NCBI GenBank assembly: GCA_002726205.1
Contig: PBSL01000050.1
Span: 1-46,409 of the forward strand
From: Planctomycetaceae bacterium
GTDB taxonomy: Bacteria; Planctomycetota; Planctomycetia; Planctomycetales; Planctomycetaceae
Direction of reading: 5' to 3'
Length of the DNA stretch: 46,409 bases
Part shown: piece by piece, positions 1-46,409 of the stretch
Layout: every line of letters begins with the position of its first letter
Numbering within the stretch: the first letter of the stretch is position 1
Position numbers and translations under genes: made by a program
The notes under the pieces: model-generated
What the model saw: only the letters and a program-made list of their open reading frames with translations
The model's database searches: none
What the model was told of the DNA's origin: nothing

Positions 1-70
1 GGCTTCCGGTTCGGCTTCCGGTTCGGCTTCCGATTCGGCTTCCGGTTCGGCTTCCGGGTCGGCTTCGGCC
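1..70. repeat. 12-bp tandem repeat (ggcttccggttc and near-variants), about 5.8 copies; encodes (EPEA)n on the minus strand
   Basis: Direct reading: units at 1-12, 13-24, 25-36 (one substitution), 37-48, 49-60 (one substitution), and a degenerate copy at 61-70. The minus-strand frame is open through the whole repeat. Confidence 0.85.
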
Positions 71-165
71 ACGACCTCGGCGGCCCCGTTGCCCGGCTCG
101 GTCACCGCATCGCCGACCGACTCGTCGGCCGATTCGTCAACAGGAATCGTGGTGTCGTCAATCAT
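1..165 (-). CDS. Partial CDS (N-terminal 55 codons; continues beyond the window start): MIDDTTIPVDESADESVGDAVTEPGNGAAEVVAEADPEAEPEAESEAEPEAEPEA...; acidic repeat extension. Its position directly downstream of secE makes nusG a candidate
   Basis: The ATG (rc of cat at 163-165) overlaps the TGA of an upstream spurious frame. The frame is open to position 1 and is absent from the ORF track only because no stop lies inside the window. Synteny tuf-rpmG-tRNATrp-secE-nusG is conserved in many bacteria. No NusG NGN-domain residues are visible in the window, so the identity is an inference. Confidence 0.35.
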   Translation of the reverse strand, partial: MIDDTTIPVDESADESVGDAVTEPGNGAAEVVAEADPEAEPEAESEAEPEAEPEA

Positions 166-337
166 CGCGTCAGGCCGCTCCGCTTGCGAAGTTCAGCATG
201 CAGCCGAAAAACATCCGGCTTCTTCATGCCCGAGACCGCCACGACCGATCCGGCCGACAACGCCCCCTTATCCCTCTCGATCCAATCGCCAATCCGGAGT
301 CGATCTTCCCGCCGGACACTGCACTCCGCAGTCCGGT

Positions 338-793
338 TCAGAACAACACCCCGGTACTCGTGAAGACTCGCTGCCAGAAAACGTCGAACAGGAACAGTAC
401 CGCCGTAAGGATGACCATCGTGACGAGTACCACCACGGTGGCCCGCTTCAACTCGCCCCAATCGCTCCAGGTCACCTTGTCCATTTCGGCCTCGACCGAG
501 ATCAGGAAGTCGGCAAACCGGGGCCAATGAATAATCCGGTAGGTGGTCCACAATCCCAGGAAGGTTATTCCCAGTGAAACCCCCAGGGCCATCCGCGCGG
601 CTCCCTGACTTTCAGAGAGCAACTTGTAGTACAGGGTATAGGTCCCGAAGAGCACGATCAATGACACGGCCGCCGCCGTCAGCTGGCGAGTCACCCGTCC
701 CTGGGTCCGCTTGTAGCGTGTGAACACGAAGTTATTCGCGATCACTCCACGACCTCCAGCTGCAGTCGCTGCACCACTTTTCTGCTTGGCCAT
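338..793 (-). CDS. secE: Preprotein translocase subunit SecE (151 aa from MAKQKSG...)
   Basis: C-terminal hallmark ...EAEMDKVTWSDWGELKRATVVVLVTMVIL (KVTWP-like motif followed by a TM helix) plus additional N-terminal TM helices. The track ORF start at 886 lies inside tRNA-Trp, so the start is trimmed to the in-frame ATG at 791-793. Position is just after tRNA-Trp, as in the E. coli tufB-secE locus. Confidence 0.8.
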   Translation of the reverse strand: MAKQKSGAATAAGGRGVIANNFVFTRYKRTQGRVTRQLTAAAVSLIVLFGTYTLYYKLLSESQGAARMALGVSLGITFLGLWTTYRIIHWPRFADFLISVEAEMDKVTWSDWGELKRATVVVLVTMVILTAVLFLFDVFWQRVFTSTGVLF

Positions 794-859
794 GTCGTTT
801 GTCCAGGTCTCGAGAGCCCTGCTGTTGGTGAACCGATTCAAGGGGGGGAGACGGAAAGG

Positions 860-932
860 CACGGGCGGAGGGACTTGAACCCCCAACCGCTGGATTTGGA
901 ATCCAGTGCTCTGCCAATTGAGCTACACCCGT
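860..932 (-). tRNA. tRNA-Trp (anticodon CCA)
   Basis: Reverse complement reads ACGGGTGTAGCTCAATTGGCAGAGCACTGGATTCCAAATCCAGCGGTTGGGGGTTCAAGTCCCTCCGCCCGTG. It has a 7-bp acceptor stem, a D-arm GCTC/GAGC, the anticodon loop ATTCCAAAT, and a T-arm GGGGG-TTCAAGT-CCCTC. It is close to E. coli tRNA-Trp. Confidence 0.9.
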
Positions 933-995
933 CTAGATCCTGAAAACCCCGCTGGTGAGGCAATCCACTGCCGATACCCTCCGGGATTGTCTGTA

Positions 996-1151
996 CTACT
1001 TCTTACGAGACTCCTTGTGCACCGTGTGTTTGCGGAGCTTGCGACAGTACTTCTTCAACTCCAGCCGCTCGGTCCCCCGGGTCTCCTTCTCGACGCGGTA
1101 GTTGCGTTCGCCACATTCAGTGCATTCCAGCCAGATGAATTCCCGTGCCAT
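996..1151 (-). CDS. rpmG: 50S ribosomal protein L33 (51 aa)
   Basis: The minus-strand translation MAREFIWLECTECGERNYRVEKETRGTERLELKKYCRKLRKHTVHKESRKK shows the L33 zinc-ribbon motif CxxC...YC. It is absent from the ORF track, presumably because of its short length. It lies between tuf and tRNA-Trp/secE. Confidence 0.85.
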   Translation of the reverse strand: MAREFIWLECTECGERNYRVEKETRGTERLELKKYCRKLRKHTVHKESRKK

Positions 1152-1234
1152 GACCGGCCTCCCGGAAGGGTCCGACCATCCCCGGACTCGTTGAAGGAAT
1201 CTCCGGGCAGGGCCGAACCGGTTGTCGCTGACGT

Positions 1235-2431
1235 CTACTCGACGATTTCGATGACCCGGCCCGAGCCGACCGTCTTACCGCCTTCGCGAATCGCGAACCG
1301 GCTGCCGCCGTCCATGGCGATCGGCTTGCCGAGCTCGATTTCCATGGTCACGTTGTCGCCGGGCATGCACATCTCAATACCATCGGGCAGGTGAGCGGCT
1401 CCGGTGACATCGGTGGTCCGGAAATAAAACTGTGGGCGATAGCCGGTAAAGAACGGGGTATGCCGTCCCCCTTCTTCCTTGGAAAGCACGTAGACCTCGC
1501 CCTTGAACTTCGTGTGCGGGTTGATCGATCCGGGGGCGGCCAGTACCTGGCCTCGCTGGATCTCGTCCTTCTTGACCCCACGCAGGAGGATACCGACGTT
1601 GTCGCCAGCCTCGCCGGTGTCGAGCGTCTTGTTGAACATCTCGACGCCCGTGCAGGTCGTCTCCGCCGTTTCTTCGAGTCCGATGATCTCGATCTTCTCA
1701 CCGACATTGATCACGCCCTGCTCGATCCGACCCGTGGCCACTGTCCCGCGACCCTCGATCGAGAACACATCCTCGACGGCCATCAGGAACGGCTTCTCGT
1801 TGTCACGGACCGGTTCGGGGATGTGGCTGTCGAGTGCTTCCATCAACTTACCGATGCACTCGTTGGCCGCTTCGTCTTCGGGCGAGTCCAGTGCCGGCTT
1901 GCTCGAGCCGTAGATCACCGGAATGTCGTCGCCGGGGAAATCGTACTTGTTCAACAGGTCGCGGATTTCTTCCTCGACCAGCATCAGGAGTTCTTCGTCA
2001 TCGACCAGGTCGACCTTGTTCAGGAACACGACCAGCGCGGGGACGTTCACCTGCCGGGCCAACAGGATGTGTTCCCGCGTCTGGGGCATCGGCCCGGTCC
2101 CGGCCTCGACCACCAGGATTGCACCGTCCATCTGAGCAGCGCCGGTGATCATGTTCTTGATGTAATCGGCGTGGCCGGGGCAGTCGATGTGAGCATAGTG
2201 CCGCGACTCGGACTCGTACTCGACATGACTGACGGCAATCGTCACCGTCTTGTTCTCGTCACGCACGGTCCCGCCCTTGGCGATGTCGGCATAGCTCTTG
2301 AACTCGGCCAGCCCCTTGGTCTGCTGCACCGCAAGAATGGCCGCTGTCAGTGTGGTCTTACCGTGGTCGATGTGACCGATTGTTCCCACGTTGACGTGCG
2401 GCTTGGTGCGTTCAAAGACTTCCTTAGCCAT
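1235..2431 (-). CDS. tuf: Elongation factor Tu
   Basis: [32 protein letters not shown]... with G1-G5 GTPase motifs ([18 protein letters not shown]) and the EF-Tu domain 2/3 signature. The start is trimmed from the track ORF (2647) to the ATG at 2429-2431, which is preceded by GGAGAG. The longer ORF would overlap tRNA-Thr. Confidence 0.97.
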
Positions 2432-2589
2432 TTTTCCAGTCTCTCCCGATCCTACTTTCGTACAAGGATACCTGCGTGTGTGAAAACCTGCCGGAACATC
2501 AGTTTCCCGGCCGACTTGAAACATCTTACCCGGGTCATCCGGGAACAACCTGACTAATACAGTAGCAGTTGACGGGCAATTCAAAAAGG

Positions 2590-2661
<72 letters not shown>

Positions 2662-2798
2662 CTGGGCAACTTCAGACGTCTCACCCCGGAACCGGGCAAC
2701 CCCACTTCCGACTTCCGAGCCCGCACCGGGCGGTGGACGGGAAACACGGGACTCGAAAAATCGGGATGCCAGGAGGGCTGTGCGGCGTCCGAACCAAG

Positions 2799-2870
<72 letters not shown>

Positions 2871-3060
2871 TCGTGGGTTCAAGGTCGGAACCCGGCGAGT
2901 TGAGGACTCCTTACTGGAAAGGAAACAATGAAAACCGATCTTCAATCAACCGACGTCAGCGCCGATGGGATCACAGGCAATGGCATCGCCGATACAATTC
3001 CATATCTTCGATTCTATATCTTCGATCCGAGTCACCGGCTCGGGCCAATAACTCGACAAG

Positions 3061-3142
<82 letters not shown>

Positions 3143-3222
3143 TAAACCACAAACTGCTCAACGAGCGTCGACAGAGTGTCTCAATGGAGCGTCCCCGGTC
3201 GGCCGCACCGAAAGGCACGGGA

Positions 3223-3295
3223 AGCTAGCGGTGGGACTCGAACCCACAACCTCCGGTTTACAAAACCGGGGCTCTGCCGATTGAGCTACGCTAGC
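3223..3295 (-). tRNA. tRNA-Thr (anticodon TGT)
   Basis: rc: GCTAGCGTAGCTCAATCGGCAGAGCCCCGGTTTTGTAAACCGGAGGTTGTGGGTTCGAGTCCCACCGCTAGCT. Anticodon loop TTTGTAA. Confidence 0.9.
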
Positions 3296-3327
3296 CCATA
3301 AAGCCTCGGGGGACAACAAGGCCGGTC

Positions 3328-3355
3328 AATATAGCAGCCCGATACGCGCTTGCAA
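3328..3355 (-). promoter_or_regulatory. sigma70-type promoter for the tRNA(Thr-Tyr-Gly-Thr)-tuf operon: TTGCAA - 16 nt - TATATT
   Basis: Minus-strand read cTTGCAAgcgcgtatcgggctgcTATATTgaccgg. The -10 element lies ~33 nt upstream of the tRNA-Thr(TGT) 5' end. Hexamers are near-consensus and the local sequence is AT-rich. Confidence 0.55.
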
Positions 3356-3371
3356 GGCAGAAAGGCGTGTT

Positions 3372-5042
3372 TCAGTCGAGCCCGGCGATCTCCAGTTGAC
3401 CCCGCCTGGCCACACGCTCCAGTTTCTTCAACGCCCGGCTCTCCAACTGGCGAATCCGTTCCTTGGTCACTCCGAAGCGGCGTCCCACCTGCTCCAACGT
3501 CTGGGGTTCAGAACCTTCCGACAGACCGAACCGTCTCGTGATCACCTCGCGTTCGCGCGGGTCAAGATGTTCAAGGATTTCCATGATCACCTCGTGCTGC
3601 TGCCGATTGACCTTCTGTTCGAGAAACGGGTTGCCCCCCTCGTCCGATCGCGATCCGAAGAACTCCTCGTGCCCCGTGCGGAAACGATCCCGCTGCCGGT
3701 GTTCCCGCGGTACCGAGCGGGCAAAATTTCTCATGATCGCCCAGGTCGCGTAGGTCGAGAACTTGTTTCCCAGCAGATAATTGAACTTCTCGATTGCCCG
3801 GATCAGCGACAGGTTGCCGTCACTGACCATCTCGAAGAAGTTCATGCCGGGACGCAGATGCTTCTTGGCAATCGAGACGACCAGTCGCAGGTTGCTGCGG
3901 ATCAGAAAATTCTTCACCGCCATGCTCTCCTCGAGCAAAGCCTCGACGCGATCCATTCTCGCCGAGACCGGCCGGCGACCCCGCAAATCCTTCCGCGCCA
4001 CCGACGCCTGCCATCTCAGGAAGTTCATCTTCCGAAAATGATACTGCTCCTGTTCCCGCGTCAGCACCGGCAGCGTGTACAGCGAGGCCAGGTAGGCCGG
4101 CAGTCCCGGTGGTGCCTTGGTGGCCCGTGCCCCGGGATTTTCCGGTGCCTCCCCCAGGATCCACTCCGCGGCCCCCTGCTCACGAAACTCATCACTGTCC
4201 ATGAAATCGATCGGCTGCTCGAGCAGGATCTCGGCGCGGATCTCGGCGGCCACACGATAAATCGAGTTGCGGGTACGGCTGAAACGTCGGGCAAGCAGAT
4301 CGACCGAAGTGCCCTGGCGGAGCATCCGGTAGATCTCGCGACGATCCTCGCTCGAGAGCACCGCCGTCACGCCAAACACGGCGGCCTCGGGATGGATTCG
4401 GTCATGGTCGCGCAGCGTCGTCCGAATCGTCTCGGCCGAACGACCCATCCGCTTGGCCAACTGCTGGCTGATCTGCGTCGGGTTACTGCCACGCCGCGCA
4501 AGTTGCCTGGCTGCCTGCACGATCTCTTCTCGCTCCCGCGGCTTCAACTGGGAGAACCGGGATCCTCGCAGAACCTCGGTCGCGTGTCGGCGTGCGAACC
4601 GGTCCAGCGTTGACTGCAGGAACCCGATCCGTTTGCGGCCGTTGATCAGAAACCGCCGCGACACGAGTCCCCGATTCCGCCAGCGATCGACGGTCTTCGT
4701 CGAGACGTTGTACTGCGTTCCGACATCTTCGATCGTCAAGACCGCCTCGCCGACGTCGGCAACCGTCAGGTCGAGGCTATCCGAGAGGTCCTCGACAAAA
4801 CATCTCAGGTCCCGAATCGTCTCCTCGCCGGACAACACCAGGTCGGGATACTTGTCCGGGCGAAAACCGGTGATCTCCTCGCACACGTCCGGATAGGCGT
4901 AGGTCCGATCCGCATGCAGCCGATCCACGAACCGCTCGGTCCGCTCGATCTGCTCGAGCCGAACACCGCGAGGCGCAAAACGCACCTGCTGCCCGGCCAA
5001 CTGACTCAGCGCTGGATTCCGGTAGCGTGCCATCGGATACAT
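3372..5042 (-). CDS. Sigma-70 family RNA polymerase sigma factor with ~290-aa N-terminal extension (556 aa)
   Basis: Region 2 reads NLRLVVSIAKKH...FFEMVSDGNLSLIRAIEKFNYLLGNKFSTYATWAIMRNFARS, and C-terminal region 4 HTH reads TLEQVGRRFGVTKERIRQLESRALKKLE. It lacks the RpoD region-3 IRIPVHM signature and region 1.1. The N-terminal part contains HTH-like segments with no family match recognised by eye. Confidence 0.8.
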   Translation of the reverse strand: MYPMARYRNPALSQLAGQQVRFAPRGVRLEQIERTERFVDRLHADRTYAYPDVCEEITGFRPDKYPDLVLSGEETIRDLRCFVEDLSDSLDLTVADVGEAVLTIEDVGTQYNVSTKTVDRWRNRGLVSRRFLINGRKRIGFLQSTLDRFARRHATEVLRGSRFSQLKPREREEIVQAARQLARRGSNPTQISQQLAKRMGRSAETIRTTLRDHDRIHPEAAVFGVTAVLSSEDRREIYRMLRQGTSVDLLARRFSRTRNSIYRVAAEIRAEILLEQPIDFMDSDEFREQGAAEWILGEAPENPGARATKAPPGLPAYLASLYTLPVLTREQEQYHFRKMNFLRWQASVARKDLRGRRPVSARMDRVEALLEESMAVKNFLIRSNLRLVVSIAKKHLRPGMNFFEMVSDGNLSLIRAIEKFNYLLGNKFSTYATWAIMRNFARSVPREHRQRDRFRTGHEEFFGSRSDEGGNPFLEQKVNRQQHEVIMEILEHLDPREREVITRRFGLSEGSEPQTLEQVGRRFGVTKERIRQLESRALKKLERVARRGQLEIAGLD

Positions 5043-5357
5043 CCTGCCTTTCTACCCGACCCGATCGTTCGAAACCGCGGAACGGCCCCATCAACCGCCC
5101 GCCCGCTCGGCCCGCCTCCTCACCCTGCCGCCCCGACTCGAGGCCACACAGGTCCTGGTTGCCTCCTCCGGTATTCGTTGTGGATCCAGAATCTTGACGA
5201 CCGATCCCGTGATTATTGTTGAAGTCGCCCCCCACGACCACAACCCACCGTGTTTGTCCGTCCGACACCCGTTTTACGCGTCACTTGGACGCATCGTGGG
5301 AGAAAAAAGTTCCCGCCCCACGACCGATTACGACAGAAGTTCAGCCAAACCCCCCAC

Positions 5358-5822
5358 TTACTGCGACAGCAGCGGAATTCCACGTATCTTCAAGTACCCG
5401 GAAATTCCGACGATGGTCAGCGCCACCACGATCATCACGAGCAACGTCGCTGACGAGCGATCGCGAAATTTCTTCAGAACCTGTGAACGTCCGACCAGAG
5501 CCGACGCCAGGAAAAACAGCAGGAAGGCCAGCAGCATCTTGATCCCGACGAACATGTCATACCGCTTGTCGCTCGTATGCATCGGTCGCATCACAACCAG
5601 GTAATTGTAGAAACCGCTTACCAGCAACAACGCGATGCCGCCGTGCACGATCCATTTCCAGCGATTCGCCAGGCGGTCTCTCAGGTCAAGTTGAATCTCC
5701 TCCGGAATTTTCTTCACGCTGGGCAGCAATACGAACCGCAAGAAGACGGTCCCTCCGACCAGCACGATCGCCGTCGCAATGTGTACGACCCGCAAGATGG
5801 TCTGCATTGCCGAGTTGTCCAT
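5358..5822 (-). CDS. Hypothetical integral membrane protein (~155 aa, about 4 predicted TM helices) starting MDNSAMQTILRVVHIATAIVLVGG...
   Basis: Hydrophobic helices (ILRVVHIATAIVLVGGTVFL; WIVHGGIALLLVSGFYNYLVV; MFVGIKMLLAFLLFFLASALV; LLVMIVVALTIVGISGYL). The start is trimmed from the track ORF (6086) to an internal ATG. No family assigned. Coordinates here may be off by 1 nt. Confidence 0.5.
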   Translation of the reverse strand: MDNSAMQTILRVVHIATAIVLVGGTVFLRFVLLPSVKKIPEEIQLDLRDRLANRWKWIVHGGIALLLVSGFYNYLVVMRPMHTSDKRYDMFVGIKMLLAFLLFFLASALVGRSQVLKKFRDRSSATLLVMIVVALTIVGISGYLKIRGIPLLSQ

Positions 5823-5988
5823 CGCCGTGTTCTCCGTCGGAATTGGGTTTGGCCGCGGTGCCACCTCCCAGAGCCTAGCGATCGCGGCGCGGGGCTGGCA
5901 ACCACGCTTCACGACGCTCCCTGAACCCGGGGATCCTCGAGAAGAGGCGGGTGGCCACAACCGGGAGGATCTCCATACAATCAAACTC

Positions 5989-8445
5989 ATGGTTCCCCCG
6001 AAAGCCGTCCTGCTGTTGATCCTTGTCCTGGCCGTGACCAGGACGACCGCGGCCGATTCGAAACCGGCTCCCCAACCACGGGACAAGGCGGGAGTGGCCT
6101 ATTTCGAGAAGCACGTTCGTCCCCTGTTGATCCGGCGGTGCTATTCGTGCCACTCCGGCCAGGCCCGGCCCCTGCGAGGTGAACTCCGACTCGATACCCG
6201 GGCCGGTTGGCAACGTGGTGGAGAAAGTGGAACGGCAATCCGACCGGGACGCCCCAAGGCGAGCCTGCTGGTCAAGGCCGTCCGCTACGATGACGACAGC
6301 CTGCAGATGCCGCCGAAGCGGAAGCTCCCGGCCGACGAGATCAGGATTCTTGAGCACTGGATCAGCCTGGGTGCCCCGGACCCGCGAACCGGACACAAGA
6401 CCAGCGGCAGCAAGCGGGGCACGGCCGACCACTGGGCCTTCCGGCCCCTGGTGGCGCCGCCGATTCCCGGTGCCACGGTCGACCCCGGTGGCTGGTCCCA
6501 AACCCCCGTCGATCGCTTCCTGCTGTCCCGGCTCCGGGAGAACCAGCTCGCCCCCTCCCCTTCCGCCGATCGTCTCACGCTGATTCGACGCGTCAGTTTC
6601 GATCTCCTGGGCCTGCCGCCATCGCCGGAGGAGATCGAGACATTCCTGGCCGACCGCCAGCCGACCGCCTGGCAGCAACTGGTCGATCGACTGCTGGCCA
6701 GCCCACACTACGGCCAACGCTGGGGTCGTCACTGGCTGGACATCGCCCGCTACGCCGACTCGAACGGGCTCGACGAAAACGTCGCCCACGGCAATGCCTG
6801 GCGGTACCGTGACTGGGTGATTTCGGCCTGGAATTCCGGCCTGCCCTACGACCAGTTCGTCCGCCACCAGTTGGCCGGCGACCTGCTCCCCGACATCCCC
6901 TCCCCGGATCGTCAACGCCACCGTACCCAGCGACTGATCGCCACCGGTTTTCTTTCGCTGGGCCCCAAGGTGCTCGCCGAGGTCGATGCGAAGAAGATGG
7001 AGATGGACATCGTCGACGAGCAGGTCAATACGGTCGGGCGATCCTTCCTCGGACTGACACTTGGCTGCGCCCGTTGCCACGACCACAAGTTCGACCCGAT
7101 CTCGATGCGCGACTACTACGCCCTGGCCGGCGTGTTCCAGAGCACCAAGACCATGGAACACTTCAAGAAGGTGGCCCGTTGGTGGGAGAACCCGATCGCA
7201 ACCGCCACCGAACAGCAACGGCTCGCGAAGCACAAGAAACAACTGGCCGCAACGAAGGCCGAGATCGACAGCGTGATCAAGTCCGCCCGCGCGGACCTCG
7301 GCAAGACGCCCGGTTCCGGGGAGACGAAAACCAAGGACGAGGAATCCCGATTTCCGGTCGGGACACGAGACAAGTTGAAGTCGCTTCGCGCCGACCTCAA
7401 GACGCTCGAAACCACCATGCCCGAATTGCCCACCGCGATGGGAGTCATCGACGGTAAGGTCGCCGACACGCAGATTCATCTCCGTGGCAATCATCTCGCA
7501 CTGGGCGAGACCGTCCCCCGTGGTGTCCCGGAAGTGCTGGCCGGGACTGACAGCCGACGATTTCCCGCCGGCCAGAGCGGCCGCCTGGAACTGGCCAACT
7601 GGTTGACCGCTTCCAACCACCCGCTGACGGCTCGCGTGTTCGTCAACCGTCTCTGGCGGTGGCACTTCGGACGCGGCCTGGTGGCCACGACCGACAACTT
7701 CGGCCAGTTGGGCGACCGCCCGACTCACCCCCACCTGCTGGACTTTCTCGCCACGGAGTTCATCCGCGGCAACTGGTCGATCAAACGGCTGCACCGTCTG
7801 ATCGTCCTTTCGTCGGCCTACCGCATGCAGAGCAGCCCCCGGGCTGACGCGATGGCCGTCGATCCCGAAAACCGGCTGTGGTGGAGAAGTCCCCTGAGAC
7901 GTCTTGAGGCCGAGGCCCTGCGTGACGCGATGCTCTCGGTCACCGGATCGCTGGACACCTCGATGCGCGGATCCCTGCTGCACGTGAAGAACCGTGGCTA
8001 CTTCTTTGACCACACCTCAAAGGATGAAACCCGTTACAACGTCCCCCGGCGGTCGGTGTACCTGCCGGTCGTCCGCAACCATCTCTACGACGTTTTCACG
8101 CTGTTTGATTACACCGACGCGAGTGTGATGACCGGGCATCGCGCCACGACCACCGTCGCGCCTCAGGCGCTGTTCCTGCTCAACAGCAAGCTGGTCCATC
8201 GGGTCAGCCGCCAACTGGCCGGGGTGGCCCTGGACGCTCCGGCGGCCAACGTATCTCAGCGACTCGACCGACTCTACAGGCGGATCCTGGGACGTCCGGC
8301 CACGTCGACCGACCTGGACCACGCACGGCGGTTCCTGGACCGGGTCCAGGCGACCTTGCCACAGGGCAAGTCCACCCCCATCAACACCTGGACCGCCCTT
8401 TGTCATGTGCTCGTGGCGAGCAACGAGTTCATCTACCTGAAATGA
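5989..8445 (+). CDS. Secreted DUF1549/DUF1553 (PSCyt1/PSCyt2/PSD1) domain protein with CxxCH motif (818 aa from MVPPKAVLLL...)
   Basis: Signal peptide MVPPKAVLLLILVLAVTRTTAAD. PSCyt1-type CYSCHSG. DUF1549 block WGRHWLDIARYADSNG. DUF1553 block CARCHDHKFDP. C-terminal PSD1-like tail. The start is trimmed from the track ORF (5779) to the ATG beginning the signal peptide. Confidence 0.85.
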   Translation: MVPPKAVLLLILVLAVTRTTAADSKPAPQPRDKAGVAYFEKHVRPLLIRRCYSCHSGQARPLRGELRLDTRAGWQRGGESGTAIRPGRPKASLLVKAVRYDDDSLQMPPKRKLPADEIRILEHWISLGAPDPRTGHKTSGSKRGTADHWAFRPLVAPPIPGATVDPGGWSQTPVDRFLLSRLRENQLAPSPSADRLTLIRRVSFDLLGLPPSPEEIETFLADRQPTAWQQLVDRLLASPHYGQRWGRHWLDIARYADSNGLDENVAHGNAWRYRDWVISAWNSGLPYDQFVRHQLAGDLLPDIPSPDRQRHRTQRLIATGFLSLGPKVLAEVDAKKMEMDIVDEQVNTVGRSFLGLTLGCARCHDHKFDPISMRDYYALAGVFQSTKTMEHFKKVARWWENPIATATEQQRLAKHKKQLAATKAEIDSVIKSARADLGKTPGSGETKTKDEESRFPVGTRDKLKSLRADLKTLETTMPELPTAMGVIDGKVADTQIHLRGNHLALGETVPRGVPEVLAGTDSRRFPAGQSGRLELANWLTASNHPLTARVFVNRLWRWHFGRGLVATTDNFGQLGDRPTHPHLLDFLATEFIRGNWSIKRLHRLIVLSSAYRMQSSPRADAMAVDPENRLWWRSPLRRLEAEALRDAMLSVTGSLDTSMRGSLLHVKNRGYFFDHTSKDETRYNVPRRSVYLPVVRNHLYDVFTLFDYTDASVMTGHRATTTVAPQALFLLNSKLVHRVSRQLAGVALDAPAANVSQRLDRLYRRILGRPATSTDLDHARRFLDRVQATLPQGKSTPINTWTALCHVLVASNEFIYLK

Positions 8446-8469
8446 CCTGACCACGACGAAGTCACAACC

Positions 8470-9858
8470 ATGTTCACCCGCCGGCAGCTGCTGCAATCGA
8501 CCGCGGTCGGATTTCCCTGGCTGGCACTGCGAGGCCTACTCGAACCCGCCGCCGCCGCCCTGGATCCCCTGGCACCGCACAAGGGGCACCACCCGGCCCG
8601 CGCCAAGCGGATCCTGTTCCTGTTCATGAAGGGAGGCCCCTCGCAGGTCGACACGTTTGACTACAAACCGCGGCTGCAGGCCGATCACGGGAAACCGCTG
8701 CCGTTCGAAAAACCCCGGGTCCAGTTCGCCCCGACCGGCAAGCTGTTGAAATCTCCCTGGAGATTCCGTCGCTACGGAGATTGCGGACTCCCCGTCAGCG
8801 AGTTGTTCCCGCACACGGCCAGGCACGCCGACGATCTCTGCGTGATCAACTCGGTTCACGGCACCAACGCCGCCCACGGCGGGGCTGTCCTGAAAGTGCA
8901 TACCGGCAGCGACAGTTTCGTTCGTCCGAGTGTCGGGTCGTGGGTCAACTACGGGATGGGAACCGAAAACGCCAACCTGCCGGGCTTTGTGACGATTTGC
9001 CCTACGCTCGCCCACGGCGGCGTAAAGAACTGGGGCAGCGCCTTCCTGCCGGCACCGTTCCAGGGAACACCGATCGGCAACGCCAGCCAACCCTCGGCCG
9101 ACGCCCGCGTTCCCTACCTCGACAGCCCGGGCAAGTCACGCGGGCTACAGAGATTGAAACTCGACCTGCTCAAGCAGTTCAACCGCGACCACATCGCCGG
9201 CTTTGGGGACGACGGGAGGCTCGAGGCACGAATCAACGCTTTCGAACTCGCCTTCCGCATGCAGGATGAAATCCCCGCGATCCAGGATCTCTCCAAGGAA
9301 TCCAAGGCCACCCAGGCTCTGTATGGCCTCGACGAGAAGATCTCATCCGACTTCGGACGCCAGTGCCTGCTGGCACGGCGGTTCCTCGAGCGAGGTGTCC
9401 GGTTTGTCCAGGTCACACACAGTGACACGATGGTCCAGTGGGACCAGCACAGCAACCTCCTCAACGGTCATACCAAGAATGCCAAGGAAGTCGATCGACC
9501 GATTGCCGGGCTGCTGACCGACCTCAAGGCACGAGGACTCCTGGAAGATACCCTCGTGTGGTGGGGAGGCGAATTCGGACGAACACCTTGCGTCCAGGGT
9601 TCCAACGGCCGCGACCACAATCCCGACGGTTTCACGATGTGGCTGGCCGGCGGCGGCGCGCGTCCCGCCACACGGTTTGGTGCCACCGATGAATTCGGGT
9701 ACTACGCCCAGCAGCAAAAAGTCCACATCCACGACCTGCATGCGACGATCCTCCACCTGCTCGGACTCGACCACCAGCAACTGACCTATCGCTATGCCGG
9801 GCGTGACTTCCGCCTGACCGACGTGTACGGCAAGGTGGTCGACGGCGTGATTGCCTGA
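8470..9858 (+). CDS. DUF1501 family protein (sulfatase/alkaline-phosphatase-like) with TAT-type signal
   Basis: MFTRRQLLQSTAVGFPWLAL... contains a twin-arginine motif. The GGEFGRTP near the C-terminus is typical of DUF1501. It lies immediately downstream of the DUF1549/DUF1553 gene, the classic planctomycete pair. Confidence 0.85.
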   Translation: MFTRRQLLQSTAVGFPWLALRGLLEPAAAALDPLAPHKGHHPARAKRILFLFMKGGPSQVDTFDYKPRLQADHGKPLPFEKPRVQFAPTGKLLKSPWRFRRYGDCGLPVSELFPHTARHADDLCVINSVHGTNAAHGGAVLKVHTGSDSFVRPSVGSWVNYGMGTENANLPGFVTICPTLAHGGVKNWGSAFLPAPFQGTPIGNASQPSADARVPYLDSPGKSRGLQRLKLDLLKQFNRDHIAGFGDDGRLEARINAFELAFRMQDEIPAIQDLSKESKATQALYGLDEKISSDFGRQCLLARRFLERGVRFVQVTHSDTMVQWDQHSNLLNGHTKNAKEVDRPIAGLLTDLKARGLLEDTLVWWGGEFGRTPCVQGSNGRDHNPDGFTMWLAGGGARPATRFGATDEFGYYAQQQKVHIHDLHATILHLLGLDHQQLTYRYAGRDFRLTDVYGKVVDGVIA

Positions 9859-10258
9859 GACGTTTTCCGGGAGTGCAATCCCCGAAACCGATTCTTCCAG
9901 GCCCCGCGACCAGATGCAGCGGACCTCTCGACCTGATGCCCGAGAAACAAGCCCCGGATCAATCCTGGGTAAGATCCGCCCCCAGAGAGCGAATCACTTT
10001 CTAGGAACATCCGGTAGTTCCGCAAATTCGCGGACACCCGTCGCTGACCGGGCGATATCGAACATCACCAATCCGCAAATTCATTAAAAACCAAAAAGAT
10101 GGAAAAACCCGATAATCGCAGGAGATTTCGTTGACCCTGACACCTTTCCTATACGTTTTTATTTAGCAGGCTTACCCTTTTTGACTCATATTACTCTACT
10201 AGTCAGGAAGGCTGGCTCTCCGACCCAGGGGGCCCTGCCTGCCGGGAGTACCTAGAAC

Positions 10259-10888
10259 GTGTCTTTCTTGAATTTCGCCGGGACATTCGAAACATGGTTC
10301 ACCATGCCCATCCAGCCGTCGAGCGTCATCGTGGCGGTGCTGCTGGTCTATTGGTCGGTGGTGGCGTTGGGCGCGTTGGATGTCGAATTTCTCGACTGGG
10401 ATTTCGATCTCAACCTCGAAACCGATGCGAACGTCTTCGACATCGGCCTGGTTCCGCTGCGATTCCTCAACCTCGGTTCAATCCCGGTCATGATCTGGGT
10501 GAGCCTTTACGCGCTTGCGGCCTGGTTTCTTTCGATGGCCATTTCCCTTTACTGGGCACCCGACCAAACCCACGGGGTGGTGATTGCCGAGGCCTTCGGC
10601 CTGGCAATGCTGGTCACGAAATTCGTCACCAACCCGCTCAAGCCGATCTTCGAAACCACCGACACGAATCGGCCGGAATCCTTGATCGGACAGACCTGCA
10701 CGATCACGTCAATGACCGTCACTGCCAGCGGAGGCGAGGCCAGCTATGCGACAGGCCAGGCCCCGTTGATTCTGACTGTCCGCTGCCTCGACGGCGAACT
10801 GGAACGTGGGCACACCGCGGAAATCACCGAATACAGCAAAGATGATAACGCGTACTTCGTGTGCGCGACCAACGAGGAGAACAAGTGA
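10259..10888 (+). CDS. NfeD-like membrane protein (short form: N-terminal TM helices + C-terminal OB-fold)
   Basis: Has 3 hydrophobic helices, then ...GQTCTITSMTVTASGGEASYATGQAPLILTVRCLDGELERGHTAEITEYSKDDNAYFVCA, an NfeD C-terminal beta-barrel pattern. The stop overlaps the flotillin start (TGATG). The start codon is GTG (track) with GGGAG 10 nt upstream; an alternative in-frame ATG lies at 10304. Confidence 0.7.
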   Translation: MSFLNFAGTFETWFTMPIQPSSVIVAVLLVYWSVVALGALDVEFLDWDFDLNLETDANVFDIGLVPLRFLNLGSIPVMIWVSLYALAAWFLSMAISLYWAPDQTHGVVIAEAFGLAMLVTKFVTNPLKPIFETTDTNRPESLIGQTCTITSMTVTASGGEASYATGQAPLILTVRCLDGELERGHTAEITEYSKDDNAYFVCATNEENK

Positions 10889-13062
10889 TGGACATGCTAG
10901 ACAATCCAATCGTCCTGGGTGCAATCGTCGGCCTTGGCTTTCTGGTCGTGATGGCAATTGCCTTTACCAAGTTCTACCAGAAGCCCGGCCCCGAAGAGGC
11001 GATCGTCAAGACCGGCTTCGGAGGGCTGAAGGTCCAGACCGGGAGCGGCATGGTCGTGATCCCGCTGCTGCAGGACGCCTCGCGAATGGATCTGTCGGTC
11101 AAACGGATCGAGATCGCTCGTGAGAACGAGGACGGGCTGATCTGCAAGGACAACATCCGTGCCGACATCCGGGTGGCCTTTTATGTCCGCGTCAACAACG
11201 CCGACGCGGACATCAAGCAGGTCGCCGAGATGATCAACCCCAAGCGAGCCTCCCAGCTCGACCAGCTGGTCGAGCTCTTCGAAGCCAAGTTCTCCGAGGC
11301 ACTCAAGACCGTCGGCAAGCAGTTTGATTTCGTCCAGCTCTACACCGATCGTGACAGTTTCCGGGACGAGATCATCCGGGTGATCGGCACCGATTTGAAC
11401 GGTTACCGTCTCGACAACTGCCATATTGACTACCTCGAACAGACGCTGCTGGAAAAACTCAACCCGCACAACATCCTCGACGCCGACGGGATCAAGAAGA
11501 TCACCCAGTTGACGACGCAGGAAAACGTCAAGCGAAACCATTTCGCAGTGGAAGAAGCCAAGATCATCAAGCAACAGGACGTCGACCGGGACGAGGCGCT
11601 CTACGAACTCGAACGCCAACGTGTCGATGCCGAGCAGAAACAGCAGCGGGAGATCGCCGAGATCACGGCGAGGAACCAGGCGGCGGCGGCGGCGGTCCAG
11701 GAAGAAGAGCGACAGCGGGCCGAGTCGGCACGGATCGTAGCCGAGGAAACGATCCAGGTTGCCGAGCAGAACAAGGATCGGCAGATCATCGTCGCCCTGA
11801 GGAACAAGGAGCGGACCGACCAGGTCGAAATCGAACGGGTCGAGAAGGACCGGATGCTCGAGGTGACCGAGCGTGAACGCGTGGTCGGCCTGGCCGATAT
11901 CGAAAAGGAAAAGGCCATCGAGATCGAGAAGCGGAACATCCAGGAGGTGATTCGCGAGCGGGTGATGGTCGAACGTGGCGTGGTCGAAGAACAGGAGAAC
12001 ATCAAGAACACCCAGGAGTTCATGGGTGCGGATCGCGAAAAGCAGGTCGCGGTGACCCTGGCCGAGAAGACGGCCCAGGAGGCGTTGGTCAAGGAAGTCA
12101 AGGCGGCCGAAGCACAGAAACAGTCGGCCGAGTTCTCGGCTCAGACGATCGTGATCGAGGCCGAAGCACAGCGGGCATCAGCGGAAAAGGAAATGCAGTC
12201 GACCAAGATGTTGGCCGAGGCCAAGAGCGCCGACGAGGCTGCGTCAGGATTGGCCGAAGCCACCGTCACCGTGGCCAAGGCCGATGCCCTCGAGAAACAG
12301 GGGACCGCCGAGGCGACGGTGATTTCACGCAAGGGCGAGGCCGAGGCGACCGTGATCGACCAGACCGGCGGCGCCGAGGCGACCGTCGTGCAGAAGAAGG
12401 CGGTCGCGGTGGCCAAGGGCGACGAGGCGAAGGCAGTGGCGACCGAGAAGGTCGGAACGGCCGAGGCCAACGTGATGGAACTGAAGTTCAATGCCGAGGC
12501 GAACGGCATCAAGGAAAAGGCCGGGTCGATGAAGCTCTTCCACGACGCCGGCAAGGAGCACGAGGAATTCAAGCTCCAGTTGAACAAGGACAAGGATATC
12601 GAGATCGCCGCGATCGGGGCACAGCAGCAGATTGCCGAGGCCCAGGCCGAGATCGTCGGCGAGGCGTTGAAGACTGCCCGCATCGACATCGTCGGCGGGG
12701 AAACGACGTTCTTCGACAAGATTGTCGATTCGGTCAAGGCCGGTAAGAGCGTCGATCGTTACATCAGCAACAGTGAAGTGCTCACCGACGTGAAGAACAC
12801 CTTCTTCAATGGCGACAACGAGTATTTCAGTGCCCAATTGCGAGCCTTCGCGACCCAGTTCGGGGTCAGTTTCGAGGATGTCAAGGACCTGTCAGTCGCG
12901 GCACTGGTGGGCCGGATGATCACGATGGCCGACAGTGATTCCGACAAGTCGAAGCTCGAAGACCTGTTGCGGGTCTTCCGCGGCACGGGACTGGCTAACG
13001 AGAAGATCGCGTCGCTGGGGCTGAGTGACAGTCAATCGATCGCAGACAAGAAGGCCAAGTAG
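10888..13062 (+). CDS. Flotillin-like SPFH/band-7 protein (YqiK/FloT type), 724 aa
   Basis: N-terminal TM helix (MDMLDNPIVLGAIVGLGFLVVMAIAF). SPFH core (EEAIVKTGFGGLKVQTGSGMVVIPLLQDASRMDLS...). Very long EA-rich coiled coil and a C-terminal flotillin tail. GAGGAG RBS 8 nt upstream. The start is trimmed from track 10861 to the ATG at 10888. Confidence 0.88.
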   Translation: MDMLDNPIVLGAIVGLGFLVVMAIAFTKFYQKPGPEEAIVKTGFGGLKVQTGSGMVVIPLLQDASRMDLSVKRIEIARENEDGLICKDNIRADIRVAFYVRVNNADADIKQVAEMINPKRASQLDQLVELFEAKFSEALKTVGKQFDFVQLYTDRDSFRDEIIRVIGTDLNGYRLDNCHIDYLEQTLLEKLNPHNILDADGIKKITQLTTQENVKRNHFAVEEAKIIKQQDVDRDEALYELERQRVDAEQKQQREIAEITARNQAAAAAVQEEERQRAESARIVAEETIQVAEQNKDRQIIVALRNKERTDQVEIERVEKDRMLEVTERERVVGLADIEKEKAIEIEKRNIQEVIRERVMVERGVVEEQENIKNTQEFMGADREKQVAVTLAEKTAQEALVKEVKAAEAQKQSAEFSAQTIVIEAEAQRASAEKEMQSTKMLAEAKSADEAASGLAEATVTVAKADALEKQGTAEATVISRKGEAEATVIDQTGGAEATVVQKKAVAVAKGDEAKAVATEKVGTAEANVMELKFNAEANGIKEKAGSMKLFHDAGKEHEEFKLQLNKDKDIEIAAIGAQQQIAEAQAEIVGEALKTARIDIVGGETTFFDKIVDSVKAGKSVDRYISNSEVLTDVKNTFFNGDNEYFSAQLRAFATQFGVSFEDVKDLSVAALVGRMITMADSDSDKSKLEDLLRVFRGTGLANEKIASLGLSDSQSIADKKAK

Positions 13063-13099
13063 TCGGGGTCCGGCACCCCCCTTGCCAGGAACTCCCGTG

Positions 13100-16000
13100 A
13101 TGGCTGACGCAGAGCATCCGCACGATGATGCGGTGGCGACTGACTCACCGGACGTGTCCCCGGTGGACTCCGGGGACGCTGCGTCGGAGATGCAGCTGGA
13201 GAGCGGGACATACGAGATCATCCGACAGCGGTTGAGCAGTCACGGCCAGGGTCTTCGCCAGCGACTCGCCAAGCTCAACACCGGACGCAAGGACGCCTTC
13301 GGATCGATCGACACGGCGCTGCTGGGCACCGAGCGGATCACGACCGCGCACAACTGCGTACCCCGCGACATGGTCTCGATCGGACCACACCTGCTGTTCG
13401 GTTACAACGTGACGTTCGGGCTGAAATCGGAAATCACCGTCACCGACGTCTTCGCTGTCCACGAGTTCGTCGAAGGCAAGTTCCAGGCCGCCCCGCTGGC
13501 ATTGATCGATGATGACCGCTTCCAGAAGGACTTCGAAGACGTCTACAAGTACTACAAGCACGCGACCTTCGCGAAGTTCTTCCAGGCCGGGCCGAACCTG
13601 TACATGATCTTCCGCGTCGGGGCCTCGGTTTCCGACATCAAGACCTTCAAGTGGGCCATCACCGACGACCGGCTGGTTTACGTCGACAGCCGTTCCGACC
13701 ACGAGGTCCGGTTTCCGCCGCAGCATGGTTTCGAGTGGTCACGGGCGACACGCGACATGCACCGCGCGGGGGAACATCCCCATGTCTCGATCGACGACCG
13801 CCTGTTTGTCGAAACCGTCGGTGGCGACCTGACCGTCAAGATCGAGAACAACACGGCCAGCGGTGCAGGGATCTACACCGAACCGGTCGACCACGTCGAC
13901 CAGACGCTCGACGACGCCGACATCAACTTCTCTCTGCTCGGCAACATCATCCTGCTGAAAATTCGTCCCTACCAGGAACAGACCGACCGTTACCTCGTCT
14001 ACAACGAGAAGGCCGAACAGGTCGTGCGACTCGACACGATCGAACATGCCTGCGTACTGCTGCCCGACGACCACGGCCTGGTCTTCTCCAACGGGTACTA
14101 CCTGCAGACCGGCGAGTACAAGGCGTTCGAAAGCGATCTGCAGGACATGCTGTTCGATCGTCGGATCGACTCGCCCAACGGAGAGGACTTTCTCTACGTC
14201 TTCTACAACCGCGAAAACGGTATCTACATCCTGCTCAACTACAACCTGATCTCGCAGCAGATCGAAACACCACTGATCTGCAATGGCTACACGATGTTCG
14301 AAGGCGGCGAACTGGTCTGCTTCCGCGCCCAGGACGCCGCGTCCAAGCACCACGCGATCCAGATCTGGCAGACCCCCTTCACCGGGGAAGGCTACGAACC
14401 GCCCGGACAGGAAGAGACCTACCTGCACAAGATCGGCAACAAGGAGATCGTCCGGGGGATGGCCGAGTGCCACGAGGTACTGGGGCTGATCGGCAAGGAA
14501 GACACCTACGCCAACCTCTATGTCGACATCGTCAAGCAGGCCACCGACATCCTCGACAGCTTCTTCTGGATCAGCAGCGAGGAAACCGGTGGTCTGGCCG
14601 AGCCGCTGACGGCAATCCGTGATGCCGCCGCCGCGGGCATTGACGAGTACGAGAAAGTCGTCCGCGTCAGACGGAACACCGCCGCGGAGACGGGCCGCGT
14701 CGAGGAAGAAACGCGGGCGATCATCGCTGATGTCGGTCGCCGCCGTTTCGAATCGATCCAGGACTTCGTCGATTCGCTCACCGCACTGCGGCGGATCCGC
14801 GGCGACATCATCACGCTGCGAGACCTCCGCTACGTCGACGCCTCGCTCGTCGACACACTCGAGGAAGAGGTCGGCCAGCAAAACGACACGCTCTCGCATC
14901 GTTGTGTCGAGTTCCTGCTGCAACCCGCCTCGCTGGCCCCGTACCAGGAAAAAGTGGTCGCCGAGCACGCCCAGATCGAGAGCCTGACGAAAGTCACCGA
15001 CGCCAGGTCGCTCGAGGAAAACATCAGCCAGAGCGCAGCTGACCTGGAAATGCTGATCGACATCGTCAGCAATCTCGACATCGACGACGCCACACAGCGA
15101 ACCACGATCATCGACAACATCTCGAACATCTTCTCGACGGTCAACCAGGCCCGGACGGCGTTGAAGAAGAAGTCGCGGGACCTGATGTCGGTCGAAGGTG
15201 TCGCGGAATTCAACTCGCAGTTGAAACTGCTCGACCAGTCGATCGTCAATTTTCTCGACGTCTGCGACACACCCGAGAAATGCGACGAGTTGCTGACGAA
15301 AGTGATGATCCAGATCGAGGAACTCGAGGGCCGCTTTGCCGAGTTCGACGAGTTCGTCGTCCAGCTCTCGGAGAAGCGAGACGAGGTCTACAACGCGTTT
15401 GAAACGCGGAAACTGCAGCTTGTCGAGGCCCGCAACAGACGGGCCAACGCGTTGATGGCCGCCGCCGAGAGAATCCTCGGAGGAATCCAGTCCCGGGTGG
15501 GCACTCTCGAGAGCGTCAACGATATCAACGGTTACTTCGCCGCTGACCTGATGATCGACAAGGTCCGTGACATCGTCGACCAGCTCACCGAACTCGACGA
15601 CAGCGTCAAGGTCGATGACATCCAGAGCCAGCTGAAGACGATCCGCGAAGACGCGGTCCGCCAGTTGAAGGACCGACAGGATCTGTTCGTCGGTGGCGAA
15701 AACGTCATCAAGATGGGCAACCACCATTTCTCCGTCAACGTCCAGCAGCTGGACCTGACCACCGTGTTCCGCGACGACGAGATGACCCTGCACCTGACCG
15801 GGACGAACTTCTTCGAGCCGGTCGACGACGACACCTTCCTGGCGACACGCGACCTGTGGAACCAGGAGATCGTCAGCGAGACACCCAACGTGTATCGGGG
15901 CGAGTACCTGGCCTACCAATTGCTGGGTGCCCTGGGAGGCGACGAGCTGCCAACGCCGGCGGACTTCCTGGCCCTCGAAAAGCCCGGCCGACTGGAAATC

Positions 16001-18727
16001 GTCCAGGAGTTCATGGGACCGCGGTACGCCGAGGCCTACGTCAAGGGAATTCACGATCACGATGCCGAGACCATCCTCGTCTCGTTGTTGCAGATGAACG
16101 ACCAGATCGGGTTGTTGCGGTACCACGCCCGGGCCCGCGCGATGGCCAAGGTCTTCTGGAACCACTTTGGCGAAAAGGCCGGCAAGGACCGCATCGCCTC
16201 GCAGTTGAAAGGTTTCGGCAATATCGGCGAGGTGTTTCCCGGCACAACCGCCCAGGCCGCCTACGTCACAACGCTGACCGGCATGCTCGAGGAATTCGTC
16301 TCGGCCGAAGGACTGTTTGACGCCGCACTGGTGACCGAGGCGGCCGAGTACCTGTTTGCCGAGTTGTGCCATCCCGCGACCGGGTTTGTCATCAGTCGCA
16401 CGGCAGCCGAACTCTACGAGTCCTTCACGGGACATCTCAAGAGTTCCAGCCACGCCGACCGCTTCTCGGCAAGCCTCAATGCTGTCAAGAAAGACCCCGC
16501 CGGTGGCCTGCATGTCGCCCGGGACTGGGTCGAAGCGTTCCTGGAAAGCCGCGACGATTCCGAATCCACCGACCACGTCGACGAGGTCGCGACGCTGTTG
16601 CTCGGCGGGAACCTCGAGCGCCGGAACGTGATCGACGCGTCCGCCGTCACCGATCTCGACGGCATCACCGGCGACCATCCGATGATCGACGGCGACAGCT
16701 ACCACCTGCACTACAACCGCTTCATGCAGAAACTCACCGGCTTCCACAACAACCGGGTGCCACGCTTCCTGGCCTACCAGGACCAGAAGAAAGAACTCGT
16801 CGAGCTGGCCCGCGATTCAATGCGACTCGACGAATTTCGCCCCCGCGTGCTGACGTCCTTCGTCCGCAACAAGTTGATCGACCAGGTCTACCTACCAGTG
16901 ATCGGAGACAACCTCGCCAAGCAGATCGGCGTGGTCGGAGAGGAGAAGCGGACCGACCTGATGGGATTGCTGCTGCTGGTCTCACCGCCGGGCTACGGCA
17001 AGACCACCCTGATGGAATACATCGCCAACAGGCTCGGCGTGATCTTCATGAAGATCAACGGACCGGCCATCGGCCACCAGGTCACGTCACTGGATCCGGC
17101 CGAGGCGCCCAACGCGGCAGCCCGCGAGGAACTCCAGAAACTCAACCTCGCCCTGGAAATGGGCGACAACGTGATGATCTACGTCGACGACATCCAGCAC
17201 ACCAACCCCGAATTCCTGCAGAAGTTCATCTCGCTGTGCGATGCGCAACGAAAGATCGAGGGCGTCTACAAGGGACGGACCCGTACCTACGACCTCCGCG
17301 GACGCAAGGTCTCGGTCATCATGGCGGGCAACCCCTACACCGAGAGTGGCGAGAAGTTCCAGATCCCGGACATGCTGACCAACCGGGCCGACATCTATAA
17401 CCTCGGCGAGATGATCGGCGAGAATGCCGACTCGTTCGAGATGAGCTATCTGGAGAACTGCCTGACATCCAACTCGGCACTCAATCAACTCGCCACCCGC
17501 AGCCAGAACGACGTCTACGCGGTGATTCGAATGGCACAGGGAGACCCGGCTGAGGACGTCGAAATCGAGGGCAATTATTCGACCGAGGAACTCGGCGAGT
17601 TCGTCGCCGTCATGAAGAAACTGATGCGGGTTCGTGACGTGATCCTGGCGGTCAACCGCGAGTACATCCGCTCGGCGGCCATGTCGGACGATTACCGCAC
17701 CGAGCCGGCCTTCAAGCTGCAAGGTTCCTACCGGAACATGAATCGGATCGCCGAAAAAGTGGTCCCGATCATGAATGACAATGAACTCGAATCACTGATC
17801 CTCTCGAATTACGAGAACGACTCCCAGACACTGACCTCCGACACCGAAGCCAACATGCTGAAGTTCAGGGAGTTGATCGGTGCCCTCGATGAGGAGGAAC
17901 TCAGCCGCTGGGAGCAGATCAAGAAGACGTTCCAGCAAAACGTCAAGCTCCGCGGCGTCGGCAGCGACGACCGGATCGGCCAGGTCGTGGTGCAGTTGAG
18001 CAGTTTCAGCGAAGGACTCGAGTCGATCCGCGACGCGATGACCGATGGCCTGCAGCAACTGGCCGCCGAAGACGGCCGCGGCACCGGAGAGGCCGACACG
18101 GGAGACGAAACGGTCGATTCGATCGGGGAAGTTGCCGGGCAATTGACCCAGCAGCTCGAAGGTGTGACGACCGGACTGGACGAAATCCGGCTGGCCATGG
18201 CCTCGGGCATCGACCGACTCGCATCCGAAACCGACCGGCCCGGTGACGGCGTCGTCGATGAAAGGATCTCCGGGCACGTGGCCGAGCTGAAAGCAAGCCT
18301 CGATGCCATCCGCGATGCGCTGGCCGAAGCCGCAGCGCGACCGGTGACGGTAACCGCCTCCCCGGGACCGATCGCCGAAGAGGACACCGACGAGAATCAG
18401 CAGGCGGGAGGAATTCCGGTCCGGGTCGTCGAGCCCGACGATCCGGAGGATGACGACGGCGAAGAAGAACTCGAGCAACTCAATACCGCAAACACGATCA
18501 CCGTCGTCAACAAGATTCCTCCGAGCCTGTTGAAAGTGCTGCGACAGCAGTTCCTGCTGATGGAGGGCTGGATGGAGCCGATCCTCAAGAACAGTCAGTC
18601 AACTCAGAACGACCTGAAGCTGTTGGGTGAACGGCTCGACGCGACGATGGACGATTACGAACGCCTGATCGGCCAGGTCTCGGAATCCCGGAAGAAAAGC
18701 AGTCGCGCCCGGCGGGCCGACAAGTGA
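13100..18727 (+). CDS. Giant (~1875 aa) protein with C-terminal MoxR/AAA_5-like AAA+ ATPase domain; N-terminal ~1300 aa of unrecognised fold
   Basis: Walker A is LLLLVSPPGYGKTTL and Walker B is MIYVDDIQHTNPE. The MoxR-like stretch AGNPYTESGEKFQIPDMLTNRADIYNL resembles NP.E..G.f.lPeaqlDRF. It has central coiled-coil segments and an acidic C-terminal tail. The start is set to the ATG at 13100 (AGGAA upstream), 37 nt after the flotillin stop. The track ORF begins at a GTG that overlaps flotillin. Confidence 0.75.
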   Translation: MADAEHPHDDAVATDSPDVSPVDSGDAASEMQLESGTYEIIRQRLSSHGQGLRQRLAKLNTGRKDAFGSIDTALLGTERITTAHNCVPRDMVSIGPHLLFGYNVTFGLKSEITVTDVFAVHEFVEGKFQAAPLALIDDDRFQKDFEDVYKYYKHATFAKFFQAGPNLYMIFRVGASVSDIKTFKWAITDDRLVYVDSRSDHEVRFPPQHGFEWSRATRDMHRAGEHPHVSIDDRLFVETVGGDLTVKIENNTASGAGIYTEPVDHVDQTLDDADINFSLLGNIILLKIRPYQEQTDRYLVYNEKAEQVVRLDTIEHACVLLPDDHGLVFSNGYYLQTGEYKAFESDLQDMLFDRRIDSPNGEDFLYVFYNRENGIYILLNYNLISQQIETPLICNGYTMFEGGELVCFRAQDAASKHHAIQIWQTPFTGEGYEPPGQEETYLHKIGNKEIVRGMAECHEVLGLIGKEDTYANLYVDIVKQATDILDSFFWISSEETGGLAEPLTAIRDAAAAGIDEYEKVVRVRRNTAAETGRVEEETRAIIADVGRRRFESIQDFVDSLTALRRIRGDIITLRDLRYVDASLVDTLEEEVGQQNDTLSHRCVEFLLQPASLAPYQEKVVAEHAQIESLTKVTDARSLEENISQSAADLEMLIDIVSNLDIDDATQRTTIIDNISNIFSTVNQARTALKKKSRDLMSVEGVAEFNSQLKLLDQSIVNFLDVCDTPEKCDELLTKVMIQIEELEGRFAEFDEFVVQLSEKRDEVYNAFETRKLQLVEARNRRANALMAAAERILGGIQSRVGTLESVNDINGYFAADLMIDKVRDIVDQLTELDDSVKVDDIQSQLKTIREDAVRQLKDRQDLFVGGENVIKMGNHHFSVNVQQLDLTTVFRDDEMTLHLTGTNFFEPVDDDTFLATRDLWNQEIVSETPNVYRGEYLAYQLLGALGGDELPTPADFLALEKPGRLEIVQEFMGPRYAEAYVKGIHDHDAETILVSLLQMNDQIGLLRYHARARAMAKVFWNHFGEKAGKDRIASQLKGFGNIGEVFPGTTAQAAYVTTLTGMLEEFVSAEGLFDAALVTEAAEYLFAELCHPATGFVISRTAAELYESFTGHLKSSSHADRFSASLNAVKKDPAGGLHVARDWVEAFLESRDDSESTDHVDEVATLLLGGNLERRNVIDASAVTDLDGITGDHPMIDGDSYHLHYNRFMQKLTGFHNNRVPRFLAYQDQKKELVELARDSMRLDEFRPRVLTSFVRNKLIDQVYLPVIGDNLAKQIGVVGEEKRTDLMGLLLLVSPPGYGKTTLMEYIANRLGVIFMKINGPAIGHQVTSLDPAEAPNAAAREELQKLNLALEMGDNVMIYVDDIQHTNPEFLQKFISLCDAQRKIEGVYKGRTRTYDLRGRKVSVIMAGNPYTESGEKFQIPDMLTNRADIYNLGEMIGENADSFEMSYLENCLTSNSALNQLATRSQNDVYAVIRMAQGDPAEDVEIEGNYSTEELGEFVAVMKKLMRVRDVILAVNREYIRSAAMSDDYRTEPAFKLQGSYRNMNRIAEKVVPIMNDNELESLILSNYENDSQTLTSDTEANMLKFRELIGALDEEELSRWEQIKKTFQQNVKLRGVGSDDRIGQVVVQLSSFSEGLESIRDAMTDGLQQLAAEDGRGTGEADTGDETVDSIGEVAGQLTQQLEGVTTGLDEIRLAMASGIDRLASETDRPGDGVVDERISGHVAELKASLDAIRDALAEAAARPVTVTASPGPIAEEDTDENQQAGGIPVRVVEPDDPEDDDGEEELEQLNTANTITVVNKIPPSLLKVLRQQFLLMEGWMEPILKNSQSTQNDLKLLGERLDATMDDYERLIGQVSESRKKSSRARRADK

Positions 18728-18797
18728 GAGCGAAAAACTTCCCGGCTTGACGGGCGGAGATATCGCGGCGGCGGGAAACCGGTTCCGATCCAGGGCG

Positions 18798-19055
18798 CTA
18801 CGACTCGCCCCGCTTCCAGTGCAGGCGATTGCGACTGAGAACGCCTCGACGCATGGCACATTCCATGCAGAATTTCTCGTCATCGAACTGCATGTAGATC
18901 TCGCCGGCCATCAGCAGGTGATAGAAATCTTCTCCGGATTTCATCGCGAAGCAGTATTCCCGCTCCCAGGTCGTCTTGATCCGCACCCGCCAGCCATCTT
19001 CCCAGGCTGGTACGTACAACCGGCCGTCATCGGCCTCCCGGTCCGGTTCGCCCAT
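18798..19055 (-). CDS. Small hypothetical protein (85 aa) with Cys/His cluster (..EREYCFAMK..FCMECAMRRG..)
   Basis: Strong SD (AAGGAGGAG) 6-7 nt upstream of the ATG, overlapping the Ldh_2 stop codon. Balanced composition. No family recognised. Confidence 0.55.
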   Translation of the reverse strand: MGEPDREADDGRLYVPAWEDGWRVRIKTTWEREYCFAMKSGEDFYHLLMAGEIYMQFDDEKFCMECAMRRGVLSRNRLHWKRGES

Positions 19056-19067
19056 CCTCGCTCCTCC

Positions 19068-20147
19068 TTATACCGACCCGTTGTCGACCTCCGGAAGCTC
19101 GACACCCAGTGAGTCGGCCCGCTCAACCAGTGCCTGCCAGTTGCCCTCGTCGATCGGGATCCCCGACACGGAACGTATCGCCAGTGTCTCCCGCTCGGGA
19201 TCGCCAGGCAAGATCACCCGATCAACACCGTCAATCAACGGCACTCCACGCACGTAGGCTTCCATGCCGGCAAGTTCCCTGGCCGCATGCTCGACGGACC
19301 CAAATCGCTCGATGCTGATCACGATGAACATCGCGCAATTTCCCAGGGGGACCGGAGGTGGTGGCGACTGGACACAATCGCCCTCCGACAACACGCCGCA
19401 CAACATCTCGATCATCAATGCCAGACCAAATCCCTTGTACGCCTGGCCACCACCCATCGGCAGGATCGTGCCGGGAGGATCCCCGTACAATTGGTTCGGG
19501 TCGGTCGTGGGCCGACCGTGGGGGTCCAACACCCAGCCCTCGGGAACCTCCGCCCCGGCAATCTTCTGCACCCTGACTTTTCCCTCGGCCGTGGCACTGG
19601 TCCCGAAGTCGAGAACAAAGGGACCGCCCTGGCCTCCGGGCATGCCGATCGAAATCGGGTTGGTCCCCAGCCTGGGCCGCTTGCCTCCAACCGGAGCCAC
19701 CCGCTGTGCCGTGCCATGCGTGTTGGCACAGACAATCGCCGCCATGCCCGACTCGGCCGCCATCTCACTGTATTCACCCAGCCGACCAATATGGGCCGAA
19801 CGACGCAGGGCACCACAGGCAATGCCCGCCGCCTGAGCCCGTGTGATCAAGCGACCCACCAGGTCCCGGGCAAGGACCTGCCCAAATCCCCAGCCGCCAT
19901 CGCACGTCAACATCGCCGGAGTCTCACGCAATACCTCAAGCGACTGACCGGTCTTGATGTGACCCGAAGCAACCCGGTCGAGATAAAACGGCAGCCGCAT
20001 CACTCCATGAGAGTCATGGCCACGAAGATTGGCGCCGACAAGGCTGCTCGCCACCGTCGTCGCTTCGCTCGCATCAGCCCCTCCGGCAACCAGCAGTTTC
20101 CCGGAAAACTGCCTCAACTCATCCGCGCCAAGACATGGCATGAACAC
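19068..20147 (-). CDS. Ldh_2 family (malate/L-lactate/ureidoglycolate-type) NAD(P)-dependent dehydrogenase
   Basis: GHDSHGVMRLPFY motif, the conserved His of the Ldh_2 family, and overall length ~355 aa. The start is either GTG at 20147 or ATG at 20141. Confidence 0.8.
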   Translation of the reverse strand: MFMPCLGADELRQFSGKLLVAGGADASEATTVASSLVGANLRGHDSHGVMRLPFYLDRVASGHIKTGQSLEVLRETPAMLTCDGGWGFGQVLARDLVGRLITRAQAAGIACGALRRSAHIGRLGEYSEMAAESGMAAIVCANTHGTAQRVAPVGGKRPRLGTNPISIGMPGGQGGPFVLDFGTSATAEGKVRVQKIAGAEVPEGWVLDPHGRPTTDPNQLYGDPPGTILPMGGGQAYKGFGLALMIEMLCGVLSEGDCVQSPPPPVPLGNCAMFIVISIERFGSVEHAARELAGMEAYVRGVPLIDGVDRVILPGDPERETLAIRSVSGIPIDEGNWQALVERADSLGVELPEVDNGSV

Positions 20148-20462
20148 CCCTTCTCGTTGTTGTCACAGCCGTCGCGACACAAATCCGATTCCGGTTCAGA
20201 CCTGAAGAAACCGCCATTAATAAACCTCCGTCATAACCGGTGCAACGCTCCGACATCACACAGCCGAAACCGAAACCTCGTCGGAATCACGGTTTTCTGC
20301 CACCAAATGAACTGATCAATCCGATCACACCTACCGTAACGATGTCGCCGACACCGGCGACCATATCACATTTCTTGTCAAACTCGCGACGATAGAGGAA
20401 CTGGGCAGGAAGGGAAGACTGTCCGTATCCCACCAAGTTGTTGCACCAGGAAGAGTCTACTG

Positions 20463-20765
20463 ATGAGTGAATGCCTCGACGAGATTCGCACGCTTGATGA
20501 ACTCCGTGACTTCGTACACCGCACGCTTTGTGACAAGGAAAACCTGCTTGCCGAGCAGTTCTCGCTGGCCGAGGGAGAGTTGTCGCGGCGTGGTCGCCGA
20601 TGCGGCCTGCAGTTCACCGTGCAGGGTCCGCGGCATGTGCGGCTTGGTGCGATCTGGGAGAGTCACCACAACCAGGTCTACTTCTACGATGCCCGGGGAA
20701 CACGGTTCCTCAAGGTCCGACTTGCTCGACGGCTGATGACCGACACGCTCGTCGAGGCCGTTTAG
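20463..20765 (+). CDS. Small hypothetical protein (100 aa)
   Basis: AGGAAGAG RBS 7 nt upstream of the ATG. Clean composition. The 3' end overlaps the nadB stop by 4 nt (convergent). Confidence 0.5.
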   Translation: MSECLDEIRTLDELRDFVHRTLCDKENLLAEQFSLAEGELSRRGRRCGLQFTVQGPRHVRLGAIWESHHNQVYFYDARGTRFLKVRLARRLMTDTLVEAV

Positions 20766-22348
20766 GCTGGCGTTGGTTGTTGCCGACCGTCGTCGCCGGT
20801 GCTGATGGGAATATGGTCGGCCTGCGCGGGATCGGTCTCGGGAAAATCACGTCTCAGGTGAACGCCTCGGCTTTCGGTCCGCTTGCAGGCCGCGGCGATC
20901 ATCAGTTGAGAGACGAGCAGCAGGTTCTGCAATTCCCAGCCGTCGACCTCCGAGAATTCTCGGTTCGACACGAATCGATCCCAGAATTCCACCTGCGCGG
21001 CCGCCTCGCGCATCGCTTCCTCGGTTCGCTCGATGCCGACCTGCCGCCACATCAGGCTCGAGAGGGCGTTGCGGAGATCGGTGATGTTGAGATCTTCGTC
21101 GTCGGTCTCCACCGGCCAATCCGAGATCAGCGATGGCACCGAAAAATCATCCTCGTCCTCGCGGGCAGTCCGGGAGGCCTCGCGGCCGGTTCTCAGTCCA
21201 TACACCAGGCCCTCGACAAGGCTGTTGGATGCCAGGCGATTGGCACCGTGCAAACCAGTTGAAGTCACTTCACCGGCCGACCACAATCCCGGCAGCGTCG
21301 TCTGACCGTTGGCATCGACGACCACGCCTCCGATCATGTAGTGCGCCCCGGGGCGGACCGGAACCTGGTCGCAGGTGATGTCGACACCGAACTCGGCGCA
21401 CACCCGGGTGATGTGAGGAAAGCGATCGCGGACGAAATCCGCATCGAGGTGCGTCAGGTCGAGGTACACGCACGGATGACGGGTAAGCGTCATCTGTTCG
21501 GTGATTGCCTGGCTGACCACGTCCCGCGGTGCCAGTTCCGCCGCCTCATTGTAGTCGGGCATGAACCGCTGCCCATGGCAGTCCCGCAACCAGGCACCCT
21601 CCCCCCGCACCGCCTCGGAAATCAGGTGCCGGGAACTGCCGGCAATGTAGAGTACCGTCGGGTGGAACTGCATGAATTCCATGTCCCGCAATTCGGCCCC
21701 GGCCCGGAAAGCGATCGCGTGGCCGTCGGCGGTTGCGATTTCCGGGTTGGTTGTTTCTCGAAACAACTGACCGGCCCCCCCGGTCGCCAGGATCGTCTGC
21801 TTGGCCCAGATGCAGGTAATCGGTCTTTGCCGATCGTGCACGATCGCACCCCGGCACCGTCCCGCTTCGGTCAGCAGGTCGATCGTGAACGTCTTCTCCC
21901 AGACCTGGACCCTCGACCGGCCCTCCACGGCCGCTCGCAGCGCCCGCATCACTTCCTTGCCCGTCGCATCACCATCCGCATGAACGATCCGTCGATGACT
22001 GTGCCCACCTTCGCGTGTCAGCGAGATCCGGCCGTTGTCCTGGTCGAACCGCGTGCCGATCCCGATCAATTCACGAATCCGCTCGGGTGCCTCGCCCACG
22101 ACCATCTCGACCACGTCGTGATCACACAGGCCCTTGCCGGCGGCAATCGTGTCGGCGATGTGGTTGGCAAGATCATCAAGCGGATCCAGGACACCGGCGA
22201 TTCCCCCCTGGGCCTGGTCGCTGTTGGAGAGCGTCAGCAGGTCCTTGGTGACGACGATGGCCGAGAGCGCCGGATCGATCGCCAGGGCCGCCCTCAGGCC
22301 GGCGATGCCGCCCCCGATCACCAGCACGTCGGTGAAGACATGAGCCAC
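20762..22348 (-). CDS. nadB: L-aspartate oxidase
   Basis: FAD-binding DVLVIGGGIAGLRAALAI. Fumarate-reductase/succinate-dehydrogenase flavoprotein-family motifs (HYMIGGV, RLASNSLVEGLVYG). Length ~528 aa fits NadB rather than SdhA. The probable start is a GTG (V-A-H-V-F-T-D-V-L-V-I-G-G-G) at 22348. The track ORF extends to 22498. Confidence 0.8.
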   Translation of the reverse strand: MAHVFTDVLVIGGGIAGLRAALAIDPALSAIVVTKDLLTLSNSDQAQGGIAGVLDPLDDLANHIADTIAAGKGLCDHDVVEMVVGEAPERIRELIGIGTRFDQDNGRISLTREGGHSHRRIVHADGDATGKEVMRALRAAVEGRSRVQVWEKTFTIDLLTEAGRCRGAIVHDRQRPITCIWAKQTILATGGAGQLFRETTNPEIATADGHAIAFRAGAELRDMEFMQFHPTVLYIAGSSRHLISEAVRGEGAWLRDCHGQRFMPDYNEAAELAPRDVVSQAITEQMTLTRHPCVYLDLTHLDADFVRDRFPHITRVCAEFGVDITCDQVPVRPGAHYMIGGVVVDANGQTTLPGLWSAGEVTSTGLHGANRLASNSLVEGLVYGLRTGREASRTAREDEDDFSVPSLISDWPVETDDEDLNITDLRNALSSLMWRQVGIERTEEAMREAAAQVEFWDRFVSNREFSEVDGWELQNLLLVSQLMIAAACKRTESRGVHLRRDFPETDPAQADHIPISTGDDGRQQPTPA

Positions 22349-22466
22349 TCGCTTGGGCGAGAAGCGGACGAGATAACGTCGGCGGGGAGAAACATACAGA
22401 GGCGTCACGGGATTCGCTCTCGGAAAAACGCCACGACAAACCGGCAACGGGGCATAACCACCACAC

Positions 22467-23276
22467 CTAGATGGTCGTCGCCATGAAACCACCATCAACC
22501 ACGATATTGGCGCCCGTCAGGAACCCCCCGGCCCGGGAACCCGCCAGCAGCAACACCGCCCCGGCCAGTTCCTGGGGTTCTCCGAACCGATCCATCGGCG
22601 TGTGCCCCATGATGCTGGCCACCCGCTCCGGGGTCAGCACCTTCCGATTCTGCTCGGCCGGAAAGAATCCCGGCGAGAGGGCGTTGACGCGAATGCCGTC
22701 GGCAGCCCACTCGCGAGCGAGGTTCTGGGTCAGGTTGAGAACGGCCGCCTTGGTGGCCGAATAGGTGAAGACCCGGGACAGGGCCGTCATCCCTGAAAGC
22801 GAGGCGATGTTGATGATCGAGCCACCGGCGTCGTCGGCGAGCATGGCAGCCCCGAAGACCTGGCAGGCCAGTCGGACGCCGCGGAGGTTGATCGCCACGA
22901 TCCGCTCCCACTCCTCTTCCTCGATTTCCAGGAAGGGTGTTGCCGAGTTCACCCCGGCACCGTTGATCAGTATATCGGGACGTCGACCGGCCCCGGCCAG
23001 CGTCTCGACAATGGCCGCCAGGTCCTCCCGTGAGGTACTGTCGGCGGCCTGGAATTCGGCCGATCCCCCCGCCTGGCAAACCGCCTCGGCACGGGCCTGG
23101 CCTCGCCCGGCGTCCCGACCGACGACAACCACGTGGGCGCCGGCACCGCCGAGTGCGTCGCAGAAGGCCCCGCCAAGTACACCGGTTCCGCCGATCACGA
23201 CGGCGGTTCGACCGTCGAGTCCAAAGAGATCCTGCAGGTAGGTATCCGTCGTGGTCATCGTCATCGTTCCAGGCAT
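22467..23276 (-). CDS. SDR family NAD(P)-dependent oxidoreductase
   Basis: Rossmann TAVVIGGTGVLGGAF, NGAG motif (INGAGVN), catalytic S...YSATKAAV, and PG motif (LSPGFFP). Confidence 0.85.
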   Translation of the reverse strand: MPGTMTMTTTDTYLQDLFGLDGRTAVVIGGTGVLGGAFCDALGGAGAHVVVVGRDAGRGQARAEAVCQAGGSAEFQAADSTSREDLAAIVETLAGAGRRPDILINGAGVNSATPFLEIEEEEWERIVAINLRGVRLACQVFGAAMLADDAGGSIINIASLSGMTALSRVFTYSATKAAVLNLTQNLAREWAADGIRVNALSPGFFPAEQNRKVLTPERVASIMGHTPMDRFGEPQELAGAVLLLAGSRAGGFLTGANIVVDGGFMATTI

Positions 23277-23294
23277 TCTCGGAAATACCGCCGG

Positions 23295-24149
23295 TCACGA
23301 GCCCTCGATGAACTCCGGCTCGATCCGCTCGGGAATCACGCCCGCCTCGTGGCCGCGGGCAAGCAGCACCCGCACCGCCTCCCGCCCACGTTCACCGAAG
23401 TCGAGTGTCCAGTCGTTGACATACATGCCGACGAACGTGTCGGCCTTCCGCGTGTCGAGATCGCGGCCGTACTGCAACGCGTAGGCCAGGGCCTCGTCGC
23501 GATGTGTCAGACCGTACTCGATACTCTGTTTCAGGTAGCCGGTGACCTCGCGCATCACCTGCTCGCCAAGATCCTTGCGGATGGCGTTGGCTCCCAGGGG
23601 CAGCGGCAGACCGGTCTCCTGCAGCCACCACTTGCCCAGGTCAACAACCAGTTGCAGTCCCTGGTCAGCGAAGGTCAGCTGCCCTTCGTGGATGATCAGT
23701 CCCGCATCCGCGTCACCGGCTTCGACGATGTCCAGCAACCGGTCGAACGGGTGGACCTCGTACTCGAAATCGTCCCCCAGCAGCAGTTTCAACGACAGGA
23801 AAGCCGTCGTCAGCGTTCCGGGGACGGCGATCTTCTTCCCACGCAACTCGTCTATCGACCAGGCCTCGCGACTGACCACGATCGGCCCGTAATCATCACC
23901 CATGCTGGCTCCGCAACAGCACAGGGCGTAGATGTCGGTGAGGTGAGCATAACCGTGGAGGCTGACGGCGGTCAGTTCGAGTTCACCGCGGAAGGCGCGG
24001 TGATTGAGTGTTTCGATGTCGACGAGTTCATGCGTGAACCGGTACCGGCCGGTTTCGATGCAATCATTGGCCAGGGCATGAAACATGAAGGCGTCGTCCG
24101 GATCCGGACTGTGCCCCACCTGGATAGTGATCGTCTCTTCGCTCATCAC
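23295..24149 (-). CDS. MqnA/MqnD family protein (PF02621; likely 1,4-dihydroxy-6-naphthoate synthase of the futalosine menaquinone pathway)
   Basis: N-terminal VGHSPDPDDAFMFHAL resembles the MqnD GFSPCPND[AT]F motif. Periplasmic-binding-protein-like two-lobe length (284 aa). Confidence 0.55.
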   Translation of the reverse strand: MMSEETITIQVGHSPDPDDAFMFHALANDCIETGRYRFTHELVDIETLNHRAFRGELELTAVSLHGYAHLTDIYALCCCGASMGDDYGPIVVSREAWSIDELRGKKIAVPGTLTTAFLSLKLLLGDDFEYEVHPFDRLLDIVEAGDADAGLIIHEGQLTFADQGLQLVVDLGKWWLQETGLPLPLGANAIRKDLGEQVMREVTGYLKQSIEYGLTHRDEALAYALQYGRDLDTRKADTFVGMYVNDWTLDFGERGREAVRVLLARGHEAGVIPERIEPEFIEGS

Positions 24150-24314
24150 GTCGGGATTTCGTTCTGCGGGTTCTCGGGTGGCATCAATTCCCGGAGACCG
24201 GGCCGCACCGGAGCGCGGTTTTCCATGTTAGGCCAATCCAGTACCATTGGCCACCTTCCCCGACCGGCACCGCGACCGGTTGCTGGACCGCTTCCTGTTT
24301 AGCCGTCTCCTGCG

Positions 24315-26210
24315 ATGATCCTGCTTTCCGCCCGTGATCTCACACGCCAATTCGACACCGATCCGGTTTTCAGCGGACTGGGAATGGAAATCCGCCGCGG
24401 CGATCACGCCGGGCTGGTTGGTCCCAACGGCAGCGGAAAGACCACGCTGCTGAATATTCTTGCCGGCCTCGACGATCCGGACACCGGTGTCGTCGAGTCG
24501 CCCAAGGCGATCCGGATCGCGTTACTCGAGCAACAGCCAGAAATCGTTCCCGGGCGGACCCTCTGGGAGGAGGCCGCGCTGGGACTCGACTGGCTGTACG
24601 CACTTCAGCGGGAAGCCGAGTCACTGGCCGCACGAATGAGCGAACAGGAAGACGCCAGGTCGATCCTGAAACGCTACGACACGGTCCACGCCATTCTCCA
24701 ACAGCACGGAGCGTTTCAACTGGATCATCGGGTCGCCGAAGTACTCGAGGGCCTGGGATTTGCCCCCGACGAGTTTTCTCGTGACCTGTCGACGTTCAGC
24801 GGAGGTGAACAGGCCCGCGCATCGCTGTCCCGCCTGCTGCTGAGCGAGCCCGACCTGATGCTGCTCGACGAACCCACCAATCACCTCGACATCACCGCGA
24901 CCGAGTGGCTGGAGAACCACCTCTCCCGGGCCCGACCGGCATTGCTGGTGGTCAGCCACGATCGTTTCTTTCTCGACAAGGTGGTCAACCGCGTGTTCGA
25001 ACTGCGACCGGATCGACTCGATTCCTACCCCGGCAACTTTTCGGCCTACCGTCGGCAACGCGCCGAACGGCAGCAGAGATTGCAGAAGCAGGCACATCGA
25101 CAACAGGAGTTCATCAGCGAGACGAAGGACTTCATCCGTCGCAACCAGTACGGACAAAAACACAAGCAGGCAGCCGACCGCGTCCGGAAACTCGAACGGG
25201 TCGAGGAGATCGATCAACTCGATGACTTCTCGGTGCCGCCGATGACCTTCGGAGAACCCGGCCGCAGTGGCGATCTCGTCCTCGAGGCAGTCGAAATCGC
25301 CAAGGGATTCGACAAGCCGCTGTTTTCGGACCTGACGCTGAGAATAGAACGAGGTCAACGGCTCGGAATTCTTGGTCCCAACGGCAGTGGCAAGACCACG
25401 CTGCTGAAGGCACTGATCGGGGAACTCGAAATCGACAAGGGCAGCGTCCGTTTTGGCACCGGCGTCGAACTCGCCTACTTCGACCAGGGCCTGGCCGGAA
25501 TTTCAGCCCGCAGCGACCTCGTCGAAGCCGTTCGACCGCCGGGCAATCCCGACATCACGCCCGGGCACCTCCGCAGCCTGCTGGCCCGTTTCGGGCTTCG
25601 TGGCGACATTGTCCTGCAGGCCTTCGGCAATTGCAGCGGCGGGGAACGCAGCAAAACCGCGCTGGCGAAACTGGCGGCACTCAACGCCAACCTGCTGGTT
25701 CTCGATGAACCCACCAACCATCTCGACATCTGGGCCTGCGACGGACTCGAAGCCGCGTTGAACGAGTTTCCGGGGACCGTCCTGTTCGTGACCCACGATC
25801 GCTACTTCATCGATCAGGTCGCGACCCAGGTCCTGGTCATCGAGCCCCAATGTTGCCGCCTGTTCGACGGCAACTACTCGAAGTTTCTCTCCTTCCGCGA
25901 GAACAACGTCTCGCCGAAAAACAGGCCCATCGCACCAACCGACCGACCGAAACCGACAACCGCAGCGGCGAAATCCGACGAGTCCGCACCCGACCGCAAA
26001 CGCGTCTTCCCCTACCGCAAGGTCGTCGATCTCGAACAGGACATCGCCGAGGCCGAGGCCAGGAAATCTCGGCTCGAAGAGGAACTCTCCGACCCCACCG
26101 TCCACCGCGACGGCGACCGCCTGCAACAGGTCAGTCGCGATTACGACGTGGTGCAGGATGAACTGGTCATGCTGCTGGCCCACTGGGAAGAGGCCATCGA
26201 GTTGAACTGA
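24315..26210 (+). CDS. ABC-F family ATPase (two ABC domains, Uup/EttA-like; no TM domain)
   Basis: Two Walker A sites (GPNGSGKTTLLNILAG; GPNGSGKTTLLKALIG). Two signature motifs (LSGGEQARASL; CSGGERSKTALA). Inter-domain linker and C-terminal coiled-coil tail typical of ABC-F. Confidence 0.9.
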   Translation: MILLSARDLTRQFDTDPVFSGLGMEIRRGDHAGLVGPNGSGKTTLLNILAGLDDPDTGVVESPKAIRIALLEQQPEIVPGRTLWEEAALGLDWLYALQREAESLAARMSEQEDARSILKRYDTVHAILQQHGAFQLDHRVAEVLEGLGFAPDEFSRDLSTFSGGEQARASLSRLLLSEPDLMLLDEPTNHLDITATEWLENHLSRARPALLVVSHDRFFLDKVVNRVFELRPDRLDSYPGNFSAYRRQRAERQQRLQKQAHRQQEFISETKDFIRRNQYGQKHKQAADRVRKLERVEEIDQLDDFSVPPMTFGEPGRSGDLVLEAVEIAKGFDKPLFSDLTLRIERGQRLGILGPNGSGKTTLLKALIGELEIDKGSVRFGTGVELAYFDQGLAGISARSDLVEAVRPPGNPDITPGHLRSLLARFGLRGDIVLQAFGNCSGGERSKTALAKLAALNANLLVLDEPTNHLDIWACDGLEAALNEFPGTVLFVTHDRYFIDQVATQVLVIEPQCCRLFDGNYSKFLSFRENNVSPKNRPIAPTDRPKPTTAAAKSDESAPDRKRVFPYRKVVDLEQDIAEAEARKSRLEEELSDPTVHRDGDRLQQVSRDYDVVQDELVMLLAHWEEAIELN

Positions 26211-26229
26211 CGTTTGCTGGAGCCGCCGA

Positions 26230-27171
26230 TCACATGTCCTGCAACCGCCCGACCAGTTCGGCAACATCCTCTTCGCCGCTCACCGGCACCTCGTCACACT
26301 CCTCGAGATTCCTGAACCACGTGGTTTGTTTTCTCGCGAAGCGGCGGGTGTGTCGCTGGATCGTGTCGATCGCCTCTGCCAGCGTCATTCGTCCCTCGAG
26401 ATGGTCGATGATCTCCTTGTATCCCAACGCCTGCCGGGCAGTCCGTCCCGGCGGTGGATCCTCGGCCAGCAGGTCTTTCACCTCCTCGACCAACCCGTCC
26501 TCACACATCCGCACGACCCGGGCATCGATCCTCGCGTACAGCCAGTCCCTGGGTGGCGACAACCACAACACTCGTCGCGGCCGCGTCTCGCGCGGCCCGG
26601 GTCCCTCGTCCTGCTGCTCCGACAGTGGCCGCCCGGTCAATGCATGAACCTCCAGTGCTCGCACGAGCCGACGGGTGTCGTTGGGATGCAGTCTCGCGGC
26701 ACTGACCGGATCGACCTGTTGCAGTTGAGACCACAACCAGCCTGCTTCCTGTCCCGCGGCATCGGCAGCCAGTTGTTCCCGCAGCGGCCAATCGGCCGCG
26801 GGACCGTCAAAGACGCCTCGCAGCACTCCCCGCAGGTACAACCCGGTCCCACCGACGAAGATCGGCACACGATCGGCTCCGACGATCGTGGCACACACTT
26901 TCGACGACGCCACGACATAATCGGCCAGGCTGTATTCCTGGTGGGGAGCAATCACGTCCAGGAGATGGTGGCGAACGCGCTGTTGCTGCTCGCTGGTCGG
27001 CTTGGCCGTGCCGATGTCCATGCCGCGATAAAGCGACATCGAATCCATCGCCACGATCTCACCCCCAATCCGTTCGGCCCATTCCAGGGCCAACTGCGTC
27101 TTGCCACAGGCGGTCGGGCCGGCCAACACCAGACACCGCGACAACAGGCTCGGATCAATTCGACTCGTCAT
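26230..27171 (-). CDS. miaA: tRNA dimethylallyltransferase
   Basis: P-loop LVLAGPTACGKTQLALEWA and MiaA-family blocks (AMDSMSLYRGMDIGTAKPT; HHLLD). The start is chosen at MTSRID (ATG 27169-27171). Longer in-frame alternatives exist at 27219 and 27252. Confidence 0.85.
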   Translation of the reverse strand: MTSRIDPSLLSRCLVLAGPTACGKTQLALEWAERIGGEIVAMDSMSLYRGMDIGTAKPTSEQQQRVRHHLLDVIAPHQEYSLADYVVASSKVCATIVGADRVPIFVGGTGLYLRGVLRGVFDGPAADWPLREQLAADAAGQEAGWLWSQLQQVDPVSAARLHPNDTRRLVRALEVHALTGRPLSEQQDEGPGPRETRPRRVLWLSPPRDWLYARIDARVVRMCEDGLVEEVKDLLAEDPPPGRTARQALGYKEIIDHLEGRMTLAEAIDTIQRHTRRFARKQTTWFRNLEECDEVPVSGEEDVAELVGRLQDM

Positions 27172-27294
27172 GACGCGAAACGGATCACCATCGCCTTTCG
27201 TCGGGCCGGGGTTCCTCATACCATGATCGCAGCCTCGCGACCGGTTGAACACCGGTCCGGATCACCCGCCCCCCCAGAACACGGACGCACCAGC

Positions 27295-27744
27295 ATGGCC
27301 GACTTCCAGGCCGAGGTTGCACTCTGTTGCACCGCCGAGGAGCTGTTCGATTTTCTTGTCCATCCCGCGAATCTTCCCAAGATCATGCCGACCGAAACAC
27401 CGCTGGAAGTCATCGAGGCGCCAGAACGACTCGAGGCCGGCAGCCTGTTGACCGTTGACCTGGACGGATTCGGCCCGACCCAGAGACTGACCTATGAGGT
27501 CACGTCGTTTGACCCTCCCCACTCATTCTCCGAAACGATGGTCAAGGGACCGCTGGGAGCCTGGCAACACCACCGCACGATCACCGATGGCGGTGGCATG
27601 GTCGAACTGGTCGAGAAAATCACCTTCGAACCGCCCACGGGATTGGCCGGCCTGTTACTGACCGAATCCCGGATCGAAGCCTCACTGAAGAGCAGTTTTG
27701 GTCACCGGCATCGCCGACTCCGGGAATTGCTGGAAGCCTCCTGA
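27295..27744 (+). CDS. SRPBCC (START/Bet v1/polyketide-cyclase-like) family protein (149 aa)
   Basis: MADFQAEVALCCTAEELFDFLVHPANLPKIMP... has the SRPBCC size and pattern. It is the only credible part of the 472-aa track ORF 26326-27744, whose N-terminal 320 aa are antisense to miaA. Confidence 0.65.
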   Translation: MADFQAEVALCCTAEELFDFLVHPANLPKIMPTETPLEVIEAPERLEAGSLLTVDLDGFGPTQRLTYEVTSFDPPHSFSETMVKGPLGAWQHHRTITDGGGMVELVEKITFEPPTGLAGLLLTESRIEASLKSSFGHRHRRLRELLEAS

Positions 27745-28043
27745 TGACCGATGTTCCCCCGTCACGCCAGCACGACAAACGAGCCCGCGATGTGGCCACA
27801 CTGGTGGCACTGGCCGGCCTTGTGTTGCTTGCTTGCGGGCTGCTGGCACTGCTGGCCCTGGTCCTGCAGCAATTGTTCGTCTTGGCAATCGTGGTGTTCG
27901 TGGTCGCTTTCGGCCTGTACCTGGGTTTGCACTACGTCCTCTGGGGACGAGGACTCAGCCAACGGATCCAGGAACATCCCGATTCAAGTCGCCCCGACGT
28001 GGAGCCGGCCCCGGAAACTCTCCCCGTGGCCGACAACGACTAA
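27744..28043 (+). CDS. Small membrane protein (99 aa, 2 TM helices)
   Basis: ATGA overlap with the SRPBCC stop. Two strongly hydrophobic helices (VATLVALAGLVLLACGLLALLALVL; FVLAIVVFVVAFGLYLGLHYVLW). Confidence 0.55.
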   Translation: MTDVPPSRQHDKRARDVATLVALAGLVLLACGLLALLALVLQQLFVLAIVVFVVAFGLYLGLHYVLWGRGLSQRIQEHPDSSRPDVEPAPETLPVADND

Positions 28044-28209
28044 CTGCCGTCGCCAACGAGCGGGAAAAAGTTTTCCTTTTCTTCCCGGATGGGGTGTAAA
28101 GCACTTGTGCCCCCTCCCCTGGCCGCGCTAGGGTCGTGCGTATCGGCACCGGGAAGACCCGGACAACAACGCGGGCCACGAAACCCCAGAATGGAGAAAG
28201 GGGGCTGAG

Positions 28210-29199
28210 ATGGCCTGTCTCGCCAGTACGAGAAAACGAACCCAGGGCAGGTGGATCGCCGCGCCAGGATGGCTGAAGACCAACCGACGACCCAGTCGTC
28301 GCCGGAGCCAAGGTGTTTCTTTCGGCGAATCACTTGAACCGCGAACGCTGCTTTCGGTGGTGGCCGCCGCCGCATGGGGGTCATTCGATCCCGCGCCGGC
28401 CCGACAGGTCCCGCACCAGCAGCCAGCCGGTCGAACCTCCGGAAACCAACACTCCGCTACCGGTCAACGGCAGGACCAGCACCATGTCGAGGTCCTGGTT
28501 TTCATCGATTCGGGACGGTTCAACACCGGGCATGCCGACGTCGCGCTGGTCGATGGTGACACGACAACCGTCTATGGCCAACACCGCAGCGGGCACGGCA
28601 ACGGAGGATTCCGCGACTCGACCTTCAAACGCCGGTCGCTTGCTGCCTACCTCGAAGACGAGGCCCCGGGGGGCCACCGGGTTTACGTGTCGAGTATCCC
28701 GGTCACCGAGCAGCAGTTCAACCAGATCCGGGCCTACCTCGACCACCAGTGGCAAAACGACGTCGACTACAACCTGTTCGATGACAACTGTTCACAGAAC
28801 GTCGCTTTCGTTCTGAAACAATGGAACCTGCTGAGCAACTGGAAGGGCGAGGGCAACGTGATCAACGATGACGCGTTTCAACTGCCCGAAGCAGACCTCT
28901 ACAACGACTGGCTGAAGACCGACAAGGCGTGGTCTCACCAGGCCCCCGGCTACCTGGCCCCTACTCTCGATGGCATGTCGCTGTTCGACTCGGTGCAGGA
29001 GACGCTGCCGAAGGGAATCACACCGAGTCCCTCGACAGGATCAGGGTCGAGTTTCGGAGCTGGCAACGGTTCAGGAAACCGTGGTCGCATCTCGTCCTCG
29101 ATCCCCGACGATGAGGGCGATCGCCACGGGCGGATGCAATGGGACGCCGATGCATCGCCTGCCGGGAGCCTGCGGCAACGTTCGGGGAGCGTTCCCTGA
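28210..29199 (+). CDS. Secreted protein with planctomycete N-terminal LEPRxLLS motif and a permuted-papain (PPPDE/DUF862-like) putative peptidase core; Gly/Ser-rich C-terminal tail
   Basis: N-terminus ...FGESLEPRTLLSVVAAAAW. Conserved His region (HADVALVDGD..GQHRSGHG) followed by YNLFDDNCSQNVAFVL (PPPDE-type Y-N-L-x-x-N-C motif). Strong SD (GAAAGGGGG) upstream. Confidence 0.6.
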   Translation: MACLASTRKRTQGRWIAAPGWLKTNRRPSRRRSQGVSFGESLEPRTLLSVVAAAAWGSFDPAPARQVPHQQPAGRTSGNQHSATGQRQDQHHVEVLVFIDSGRFNTGHADVALVDGDTTTVYGQHRSGHGNGGFRDSTFKRRSLAAYLEDEAPGGHRVYVSSIPVTEQQFNQIRAYLDHQWQNDVDYNLFDDNCSQNVAFVLKQWNLLSNWKGEGNVINDDAFQLPEADLYNDWLKTDKAWSHQAPGYLAPTLDGMSLFDSVQETLPKGITPSPSTGSGSSFGAGNGSGNRGRISSSIPDDEGDRHGRMQWDADASPAGSLRQRSGSVP

Positions 29200-29412
29200 T
29201 TGCACCGGCACCGTTTTGGGTGTGGCTGTCGGGACGGGGCTGGAGGCTGGAGGATCCCCCGGCGGCCGGTGGCCGGTTGAAGGACCGTCCCGGTTCACGC
29301 GGCCTGTTCATCGATGACCCCGACAGCCCACCCAACTCCAACGCGAACAGCCCGGCGGATCCAGACGATCCACCGGGCTGTTCGACGTTTGGTCCAGGGA
29401 CCAGGCCGTCAG

Positions 29413-29919
29413 TTAGGCGTCGGCCTTCTTCTTTTTCTTCTTCTTTTTGCCCTTCTTCTTGGGCAGCTTGGCCTTCTGCTCGGCGGTCAGGATCTCGACG
29501 AACTTGGCCCGCGCAGCCTTCTGGACTGTCTGCCGCTCCTTGCTCAGTTCCTTCATCTTCGTCTTCTGATCAGCACTGAGATTCAGGGCTGTGGCGATCG
29601 CGGCGCGAGCCGCCTTGCCCTTCAGGCCGTCAGCCTTGGCCTTCTTGGCCGCCGCACTGCGGGCCTTCCTCTGCTCGGGCGTGATCACCGTGTTGATCTT
29701 CTTCTGGACGGCGGCCAACTGCGGGCCGAATTCCTTGTTGATCGCAGCCACCTGCTTCTTCTGCTCGGCCGTCAGTTCGATCCCCTTGGGAACCTTGACG
29801 GCGGTGGGCGTCCTGCGACCCTTCTTCTTCTTTTTCTTCTTCTTGTCGGCCGCGAGCGCCGGCGTGGCAATCAGCACGGCCAGCGTCAGGACCAGCAGTC
29901 CCTTCATGGCATGTCTCAT
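29413..29919 (-). CDS. Periplasmic LTXXQ-motif (Spy/CpxP-like) protein flanked by poly-lysine tracts
   Basis: Signal peptide MRHAMKGLLVLTLAVLIATPALA. Four LTXXQ-like motifs (LTAEQKK, ITPEQRK, LSADQKT, LTAEQKA). K8 and K11 runs at both ends. AGGA 6 nt upstream of the ATG at 29919. The longer track start at 29970 is less likely. Confidence 0.65.
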   Translation of the reverse strand: MRHAMKGLLVLTLAVLIATPALAADKKKKKKKKGRRTPTAVKVPKGIELTAEQKKQVAAINKEFGPQLAAVQKKINTVITPEQRKARSAAAKKAKADGLKGKAARAAIATALNLSADQKTKMKELSKERQTVQKAARAKFVEILTAEQKAKLPKKKGKKKKKKKKADA

Positions 29920-29977
29920 CGGTTGTCCTCTCATAGAAAAAAAACTCGTTGAAATTGCTGCCGACCACATGATCGGA

Positions 29978-31255
29978 TCAGCTAAAAAGTCCAGGAATCA
30001 CCGAGCCGTTGCGAACGATCATGATCGGCCGACCGGTCTTGGTGTGGTACTCGTGCGTGTGGTCAATCCCCAGGTTGTGATAGAACGACGCGGCGGCATC
30101 CGAGGGAGAAATCACCTCGCTGGCCGGCAGGGTTGCCTTCTCGTCGCTGGCACCGACCACCTGGCCGCCCTTCACACCACCACCGGCCATCAGCATGGTC
30201 ATGCAGCGGGGATAGTGGTCACGACCGCCCGGGGTGCTGCGGCTGTTGATCTTCGGAGTCCGACCGAATTCACCAGTCACGAAGACCGCGGTCGACTTCA
30301 GCAGGCCACGTTGGTCGAGGTCGGTCAACAGGGCCGCCAGCGCCTGGTCCAGTGGCGGCAGCAGACGATCCTTCAGTTTCGGGAAGTTGTCCCGGTGAGT
30401 GTCCCAACCACCGGTCGAGACCGTGACGAAGCGAATGCCGCTCTCGACCAACCGGGTCGCCAACAGGCAACTCTGACCAAACGACGACTCACCGTATTCT
30501 TCGGCCCTCGCGGCGGGTTCCTTGCTGAGGTCAAATGCCTCACGAGCCGCCTTCGAGGTGATCATCGCGTGGGCCTGGCGGCTGAAGCTGTCCAGACCAT
30601 CCAGCAACTGGCTGTCCTTCTCCAGGCCGGCAAATGTCCGGTCGAGATCCTTGAGCAGGTTCTGTCGTTTTTCGACGTCGCTGATCGTCAGTCCGTTGGC
30701 CAGGGCCATGCCGCGAACCGAGAACGGTCGTCCCTTCTGGGGTGTGGCCCCGGTGTTCAGCGGAGCGTACTTGACGCCCAGGAATCCCGGCTTCTGCCGC
30801 GTGTTGGGAATCGCCACGAACTGGGGCAACTCCCTGTCACCTGGCAGTTCCTTGCTGATCACCGAACCATAGCCGGGGTATTCCAGCGACGGCAATGGCC
30901 GTGAACCGGTGTTGATGTAGGACTGGCCGAGGGCATGGGCTCCCAGGGTGTGGCTGACGCCACGCAGGATCGCGTACTTGTCAGCACACTGTGCCAGTTT
31001 CGGCATGTGCTCGCAGATCTCGACTCCCGAGACGTTGGTCTGGATCGGATCAAACAGCCCCCGGTACTCCGTCGGAGCATTCGGCTTCAGGTCGAAGGTG
31101 TCCATATGCGAGGGACCACCGGGCAGGTTGACGAAGATCGCCGAGGTCGCCCGGCCAGGCTCCACTGCGCCGGCCGCGGCCAGTTCCCGGTACCCGGCCA
31201 GTCCCAGGCCGGCAACTCCCAGTGAACCAACCTTGATGAAGTCGCGCCGTTTCAT
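29978..31255 (-). CDS. DUF1501 family protein with TAT signal (MKRRDFIKVGSLGVAGLGLAG...)
   Basis: RRDFIK twin-arginine motif. DUF1501 blocks (TGEFGRTP, MAGGGVKGGQVVGASD). The start is trimmed to the Met preceding the TAT motif. Alternatives are at 31282 and 31405. Confidence 0.85.
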   Translation of the reverse strand: MKRRDFIKVGSLGVAGLGLAGYRELAAAGAVEPGRATSAIFVNLPGGPSHMDTFDLKPNAPTEYRGLFDPIQTNVSGVEICEHMPKLAQCADKYAILRGVSHTLGAHALGQSYINTGSRPLPSLEYPGYGSVISKELPGDRELPQFVAIPNTRQKPGFLGVKYAPLNTGATPQKGRPFSVRGMALANGLTISDVEKRQNLLKDLDRTFAGLEKDSQLLDGLDSFSRQAHAMITSKAAREAFDLSKEPAARAEEYGESSFGQSCLLATRLVESGIRFVTVSTGGWDTHRDNFPKLKDRLLPPLDQALAALLTDLDQRGLLKSTAVFVTGEFGRTPKINSRSTPGGRDHYPRCMTMLMAGGGVKGGQVVGASDEKATLPASEVISPSDAAASFYHNLGIDHTHEYHTKTGRPIMIVRNGSVIPGLFS

Positions 31256-31362
31256 CCCGTCACAGGTCTTGTGCAATGCCATCCGTTTCCATCCCTTCAA
31301 TCTCAAGAGCCCGTTGGCTTTCTGTTTCCATTCCAGACCGCAACCGCCATCGAGTACGACGA

Positions 31363-34260
31363 TCAGTGATTGACAATAAATTCTTTCGTGTTCATCAGCA
31401 CCCACAGCAGATCACGAATCCCCTGCAGGGTGTCGTCAGCCCCCTCGACATGGGCCCGCGACCGGGCCAGTTCTTTCGTCGAGGGATATCGTGTCAACGT
31501 CCTCAGGTAAGCCTGCTTGACAATATCGCTGGCATCCAGGTTGCTGACCGTCACGCCGGAAGTCTTGGGAACGACCCGTTTCTCGGCCGCCACCGCCAGG
31601 CGGGCCTGGACGTCCTTGACCTGTTTGGAGAACTTCTTGACTTCCTCGGTCTTGTTGGCCTTGCGAGCCGCGGCAACCTTCTTCCGGATTGATCGCAATT
31701 GCTGGCTCAACCGCCGTTCTTCAGCGGTCAACTTGCTGCCAACGGACTTGGCCTTCTTCAGACCCAGGCCATCAGCCACCTGCTGAACCCAGCCCTGCCG
31801 GTTCGCGGCGATCAGTTGCAGCGTCTCGCGATCATTCTGCAGAAAGACCGTCTGCAACAGGCTCGGCTCGCTCGACCGGTCGCAATCGCAGTTGCTTTCT
31901 CTGGTCGATCGCCCGAAGACGGTCAACGCGTAGGCGGCTCCTTTGCTGCGGTTTCCTCTTCGTCCGGCTCCGGCAATCGCGATCGCCCGACCATCGGTCT
32001 CGCGGTTGAGCGTCCGGGCCCGATCATCCGATGCCGTGGCCTGCTGGATCGCATCATAGGCGACCTCGGCGGGAAGCCGCCGGGGAATCGAATGGCTGAA
32101 GTTCCGCTCATCGGCCCGGTTCGTCTCGTTCGGACGCCAGCTCAACTGGTAAGTCCGGCTGCCGACGATCTCCCTGTGAAGCCACTTGATGTCGTAATCG
32201 TGCGCGATGAAGGCGCGCGACAGGAAATTCAGCAACGCCTTGTTGCTGGGCGGGTTGGCCAGGCTGTGATCATCGGGAGGTTCCACGATGCCGACGTTGA
32301 AATAGGCGGCCCAGACCCGGTTGACGAAGGCCCGGGCAAACAACGGGTTGTCCTTCCGACGCAGCCACTCCATCACGGGAACGCGGGCATCTGCGTGTTT
32401 GGTCAGGTCCACGACCTCGTCACCGAGCAATTTCGCCGATGTCGCCGCCTTGGTGACCTTGCGGCGCTTGTTGGCCTGCTGGGCCAGCTGCTTTTTCCGC
32501 TTCTTCAGCCGCACCAGTTGGGCTTCCACCTGCTTGATCTGCTTGGGGGTGGCGTTGTTCTTCTTCAGCGTCGCCAGCCGCTGCTCGGTGCGAACCAGAG
32601 CCTTCTTCAACGCGGCGGCGGCCTTGGCCTGGCTGGGCGTTTTCTTGCCCTTTGTCTTCTTGCCGGCCTTCGGTCCAGTCACGTAGACCTCCTGGAACGG
32701 AACCGTCTTGCCCTCATCAAGCGCCGCGGCAATCGCTCTTCGCTGCTGGCCACCTTTCTTGTCACCCAACTCCAGCGACGCCAGCAACTTGTTGAACTCG
32801 TCCTTCGAACTTCTGGGTGTCCCGAAACTGACCCGGGTGAAGAATCCCTGGAACTGGGTGAAGTCGTCCTTGGTCCACTGGTCAAAGGGATGCTTGTGGC
32901 ACTGCGCGCACTGGATCCGGATCCCCAGGAAGGTGTAGGCAAAACCAATCGCCCGCTCCTCGGGCTTGCGGAAATTCTTCCGGGCCCAGTAATGCGGCAT
33001 CGACGGACGATCCGAGAAACGGCCGGTCCCCTCCGGCTTGTACAGCAGGCTCATCGTCTTGCTGAACTCCGATAACGATTCGCCGCTGTTTCGGCTGGTC
33101 GCAAGCACCAGTCCCTCGACGATCTTGTCGTAGGACGTGTTGTTGCCCACGCGGTGCCTCAACCACTCGTACCAGTCCTGGCTGGCACGCCGACGGCGCG
33201 ACGGCACGACGTTGGTGAGGTTGTCGTCGTTGTTGCCGGTAAAGTCGCACAACCGGGTCGCCCACCAGGCCGAGTAGGCGGGACGCTCGAGCAGTTCCTC
33301 GACCTTCTTCTGCCGTTTTTCCGGCGCGGTGTCCTTCAGGAATGCCACGGCTTCCTCGGCCGTGGGCAACGTCCCGGTCAGGTCCAGGCTGACACGGCGC
33401 AGGAACTCCGCGTCAGTGCACACCCCCGAGGGAACAACTCCAAGTTTCCTCAATTTTTCGACCACCAATCGGTCGATCTGGGTGGGAGCTTCAACCTCCG
33501 GATAATTCTCTCCGACGCGATCCGACACGGGCTGGATCACCGAAACCGGCACCACGCCACTGTCGTAAAACGCGACCACGTGCGTATCGCCGGACTTCCC
33601 GGCGGTGACCAGGCCATCGGCGGTGACCGCCGCCACCTGGTCGTCGTTGCTCTTGAACCGCGTCAACGGGGTCACGTCTTCCCGTGTCCCATCGCTCCAG
33701 ACCGCGATCGCTTTCAACCGGTTTTTCAGGCCGGCCTTCTCGAACACGAGTTCCGTGGGACTCACCTCGAGCCGCAGCATCCGGGGGGCGTCCTTGGCCG
33801 GTCCCTTGGCACCACCGGCGATCCACCTGTGCAGCAACTGGAATTCCCAGGTCCCCGTCTTCAATCGCAGGCCGCCTTCGTGATCGACCACCTCGGTCGG
33901 CTTTTCGATCATCAGACTCTTCAGCGGATTCTCGACGCTGACCCGCGGCCCCTGCTTGTCGTCAACCGCCTTGGTCAACGCCAGGTGGTCCATCTTGAAG
34001 TCGTAACCGAACAGCGACAGGCGAAAACCACCCCGCCCCTGGAACGACCCGTGACAGGCCCGCCCATTGCAGCCAAGTTTTCCCAGCAGGGGCGAAACGT
34101 GTCGTTGAAAGTCAGGAACCTCGCTGGCCTGTTCGCCGGCAAACCGAACCGTGACTGGCGAGGCCAGCTTCGACGGAACCACCTTCTCGGCGGCGTCACT
34201 GGTCCGTGATGCCGTGGTGAAACCGACGAGCAGAAGTGTTGCAAGCAGGAACCGTTTCAT
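31363..34260 (-). CDS. Secreted DUF1549/DUF1553 (PSCyt/PSD) protein with N-terminal Big_2-like domain (965 aa)
   Basis: Signal peptide MKRFLLATLLLVGFTTASRTSDA. Cys motif LGKLGCNGRACHGSFQGRGGFRLSLFGYD. Ig-like segment. DUF1553 block (CAQCHKHPFDQWTKDDF). C-terminal PSD1-like tail. Confidence 0.85.
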   Translation of the reverse strand: MKRFLLATLLLVGFTTASRTSDAAEKVVPSKLASPVTVRFAGEQASEVPDFQRHVSPLLGKLGCNGRACHGSFQGRGGFRLSLFGYDFKMDHLALTKAVDDKQGPRVSVENPLKSLMIEKPTEVVDHEGGLRLKTGTWEFQLLHRWIAGGAKGPAKDAPRMLRLEVSPTELVFEKAGLKNRLKAIAVWSDGTREDVTPLTRFKSNDDQVAAVTADGLVTAGKSGDTHVVAFYDSGVVPVSVIQPVSDRVGENYPEVEAPTQIDRLVVEKLRKLGVVPSGVCTDAEFLRRVSLDLTGTLPTAEEAVAFLKDTAPEKRQKKVEELLERPAYSAWWATRLCDFTGNNDDNLTNVVPSRRRRASQDWYEWLRHRVGNNTSYDKIVEGLVLATSRNSGESLSEFSKTMSLLYKPEGTGRFSDRPSMPHYWARKNFRKPEERAIGFAYTFLGIRIQCAQCHKHPFDQWTKDDFTQFQGFFTRVSFGTPRSSKDEFNKLLASLELGDKKGGQQRRAIAAALDEGKTVPFQEVYVTGPKAGKKTKGKKTPSQAKAAAALKKALVRTEQRLATLKKNNATPKQIKQVEAQLVRLKKRKKQLAQQANKRRKVTKAATSAKLLGDEVVDLTKHADARVPVMEWLRRKDNPLFARAFVNRVWAAYFNVGIVEPPDDHSLANPPSNKALLNFLSRAFIAHDYDIKWLHREIVGSRTYQLSWRPNETNRADERNFSHSIPRRLPAEVAYDAIQQATASDDRARTLNRETDGRAIAIAGAGRRGNRSKGAAYALTVFGRSTRESNCDCDRSSEPSLLQTVFLQNDRETLQLIAANRQGWVQQVADGLGLKKAKSVGSKLTAEERRLSQQLRSIRKKVAAARKANKTEEVKKFSKQVKDVQARLAVAAEKRVVPKTSGVTVSNLDASDIVKQAYLRTLTRYPSTKELARSRAHVEGADDTLQGIRDLLWVLMNTKEFIVNH

Positions 34261-34991
34261 GGTCTCGACCTGTCCTTCGTGTTGCGTTGATCTTTCCGCG
34301 TCCGAGCGGCAGAACCCTTCGGATTTTTCGTCTTCCGGTTCACCTTGCGCACCGTTGCCTTCGCAGAGGAACCAGCTGATATTCTCGCTGTCCGCTTCAA
34401 ACGTTTCAACTCCCGATCGGCCGCCAGGTCCAGATCCTCCAGCGACCGCAACTGCGACTCGATCCGTTCAATCCGTTCCCGAGAGCGTTTGCGATCCTGT
34501 GTCAGCAACTGCCGCCGCAACTGGGCACGTTCTCGCAATGTCTGCTTGAGCTGCTTGTCGAGCCGGGAATCCGGCCGCACCATCGATCGGGCGACAAGCA
34601 ACCGGGCCTCGGATTCGAGTTTCCAGAGGTTCAGGAGTATTTCGTGGCGATCGGGATGGCTCTTCCTGGCTCGCCCCAGGCGTTCAGCCGTCCGGGACAA
34701 TTCCGCGACAGCCTTGTCGTAGGCCGCCTGCTTCCCGGCGGTCTTGAGTCGCTCGACCAGCCGTGCCAGTTCCCGGTGGTGCTTCCTTGCGAACGCCAGG
34801 GCCTGCTTGATCTGCCGTTTGCTCAGTTTCTTGTTCTTGCGGACCTTGGACCTGGGTTTCGAGGCCGCCGCATCGACCGTCGATGCGGCTCCCGGCCGCG
34901 CAGCAGCCGCTGACGTCGGCAGAGGTGATTGCGGCAACGCCCCGCCACACACGGCGACAGCAAGACCCAGCGATGGCAGCAGACGCATCAC
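34257..34991 (-). CDS. Secreted basic coiled-coil protein (244 aa), hypothetical
   Basis: Signal peptide MMRLLPSLGLAVAVCGGA, then a K/R/E-rich heptad-like sequence. ATGA overlaps with both neighbours. Confidence 0.55.
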   Translation of the reverse strand: MMRLLPSLGLAVAVCGGALPQSPLPTSAAAARPGAASTVDAAASKPRSKVRKNKKLSKRQIKQALAFARKHHRELARLVERLKTAGKQAAYDKAVAELSRTAERLGRARKSHPDRHEILLNLWKLESEARLLVARSMVRPDSRLDKQLKQTLRERAQLRRQLLTQDRKRSRERIERIESQLRSLEDLDLAADRELKRLKRTARISAGSSAKATVRKVNRKTKNPKGSAARTRKDQRNTKDRSRP

Positions 34992-35512
34992 TTGCCATCC
35001 TCCATTGCATCATCCGAAAGCGACACCGCCGCAATCAACCACTCGGGCACAACCAGCGGCTCGCCTTCGTCGACTGTCACCACCTCGGAAGTTTCGACCG
35101 GACTTCTCTCGCCCCCCTCGGTCCACACCGCCATCAGCGTGTCGGCTTGCCTGACCGATTCCTCGTCCTCGACAAGGCGGCGACCATCCGTCGCGGCACC
35201 ACCCCACAACAGACCGATCGCCAGGACCAGGCACACCGAGGCGGCCAGCAGTGCACCCAAGCCCCGCCGACGCGGAGGTGTGTCAGATCCTGTCGTCATC
35301 GCAACCGCTGGCCGCGCGGCCGAGATGACCTGCACCAGTTCCACGGCAGCGACCACGGCCTCGCACGCCTCGACATCGCCGGCCGACAGACGCGATTCCC
35401 ACGCCGCCAGCGACTCGGCATCGAGTTCCCCGGCTACATAGGCGAATGCCAACCAGCCCGCGTCAGTTGTCCCGCCATCCGGGCCATTCGTGTTGTTACT
35501 GGATTCCATCAT
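34988..35512 (-). CDS. Anti-sigma factor (single-pass membrane protein)
   Basis: N-terminal anti-sigma-like helical domain (WLAFAYVAGELDAESLAAWESRLSAGDVEACEAV), one TM helix (LGALLAASVCLVLAIGLLW) and a periplasmic tail. Overlaps the ECF sigma stop (ATGA). Confidence 0.65.
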   Translation of the reverse strand: MMESSNNTNGPDGGTTDAGWLAFAYVAGELDAESLAAWESRLSAGDVEACEAVVAAVELVQVISAARPAVAMTTGSDTPPRRRGLGALLAASVCLVLAIGLLWGGAATDGRRLVEDEESVRQADTLMAVWTEGGERSPVETSEVVTVDEGEPLVVPEWLIAAVSLSDDAMEDGK

Positions 35513-36048
35513 CGGTCCACCTCGTCTCGATCCCTGTCGGCCAACTGCCTTCGCAGCACGGCCAACGCCGACCGCATTCGTGTCAAAACCGTCCCCAGCG
35601 GTGTCTCCAGTTCCTCGGCAATCACCGCGAAAGTCTTGTCCTGGTAAATTCGTCTGCGAACCACTGCCTGCTGTTCCGGTGAAAGTTGTTCCACTGCTTC
35701 CCGCACGGTTTGAATCGACTCGTCCAGGCTGACCAGATCCTCGGGTGTGTCGGTTTCCGGCGGCAAGTACCCGGCGATCTTCTGCAGGCTGCGGTTATGG
35801 ATCTGCCGTTTCCGCCCGGCCAGCATCGCCTCGTTGTACGCCACCCGGAACAGCCACCCCTTGAGGGTCTCGCTCCGAGCCGTGTGTCCAGCCTCCATCG
35901 CACGCGTGAACGTCACCTGCACCAACTCGTCGGCCAACTCCGGGTCACGGACAACCCCCAACAGGAACGACCGCAACCGACCACCATGTTGGTGATACCA
36001 CTGGGCCACTTGGGCAGGGTCGATTCGATCTTCGTCCCGCGACGTCAA
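35509..36048 (-). CDS. ECF (group 4) RNA polymerase sigma factor
   Basis: Region 2 (LRSFLLGVVRDPELADELVQVTFTRAMEA...WLFRVAYNEAM) and region 4 HTH (LSPEQQAVVRRRIYQDKTFAVIAEELETPLGTVLTRMRSALAVLRR). The only available start is the TTG at 36048, directly after an in-frame stop. Confidence 0.85.
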   Translation of the reverse strand: MTSRDEDRIDPAQVAQWYHQHGGRLRSFLLGVVRDPELADELVQVTFTRAMEAGHTARSETLKGWLFRVAYNEAMLAGRKRQIHNRSLQKIAGYLPPETDTPEDLVSLDESIQTVREAVEQLSPEQQAVVRRRIYQDKTFAVIAEELETPLGTVLTRMRSALAVLRRQLADRDRDEVDR

Positions 36049-36204
36049 ATCCCCGACTACCCCGCTTTCGTCGCCCAGCTTTGTCTTGATGCGCCAAGCA
36101 CCGGATTTATTGGGGGCTATTTTGTGTTTTCATAACCGGGGAACATATCAGGCCTTACGTGAGAATCGAAAAGGCCACTCCGGTCAATCCTGACGTTCCC
36201 CGCG

Positions 36205-37095
36205 TCAGGGAACGTCGAGTAACCTCAGGTCGAAACGACCGCGGCGTTCGCCGACAAAGACGATGCGTTTGCCGTCGGGATGCCATGCCGGAAAGTCATC
36301 CCGTTCGCGGCTTTTCGTGATCCGGCTGATCCCGGACCCATCGACGTTCATCAGGTAGATCTCGCGATTGCCGTCCCGATTCGAGACAAACACGATCCGC
36401 TTTCCGTCGGGCGACAAACGTGGGCGAACATCCTGGCCACGATGGTGAGTCAATCGATGGACGGCCGATCCGTCGGCAGCCGCCACGTAGATCTCGTAAT
36501 TTCCGTCACGCGTCGATCCGAACAGCAGCATGCGGCCGTCGGCTGACACGCTCGGCCAGTTGCAGAGGCCGGCACCGTCGACGAGCAGCTTGCGATCCTT
36601 TCCAGCGGTATTGCACGAAAAGATCTTCTGTCGTCCGCCCTCGGCAAACGCGTAGAGCACGCGACGCCCATCGGGAGTGAATGCTGGACTGCGCATCCCG
36701 GAGAAACCCGATGCCGGTGGAATCTCGGCCTGGACATCCTCGCGGGTGTCATCGATCACCATCCCGACACTCGCCGCACTGCGGCTTTGCAGGTAAGCGA
36801 CGAACCGCCCGTCCCGGGAAAAGGCCGGTTCGAGTTCCGAGCGGGTCTCGTCCTTGTGGATCGGCTGTTCGGTCCCGTCGACAAGATTTCTCTTGACCAG
36901 TTGCAGTTGCTCGGGCCGCGCCTGCACGACGTAGACCAGCGTGCGGGCGTCGAGGAATACCGGGTCACGTTTGAAGCGATGATCGTCGGTCAACACCCGG
37001 TCGGCGGCAACGGCCTCGCCGGAAAAAACCAGCAGCGAGACGACACCCACCAGTTCGAGAAACCGGTGGGAATGAAGCGATCTAGAGCAGGTCAT
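36205..37095 (-). CDS. Periplasmic PD40 (TolB-like) beta-propeller repeat protein
   Basis: Signal peptide. At least 5 PD40 repeats (EPAFSRDGRFVAY; SPAFTPDGRRVLY; WPSVSADGRMLLFGSTRDGNYEIY; RPRLSPDGKRIVFVSNRDGNREIY; FPAWHPDGKRIVFV). Confidence 0.8.
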   Translation of the reverse strand: MTCSRSLHSHRFLELVGVVSLLVFSGEAVAADRVLTDDHRFKRDPVFLDARTLVYVVQARPEQLQLVKRNLVDGTEQPIHKDETRSELEPAFSRDGRFVAYLQSRSAASVGMVIDDTREDVQAEIPPASGFSGMRSPAFTPDGRRVLYAFAEGGRQKIFSCNTAGKDRKLLVDGAGLCNWPSVSADGRMLLFGSTRDGNYEIYVAAADGSAVHRLTHHRGQDVRPRLSPDGKRIVFVSNRDGNREIYLMNVDGSGISRITKSRERDDFPAWHPDGKRIVFVGERRGRFDLRLLDVP

Positions 37096-38419
37096 AGATC
37101 ACGCGGCCCCCGGACAGAACATTCATTTCGGCGCGTTCCCGTGTCGAGATCCCGGCAAGTTCGGTGATCGTGGTCCCGACCATCAGTGGCGTGATCGGAG
37201 AGTCGATGGGATGTTCACCGAGCCTGTCGCTGCGGCCGATCACCACACCGGTCGGCACCCCCGCCCCGGACCACAGCGAGAAGTAGCACTGGGGCCAGTG
37301 ATCGCGCGCCGCCCGCGGGTTGATCTTGGGCGTCCGCCCGAACTCGCTGATCACAACGACCAGCGTCTCCTCGAGCAAGCCGCGGGTTTCCAGGTCACCC
37401 ATCAACTCGGGCAACACGCGATCCAGGATCGGGCAGTGCCGATCCATGAGCATCTCGAAATTGTAGATGTGCGTGTCCCATCCGAAGTCGAACGCCGGCG
37501 TGATCGCCTCGACTGTCTGGCTCCAGTTCAACTGGACATACGGCACCCGCGCCTCGATCAACCGTCGTGCCACCAGGGCGCTTTGACCGAACGTCGTGTA
37601 GCCGTAGCGGTGCCGGGTCTCCTGGGACTCGCGGGTGACGTCGAACGCCTCGCGGGCTTTCGGATTCGAAAGCAGGCCGTAGGCGAGCTGGTAGGACCGT
37701 TCCCAATCGGCAATCCCTGCCGCATCCAGTTGCCGGCGGGCCGTGTCGATCCGGTGCAGGAGAAGGCGACGGTCCGAGATGCGATTGGGAGTGATACCGT
37801 CGAGCAAATTCAGCGAGGGCAGGTTGACCGAACCGTCATTGCTGACAACGACCTGGAACGGGTCCCATGCCTTGCCGAATGTCCCCCCACCATAGCCCTC
37901 CACGATCCGGACACTGTCCTGGATGATCCCGCGACCGACCGACTGAAACGGTGGCAGGTCGCCGCGACGACCCCGGTGCCTGGCGACAATTGCTCCGAAA
38001 TTCGGCTGCACCGGACCGGGTTTTTCGTGGAATCCGGTCAGGGCCACCGTGCCGCCGTCGGGGTGGCCGGATTGCGACGAGACATGCGAACGAACCAGCG
38101 CGAACTTGTCGCTGATCGAGGCGATCCGCGGCAGCAGATCGGTCACGTGGACCCCCGGTGTGCGGGTGGCGATCGCTGAAAACGGTCCCCGGTATTCCGG
38201 TGGTGCGTCGGGCTTGGGATCAAACGTGTCCAGGTGAGACGGAGCGCCCCAGAGCCAGACCAGCAGGACCGACTTGGCACGGGCAGCCCTGGCCGGCGGG
38301 GTGGGCGCCGCCAAGGCGGGCCGACCCAACAGCAAGGGCAGGGAACCACCCATCTTCAGGAACGAACGGCGGGTGGGCCCCGAACATCCCCCGGCTGAGA
38401 ATCGACCGACGTTCAACAT
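37082..38419 (-). CDS. DUF1501 family protein with TAT signal (no adjacent DUF1549/DUF1553 partner on the same strand)
   Basis: ...PTRRSFLKMGGSLPLLLG...; DUF1501 blocks (ISEFGRTP, SGAGVPTGVVIGRSD). Its stop overlaps the PD40 gene start by 14 nt. Confidence 0.85.
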   Translation of the reverse strand: MLNVGRFSAGGCSGPTRRSFLKMGGSLPLLLGRPALAAPTPPARAARAKSVLLVWLWGAPSHLDTFDPKPDAPPEYRGPFSAIATRTPGVHVTDLLPRIASISDKFALVRSHVSSQSGHPDGGTVALTGFHEKPGPVQPNFGAIVARHRGRRGDLPPFQSVGRGIIQDSVRIVEGYGGGTFGKAWDPFQVVVSNDGSVNLPSLNLLDGITPNRISDRRLLLHRIDTARRQLDAAGIADWERSYQLAYGLLSNPKAREAFDVTRESQETRHRYGYTTFGQSALVARRLIEARVPYVQLNWSQTVEAITPAFDFGWDTHIYNFEMLMDRHCPILDRVLPELMGDLETRGLLEETLVVVISEFGRTPKINPRAARDHWPQCYFSLWSGAGVPTGVVIGRSDRLGEHPIDSPITPLMVGTTITELAGISTRERAEMNVLSGGRVIYDLL

Positions 38420-38508
38420 GCCGTTGTCACGTGCCTCGACTGTTGCGGGAGGTCTCCACCCGGTCCAGTTTGCCAGACCGAACCGGCCAACTCAAGGTGA
38501 TCCCGGAG

Positions 38509-38538
38509 TTGAGTGAGCCTCACCTGTACCGATATATT
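38509..38538 (+). promoter_or_regulatory. Candidate sigma70-type promoter TTGAGT - 18 nt - TATATT upstream of the module-C DUF1549/DUF1553 gene
   Basis: Read ggagTTGAGTgagcctcacctgtaccgaTATATTgtagac in the 132-bp divergent intergenic region. It is ~60 nt upstream of the proposed GTG start. Confidence 0.35.
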
Positions 38539-38599
38539 GTAGACTGCTGCATTGCCCTCCCCGCCGGGTTTTGGCCTCACCACCTGCCAGGACTGTTGC

Positions 38600-41023
38600 G
38601 TGCGTTTGACTCTCCCCACACTCTCAGTGCTGATGCTGCTGACCCCGGTCGTTGCCGAAGATGCGATTCGGCCGGCCGAGAGCATCCAGGTCACCCCCAG
38701 TCCGCTGCGGTTGGGAGGAGCCAACCGGCAAAGACAGGTCCAGGTCACAGCCCGGGCCGCCGATGGCACGGTCTTTGATGTCACCCACCAGGCCACCCTG
38801 ACCGTCGTCGACCGATCGCACGCGGTGCTCGACGGAACAACGGTTCGTGGCGTGGCCGACGGCCAGACACGGCTGCAGGTCCAGTACGCGGGCCGCAGCG
38901 TCGAGGTCCCGATCCAGGTCCGAAATTTCAACCGTTTTCCGCCGGTTCACTTTCTCAACGACATCATGCCGATTCTCTCCAAGCTCGGCTGCAACAGCGG
39001 AGGCTGCCACGGCAAACAGTCCGGGCAGAATGGTTTCCGGCTGTCGATCTTCGGATTTGATCCCCGGGCCGACTACGACGCACTGGTCAAGGAAGCCCGC
39101 GGCCGCCGTGTCTTCCAGGCCTCGCCGACTGGCAGCCTGCTGGTGGCCAAAAGCACCAACCGCCTGGCTCACGGCGGCGGTGCCCGCACCCGTGTCGGCA
39201 GCATCGACCACGAGCTGCTTTCACAGTGGGTCTCGCAGGGAGCTCCCTGGGGAAACGACAATTCGCCGCAGATCGCGTCGATTCAGATCGAACCAGCTCG
39301 CCGACAGCTCGGGGCGCGGGCCGAGCAACAGTTGCTGGTGACCGCCACCTTTTCGAACGGTTCAACCCGCGACATCACGTCAGCAGCGGCCTACGCGAGC
39401 AACGCCACGCTGATCGCGGATCTCGAGGGAGCCGGGCGGATCCACACCGGCAGCGTTCCCGGCGAGGCGGCCATCATGGTCAGTTACATGGGCCACGTGG
39501 CCACCGCCCGGATCACGGTCCCCCGCGAAGATCGCCCGAAGACGTTCCCGCTCCTGCCGGTCCACAACCGGATCGACGAGTTCGTCTGGGCCAAGCTGAA
39601 GCGGATGGGCATTCTTCCGTCGCCAATCGCTTCCGACACCGTCTTCCTGAGACGACTGCACCTGGATAGCCTCGGCACGCTGCCTTCTCCGCAGGCCGTG
39701 AGGAGCTTCCTGGCCGACAAGCGTCCGGACCGTCGGCAACACGCGATCGACGCCGTGCTCACACGCCCCGAGTTTTCCGATTACTGGGCACAGAAATGGG
39801 CCGACGTGCTGCTGGTCGATCGTGATGATCTCGGCGAACGAGGAGCCTTCGAGTTTCATCGCTGGTTGCGACAGCAATTGCTGACAAATCGGCCCTACGA
39901 CGAGTGGGCCCGCGAATTGCTGACCGCGACGGGAAATTCCGGCCGCTATGGACCGGTCAACTTCTTCCGAGCCGCCCGCACCCCGGTCGAATTGACCCGC
40001 AGTATCAGCCAGGCTTTTCTTGGCATTCGCCTTGATTGTGCCCAGTGCCATCATCACCCGTTTGAAAAATGGGGCCAGGACGACTTCTATGGCATGGCCG
40101 GGTTCTTCAAGGGACTCCAGCACAAGACACTCGGTCCCGGTCGTGAACTGGTCTTCCACAGCGGGTACCAGCCAACACGCATCCCGTTGAGCGAACGACT
40201 TGCACCAACCCGGCCTCCCGGCGGCCAGGTGATCACCGATTTCGGCGAGACCGATCCACGCGTCCGTCTGGCCAGGTGGGTGACCGGTCCGAAAAATCCC
40301 TACTTCGCCCGCCTGGTAGCCAACCGGATCTGGAAGCACTTTCTGGGACGAGGACTGGTCGAACCCGAAGATGACTTTCGTTCGACCAATCCGGCCACCA
40401 ACCCTGCCCTGCTTGATTATCTTGCTGACCAGGTCGTCGCCGGTGGTTTTGATCTCCGGGCCGTGATGAAACAGGTGCTCGCTTCACGGGTCTACCAGTT
40501 GTCGAGTGTCCCCAACGAGACCAACCAGGGCGACGAGCAGAATTACTCGCATTTCCTGGTCAAGCGGCTGCCGGCGGCGGTGTTGATGGACGCCATCAGC
40601 GAGGTGACCGGTTCTCCCGAGCCGTTCGAGGGCATGCCGCGGGGAACCCGTGCCATCCAGTTGTGGGACAACCGCCTGCCGAGCTATTTCCTGGACACCT
40701 TCGGCCGTTCGGAACGCCGTTCGCCCTGCGAGTGCGGCAGTTCGACCGAGCCGACGATGGCCCAGACGCTGCACCTGATGAATGCTCCCGAAATCGACGC
40801 GAAAATCGTCGCCCCGGGAGGACGGATCGACCGGTTGATCATTGCCGGGGCCCCATCGCGACGGATCGTCGAGCAGTTGTGTTTCTCGGCACTGGGCCGT
40901 GGCCCCAATCCACGGGAACTGCAGGCTGCCGAGCGGCTGTTTGCCGGGAGGACGCCTCGCCGAGCCGCCGAGGACTTCCTGTGGGTGCTGCTGAATTCCT
41001 ACGACTTCCTGTTTGTCCATTAG
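38600..41023 (+). CDS. Secreted DUF1549/DUF1553 (PSCyt/PSD) protein with N-terminal Big_2-like domain (~807 aa)
   Basis: Signal peptide MRLTLPTLSVLMLLTPVVA (GTG start). The track ORF starts at the TTG at 38552. Cys motif LSKLGCNSGGCHGKQSGQNGFRLSIFGFD. DUF1553 block CAQCHHHPFEKWGQDDF. C-terminal PSD1-like tail. Confidence 0.85.
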   Translation: MRLTLPTLSVLMLLTPVVAEDAIRPAESIQVTPSPLRLGGANRQRQVQVTARAADGTVFDVTHQATLTVVDRSHAVLDGTTVRGVADGQTRLQVQYAGRSVEVPIQVRNFNRFPPVHFLNDIMPILSKLGCNSGGCHGKQSGQNGFRLSIFGFDPRADYDALVKEARGRRVFQASPTGSLLVAKSTNRLAHGGGARTRVGSIDHELLSQWVSQGAPWGNDNSPQIASIQIEPARRQLGARAEQQLLVTATFSNGSTRDITSAAAYASNATLIADLEGAGRIHTGSVPGEAAIMVSYMGHVATARITVPREDRPKTFPLLPVHNRIDEFVWAKLKRMGILPSPIASDTVFLRRLHLDSLGTLPSPQAVRSFLADKRPDRRQHAIDAVLTRPEFSDYWAQKWADVLLVDRDDLGERGAFEFHRWLRQQLLTNRPYDEWARELLTATGNSGRYGPVNFFRAARTPVELTRSISQAFLGIRLDCAQCHHHPFEKWGQDDFYGMAGFFKGLQHKTLGPGRELVFHSGYQPTRIPLSERLAPTRPPGGQVITDFGETDPRVRLARWVTGPKNPYFARLVANRIWKHFLGRGLVEPEDDFRSTNPATNPALLDYLADQVVAGGFDLRAVMKQVLASRVYQLSSVPNETNQGDEQNYSHFLVKRLPAAVLMDAISEVTGSPEPFEGMPRGTRAIQLWDNRLPSYFLDTFGRSERRSPCECGSSTEPTMAQTLHLMNAPEIDAKIVAPGGRIDRLIIAGAPSRRIVEQLCFSALGRGPNPRELQAAERLFAGRTPRRAAEDFLWVLLNSYDFLFVH

Positions 41024-41070
41024 TCCTGCGAGAAACGCCAAGGACCGGCACGCCTGAAACGAGGACTTTC

Positions 41071-42402
41071 ATGATGACATCTCTCACCCCCTCCCATTCC
41101 CCTGACGGCATCAATCGCCGCGCCATGCTCACCACCGGCAGTCTGGCCGGACTGGGGCTGGCCGAGGTGCTGTGGATGCAGGAGGCCTTTGCCAGGGCCA
41201 AGGGCAAACCGGTCAAGGACATCAACTGCATCTTCCTGTTCGCCCTGGGTGGCATGCCGCACCAGGACATGTGGGATCTCAAGCCCGGGGCCCCGTCGGA
41301 GGTTCGCGGCGATTTCACTCCGATCGCGACCCGGACGCCGGGTGTGCAGATCTCCGACGTTCTGCCGGGTGTGGCCACGGTGACCGACAAGCTGTCGATT
41401 CTTCGCAGCATGACTCACGTCGACAGCGACCACGGTCGCGGTTACCACGTGATGATGACCGGCAAGAAGCCGGGTGCCGGCGATTTCAACGGCAACCAGA
41501 ACAACAACCACCACCCGTGCCTGGGCTCGATGATCTCGCACCTGGGCACTCCCGGCGAGTTGCCTCCCTATGTCAGTGTCCCCAACTTCCTCAACAGCGG
41601 AGGCCCCTCGTTCCTGGGCGCCAGCCACGGACCGTTCGTGATCGAAACCGATCCGGCCGCTCCGGACTTCGCGGTCCGGGACATCTCGCTGCCGACGTCG
41701 GTTTCGACCGACCGCAGCGCCCGCCGGCAGTCGGTACTGCGCGAGCTGAACCGCTTCGAGCGACAGTCCGAAGCCGTGGGACGACAGGTCCGCTCGCTGG
41801 ACACTTTCTACAAGAAGGCCGCCGGGTTGATGACCTCGCGCAAGGCCAAAGAAGCCTTCGACATCCACAGGGAATCAGACAAGACCCGTGCCGAGTACGG
41901 CATGACGTCGGTGGGCCAGTGTTGCCTGCTTGCCCGGCGACTGGTCGAGGCCGGTTGCCGCTTCGTGGCCATCGAGAACGGTCACTGGGACACGCACCGC
42001 AAGAACACCTACAGCCTCCGCGACCTGCTCTGCCCGTCCTTTGATCGTGCCGTACCCGCGATGATCAATGATCTTGATCAGCGCGGCCTGCTCGATGACA
42101 CGCTGGTGATCATCTCGACCGAGTTCGGCCGGACACCGAAAATCAACCAGCTGGCCGGCCGTGACCACTGGCCCAACGTCTTCTCGATCGCAATGGCCGG
42201 TGGTGGTGTCAAGGGGGGACAGGTCATCGGTGCCAGCGACAAGCAGGCCGGCACGGTCGCCGATCGGCCGATCACCCCCGGGGACATGGCCGCCACGGTG
42301 CTGAACCTGATGGGAATTGACCACGAGCTGATCCTTTACACGCCCCTGGGACGTCCGGTCCGTCTGGTCGAAAACGGTCGACCGATCAACGAACTGACCT
42401 AG
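41071..42402 (+). CDS. DUF1501 family protein with TAT signal (443 aa)
   Basis: MMTSLTPSHSPDGINRRAMLTTGSLAGLGLA; STEFGRTP; MAGGGVKGGQVIGASD. GAGGA RBS 8 nt upstream of the ATG at 41071. The track ORF N-terminal extension is rejected. Confidence 0.88.
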   Translation: MMTSLTPSHSPDGINRRAMLTTGSLAGLGLAEVLWMQEAFARAKGKPVKDINCIFLFALGGMPHQDMWDLKPGAPSEVRGDFTPIATRTPGVQISDVLPGVATVTDKLSILRSMTHVDSDHGRGYHVMMTGKKPGAGDFNGNQNNNHHPCLGSMISHLGTPGELPPYVSVPNFLNSGGPSFLGASHGPFVIETDPAAPDFAVRDISLPTSVSTDRSARRQSVLRELNRFERQSEAVGRQVRSLDTFYKKAAGLMTSRKAKEAFDIHRESDKTRAEYGMTSVGQCCLLARRLVEAGCRFVAIENGHWDTHRKNTYSLRDLLCPSFDRAVPAMINDLDQRGLLDDTLVIISTEFGRTPKINQLAGRDHWPNVFSIAMAGGGVKGGQVIGASDKQAGTVADRPITPGDMAATVLNLMGIDHELILYTPLGRPVRLVENGRPINELT

Positions 42403-42438
42403 CCCCACCCCAGACACTTTCCTACCCGAGCCGACACC

Positions 42439-44874
42439 GTGATTTCTCGCCCGACCACAGGCCCGTGTGCCGCCCTGCTGCTTGTCGGCCTGCTGCTTGC
42501 CGGAGCACCGGCGGCCGCGGTTGCTCAACCCAAACCCGGCTACAGCCCGTCGAGCACCCATATTTTTCCCGCCGGAGGTCAACGGGGCACGACGGTGCGG
42601 GTGCGAGTCGGCACCGAGTGCGCTCCGCCGGAGACCGATTTCCTGCTGTACGGTCAGGGTCTGAAGACCGGTGACGCAATGGTGGCCGACTGGTGGTCGG
42701 CAACCAGCCTCACCCGCCGCCTGCCACGCAGCCTCGGAGAACCCGACCCACGCCGGAAACCGACCGAGGTACCGATCTCCTACCCCAGGGAATGGGCCCA
42801 GGAGATCACGATTGCCGATGACGCACCACTGGGAGCGTCACGCTGGAGGATCAGTTGTGCCCAGGGCGGTACGGCCACTCGTCCGTTTCTCGTCGGCAAC
42901 CTGCCCGAACACATCGAGTCCGAATCAAACTCGGCACCGGAACGGGCCGAATCGCTGACGCTGCCGGTAACACTCAACGGGCAGATCTACGGTGAACGCG
43001 ATGTCGATTTCTTCCGGGTGCCGCTCAAACAGGGCCAGGTGCTGGTGTGTGACGTCCTGGCCAGCCGCATCGACTCGCGACTCGACCCGGTCGTCCAGTG
43101 GCTCGATGCCGACGGCCGGTTACTCGACTGCCAGGAAGCCCGGGTGGGCAACGATCCGATTCTCGCCTTGAAGGCTCCCCACGACGGCGACTACCTGCTG
43201 AGAGTTTCCAACATCACCTTCCACGGCAACGCCGCCTGCGTCTACCGGATCACGCTCACCACCCAGCCGGTCGCGCTCTACACTTTTCCCAGTGGCGGCC
43301 AAGCCGGTACGACCGGGACCTTCGCGTTTCACACGCTGACCGGCCAACCGGGACCACCGACCTTGCAGCGGCACCAGCTCACGTTGCCGGCCGCCGAGGG
43401 GTTCTTTCAGCCCCCGGGAAGACTGGCACCTCCGCTGATCGTCGACGGGCGTGAAAACCGGACCGAGACCGAACCGAACAACTCCACCGAGCAGGCCCAG
43501 GCGGTTCCGCCGACTGCGACCCTGCACGGACGACTGGCCAACGCCGATGATGTCGATCGTTTTGCCGTGACCGTCCGCAAGGGACAGCGTTTCACGTTCC
43601 ATGCCGCGGCCTATCCCCCGGGATCCTCCACCCTGCCGGTGCTGACGCTGCTCGACCAGCAGGAGAAACGGCTAGCCCGCGCCCAGGCCATCCAGGATGT
43701 CGACCGCGAGGCACGAATCGAATGGACGGCTCCGGCCGACGGCCGGTTTGTCCTGGAGATTCGCGACCTGCGATTCGGTTCACGTGGCGGCGATGACTTC
43801 CTCTACCGACTGACGCTGCAACCGGCAGCACCCGACTTTGCCCTGCACGCCGGCGCGGATGCACTGAATCTGACGCAGGGAACCGATTCGGCGATCACGC
43901 TGCGGGTTGGACGGACCGGCGGCTTCAAGGGGCCGATCCAACTGGCCGTCGCCGGGTTGCCCAAACACGTGACCTGCACGCCGTCGGAAATCGGAGCCGG
44001 AGCAACGTCGGTCAAGTTGATCTTCAAGGCTGCTGCCGAGGCCGCGTCGCAGGCCTACCCCCTGTCGATCACGGCCACGGCCAAGATCGACGGCCGCCAG
44101 GTCACTCACCGCCTCGACGCCAAACACAAGGGCCTCGTGGCCGCGGGGACCGGATCAAGACACTTTCACCTGACCGTCTGCCACAAGCCGGTCTTCCGGA
44201 TGTTCTGCTTCGAAGCCTACCTGTACGCCCACCGGGGAACGATCTTTCCCTACGTGATGACCGTCGAACGACTCGATGGATTCGACGAGCCAATCACCGT
44301 CCAGATCGGCGACCGCCAGAACCGGGATCTCGACGGCATCGAAATGATCCCCTTCGTGATCCCTCCCGGGAAAAGTGAAGGCCGGTTGCCGATCTACCTG
44401 CCCGAGACAATGCACATCAACATCCAGTCCCAATCGCAACTGTATTCCCAGGCCTTCGCCCACTTCACCGACAAGCACGGACGTCGCCAGGCAGTCCTCG
44501 TGCTCGCCGAAAAGCGCAACATGCTCCGAACACGTCCGCTGGTCGTAAAGATGTTTCCGGTCGACGAGCAGGTTTCCGGCGAACCGGGTGCATTCGTCGA
44601 CTGCCGACTGCGGCTGAAGCGGACCACGAACTTTCCGGGCCCAATGACCGTCGTACTCCACGATACCGGCGAGGTTCCGGGTTTCCTGGTCAAGCCAACG
44701 ACGATGGCCGCAGGAGCCACCTCGGCCACCGTGAAGGTCCGACTGCCGACCGGCGACGCCGCAAAGCAACCGACCACGCTGACGTTTCGGGCAACCGGCA
44801 AGATGCCCGACGGCACGGTGACAATCACCGAGAGCCGAATTCGCTACGTCCCGCCCGGGACGGCCGAGAAGTAG
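42439..44874 (+). CDS. Secreted protein with two pre-peptidase C-terminal (PPC)-like domains, hypothetical (811 aa)
   Basis: Signal peptide (GTG start) MISRPTTGPCAALLLVGLLLAGAPAAAVA. Two PPC-like segments (ESNSAPERAESLTLPVTLNGQIYGERDVDFFRV; ETEPNNSTEQAQAVPPTATLHGRLANADDVDRFAV). It lies 36 nt downstream of the DUF1501 gene. Confidence 0.6.
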   Translation: MISRPTTGPCAALLLVGLLLAGAPAAAVAQPKPGYSPSSTHIFPAGGQRGTTVRVRVGTECAPPETDFLLYGQGLKTGDAMVADWWSATSLTRRLPRSLGEPDPRRKPTEVPISYPREWAQEITIADDAPLGASRWRISCAQGGTATRPFLVGNLPEHIESESNSAPERAESLTLPVTLNGQIYGERDVDFFRVPLKQGQVLVCDVLASRIDSRLDPVVQWLDADGRLLDCQEARVGNDPILALKAPHDGDYLLRVSNITFHGNAACVYRITLTTQPVALYTFPSGGQAGTTGTFAFHTLTGQPGPPTLQRHQLTLPAAEGFFQPPGRLAPPLIVDGRENRTETEPNNSTEQAQAVPPTATLHGRLANADDVDRFAVTVRKGQRFTFHAAAYPPGSSTLPVLTLLDQQEKRLARAQAIQDVDREARIEWTAPADGRFVLEIRDLRFGSRGGDDFLYRLTLQPAAPDFALHAGADALNLTQGTDSAITLRVGRTGGFKGPIQLAVAGLPKHVTCTPSEIGAGATSVKLIFKAAAEAASQAYPLSITATAKIDGRQVTHRLDAKHKGLVAAGTGSRHFHLTVCHKPVFRMFCFEAYLYAHRGTIFPYVMTVERLDGFDEPITVQIGDRQNRDLDGIEMIPFVIPPGKSEGRLPIYLPETMHINIQSQSQLYSQAFAHFTDKHGRRQAVLVLAEKRNMLRTRPLVVKMFPVDEQVSGEPGAFVDCRLRLKRTTNFPGPMTVVLHDTGEVPGFLVKPTTMAAGATSATVKVRLPTGDAAKQPTTLTFRATGKMPDGTVTITESRIRYVPPGTAEK

Positions 44875-44993
44875 CTCGTCACCCGGTTTGGTTTCTTCCA
44901 ACACAGGGTGCTTTCCGAGCCTCGCGTGATTGCATCGCTGTGGGAACGCGGTAGGCTGCTCGAAACCAGATCCTGCCTTCGGAGAACTCTGCT

Positions 44994-46049
44994 GTGCCTC
45001 GACCCAACGACAGCCGTCGGCCCCGTTCCCTCGTCCCGATCGTTGTCTCGCTTGTGCTGCTGGCAGCGGTTGACCGCGTCGATGCCGGGAAAAAACTCTT
45101 CGAGAAACCCGCACCGCGGCCGATCGGCATCGTTGCCTTTGTCGAGGGTCCCGCCTGGCATCCAACCGGAAACGTGTACTTCAGCGACGGTGGAAACAAC
45201 CGGATCATGCGCCGCGATCGAAACGGGATGATGCACGTCTATCGACGGCCGTCGGGGGCCGCCAACGGCCTGCTATTTGACTTCCAGGGCCGACTGCTGG
45301 CCTGCGAGGGTCCCGGGCCATCCGGGCACCGACGGGTGACCCGCACCGAGCACGACGGCACAATCACCGTGTTGACAAACAACTACCGCGGCAAGAAGTA
45401 CGCCGGGCCCAACGACCTGACGATCGACTCGAAGGGCCGAATCTACTTTACCGACCCCCGTTATGGACCGCGAAATGGGCTGGAAATCCTCGACAAGCAA
45501 GGGCGTGCCGTCGAGGGTGTCTACCGGATTGACCCCGACGGCCAGGTCACCCAGGTACTGACCCACGAGGTCGACCGTCCCAACGGAATCCACGTCTCCG
45601 CCGATGACCGCCGGTTGTTTGTCGTCGACAACAACAACAACATGCCCGGGGTTCCCCGTGCCGTCTGGCGTTTCGACCTGAGACCCGATGGCAGCGTTGT
45701 CTCGGCCAGCCGTAAGAAACTCCACGATTTCGGGCGAGGTCGTGGCGGCGACGGAATGGCCCTGGATGTCGAGGGACGACTCTACATCGCCGCCGGGCGG
45801 ACCGTACCCAGCCCGCCGCACGAGACGACCGAGGCGGCCGGAGGTGTCTACGTCATCACACCCAACGGCAAAAAGGTCGGTTTTGTCCCGATCCCCGAAG
45901 ACCAGGTCACCAATTGCACCTTCGGCGGCAAAGATCTCAAGACACTCTACATCACCGCCGGCCACACGCTCTGGAGCATCCGCGTGACAACACCCGGATT
46001 CGTTCCCTGGCTGAGCCGCCAAAACAAGAATCTCGACCGCAAGAAATAA
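44994..46049 (+). CDS. SMP-30/gluconolactonase/LRE-like (SGL) beta-propeller protein, secreted
   Basis: Signal peptide (GTG start). Repeated SGL propeller blocks (PAWHPTGNVYFSD; ANGLLFDFQGRLLACE; PNDLTIDSKGRIYFTDP; PNGIHVSADDRRLFVVD; GDGMALDVEGRLYIAA). Confidence 0.7.
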   Translation: MPRPNDSRRPRSLVPIVVSLVLLAAVDRVDAGKKLFEKPAPRPIGIVAFVEGPAWHPTGNVYFSDGGNNRIMRRDRNGMMHVYRRPSGAANGLLFDFQGRLLACEGPGPSGHRRVTRTEHDGTITVLTNNYRGKKYAGPNDLTIDSKGRIYFTDPRYGPRNGLEILDKQGRAVEGVYRIDPDGQVTQVLTHEVDRPNGIHVSADDRRLFVVDNNNNMPGVPRAVWRFDLRPDGSVVSASRKKLHDFGRGRGGDGMALDVEGRLYIAAGRTVPSPPHETTEAAGGVYVITPNGKKVGFVPIPEDQVTNCTFGGKDLKTLYITAGHTLWSIRVTTPGFVPWLSRQNKNLDRKK

Positions 46050-46129
46050 GCCCACGACAAACGCCGACGAGTCGAAAGATCCAGCCGACATTCGTCGTAG
46101 AACTCCGTCCAACCGGTGATCCGAATCCC

Positions 46130-46409
46130 ATGCCTGACGACCGCGATCGACTTTTGGCTGAAGAAGCTGCCTCGCAGCTGAAACTCAGCATCGACGAACT
46201 CAAGGACCTCCGTCGTAAGGGACGGATCCGAGGCTACCCCAACTACGGTGCCTGGGTCTTCGAGAGAGACGATGTTGCCAGATTGGCCGAGGAAATGGGA
46301 ATCGAAGCCCCGCCGACCTCAGACCTGACCGATCCCACCGCTGAAGAAACCGCTGAAGAAACCGCTGAAGAAACCGCTGAAGAAACCGCTGAAGAAACCG
46401 CTGAAGAAA
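46130..46409 (+). CDS. Partial CDS (continues beyond window end): N-terminal HTH_17/excisionase-like DNA-binding segment followed by (TAEE)n acidic repeat
   Basis: MPDDRDRLLAEEAASQLKLSIDELKDLRRKGRIRGYPNYGAWVFERDDVARLAEEMGIEAPPTSDLTDP(TAEE)6.... The frame is open to the last base. It is absent from the track because no stop lies in the window. Confidence 0.4.
   Translation, partial: MPDDRDRLLAEEAASQLKLSIDELKDLRRKGRIRGYPNYGAWVFERDDVARLAEEMGIEAPPTSDLTDPTAEETAEETAEETAEETAEETAEE
46337..46409. repeat. Perfect 12-bp tandem repeat (accgctgaagaa) x6 at window end
   Basis: Six identical units at 46337-46408 plus one further base. In frame with the partial CDS, encoding TAEE repeats. Confidence 0.9.

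Follow-up and report, generated by a model that had tools for sequence, protein, structure and literature searches.

A giant MoxR-like ATPase encoded with a YqiJ/NfeD-like protein and a flotillin: a three-gene module conserved across many bacterial phyla

The pairing of an NfeD gene with an SPFH gene in a conserved operon has been described (PMC2636767). In the contig of a Planctomycetaceae bacterium analysed here (46,409 nucleotides, hereafter the window), such a pair is followed by a gene for a giant soluble protein. Does this third gene belong with the pair, and what would its product do there? The three genes lie on one strand between 10259 and 18727, and encode a YqiJ/NfeD-like protein with three transmembrane (TM) segments, a YqiK-type flotillin, and the 1875-aa protein (Table 1). 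The open reading frames stand as first described: gene 1 stops and gene 2 starts within a TGATG overlap, the flotillin stop TAG occupies 13060-13062, the giant frame starts with the ATG at 13100, and the 37-nt gap and its AGGAA motif are both read in the sequence. The GTG start at 10259 is backed by alignment to homologues. The 400 bp in front of it are indeed AT-rich, at 52.8% GC (window, 61.9%), and GC falls to 37.6% at their core, 10060-10200; a sigma-70 consensus scan of this leader gave no site on the + strand, and no Rfam family matched it. Given the tight junctions and the lack of any terminator-like site found on the + strand from 9700 to 19300, the three genes look like one transcription unit, as initially proposed. 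The next genes downstream of the giant gene are convergent.

Table 1. Coordinates of the locus and of the regions of the giant protein
Feature	Coordinates	Strand	Remarks
AT-rich intergenic leader	9859..10258	.	presumed promoter region of the operon
Gene 1, YqiJ/YuaF-type NfeD-like membrane protein, 209 aa	10259 (GTG)..10888	+	GGGAG 9 nt upstream
Gene 2, YqiK-type flotillin / SPFH protein, 724 aa	10888 (ATG)..13062	+	GAGGAG 8 nt upstream
Intergenic spacer, 37 nt	13063..13099	+	AGGAA ribosome-binding site at 13087-13091, direct sequence reading
Giant soluble AAA+ protein, DUF3686 family, 1875 aa	13100..18727	+	'DNA repair ATPase' in databases
Beta-propeller, residues 73-424, preceded by helix 35-67	13316..14371	+	AF2 model m2bb8fbfa1b34, mean pLDDT 84.6
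Long-helix / coiled-coil region, residues 441-861, including DUF7902	14420..15682	+	AF2 helices up to 58 residues
Small beta unit and uncatalogued helical domain, residues 862-1262	15683..16885	+	AF2 model m56296ae8e0f4
Single AAA+ module with lid and helical extension, residues 1263-1650	16886..18049	+	roles assigned by position, MoxR-type analogy
Acidic, partly helical C-terminal tail, residues 1651-1875	18050..18724	+	some lineages only

The linkage of the giant gene to the flotillin gene holds well beyond this contig. In 78 of the 85 informative loci (92%), from at least 7 phyla, the giant gene has a flotillin homologue upstream of it, in the same orientation. The 80 genome loci are those closest to the query (47-78% identity), so that distant branches are under-represented. 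A YqiJ-like gene is also present in 63 of these 78 loci. The linkage spans Planctomycetota, Bacteroidota, Verrucomicrobiota, Desulfobacterota, Clostridia, Actinomycetota, Deinococcota and Gammaproteobacteria, so that a giant gene mostly standing without SPFH neighbour is not what is observed. The nine annotated or distant records (37-51% identity) keep the gene order without exception; they are from Hymenobacter, Streptomyces (twice), Deinococcus, the Pseudomonas fluorescens plasmid pQBR103, Proteus, Vibrio, Halomonas and Nonomuraea. The median gap is 15 bp between the YqiJ-like and flotillin genes, and 122 bp between the flotillin and giant genes. Distance matrices of the three proteins correlate pairwise (r = 0.70-0.78, Mantel p = 0.001, n = 58), a correlation that shared species phylogeny alone would also predict. 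In the remaining 7 loci of the 85, no flotillin gene was found near the giant gene, which means that the ATPase can be encoded apart from the scaffold. We conclude that the trio exists as described and has been conserved in many phyla of bacteria.

It is not, as the preliminary description had suggested, a new kind of system. In section 19 and Table S3 of their study, Ravi et al. (mSystems 2024, PMC11237479) report an operon in which YqiJ/YuaF is followed by a Band-7, coiled-coil and flotillin protein, and then by a beta-propeller, coiled-coil and AAA-ATPase protein, that is, the same components in the same order as in the window. Some of these operons are extended by CesT/Tir-PspA, while an abbreviated form devoid of PspA is widespread. 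The window locus is this abbreviated form, and belongs to a kind of operon that only comparative genomics has brought to light so far. Compared to the extended operon, it has no PspA, CesT/Tir or cHTH-protease regulator gene, none of which was found within the 46 kb. The Dokdonia example of these authors has the layout of 17 extended Bacteroidota loci in our set. The architecture they give for the giant protein is confirmed here at the level of predicted structure, with the difference that planctomycete giants add an acidic tail of ∼225 residues. Adjacency statistics, an assignment of the AAA+ clade and experiments are not part of PMC11237479, and no experimental work on the trio was found in the literature. 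The first two genes have homologues, in the same order and tightly coupled, in the NfeD2-SPFH2 pairs yqiJ-yqiK of E. coli and yuaF-floT of B. subtilis. In E. coli the giant third gene is missing, and yqiK is followed by sibD/ibsD.

The names initially given to the first two genes were borne out by these homologues. The gene 1 protein has TM segments at residues 22-40, 77-95 and 106-124 and a C-terminal soluble domain, and its family profile matches E. coli YqiJ (hhalign, 96.8% probability, E = 2.9e-10); Pfam YqiJ_N and NfeD reach only sub-threshold scores in this protein and its orthologues. The flotillin aligns with E. coli YqiK over 450 aa (30% identity, E = 3e-48), and a protein identical to it bears the public name 'flotillin family protein'. 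Taken alone it stays below the Pfam thresholds, and its pQBR103 orthologue passes Pfam Band_7. It consists of a single N-terminal TM segment (residues 8-26), an SPFH domain, an E/A-rich coiled coil and a conserved C-terminal module of ∼150 aa, which is shared by the flotillins of the trio and has no match in the 553-aa YqiK.

The giant protein has more than 4900 homologues (1467 clusters at 50% identity). From its N-terminus, it comprises a beta-propeller (DUF3686), long helices (DUF7902), an uncatalogued helical domain, one AAA+ module and an acidic tail. The ∼1300 residues upstream of the ATPase, in which no motif had been recognised by eye at first, contain Pfam DUF3686 at residues 52-489 (E = 1.4e-189) and DUF7902 at 611-693 (E = 2.3e-26). 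The giant protein also matches Pfam AAA. Foldseek matched the propeller to WD40, Kelch and prolyl-oligopeptidase propellers, and to the propeller-plus-solenoid proteins IFT-A/Elp1. Residues 862-1262 gave no sequence match in Pfam or PDB; the helical domain carries the motif G983-x-H985-D986-x-D988, in columns that are invariant in the alignments. The acidic tail previously noticed is real, with 21% D+E over the last 225 residues, including EPDDPEDDDGEEELE; pLDDT is low at this end of the AF2 model. In Bacteroidota and other phyla, homologues measure 1600-1650 aa, and tblastn matches to them end near residue 1650.

Pfam and NCBI name this protein 'ATPase involved in DNA repair' (PF12458) or 'DNA repair ATPase', a reading in which its proximity to a flotillin gene would be incidental. 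Weak RuvB_N sequence matches, and the LexA-family regulator (cHTH + S24) that adjoins the Bacteroidota loci, go in this direction. The RuvB matches, however, are limited to the P-loop region, ∼50 residues around Walker A, at 25.6 bits for a cut-off of 282, and the giant protein showed neither a DNA-binding nor a nuclease or helicase-specific domain. DUF3686 was not mentioned in any work retrieved by our literature search, and chance proximity cannot explain a membrane scaffold gene nearby in 92% of the loci. The database name thus receives no support here, and a DNA repair function is hardly credible.

What kind of ATPase is it, then? The three motifs quoted initially, SPPGYGKTTL, YVDDIQH and NPYTESGEKFQIPDMLTNRADIYNL, are all present, and an AAA+ domain was rightly recognised; it is not at the very C-terminus, as its core covers residues ∼1290-1440 of 1875, about three quarters along. 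By position, Walker A is assigned to K1301, Walker B to D1363-D1364 and sensor 1 to N1411; R1429 is a candidate Arg-finger, R1545 a candidate sensor-2 residue, and a pre-sensor-1 beta-hairpin, present in the AF2 model, would lie at ∼1385-1398. The catalytic motifs are invariant across the family. Walker B reads DD instead of the usual DE, which makes the rate of catalysis uncertain. In structure, the module is best matched by MoxR-type proteins (CbbQ, NorQ, RavA) and their AAA_5 relatives dynein and midasin; the Pfam AAA_5 score itself is marginal (23.6 bits, cut-off 22), and generic AAA scores higher. MoxR proteins show the pattern ATQNP...G...LPEA.LDRF, with a GxSPR sensor 2. That of the giant protein is similar, AGNP...G..F.IPDML.NRAD, with GSYR. 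Besides Walker B, the differences from MoxR ATPases are the size (∼300 aa for the latter) and the lack of a VWA/MIDAS partner gene: as first remarked, none adjoins the trio, whose neighbours match PSCyt/PSD1, DUF1501, Ldh_2 and a FAD-binding flavoprotein.

We consider it moderately probable that the ATPase of this abbreviated, envelope-associated module acts on the flotillin scaffold during membrane or envelope stress, to assemble it, take it apart or remodel it. Judging from what is established about SPFH-NfeD pairs, the flotillin would form, together with its NfeD partner, an oligomeric SPFH scaffold at the inner face of the membrane. No TM segment is predicted in the giant protein and the flotillin has its only one at the N-terminus, which places the giant and the bulk of the flotillin in one compartment, the cytoplasmic side by analogy with YqiK. 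The giant would dock on the scaffold by its beta-propeller, its long helices or both, the conserved C-terminal module of the flotillin being a likely docking site, and under membrane stress, ATP consumed by its MoxR-like module would drive the assembly, disassembly or remodelling of the scaffold or its clients. In the best-supported inference, the flotillin is the direct partner or substrate; a protein-protein interaction, the ATPase substrate, the oligomeric state and a role in stress response are what we infer here. The nearest parallels to such an activity are the action of Vps4 on ESCRT-III/PspA-type polymers and that of MoxR ATPases on their dedicated partners. Vps4 with ESCRT-III/Snf7, and the AAA+ partners of bacterial PspA, follow the same concept: the gene of a dedicated AAA+ protein lies beside that of a membrane-bound polymer or scaffold, which the AAA+ protein may remodel. 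In Bacteroidota the trio is itself linked to PspA.

The scaffold could also be a mere platform or corral, on which the giant protein extracts, unfolds or assembles other membrane-associated clients. SPFH assemblies do organise an AAA+ machine in HflK/C-FtsH and YbbK(QmcA)-FtsH (PMC2636767), the propeller, as well as the helical domain and its invariant GxHDxD, could serve to bind or process clients other than the scaffold, and chaperone-like assembly of membrane-linked complexes has been proposed for the operon (PMC11237479). FtsH is a membrane-anchored protease of the classical AAA+ clade, whereas the giant protein is soluble and MoxR-like, and neither a protease nor another effector domain was found in it. 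Nor does any conserved fourth gene stand beside the trio: where ORFs intervene between the flotillin gene and the giant one, they are of various kinds, and the flanks vary. We regard such a platform role as rather unlikely.

Less probable still is a conflict system that would sense invasion and act at the membrane in the manner of abortive infection, akin to the defence-like module evoked initially. The trio is patchy across phyla and also found on large plasmids and chromids, and some neighbouring ORFs match PADLOC models such as SspH, MzaA, DpdF, BrxH and a WGR/SWIM/HEAT set. Against this, PADLOC gave only weak generic AAA matches for the giant protein (E ≥ 3e-4) and no match for its two companions; an effector domain of the nuclease, toxin or pore-forming kind was not detected. 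At 30 loci, the surrounding genes form a heterogeneous set, mostly of metabolic or housekeeping function, in which no defence gene recurs; there is no consistent defence-island context, and the window is core chromosome (PSCyt/DUF1501, Ldh_2, and a tRNA-tuf cluster 7 kb upstream).

Remodelling of the scaffold was placed above in the context of envelope stress, and the module has been tied to the PSP envelope-stress network (PMC11237479). In the 17 extended Bacteroidota loci, CesT/Tir-PspA lies directly upstream of the trio, with a divergent cHTH + S24-type regulator. On pQBR103, yjf-type genes (DUF2491, DUF350, DUF1190, GSP-synthase-like) occupy the position directly upstream.

The three genes of the module lie in one direction and are tightly coupled (table below). 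The TGA of gene 1 and the ATG of gene 2 overlap as TGATG, and 37 nt separate the TAG of gene 2 from the ATG of gene 3; both junctions, checked against the called ORFs and the nucleotide sequence itself, are those given in the preliminary description. The 400-bp stretch 5′ of gene 1, which had been described as AT-rich, has a GC content of 52.8% against 61.9% for the window, and its core falls to 37.6%. A consensus scan of the plus strand between 9700 and 19300 found no terminator-like site. In the AT-rich leader, a sigma-70 consensus scan, using a consensus that may not suit planctomycetes, found no plus-strand promoter, and no RNA element was matched in Rfam. Downstream of gene 3, the next two genes (an 85-aa ORF and one for an Ldh_2-family dehydrogenase) are both convergent with it.

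Features of the module, of the giant protein (residue numbers; predicted folds) and of the flanking DNA (window positions)
Feature	Position	Strand	Remarks
Gene 1	10259 (GTG) to 10888	+	209 aa; GGGAG 9 nt upstream; ORF list and raw sequence
Gene 2	10888 (ATG) to 13062	+	724 aa; GAGGAG 8 nt upstream; ORF list and raw sequence
Gene 3	13100 (ATG) to 18727	+	1875 aa; AGGAA at 13087-13091
Core of AT-rich leader	10060-10200		
Flotillin C-terminal module	~12560-13059		flotillin residues ~560-724
Giant, disordered	residues 1-33		AlphaFold2 model
Giant, helix	residues 35-67		AlphaFold2 model
Giant, beta-propeller	residues 73-424		AlphaFold2 model
Giant, long helices	residues 441-861		up to 58 residues; AlphaFold2 model
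Giant, small beta unit	residues 869-907		AlphaFold2 model
Giant, helical domain	residues ~930-1170		AlphaFold2 model
Giant, G-x-H-D-x-D motif	16046-16063		residues 983-988
Giant, single AAA+ core	residues ~1290-1435		pre-sensor-1 beta-hairpin at ~1385-1398; AlphaFold2 model
Giant, Walker B	17186-17200		residues 1363-1367
Giant, lid and helical extension	to residue ~1650		AlphaFold2 model
Giant, acidic tail	residues 1651-1875		composition; low confidence where modelled (to 1710)
PSCyt1/PSCyt2/PSD1 protein (888 aa), then DUF1501 protein (462 aa)	5779-9858		directly upstream of module
tRNA-Thr / Tyr / Gly / Thr - tuf - tRNA-Trp cluster	858-3296	-	
Sigma-70 family protein	3372-5042	-	556 aa
Sampled loci with CesT/Tir and PspA genes			17 loci: L003, L016, L031, L033, L036, L037, L039-L041, L050, L054, L064, L071, L075, L078, L080, L084

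On sequence comparison, gene 1 encodes a YqiJ/YuaF-type relative of NfeD. Single sequences scored below the Pfam thresholds (13.1-22.7 bits versus 23 for YqiJ_N, 16.8 versus 29.1 for NfeD), and a profile of 17 orthologues (A4) was aligned by hhalign with E. coli YqiJ over 175 columns, with 96.8% probability and E = 2.9e-10. The protein has three TM segments, and its last ~70 residues can be aligned with the soluble domain of YqiJ; they may have the OB fold expected of this family. A PDB sequence search with the YqiJ-like profile returned no match. Gene 2 is assigned by BLASTP to the YqiK-type (SPFH2) flotillins: 450 aa of its product align with E. coli YqiK at 30% identity (E = 3e-48). It has a single hydrophobic segment, N-terminal (residues 8-26), and a helical region rich in E, A, Q and R (~230-560) that aligns with the YqiK coiled coil. 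The flotillin had no Pfam hit of its own, Band_7 not being reached, and no match in a PDB sequence search; its orthologue on the P. fluorescens plasmid pQBR103 passes Band_7 (42.5 bits versus a cut-off of 23.6), and an identical sequence is named 'flotillin family protein' in public sources. Flotillins of the trio end in a conserved module of ~150 residues. This part has no match in E. coli YqiK, to which only positions 7-444 of the 687 in the profile HMM align, and E. coli yqiJ-yqiK, unlike the trio, has no third gene. The C-terminal module is a possible candidate for a docking site.

The first ~1300 residues of the giant had been described as devoid of recognisable motifs, which is not the case. 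In Pfam, residues 52-489 match DUF3686 over the full length of the model (PF12458, 'ATPase involved in DNA repair', E = 1.4e-189) and residues 611-693 match DUF7902; the AAA domain is matched as well. More than 4,900 proteins of this family were counted by a word-indexed search, and their N-terminal 1200 residues form about 1,467 clusters at 50% identity. NCBI names them 'DNA repair ATPase', JGI 'MoxR-like ATPase'. One protein, P0069 ('eukprot'), 65% identical to the planctomycete giant, is more likely a bacterial contamination than a true eukaryotic member. If the NCBI label were correct, the giant would act in DNA repair, as the title of the Pfam entry also has it. Pfam and PDB sequence searches revealed no DNA-related domain, the PDB matches being to AAA P-loops only, and in the literature searched we found nothing on the family, nor any mention of DUF3686, DUF7902 or 'flotillin + DNA repair ATPase'. 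We consider this the least likely of the alternatives, and the apparently misleading name sits on thousands of sequences.

The layout of the giant was drawn from two AlphaFold2 models computed on 32-sequence alignments (residues 1-870, mean pLDDT 84.6; residues 851-1710, mean pLDDT 82.3) and from the composition of the tail, which is acidic as first described (21% acidic residues in the last 225). With the 1-870 model, Foldseek returned WD40, Kelch and prolyl-oligopeptidase propellers, as well as the propeller-plus-solenoid proteins IFT-A and Elp1. The latter had low TM-scores, meaning that the likeness holds at the level of domains only. There is no hydrophobic segment in the giant, which is therefore soluble; should most of the flotillin lie on the cytoplasmic side, as in YqiK, the two proteins would share a compartment. 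One helix of the helical domain begins with an invariant G-x-H-D-x-D motif. For the middle domain as a whole (862-1262), a profile search found no sequence relative in the PDB, and Pfam gave scattered matches in single members only. A reading of the motif as an HD-phosphohydrolase was dropped, for want of a conserved upstream histidine and of profile support.

Residues K1301, D1363-D1364, N1411, R1429 and R1545 do not vary among 19 homologues (31-51% identity); judging from their position and by analogy with MoxR-type proteins, they would be Walker A, Walker B, sensor 1, the arginine finger and sensor 2. The Walker A, Walker B and NPYTESGEKF...NRADIYNL strings quoted at first reading were all found in the giant. 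Walker B reads D-D-I-Q-H throughout the family, in place of the usual D-E, and this second aspartate may make ATP hydrolysis slow or regulated. In the model, the closest fold is of the MoxR / clade-7 type, with its pre-sensor-1 beta-hairpin. The MoxR-type Pfam model AAA_5 scored 23.6 bits for a cut-off of 22, and the generic AAA model (PF00004) scored higher, at 28.7 bits. Members of the MoxR family normally have a dedicated VWA/MIDAS partner nearby; none was seen for the giant: VWA was absent from the adjacent genes of the window, and from the 25 most frequent Pfam families among 118 neighbours of 30 loci. The preliminary description was right in part: on the MoxR-like ATPase, on the missing VWA partner and on the flotillin as the likely partner.

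To measure how general this partnership is, one genome per GTDB species was scanned with a motif-based search, giving at least 600 stretches, 589 of which were confirmed as relatives of the giant. The best 80 of at least 589 loci were kept (47-78% identity; Planctomycetota, Bacteroidota, Verrucomicrobiota, Desulfobacterota and Clostridia). Eleven were added, for a total of 91: a contig with an identical giant, one Gimesia genome, and nine records of plasmids or chromids that are more distant, with 37-51% identity (Hymenobacter, two Streptomyces, Deinococcus, P. fluorescens pQBR103, Proteus, Vibrio, Halomonas and Nonomuraea). To detect partners, ORFs were called and then searched iteratively with HMMs that started from the three proteins of the window. 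Six loci had too little upstream sequence to judge, leaving 85 informative ones. In this set (best 80 of at least 589, plus the 11 added), a flotillin homologue lies upstream on the same strand in 78 of 85 loci (92%). Homologues of the giant lacking adjacent SPFH/NfeD genes, which would have spoken against the link proposed at first reading had they prevailed, are clearly the minority. A YqiJ-like gene is also present in 63 of these 78, and in 9 others the contig ends before its position. The remaining 7 of the 85 loci (L019, L025, L038, L014, L017, L083 and L085) have neither partner near the giant gene; in three of them, more than 7.6 kb of upstream sequence is available and holds unrelated genes, with no flotillin.

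Median gaps are 15 bp between the YqiJ-like gene and the flotillin gene, and 122 bp between the flotillin and giant genes. The latter gap exceeds 400 bp in 21 loci, where the inserted ORFs are mutually unrelated and some resemble mobile elements. In L027, L033, L042, L047 and L073, which include Verrucomicrobiota and Bacteroidota, the inserts are small ORFs of mobile or selfish appearance; an interruption of the pair is evidently tolerated. A conserved fourth gene was rejected, as the inserts are mixed (GxxExxY-type, DUF559-like, IS200-like, lipoproteins). The three proteins have correlated matrices of pairwise distances (r = 0.70-0.78, Mantel p = 0.001, n = 58), which is consistent with inheritance as a unit, shared phylogeny contributing to the correlation. 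We conclude that the association of the trio is real and strongly conserved.

The module is not the new kind of system that had been proposed: it was described, by comparative genomics only, by Ravi et al. (mSystems 2024, PMC11237479; preprint 2020), whose section 19 reports operons combining CesT/Tir-PspA with the components of the trio. Their YqiJ/YuaF, Band-7/flotillin and beta-propeller/coiled-coil/AAA+ genes are all three found in the window, in the layout of their Table S3. The extended form has in addition a CesT/Tir-PspA dyad, which the window does not; an abbreviated form is described in the same paper. The 46-kb window contains no PspA or CesT/Tir homologue, so its locus adds one more example, of the abbreviated kind, to a module already catalogued in silico. 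We found no experimental study of it, and literature searches that combined flotillin with AAA+ ATPase and NfeD, or with MoxR and operon, brought up no relevant paper; a 2009 SPFH survey (PMC2636767) mentions no ATPase partner. The architecture of the giant, obtained here independently, is the one given by Ravi et al. Present additions are the adjacency statistics, the C-terminal flotillin module, which by sequence appears specific to the trio, the helical domain with its GxHDxD motif, which is uncatalogued, the placement of the modelled AAA+ module in the MoxR/dynein/midasin group at fold level, and the observation that the name 'DNA repair ATPase' appears unsupported.

In 17 Bacteroidota loci, CesT/Tir and PspA genes precede the trio, in the operon layout of PMC11237479, and all 17 have a divergent cHTH + S24 (LexA-family) regulator, suggesting control by a cleavable repressor. 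On pQBR103 (L004, 56-3110), the genes immediately before the trio are of the DUF2491, DUF350, DUF1190 and glutathionylspermidine-synthase-like types, a yjf-type set for which PMC11237479 reports a link with PspA systems; the stretch examined showed no PspA gene.

A defence role had been put forward for the trio, and we rank it second among the alternatives. With PADLOC, the giant gave weak hits in its AAA region (mad8, 3.4e-4; IetA, 1e-3), and the other two proteins gave none. PADLOC and Pfam analysis of 118 flanking ORFs from 30 loci revealed no recurrent defence family: neighbours are heterogeneous and mostly metabolic, hits to defence models are sporadic, and the repeated HTH, 'RmrA' and 'Control_protein' hits all trace to the same five XRE-type regulators. 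Both results argue against a defence module.

The best-supported reading is one of recruitment and remodelling. The flotillin and its NfeD partner would build an SPFH scaffold at the membrane, on the cytoplasmic side; the soluble giant would be recruited to it via its propeller and helical arm, and under envelope stress the MoxR-like AAA+ module would assemble, disassemble or remodel either this scaffold or its clients. The analysis shows the coupling of the genes, their conservation, the architecture, the intact motifs, a compartment common to both proteins if the flotillin is oriented like YqiK, and the PspA linkage; we infer the interaction, the substrate, the oligomeric state and the physiological trigger. 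The likeliest alternative is that the scaffold serves as a platform where the giant acts on third-party clients. That the giant is a dedicated ATP-driven machine assembling or disassembling flotillin cages is conceivable, and we put it forward as a tentative and rather doubtful proposal. If true, no earlier energy-dependent regulator of SPFH scaffolds would be known (none that is ATP-driven was found in the literature searched), and the giant would correspond in concept to Vps4 acting with ESCRT-III, in a bacterial version that joins a MoxR/dynein-like AAA+ to a propeller-plus-helical, coat-protein-like arm. Since relatives of the giant gene occur in at least 589 species representatives, almost always together with the scaffold genes, and since carriers include the tractable Pseudomonas pQBR103, Proteus, Vibrio and Streptomyces, experiments on the trio would bear directly on how flotillin and other bacterial SPFH scaffolds assemble, turn over and are coupled to function, as well as on the network of envelope stress responses linked to PspA.

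The flanks of the module in the window are ordinary planctomycete chromosome. Upstream, the PSCyt/PSD1-DUF1501 pair, typical of planctomycetes, marks them as such; downstream, the Ldh_2 gene is accompanied by one for a FAD-binding flavoprotein. A tRNA-tuf cluster lies 7 kb away. In it, the mechanically called ORF 1235..2647, of 470 aa and with EF-Tu domains, runs into the gene for tRNA-Thr(ggt) (2588-2661); the true tuf start must therefore be further downstream. Between this cluster and the PSCyt gene, the sigma-70 family protein has several additional HTH-type matches (HTH_38, HTH_23, HTH_7) in its N-terminal half.

Follow-up and report, generated by a model that had tools for sequence, protein, structure and literature searches.

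In Escherichia coli, the rpoE-rseA-rseB-rseC genes constitute the autoregulated sigma-E envelope stress system, in which RseB is periplasmic. In the CnrYXH system of Cupriavidus, which senses nickel and cobalt, a sigma factor is encoded adjacent to a helical periplasmic sensor and to a small membrane anti-sigma whose periplasmic part is short. The Cpx system offers an example of electrostatic control, as the basic CpxP docks on the acidic CpxA, from which both salt and misfolded pilin dislodge it (PMC4160245). In the PVC bacteria, DUF1501 and PSCyt/PSD1 proteins have been described as adjacent families occurring in many architectures (Kamneva et al. 2012, PMC3542564; He et al. 2017, PMC5615132), and neither paper mentions a sigma factor (the word "sigma" appears 0 times in PMC3542564). 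Finally, the R. baltica ECF sigma RB10049 adjoins the PSD1/PSCyt2 protein RB10051 and was proposed as its regulator by Studholme 2004, as cited by Wecker 2009; heat, cold and high salinity all induce this sigma (PMC2754498).

We analysed a six-gene locus within a 46,409-nt stretch of planctomycete DNA (the window). An ORF check recovered all six genes on the minus strand, on which all the features given below also lie, and in the order first described: an ECF-type sigma factor (35509..36048, 179 aa from TTG 36048), a single-pass membrane anti-sigma factor (34988..35512, 174 aa), a secreted basic helical protein, here called CC (34257..34991), an exported DUF1549/DUF1553 (PSCyt2/PSD1) protein (31363..34260, 965 aa), a Tat-exported DUF1501 enzyme (29978..31282, ORF extending to 31405, 434 aa) and a secreted, Lys-rich LTXXQ protein of the Spy/CpxP family (29413..29919, ORF extending to 29970, 168 aa). 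The earlier note had reported three ATGA overlaps; those at 35512-35509 and 34260-34257 stand, but the sequence at 34991-34988 reads GTGA, so that CC starts either at GTG 34991 (4-nt overlap, 244 aa) or at ATG 34988 (1-nt overlap, TGATG, 243 aa), the latter being the start in public gene calls. The gap of about 107 nt given for the DUF1501 gene presumed the internal ATG 31255. As DUF1501 orthologues keep the N-terminus MAxHxTCDG..RRDF, the start is most likely at 31282, judging from this alignment, and the gap is thus 80 nt. The 58-nt gap ahead of the LTXXQ gene (start 29919) was correct.

These six genes form an ancient, almost invariant planctomycete module. The comparison set consisted of 80 loci from Planctomycetales and Pirellulales with full-length orthologues of the 965-aa DUF1549/DUF1553 protein. 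Among the loci with enough flanking sequence, each of the sigma, anti-sigma and CC genes is upstream and on the same strand in 62 of 63, and the DUF1501 gene lies downstream on the same strand in 62 of 62. The recurrence of this order in 62 of 63 orthologous loci indicates that the arrangement is more than chance, and the claimed linkage of a sigma/anti-sigma pair with a DUF1549/DUF1553 and DUF1501 pair thus holds across two orders. The LTXXQ gene, also correctly proposed as a recurrent terminal member, is found downstream in 41 of 62 loci; it is an accessory member, absent from one third of them. With independent gene calls and Pfam, we also found the six genes in Anatilimnocola floriformis and in another complete genome, with different flanking genes.

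The locus had been presented as one expanded pair placed under an ECF sigma. The linkage is real, but the pair is not just one of many: profile scores for the DUF1549/DUF1553 protein are bimodal (orthologues at least 1147 bits, paralogues at most 535 bits), and on these scores the protein defines a sharply separate orthologous group with its own invariant motifs. For the two remaining pairs of the window and its orphan DUF1501 gene, no ECF-type sigma/anti-sigma genes were found within the operon or directly upstream. With its own conserved promoter, the module offers an experimental way into two protein families of unknown function that are among the most expanded in the phylum.

The sigma factor matches Pfam Sigma70_r2, Sigma70_r4 and r4_2 and the NCBIfam model TIGR02937 sigma70-ECF (62.3 bits, cut-off 42.9), and no NCBIfam ECF subgroup model reaches its own cut-off. 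Its start is most likely TTG 36048, on alignment grounds, the N-terminal residues being occupied and partly conserved among 66 orthologues. The start in public gene calls, 35976 (155 aa), would remove the first sigma-2 helix. The anti-sigma matches no Pfam family. Its family profile matches M. tuberculosis RslA (3hug_B) over residues 17-75 (E 6.3e-5), which identifies the N-terminus as a predicted cytoplasmic class-I anti-sigma domain that lacks the zinc motif. A single transmembrane segment (about aa 82-109; 64 of 71 orthologues have one) is followed by an acidic periplasmic tail (aa 110-174, nt 35185-34991) that ends in a conserved PxW(M/L)xAAV, with W158, P156 and A162 as its conserved residues. 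The net charge of this tail is negative in all 64 orthologues compared, with a median of -15.5 and a value of -12 in the window.

The two secreted small proteins are always strongly basic, whereas the enzymes and the sigma factor are near-neutral among orthologues. CC combines a conserved core of five helices (aa 55-206) with a signal peptide and a disordered linker, and its net charge is at least +3 in all orthologues. It was described as a coiled-coil protein of no recognised family, and indeed has no Pfam, NCBIfam or PDB family match; the fold search retrieved none of RseB, CnrX, Spy or CpxP, and a profile comparison with the LTXXQ protein is weak (probability 15%). The LTXXQ protein, with four L(T/S)xxQ motifs and a net charge of at least +7 in all orthologues (median +15), is a genuine member of the Spy/CpxP family, as had been suggested: PF07813 is matched at about 26 bits (25.8-26.3, cut-off 24.3) in the window and in 40 of 47 orthologues, and the family profile matches E. 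coli Spy (3oeo, E 6.2e-6) and CpxP (E 0.015). In loci without this gene, tails are more acidic (p 0.001) and CC is less basic (p 0.0095), which is not what a simple substitution of one partner for the other predicts. One might see in these helical proteins the metal sensors or metallochaperones of a metal or redox homeostasis circuit of the CnrYXH or ZraP type, with the DUF1549/DUF1553 protein as a haem or metal protein. The LTXXQ clan has metal-related members (Metal_resist, PF13801, also matches 7 of 47 orthologues), CC has a nearly invariant His within FAxxHHPEL, CX4CH and CXXCH are invariant in the large protein, and the succession of sigma, anti-sigma and periplasmic helical protein recalls cnrYXH. 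No conserved metal-ligand pattern was found in the LTXXQ protein, and we regard such a circuit as improbable.

The DUF1549/DUF1553 protein (Pfam PSCyt2, 169.6 bits; PSD1, 124 bits) is 45-66% identical to its orthologues over the full length. After the signal peptide, its N-terminal region is PSCyt1-like and contains CNGRACH (CX4CH; aa 64-70, nt 34071-34051). An Ig-like domain follows at about aa 160-235; Pfam detects it as Big_2, and it matches Lig and teneurin-like Ig domains in the PDB. Next come a Pfam DUF1549 domain, in which CAQCH occupies aa 451-455 (nt 32910-32896), and, at about aa 531-602, a Lys-rich coiled-coil insert that is lineage-specific and missing in most orthologues. Beyond the insert is a Pfam DUF1553 domain with NCDCDR. 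CX4CH, CAxCHxHPxD and CxC[DE]R are each present in 80 of 80 orthologues, and CNGRxCHG in 71 of 80. The DUF1501 protein (Pfam DUF1501, 361.9 bits; RRDF at aa 12-15, nt 31249-31238) is the product of the most conserved gene in the module; its structural model resembles NPP, PhoK and sulfatase folds, which makes it a predicted alkaline-phosphatase superfamily member. This likeness to phosphodiesterases and carbohydrate sulfatases would also suit a substrate-sensing catabolic regulon, in which the anti-sigma and the basic helical protein detect a periplasmic polyanionic nutrient and induce the DUF1501 esterase and its partner. This nutrient could be, for instance, a sulfated or phosphorylated glycan or a nucleic acid, and the regulation would parallel that of Bacteroidetes polysaccharide-utilisation loci under ECF/anti-sigma control. 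The Ig-like domain, the possible binding of polyanions by strongly basic secreted proteins and the linkage of PSCyt genes with sulfatases and carbohydrate-binding modules (PMC5615132, PMC3542564) point the same way. However, the module is near-universal and vertically conserved, with DUF1501 about 70% identical across two orders, and so looks like housekeeping rather than niche catabolism; moreover, none of the operon's genes encodes a transporter, a TonB-dependent receptor or a glycoside hydrolase, the flanks show no conservation and the anti-sigma has no FecR-type domain. A catabolic role is thus unlikely, if less so than the metal circuit.

Upstream of the sigma gene we identified a conserved bipartite promoter (36080..36117), with the core AATAA-N14-GCATC at 36111-36088 and the family consensus gaaAATAAt-N12-cGCGCATCnTAtt. 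The core has a single match in the 46-kb window, for 0.00 expected (100 shuffles). The exact core, with an invariant 14-nt spacing, is present in 47 of 65 upstream regions (64 loci and the window), and occurs once per locus in 52 loci. With a position weight matrix trained on the same sites it then counts, a variant is found at the same place in 64 of the 65 regions, and the 1.1 Mb of loci (2.2 Mb for both strands) contain 55 promoter sites upstream of sigma versus 4 elsewhere. In one locus (L064) the motif stands directly ahead of the anti-sigma gene with no intervening sigma gene, which indicates that it marks the operon and not the sigma coding region. The earlier note had suggested searching 36049-36204 for an autoregulated promoter of GGAAC...CGT-like form; a conserved sigma-associated promoter is there, but with a different core. 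The motif is without the usual ECF AAC / CGT signature, which counts against the explanation we favour. A GGAAC at 36198, which might be taken for a -35 element, is part of a hairpin and not conserved.

That hairpin (36133..36207, -30.9 kcal/mol, z -2.4 versus shuffles, containing GGGAAC), predicted by RNA folding, separates the operon promoter from the stop codon of the PD40/TolB-like gene upstream, and is likely a terminator or insulator of the upstream transcription unit. At the other end, a perfect 18-bp GC-rich hairpin (29344..29384), about 30 nt past the LTXXQ stop codon and between convergent genes, is likely the operon terminator; the 96-nt stretch around it folds at -58.9 kcal/mol (z -5.8), and 0 of 200 shuffles fold as well. 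Between these ends, the first four genes are tightly spaced in the orthologous loci, and for each of the first three junctions 13-15 loci have a 4-nt overlap. The DUF1501 gene never overlaps its predecessor (median gap 120 nt) and the LTXXQ gene rarely or never does (median 98 nt), and GC-rich hairpins often occupy the DUF1549/DUF1553-DUF1501 gap, so that internal regulation is possible. Conceivably, then, the genes are conserved neighbours and not one sigma-dependent operon, the sigma controlling itself, the anti-sigma and CC (perhaps with unlinked genes) and the DUF1501 and LTXXQ genes using promoters of their own in the 80-nt and 58-nt gaps. Yet DUF1501 follows on the same strand without exception, a scan of the two gaps in the window found neither a sigma-70-like promoter nor a terminator-like site, RNA folding gives no significant structure for the 80-nt gap (z -0.02), the gaps of orthologous loci contain no conserved motif except the stop codon, the ribosome-binding site and the next coding start, and the only strong hairpin within the operon region of the window comes after the last gene. 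We give this separate-units reading little credence.

From the observed conservation of gene content and order, the promoter motif, the terminator hairpin, the family and fold assignments and the charge pattern, we consider it reasonably probable that the module is an autoregulated circuit of ECF sigma, class-I anti-sigma and periplasmic partners, hard-wired to one dedicated enzyme pair as one transcription unit. AATAA-N14-GCATC would most likely be read by the sigma of the first gene, giving positive autoregulation, and the six genes would be co-transcribed. The cytoplasmic domain of the anti-sigma would hold the sigma, with the short, very acidic periplasmic tail as the input. In the OFF state, exported CC and, where present, the LTXXQ protein may dock electrostatically on this tail and thereby stabilise the anti-sigma. 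Candidate triggers that could pull the partners off and expose the tail are unfolded envelope proteins, polyanions and ionic strength; the sigma would then be released, presumably through proteolysis of the anti-sigma; freshly made partner proteins would reset the system by negative feedback, much as CpxP does on CpxA. The output would be one dedicated periplasmic machine, a DUF1501 hydrolase or transferase exported by Tat with its large Sec-exported DUF1549/DUF1553 partner, perhaps acting on an envelope or periplasmic polymer that contains phospho- or sulfo-esters.

The proposed circuit resembles rpoE-rseABC in that the sigma gene comes first, the single-pass anti-sigma next, and the promoter is sigma-proximal, CC occupying the position of RseB. 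It differs in that CC resembles RseB/MucB in neither sequence nor fold, the tail is highly acidic and about 65-80 residues long, the promoter motif is different and the module has output enzymes of its own. With CnrYXH it shares the three-part layout, but CnrX is absent from the CC fold-search results, the LTXXQ protein lacks a conserved metal-ligand pattern and there are no efflux genes. In R. baltica, RB10049 and RB10051 are a candidate parallel, an ECF sigma beside a DUF1549/DUF1553 gene, whereas the locus numbers allow no more than one gene between them, against two in the module, and the description, as far as it is given in PMC2754498, covers no anti-sigma, CC, DUF1501, LTXXQ or promoter. 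By analogy with CpxP, a basic LTXXQ-family periplasmic protein is encoded inside the regulon and a membrane sensor offers an acidic candidate docking site; here, however, the transducer is an ECF sigma/anti-sigma and not a two-component system, and one third of the modules do without LTXXQ. Like the PVC modules, the locus pairs a DUF1501 protein bearing a Tat signal with a partner that has a signal peptide and CXXCH; unlike those modules as published, one specific orthologous pair is here linked with a regulator, with a promoter and with a pair of small basic proteins.

The six genes that the earlier note described as a minus-strand operon (29413-36048) are all present as open reading frames, in the order given. 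They encode a sigma factor (35509-36048; Pfam Sigma70_r2 and Sigma70_r4), an anti-sigma factor (34988-35512) and a secreted basic helical protein, here called CC (34257-34991), neither of which matches a Pfam family, then a 965-aa protein (31363-34260; PSCyt2/DUF1549 at 169.6 bits, PSD1/DUF1553 at 124 bits and a weak Big_2 match), a DUF1501 protein (29978-31405; 361.9 bits) and an LTXXQ protein (29413-29970; 25.8 bits, cut-off 24.3). The observation thus holds, with minor corrections. Two of the three ATGA stop/start overlaps stand (35512-35509 and 34260-34257), but base-by-base reading gives GTGA for the third (34991-34988); the CC gene may start at this GTG (4-nt overlap) or at an ATG one codon on (1-nt overlap), the start used in public gene calls. 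The gap of about 107 nt reported before the DUF1501 gene was counted from an internal ATG. As the N-terminus MAxHxTCDG..RRDF is conserved in orthologues, the start is most likely at 31282, which leaves a gap of 80 nt. For the sigma gene, TTG 36048 is the most likely start, since 66 orthologues have residues, partly conserved ones, ahead of the public start (35976). Over the orthologous loci, the first three junctions have median spacings of 8, 3 and 38 nt, with 13-15 four-nt overlaps each; DUF1501 never overlaps the gene before it (median gap 120 nt), and the median gap ahead of LTXXQ is 98 nt.

A genome scan with the 965-aa protein as query, limited to one genome per species, identified 80 loci with full-length relatives (45-66% identity), from Planctomycetaceae (Gimesia, Schlesneria, Fuerstiella, 'Planctomyces'), Pirellulaceae (Anatilimnocola) and unclassified Planctomycetota. 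Neighbouring genes were sought first with tblastn and next with profiles built iteratively from the window's proteins, counting only loci with enough flank. Sigma, anti-sigma and CC genes each lie upstream on the same strand in 62 of 63 loci and DUF1501 lies downstream in 62 of 62, which bears out the proposed linkage of a sigma/anti-sigma pair to a DUF1549/DUF1553-DUF1501 pair. The Spy-like LTXXQ gene, suspected of being a recurrent last member, follows in 41 of 62 loci; in the other 21 the same-strand run stops after DUF1501. The same six genes were found, with independent gene calls and precomputed Pfam annotation, in Anatilimnocola floriformis, a cultured organism, and in a second complete genome, both with flanking genes unrelated to those of the window. 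With its own profile, the large protein forms a clean orthologous group (orthologues at least 1147 bits, paralogues in the same loci at most 535 bits). In Pfam-annotated contexts, no ECF-type sigma/anti-sigma genes occur in or directly upstream of the window's two other pairs and its orphan DUF1501 gene. This separation of the orthologous group, together with the lack of ECF genes at the other pairs, excludes a chance adjacency within an expanded family and indicates a specific and old module. That the operon's sigma profile has no other matches near paralogous pairs is weak evidence, because this profile is family-specific and misses the window's 556-aa sigma-70 protein. The interpretation in the earlier note, of one pair placed under ECF control, understates the result: this is a distinct, ancient and near-invariant module with its own promoter.

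Identity of orthologues to the window's proteins is 59-84% for DUF1501 (about 70% across two orders), 45-66% for the large protein, about 35-72% for sigma, about 30-77% for LTXXQ, about 19-51% for CC and about 19-39% for the anti-sigma factor. The sole locus in which the DUF1549/DUF1553 orthologue (48% identity) has no sigma, anti-sigma and CC genes upstream (L078:1325-5916) carries a sulfatase-like gene ahead of it instead. Two module copies from the same MAG (L009 and L012, bin CBN3_331.30) have large proteins that are 88% identical, but CC and anti-sigma proteins that are only about 62-63% identical; either the module was recently duplicated and its regulators evolve fast, or the bin contains two strains. 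At three loci (L021:13636-17421, L050:13435-17293 and L068:12301-16094) a second, paralogous DUF1549/DUF1553 and DUF1501 pair directly follows the module on the same strand, and may share its regulation.

In 65 regions (64 loci and the window) we looked for bipartite words within the 400 nt that precede the sigma domain. The exact core AATAA-N14-GCATC is found in 47 of them, at constant spacing and relative place, and in 64 when one-mismatch variants are included; the consensus is gaaAATAAt-N12-cGCGCATCnTAtt. The window has a single match (36111-36088, minus strand), with 0.00 expected from shuffles, and 52 fetched loci each have one copy of the exact core, always in the same position, the one extra match being intragenic. 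With a weight matrix at score 16 there were 55 sites upstream of sigma and 4 elsewhere (1.1 Mb, both strands), a count that shows mainly the rarity of the motif elsewhere, because the matrix was trained on these sites. On a La Plata MAG contig (L064:308-879) the motif (score 37) abuts the anti-sigma gene with no sigma gene between them, and is hence a feature of the operon, not of the sigma coding region; the sigma gene of this locus has apparently been lost or moved elsewhere. An ECF promoter resembling GGAAC...CGT had been anticipated in 36049-36204. A conserved bipartite motif does lie there, but its sequence is another one: the GGGAAC at 36198 is unconserved and falls within a hairpin arm, and AATAA-N14-GCATC is unlike AAC...CGT. 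This promoter signature is atypical for ECF sigmas, and we infer that the module's own sigma factor reads it.

A perfect 18-bp hairpin (29384-29344; z -5.8) stands about 30 nt past the LTXXQ stop codon, and a weaker one lies between the promoter and the upstream PD40 gene. The conserved unit thus has a specific promoter at its head and a likely terminator hairpin at its tail. That DUF1501 and LTXXQ, the last two genes, are transcribed separately is quite improbable in our estimation. The window's two internal gaps contain no sigma-70-like promoter or terminator-like site, its 80-nt gap has no significant internal structure (z -0.02), and the only words conserved in the gaps across loci are the stop-codon context, the ribosome-binding site and conserved N-terminal codons; on the other side, the gap before DUF1501 is long and sometimes hairpin-bearing, which we count against the single circuit proposed below. 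GC-rich inverted repeats are frequent in this gap in many loci (for example L014, L025, L035 and L040), unlike in the window, where none is present. No Rfam family reaches threshold within the unit; the sole match, to the gyrA RNA (34827-34895, minus strand; 26 bits against a gathering score of 45), lies inside the CC coding region and is most likely due to chance.

The sigma protein (179 aa; region 2 at aa 18-80, region 4 at aa 114-166) scores 62.3 bits against the general ECF model TIGR02937 (cut-off 42.9) and is an ECF (group 4) sigma-70 factor, with no NCBIfam ECF subgroup model reaching its cut-off (best TIGR02985, 80.9 against 126.4 bits). Its cognate anti-sigma gene is directly downstream (ATGA overlap in the window; 62 of 63 loci). 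A profile of 68 anti-sigma orthologues matches RslA of M. tuberculosis (3hug_B; E 6.3e-5) over residues 17-75, pointing to an N-terminal class I anti-sigma domain. The zinc motif HxxxCxxC of the ZAS subclass is absent (consensus FExRLAxDxxACEAV), and zf-HC2 gives weak matches in only 2 of the 68. By hydropathy scan, 64 of 71 orthologues have a single transmembrane segment, followed by a predicted extracytoplasmic C-terminal part (median about 80 aa) whose end carries a conserved PxW(M/L)xAAV with an invariant W158.

The large protein carries both Pfam domains, PSCyt2 and PSD1, and the motifs CAxCHxHPxD (DUF1549) and CxC[DE]R (DUF1553) are each found in 80 of 80 orthologues. PSCyt1 (PF07635) has no match in it at E<=0.1; a PSCyt1-like stretch below the Pfam model, with CX4CH replacing CXXCH, is nevertheless conserved (LGCNGRxCHGSFQGxGGFRLSLFGYDF), as are two further motifs, RIQCAQCHKHPFDQW and NCDCDR. 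A Lys-rich insert (about aa 531-602) is peculiar to the lineage of the window. By its motifs the protein is a candidate for covalent haem binding; sequence comparison yielded no relative of solved structure. The DUF1501 protein has a twin-arginine signal (RRDF, aa 12-15), of which R12, R13 and D14 are invariant in 50 orthologues, and an alkaline-phosphatase-like fold with its Asp/His metal ligands in place. Both families, first described in 2004-2012 and without an assigned function since, number dozens of copies in a planctomycete or verrucomicrobial genome (PMC3542564, PMC5615132). The esterase fold of DUF1501 would suit a catabolic regulon that senses its substrate, as would the published link of PSCyt genes to sulfatases and to carbohydrate-binding modules (PMC5615132, PMC3542564). 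We regard such a regulon as unlikely, however: near-universal vertical conservation fits it poorly, transport and glycoside-hydrolase genes are absent from the operon, and the flanks are not conserved.

Other members of these families are found in the window. An 888-aa PSCyt1-PSCyt2-PSD1 protein (5779-8445, plus strand), with CYSCH and CARCH motifs and a PSCyt1 Pfam match, is followed after 25 nt by a 462-aa DUF1501 protein (8470-9858, plus strand), and this operon (5779-9858) contains no ECF sigma/anti-sigma pair. Directly upstream of the module (36205-38419, minus strand), an orphan DUF1501 gene (445 aa) overlaps a PD40/TolB-like beta-propeller gene (296 aa); divergent from these (38552-44874, plus strand) is a third pair, PSCyt2/PSD1 (807 aa, with the CX4CH 'CNSGGCH') and DUF1501 (443 aa), and then an 811-aa protein without a Pfam match. 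This arrangement is kept only in the closest relatives (L001, L007, L010, L011 and L013). The upstream DUF1501 and PD40/TolB-like genes were rejected as module members: they are conserved in 4 of 47 loci, all closest relatives, have no promoter motif and are divided from the operon by the hairpin. Elsewhere, a 556-aa protein (3372-5042, minus strand) ends in sigma-70 regions 2 and 4, which are preceded by a long N-terminal extension with several helix-turn-helix matches. In 10861-18727 (plus strand), a 733-aa ORF that matches no Pfam family lies ahead of a gene for a 1900-aa protein, whose domains are DUF3686 ('ATPase involved in DNA repair', 630 bits), DUF7902 and AAA.

CC is identical to a hypothetical protein (locus tag CMJ65_13635) of a marine metagenome-assembled Planctomycetaceae bacterium and was found on 23 metagenomic contigs; it defines a sizeable unnamed family of about 900 clusters at 50% identity. 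It has no sequence or fold homology to RseB/MucB, nor the fold similarity and conserved metal ligands of a CnrX-type sensor, and the search for a fold relative of any kind found none, which we also count against the proposed mechanism, together with the atypical promoter signature. Anti-sigma/CC fusions were considered as evidence of interaction and discarded, the long CC homologues (299-414 aa) merely having longer low-complexity linkers after the signal peptide. The LTXXQ protein, which contains four LTxxQ motifs and has runs of lysine at its two termini, scores about 26 bits against PF07813 (25.8-26.3), and 40 of 47 orthologues match this family at E<=0.01 (best 2.6e-7), with a median of four L(T/S)xxQ motifs. 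Against solved structures, its profile matches Spy (3oeo; E 6.2e-6) and CpxP (3qzc; E 0.015); it is a true Spy/CpxP relative. Clan membership, the Metal_resist match of 7 of the 47 orthologues and the Cys/His motifs would be in keeping with a CnrYXH/ZraP-like metal or redox circuit. No metal ligands are conserved in the LTXXQ protein, however, and CnrX was not retrieved; we consider such a circuit very unlikely.

The charges of these proteins follow a conserved pattern. The periplasmic tail of the anti-sigma factor is negative in 64 of 64 orthologues (median net charge -15.5, about -0.18 per residue), whereas CC (median +12, minimum +3) and the LTXXQ protein (median +15, minimum +7) are basic throughout; sigma and DUF1501 are at about +1 and the large protein at about -2. 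We asked whether CC charge compensates for the absence of LTXXQ, and the trend runs the opposite way: loci without LTXXQ have more acidic tails (p 0.001) and less basic CC proteins (p 0.0095), which a simple substitution of partners would not predict and which may reflect phylogeny only. We count this, too, against the mechanism proposed below.

The unit is an ECF sigma/anti-sigma operon with periplasmic partner proteins: the ECF sigma and class I anti-sigma factors head it, and four predicted exported proteins follow. It may have a role in envelope stress. In the mechanism that we consider most likely, the sigma factor, reading AATAA-N14-GCATC, would regulate its own operon; CC, which stands in the RseB position, and the Spy-like protein would attach to the acidic tail, holding the anti-sigma factor intact; envelope protein damage, polyanions or ionic strength would pull them off and free the sigma factor; and newly made CC and Spy-like protein would close a negative feedback loop. 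The effector would be the DUF1501 and DUF1549/DUF1553 pair, with a periplasmic or envelope phospho- or sulfo-ester as its substrate. A further-reaching reading, an ancestral, near-universal and charge-operated circuit of Planctomycetia envelope homeostasis, in which basic CC and Spy-like partners hold the acidic tail, polyanionic or ionic-strength cues release it, and the pair remodels a phospho- or sulfo-ester component of the planctomycetes' unusual envelope, is a tentative proposal that we hold with low confidence. If it is true, the phylum's two most expanded unknown families would gain a founding member and, for the first time, a physiological role. One sharply defined, strongly conserved orthologous pair is in any case now isolated, together with its own sigma/anti-sigma switch, a defined promoter and two proteins that are candidate modulators, and the function of two large unknown families thereby becomes open to direct tests; AATAA-N14-GCATC is itself a new ECF-associated promoter motif.

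The DUF1501 and PSCyt/PSD1 pairing has been described without a function and without mention of a sigma factor (PMC3542564, PMC5615132). Our literature search, which covered the DUF and PF identifiers, ECF with PSCyt and LTXXQ with ECF, did not find the operon. None of the module's families is named in the main text of the current ECF classification; the sigma group and its gene context may already be listed in the supplements of that classification or in planctomycete ECF surveys. One earlier hint, by analogy, comes from R. baltica, where the ECF sigma factor RB10049, induced by heat, cold and salt, was proposed to regulate the adjacent PSD1/PSCyt2 protein RB10051 (PMC2754498). A documented parallel to the charge pattern is CpxP, whose basic concave face binds acidic residues of CpxA, and which is displaced from CpxA by 300 mM NaCl or by misfolded pilin (PMC4160245). 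The acidic tail and basic partners of the module match this mode, and their conserved pattern may represent a general way of gating an anti-sigma factor.
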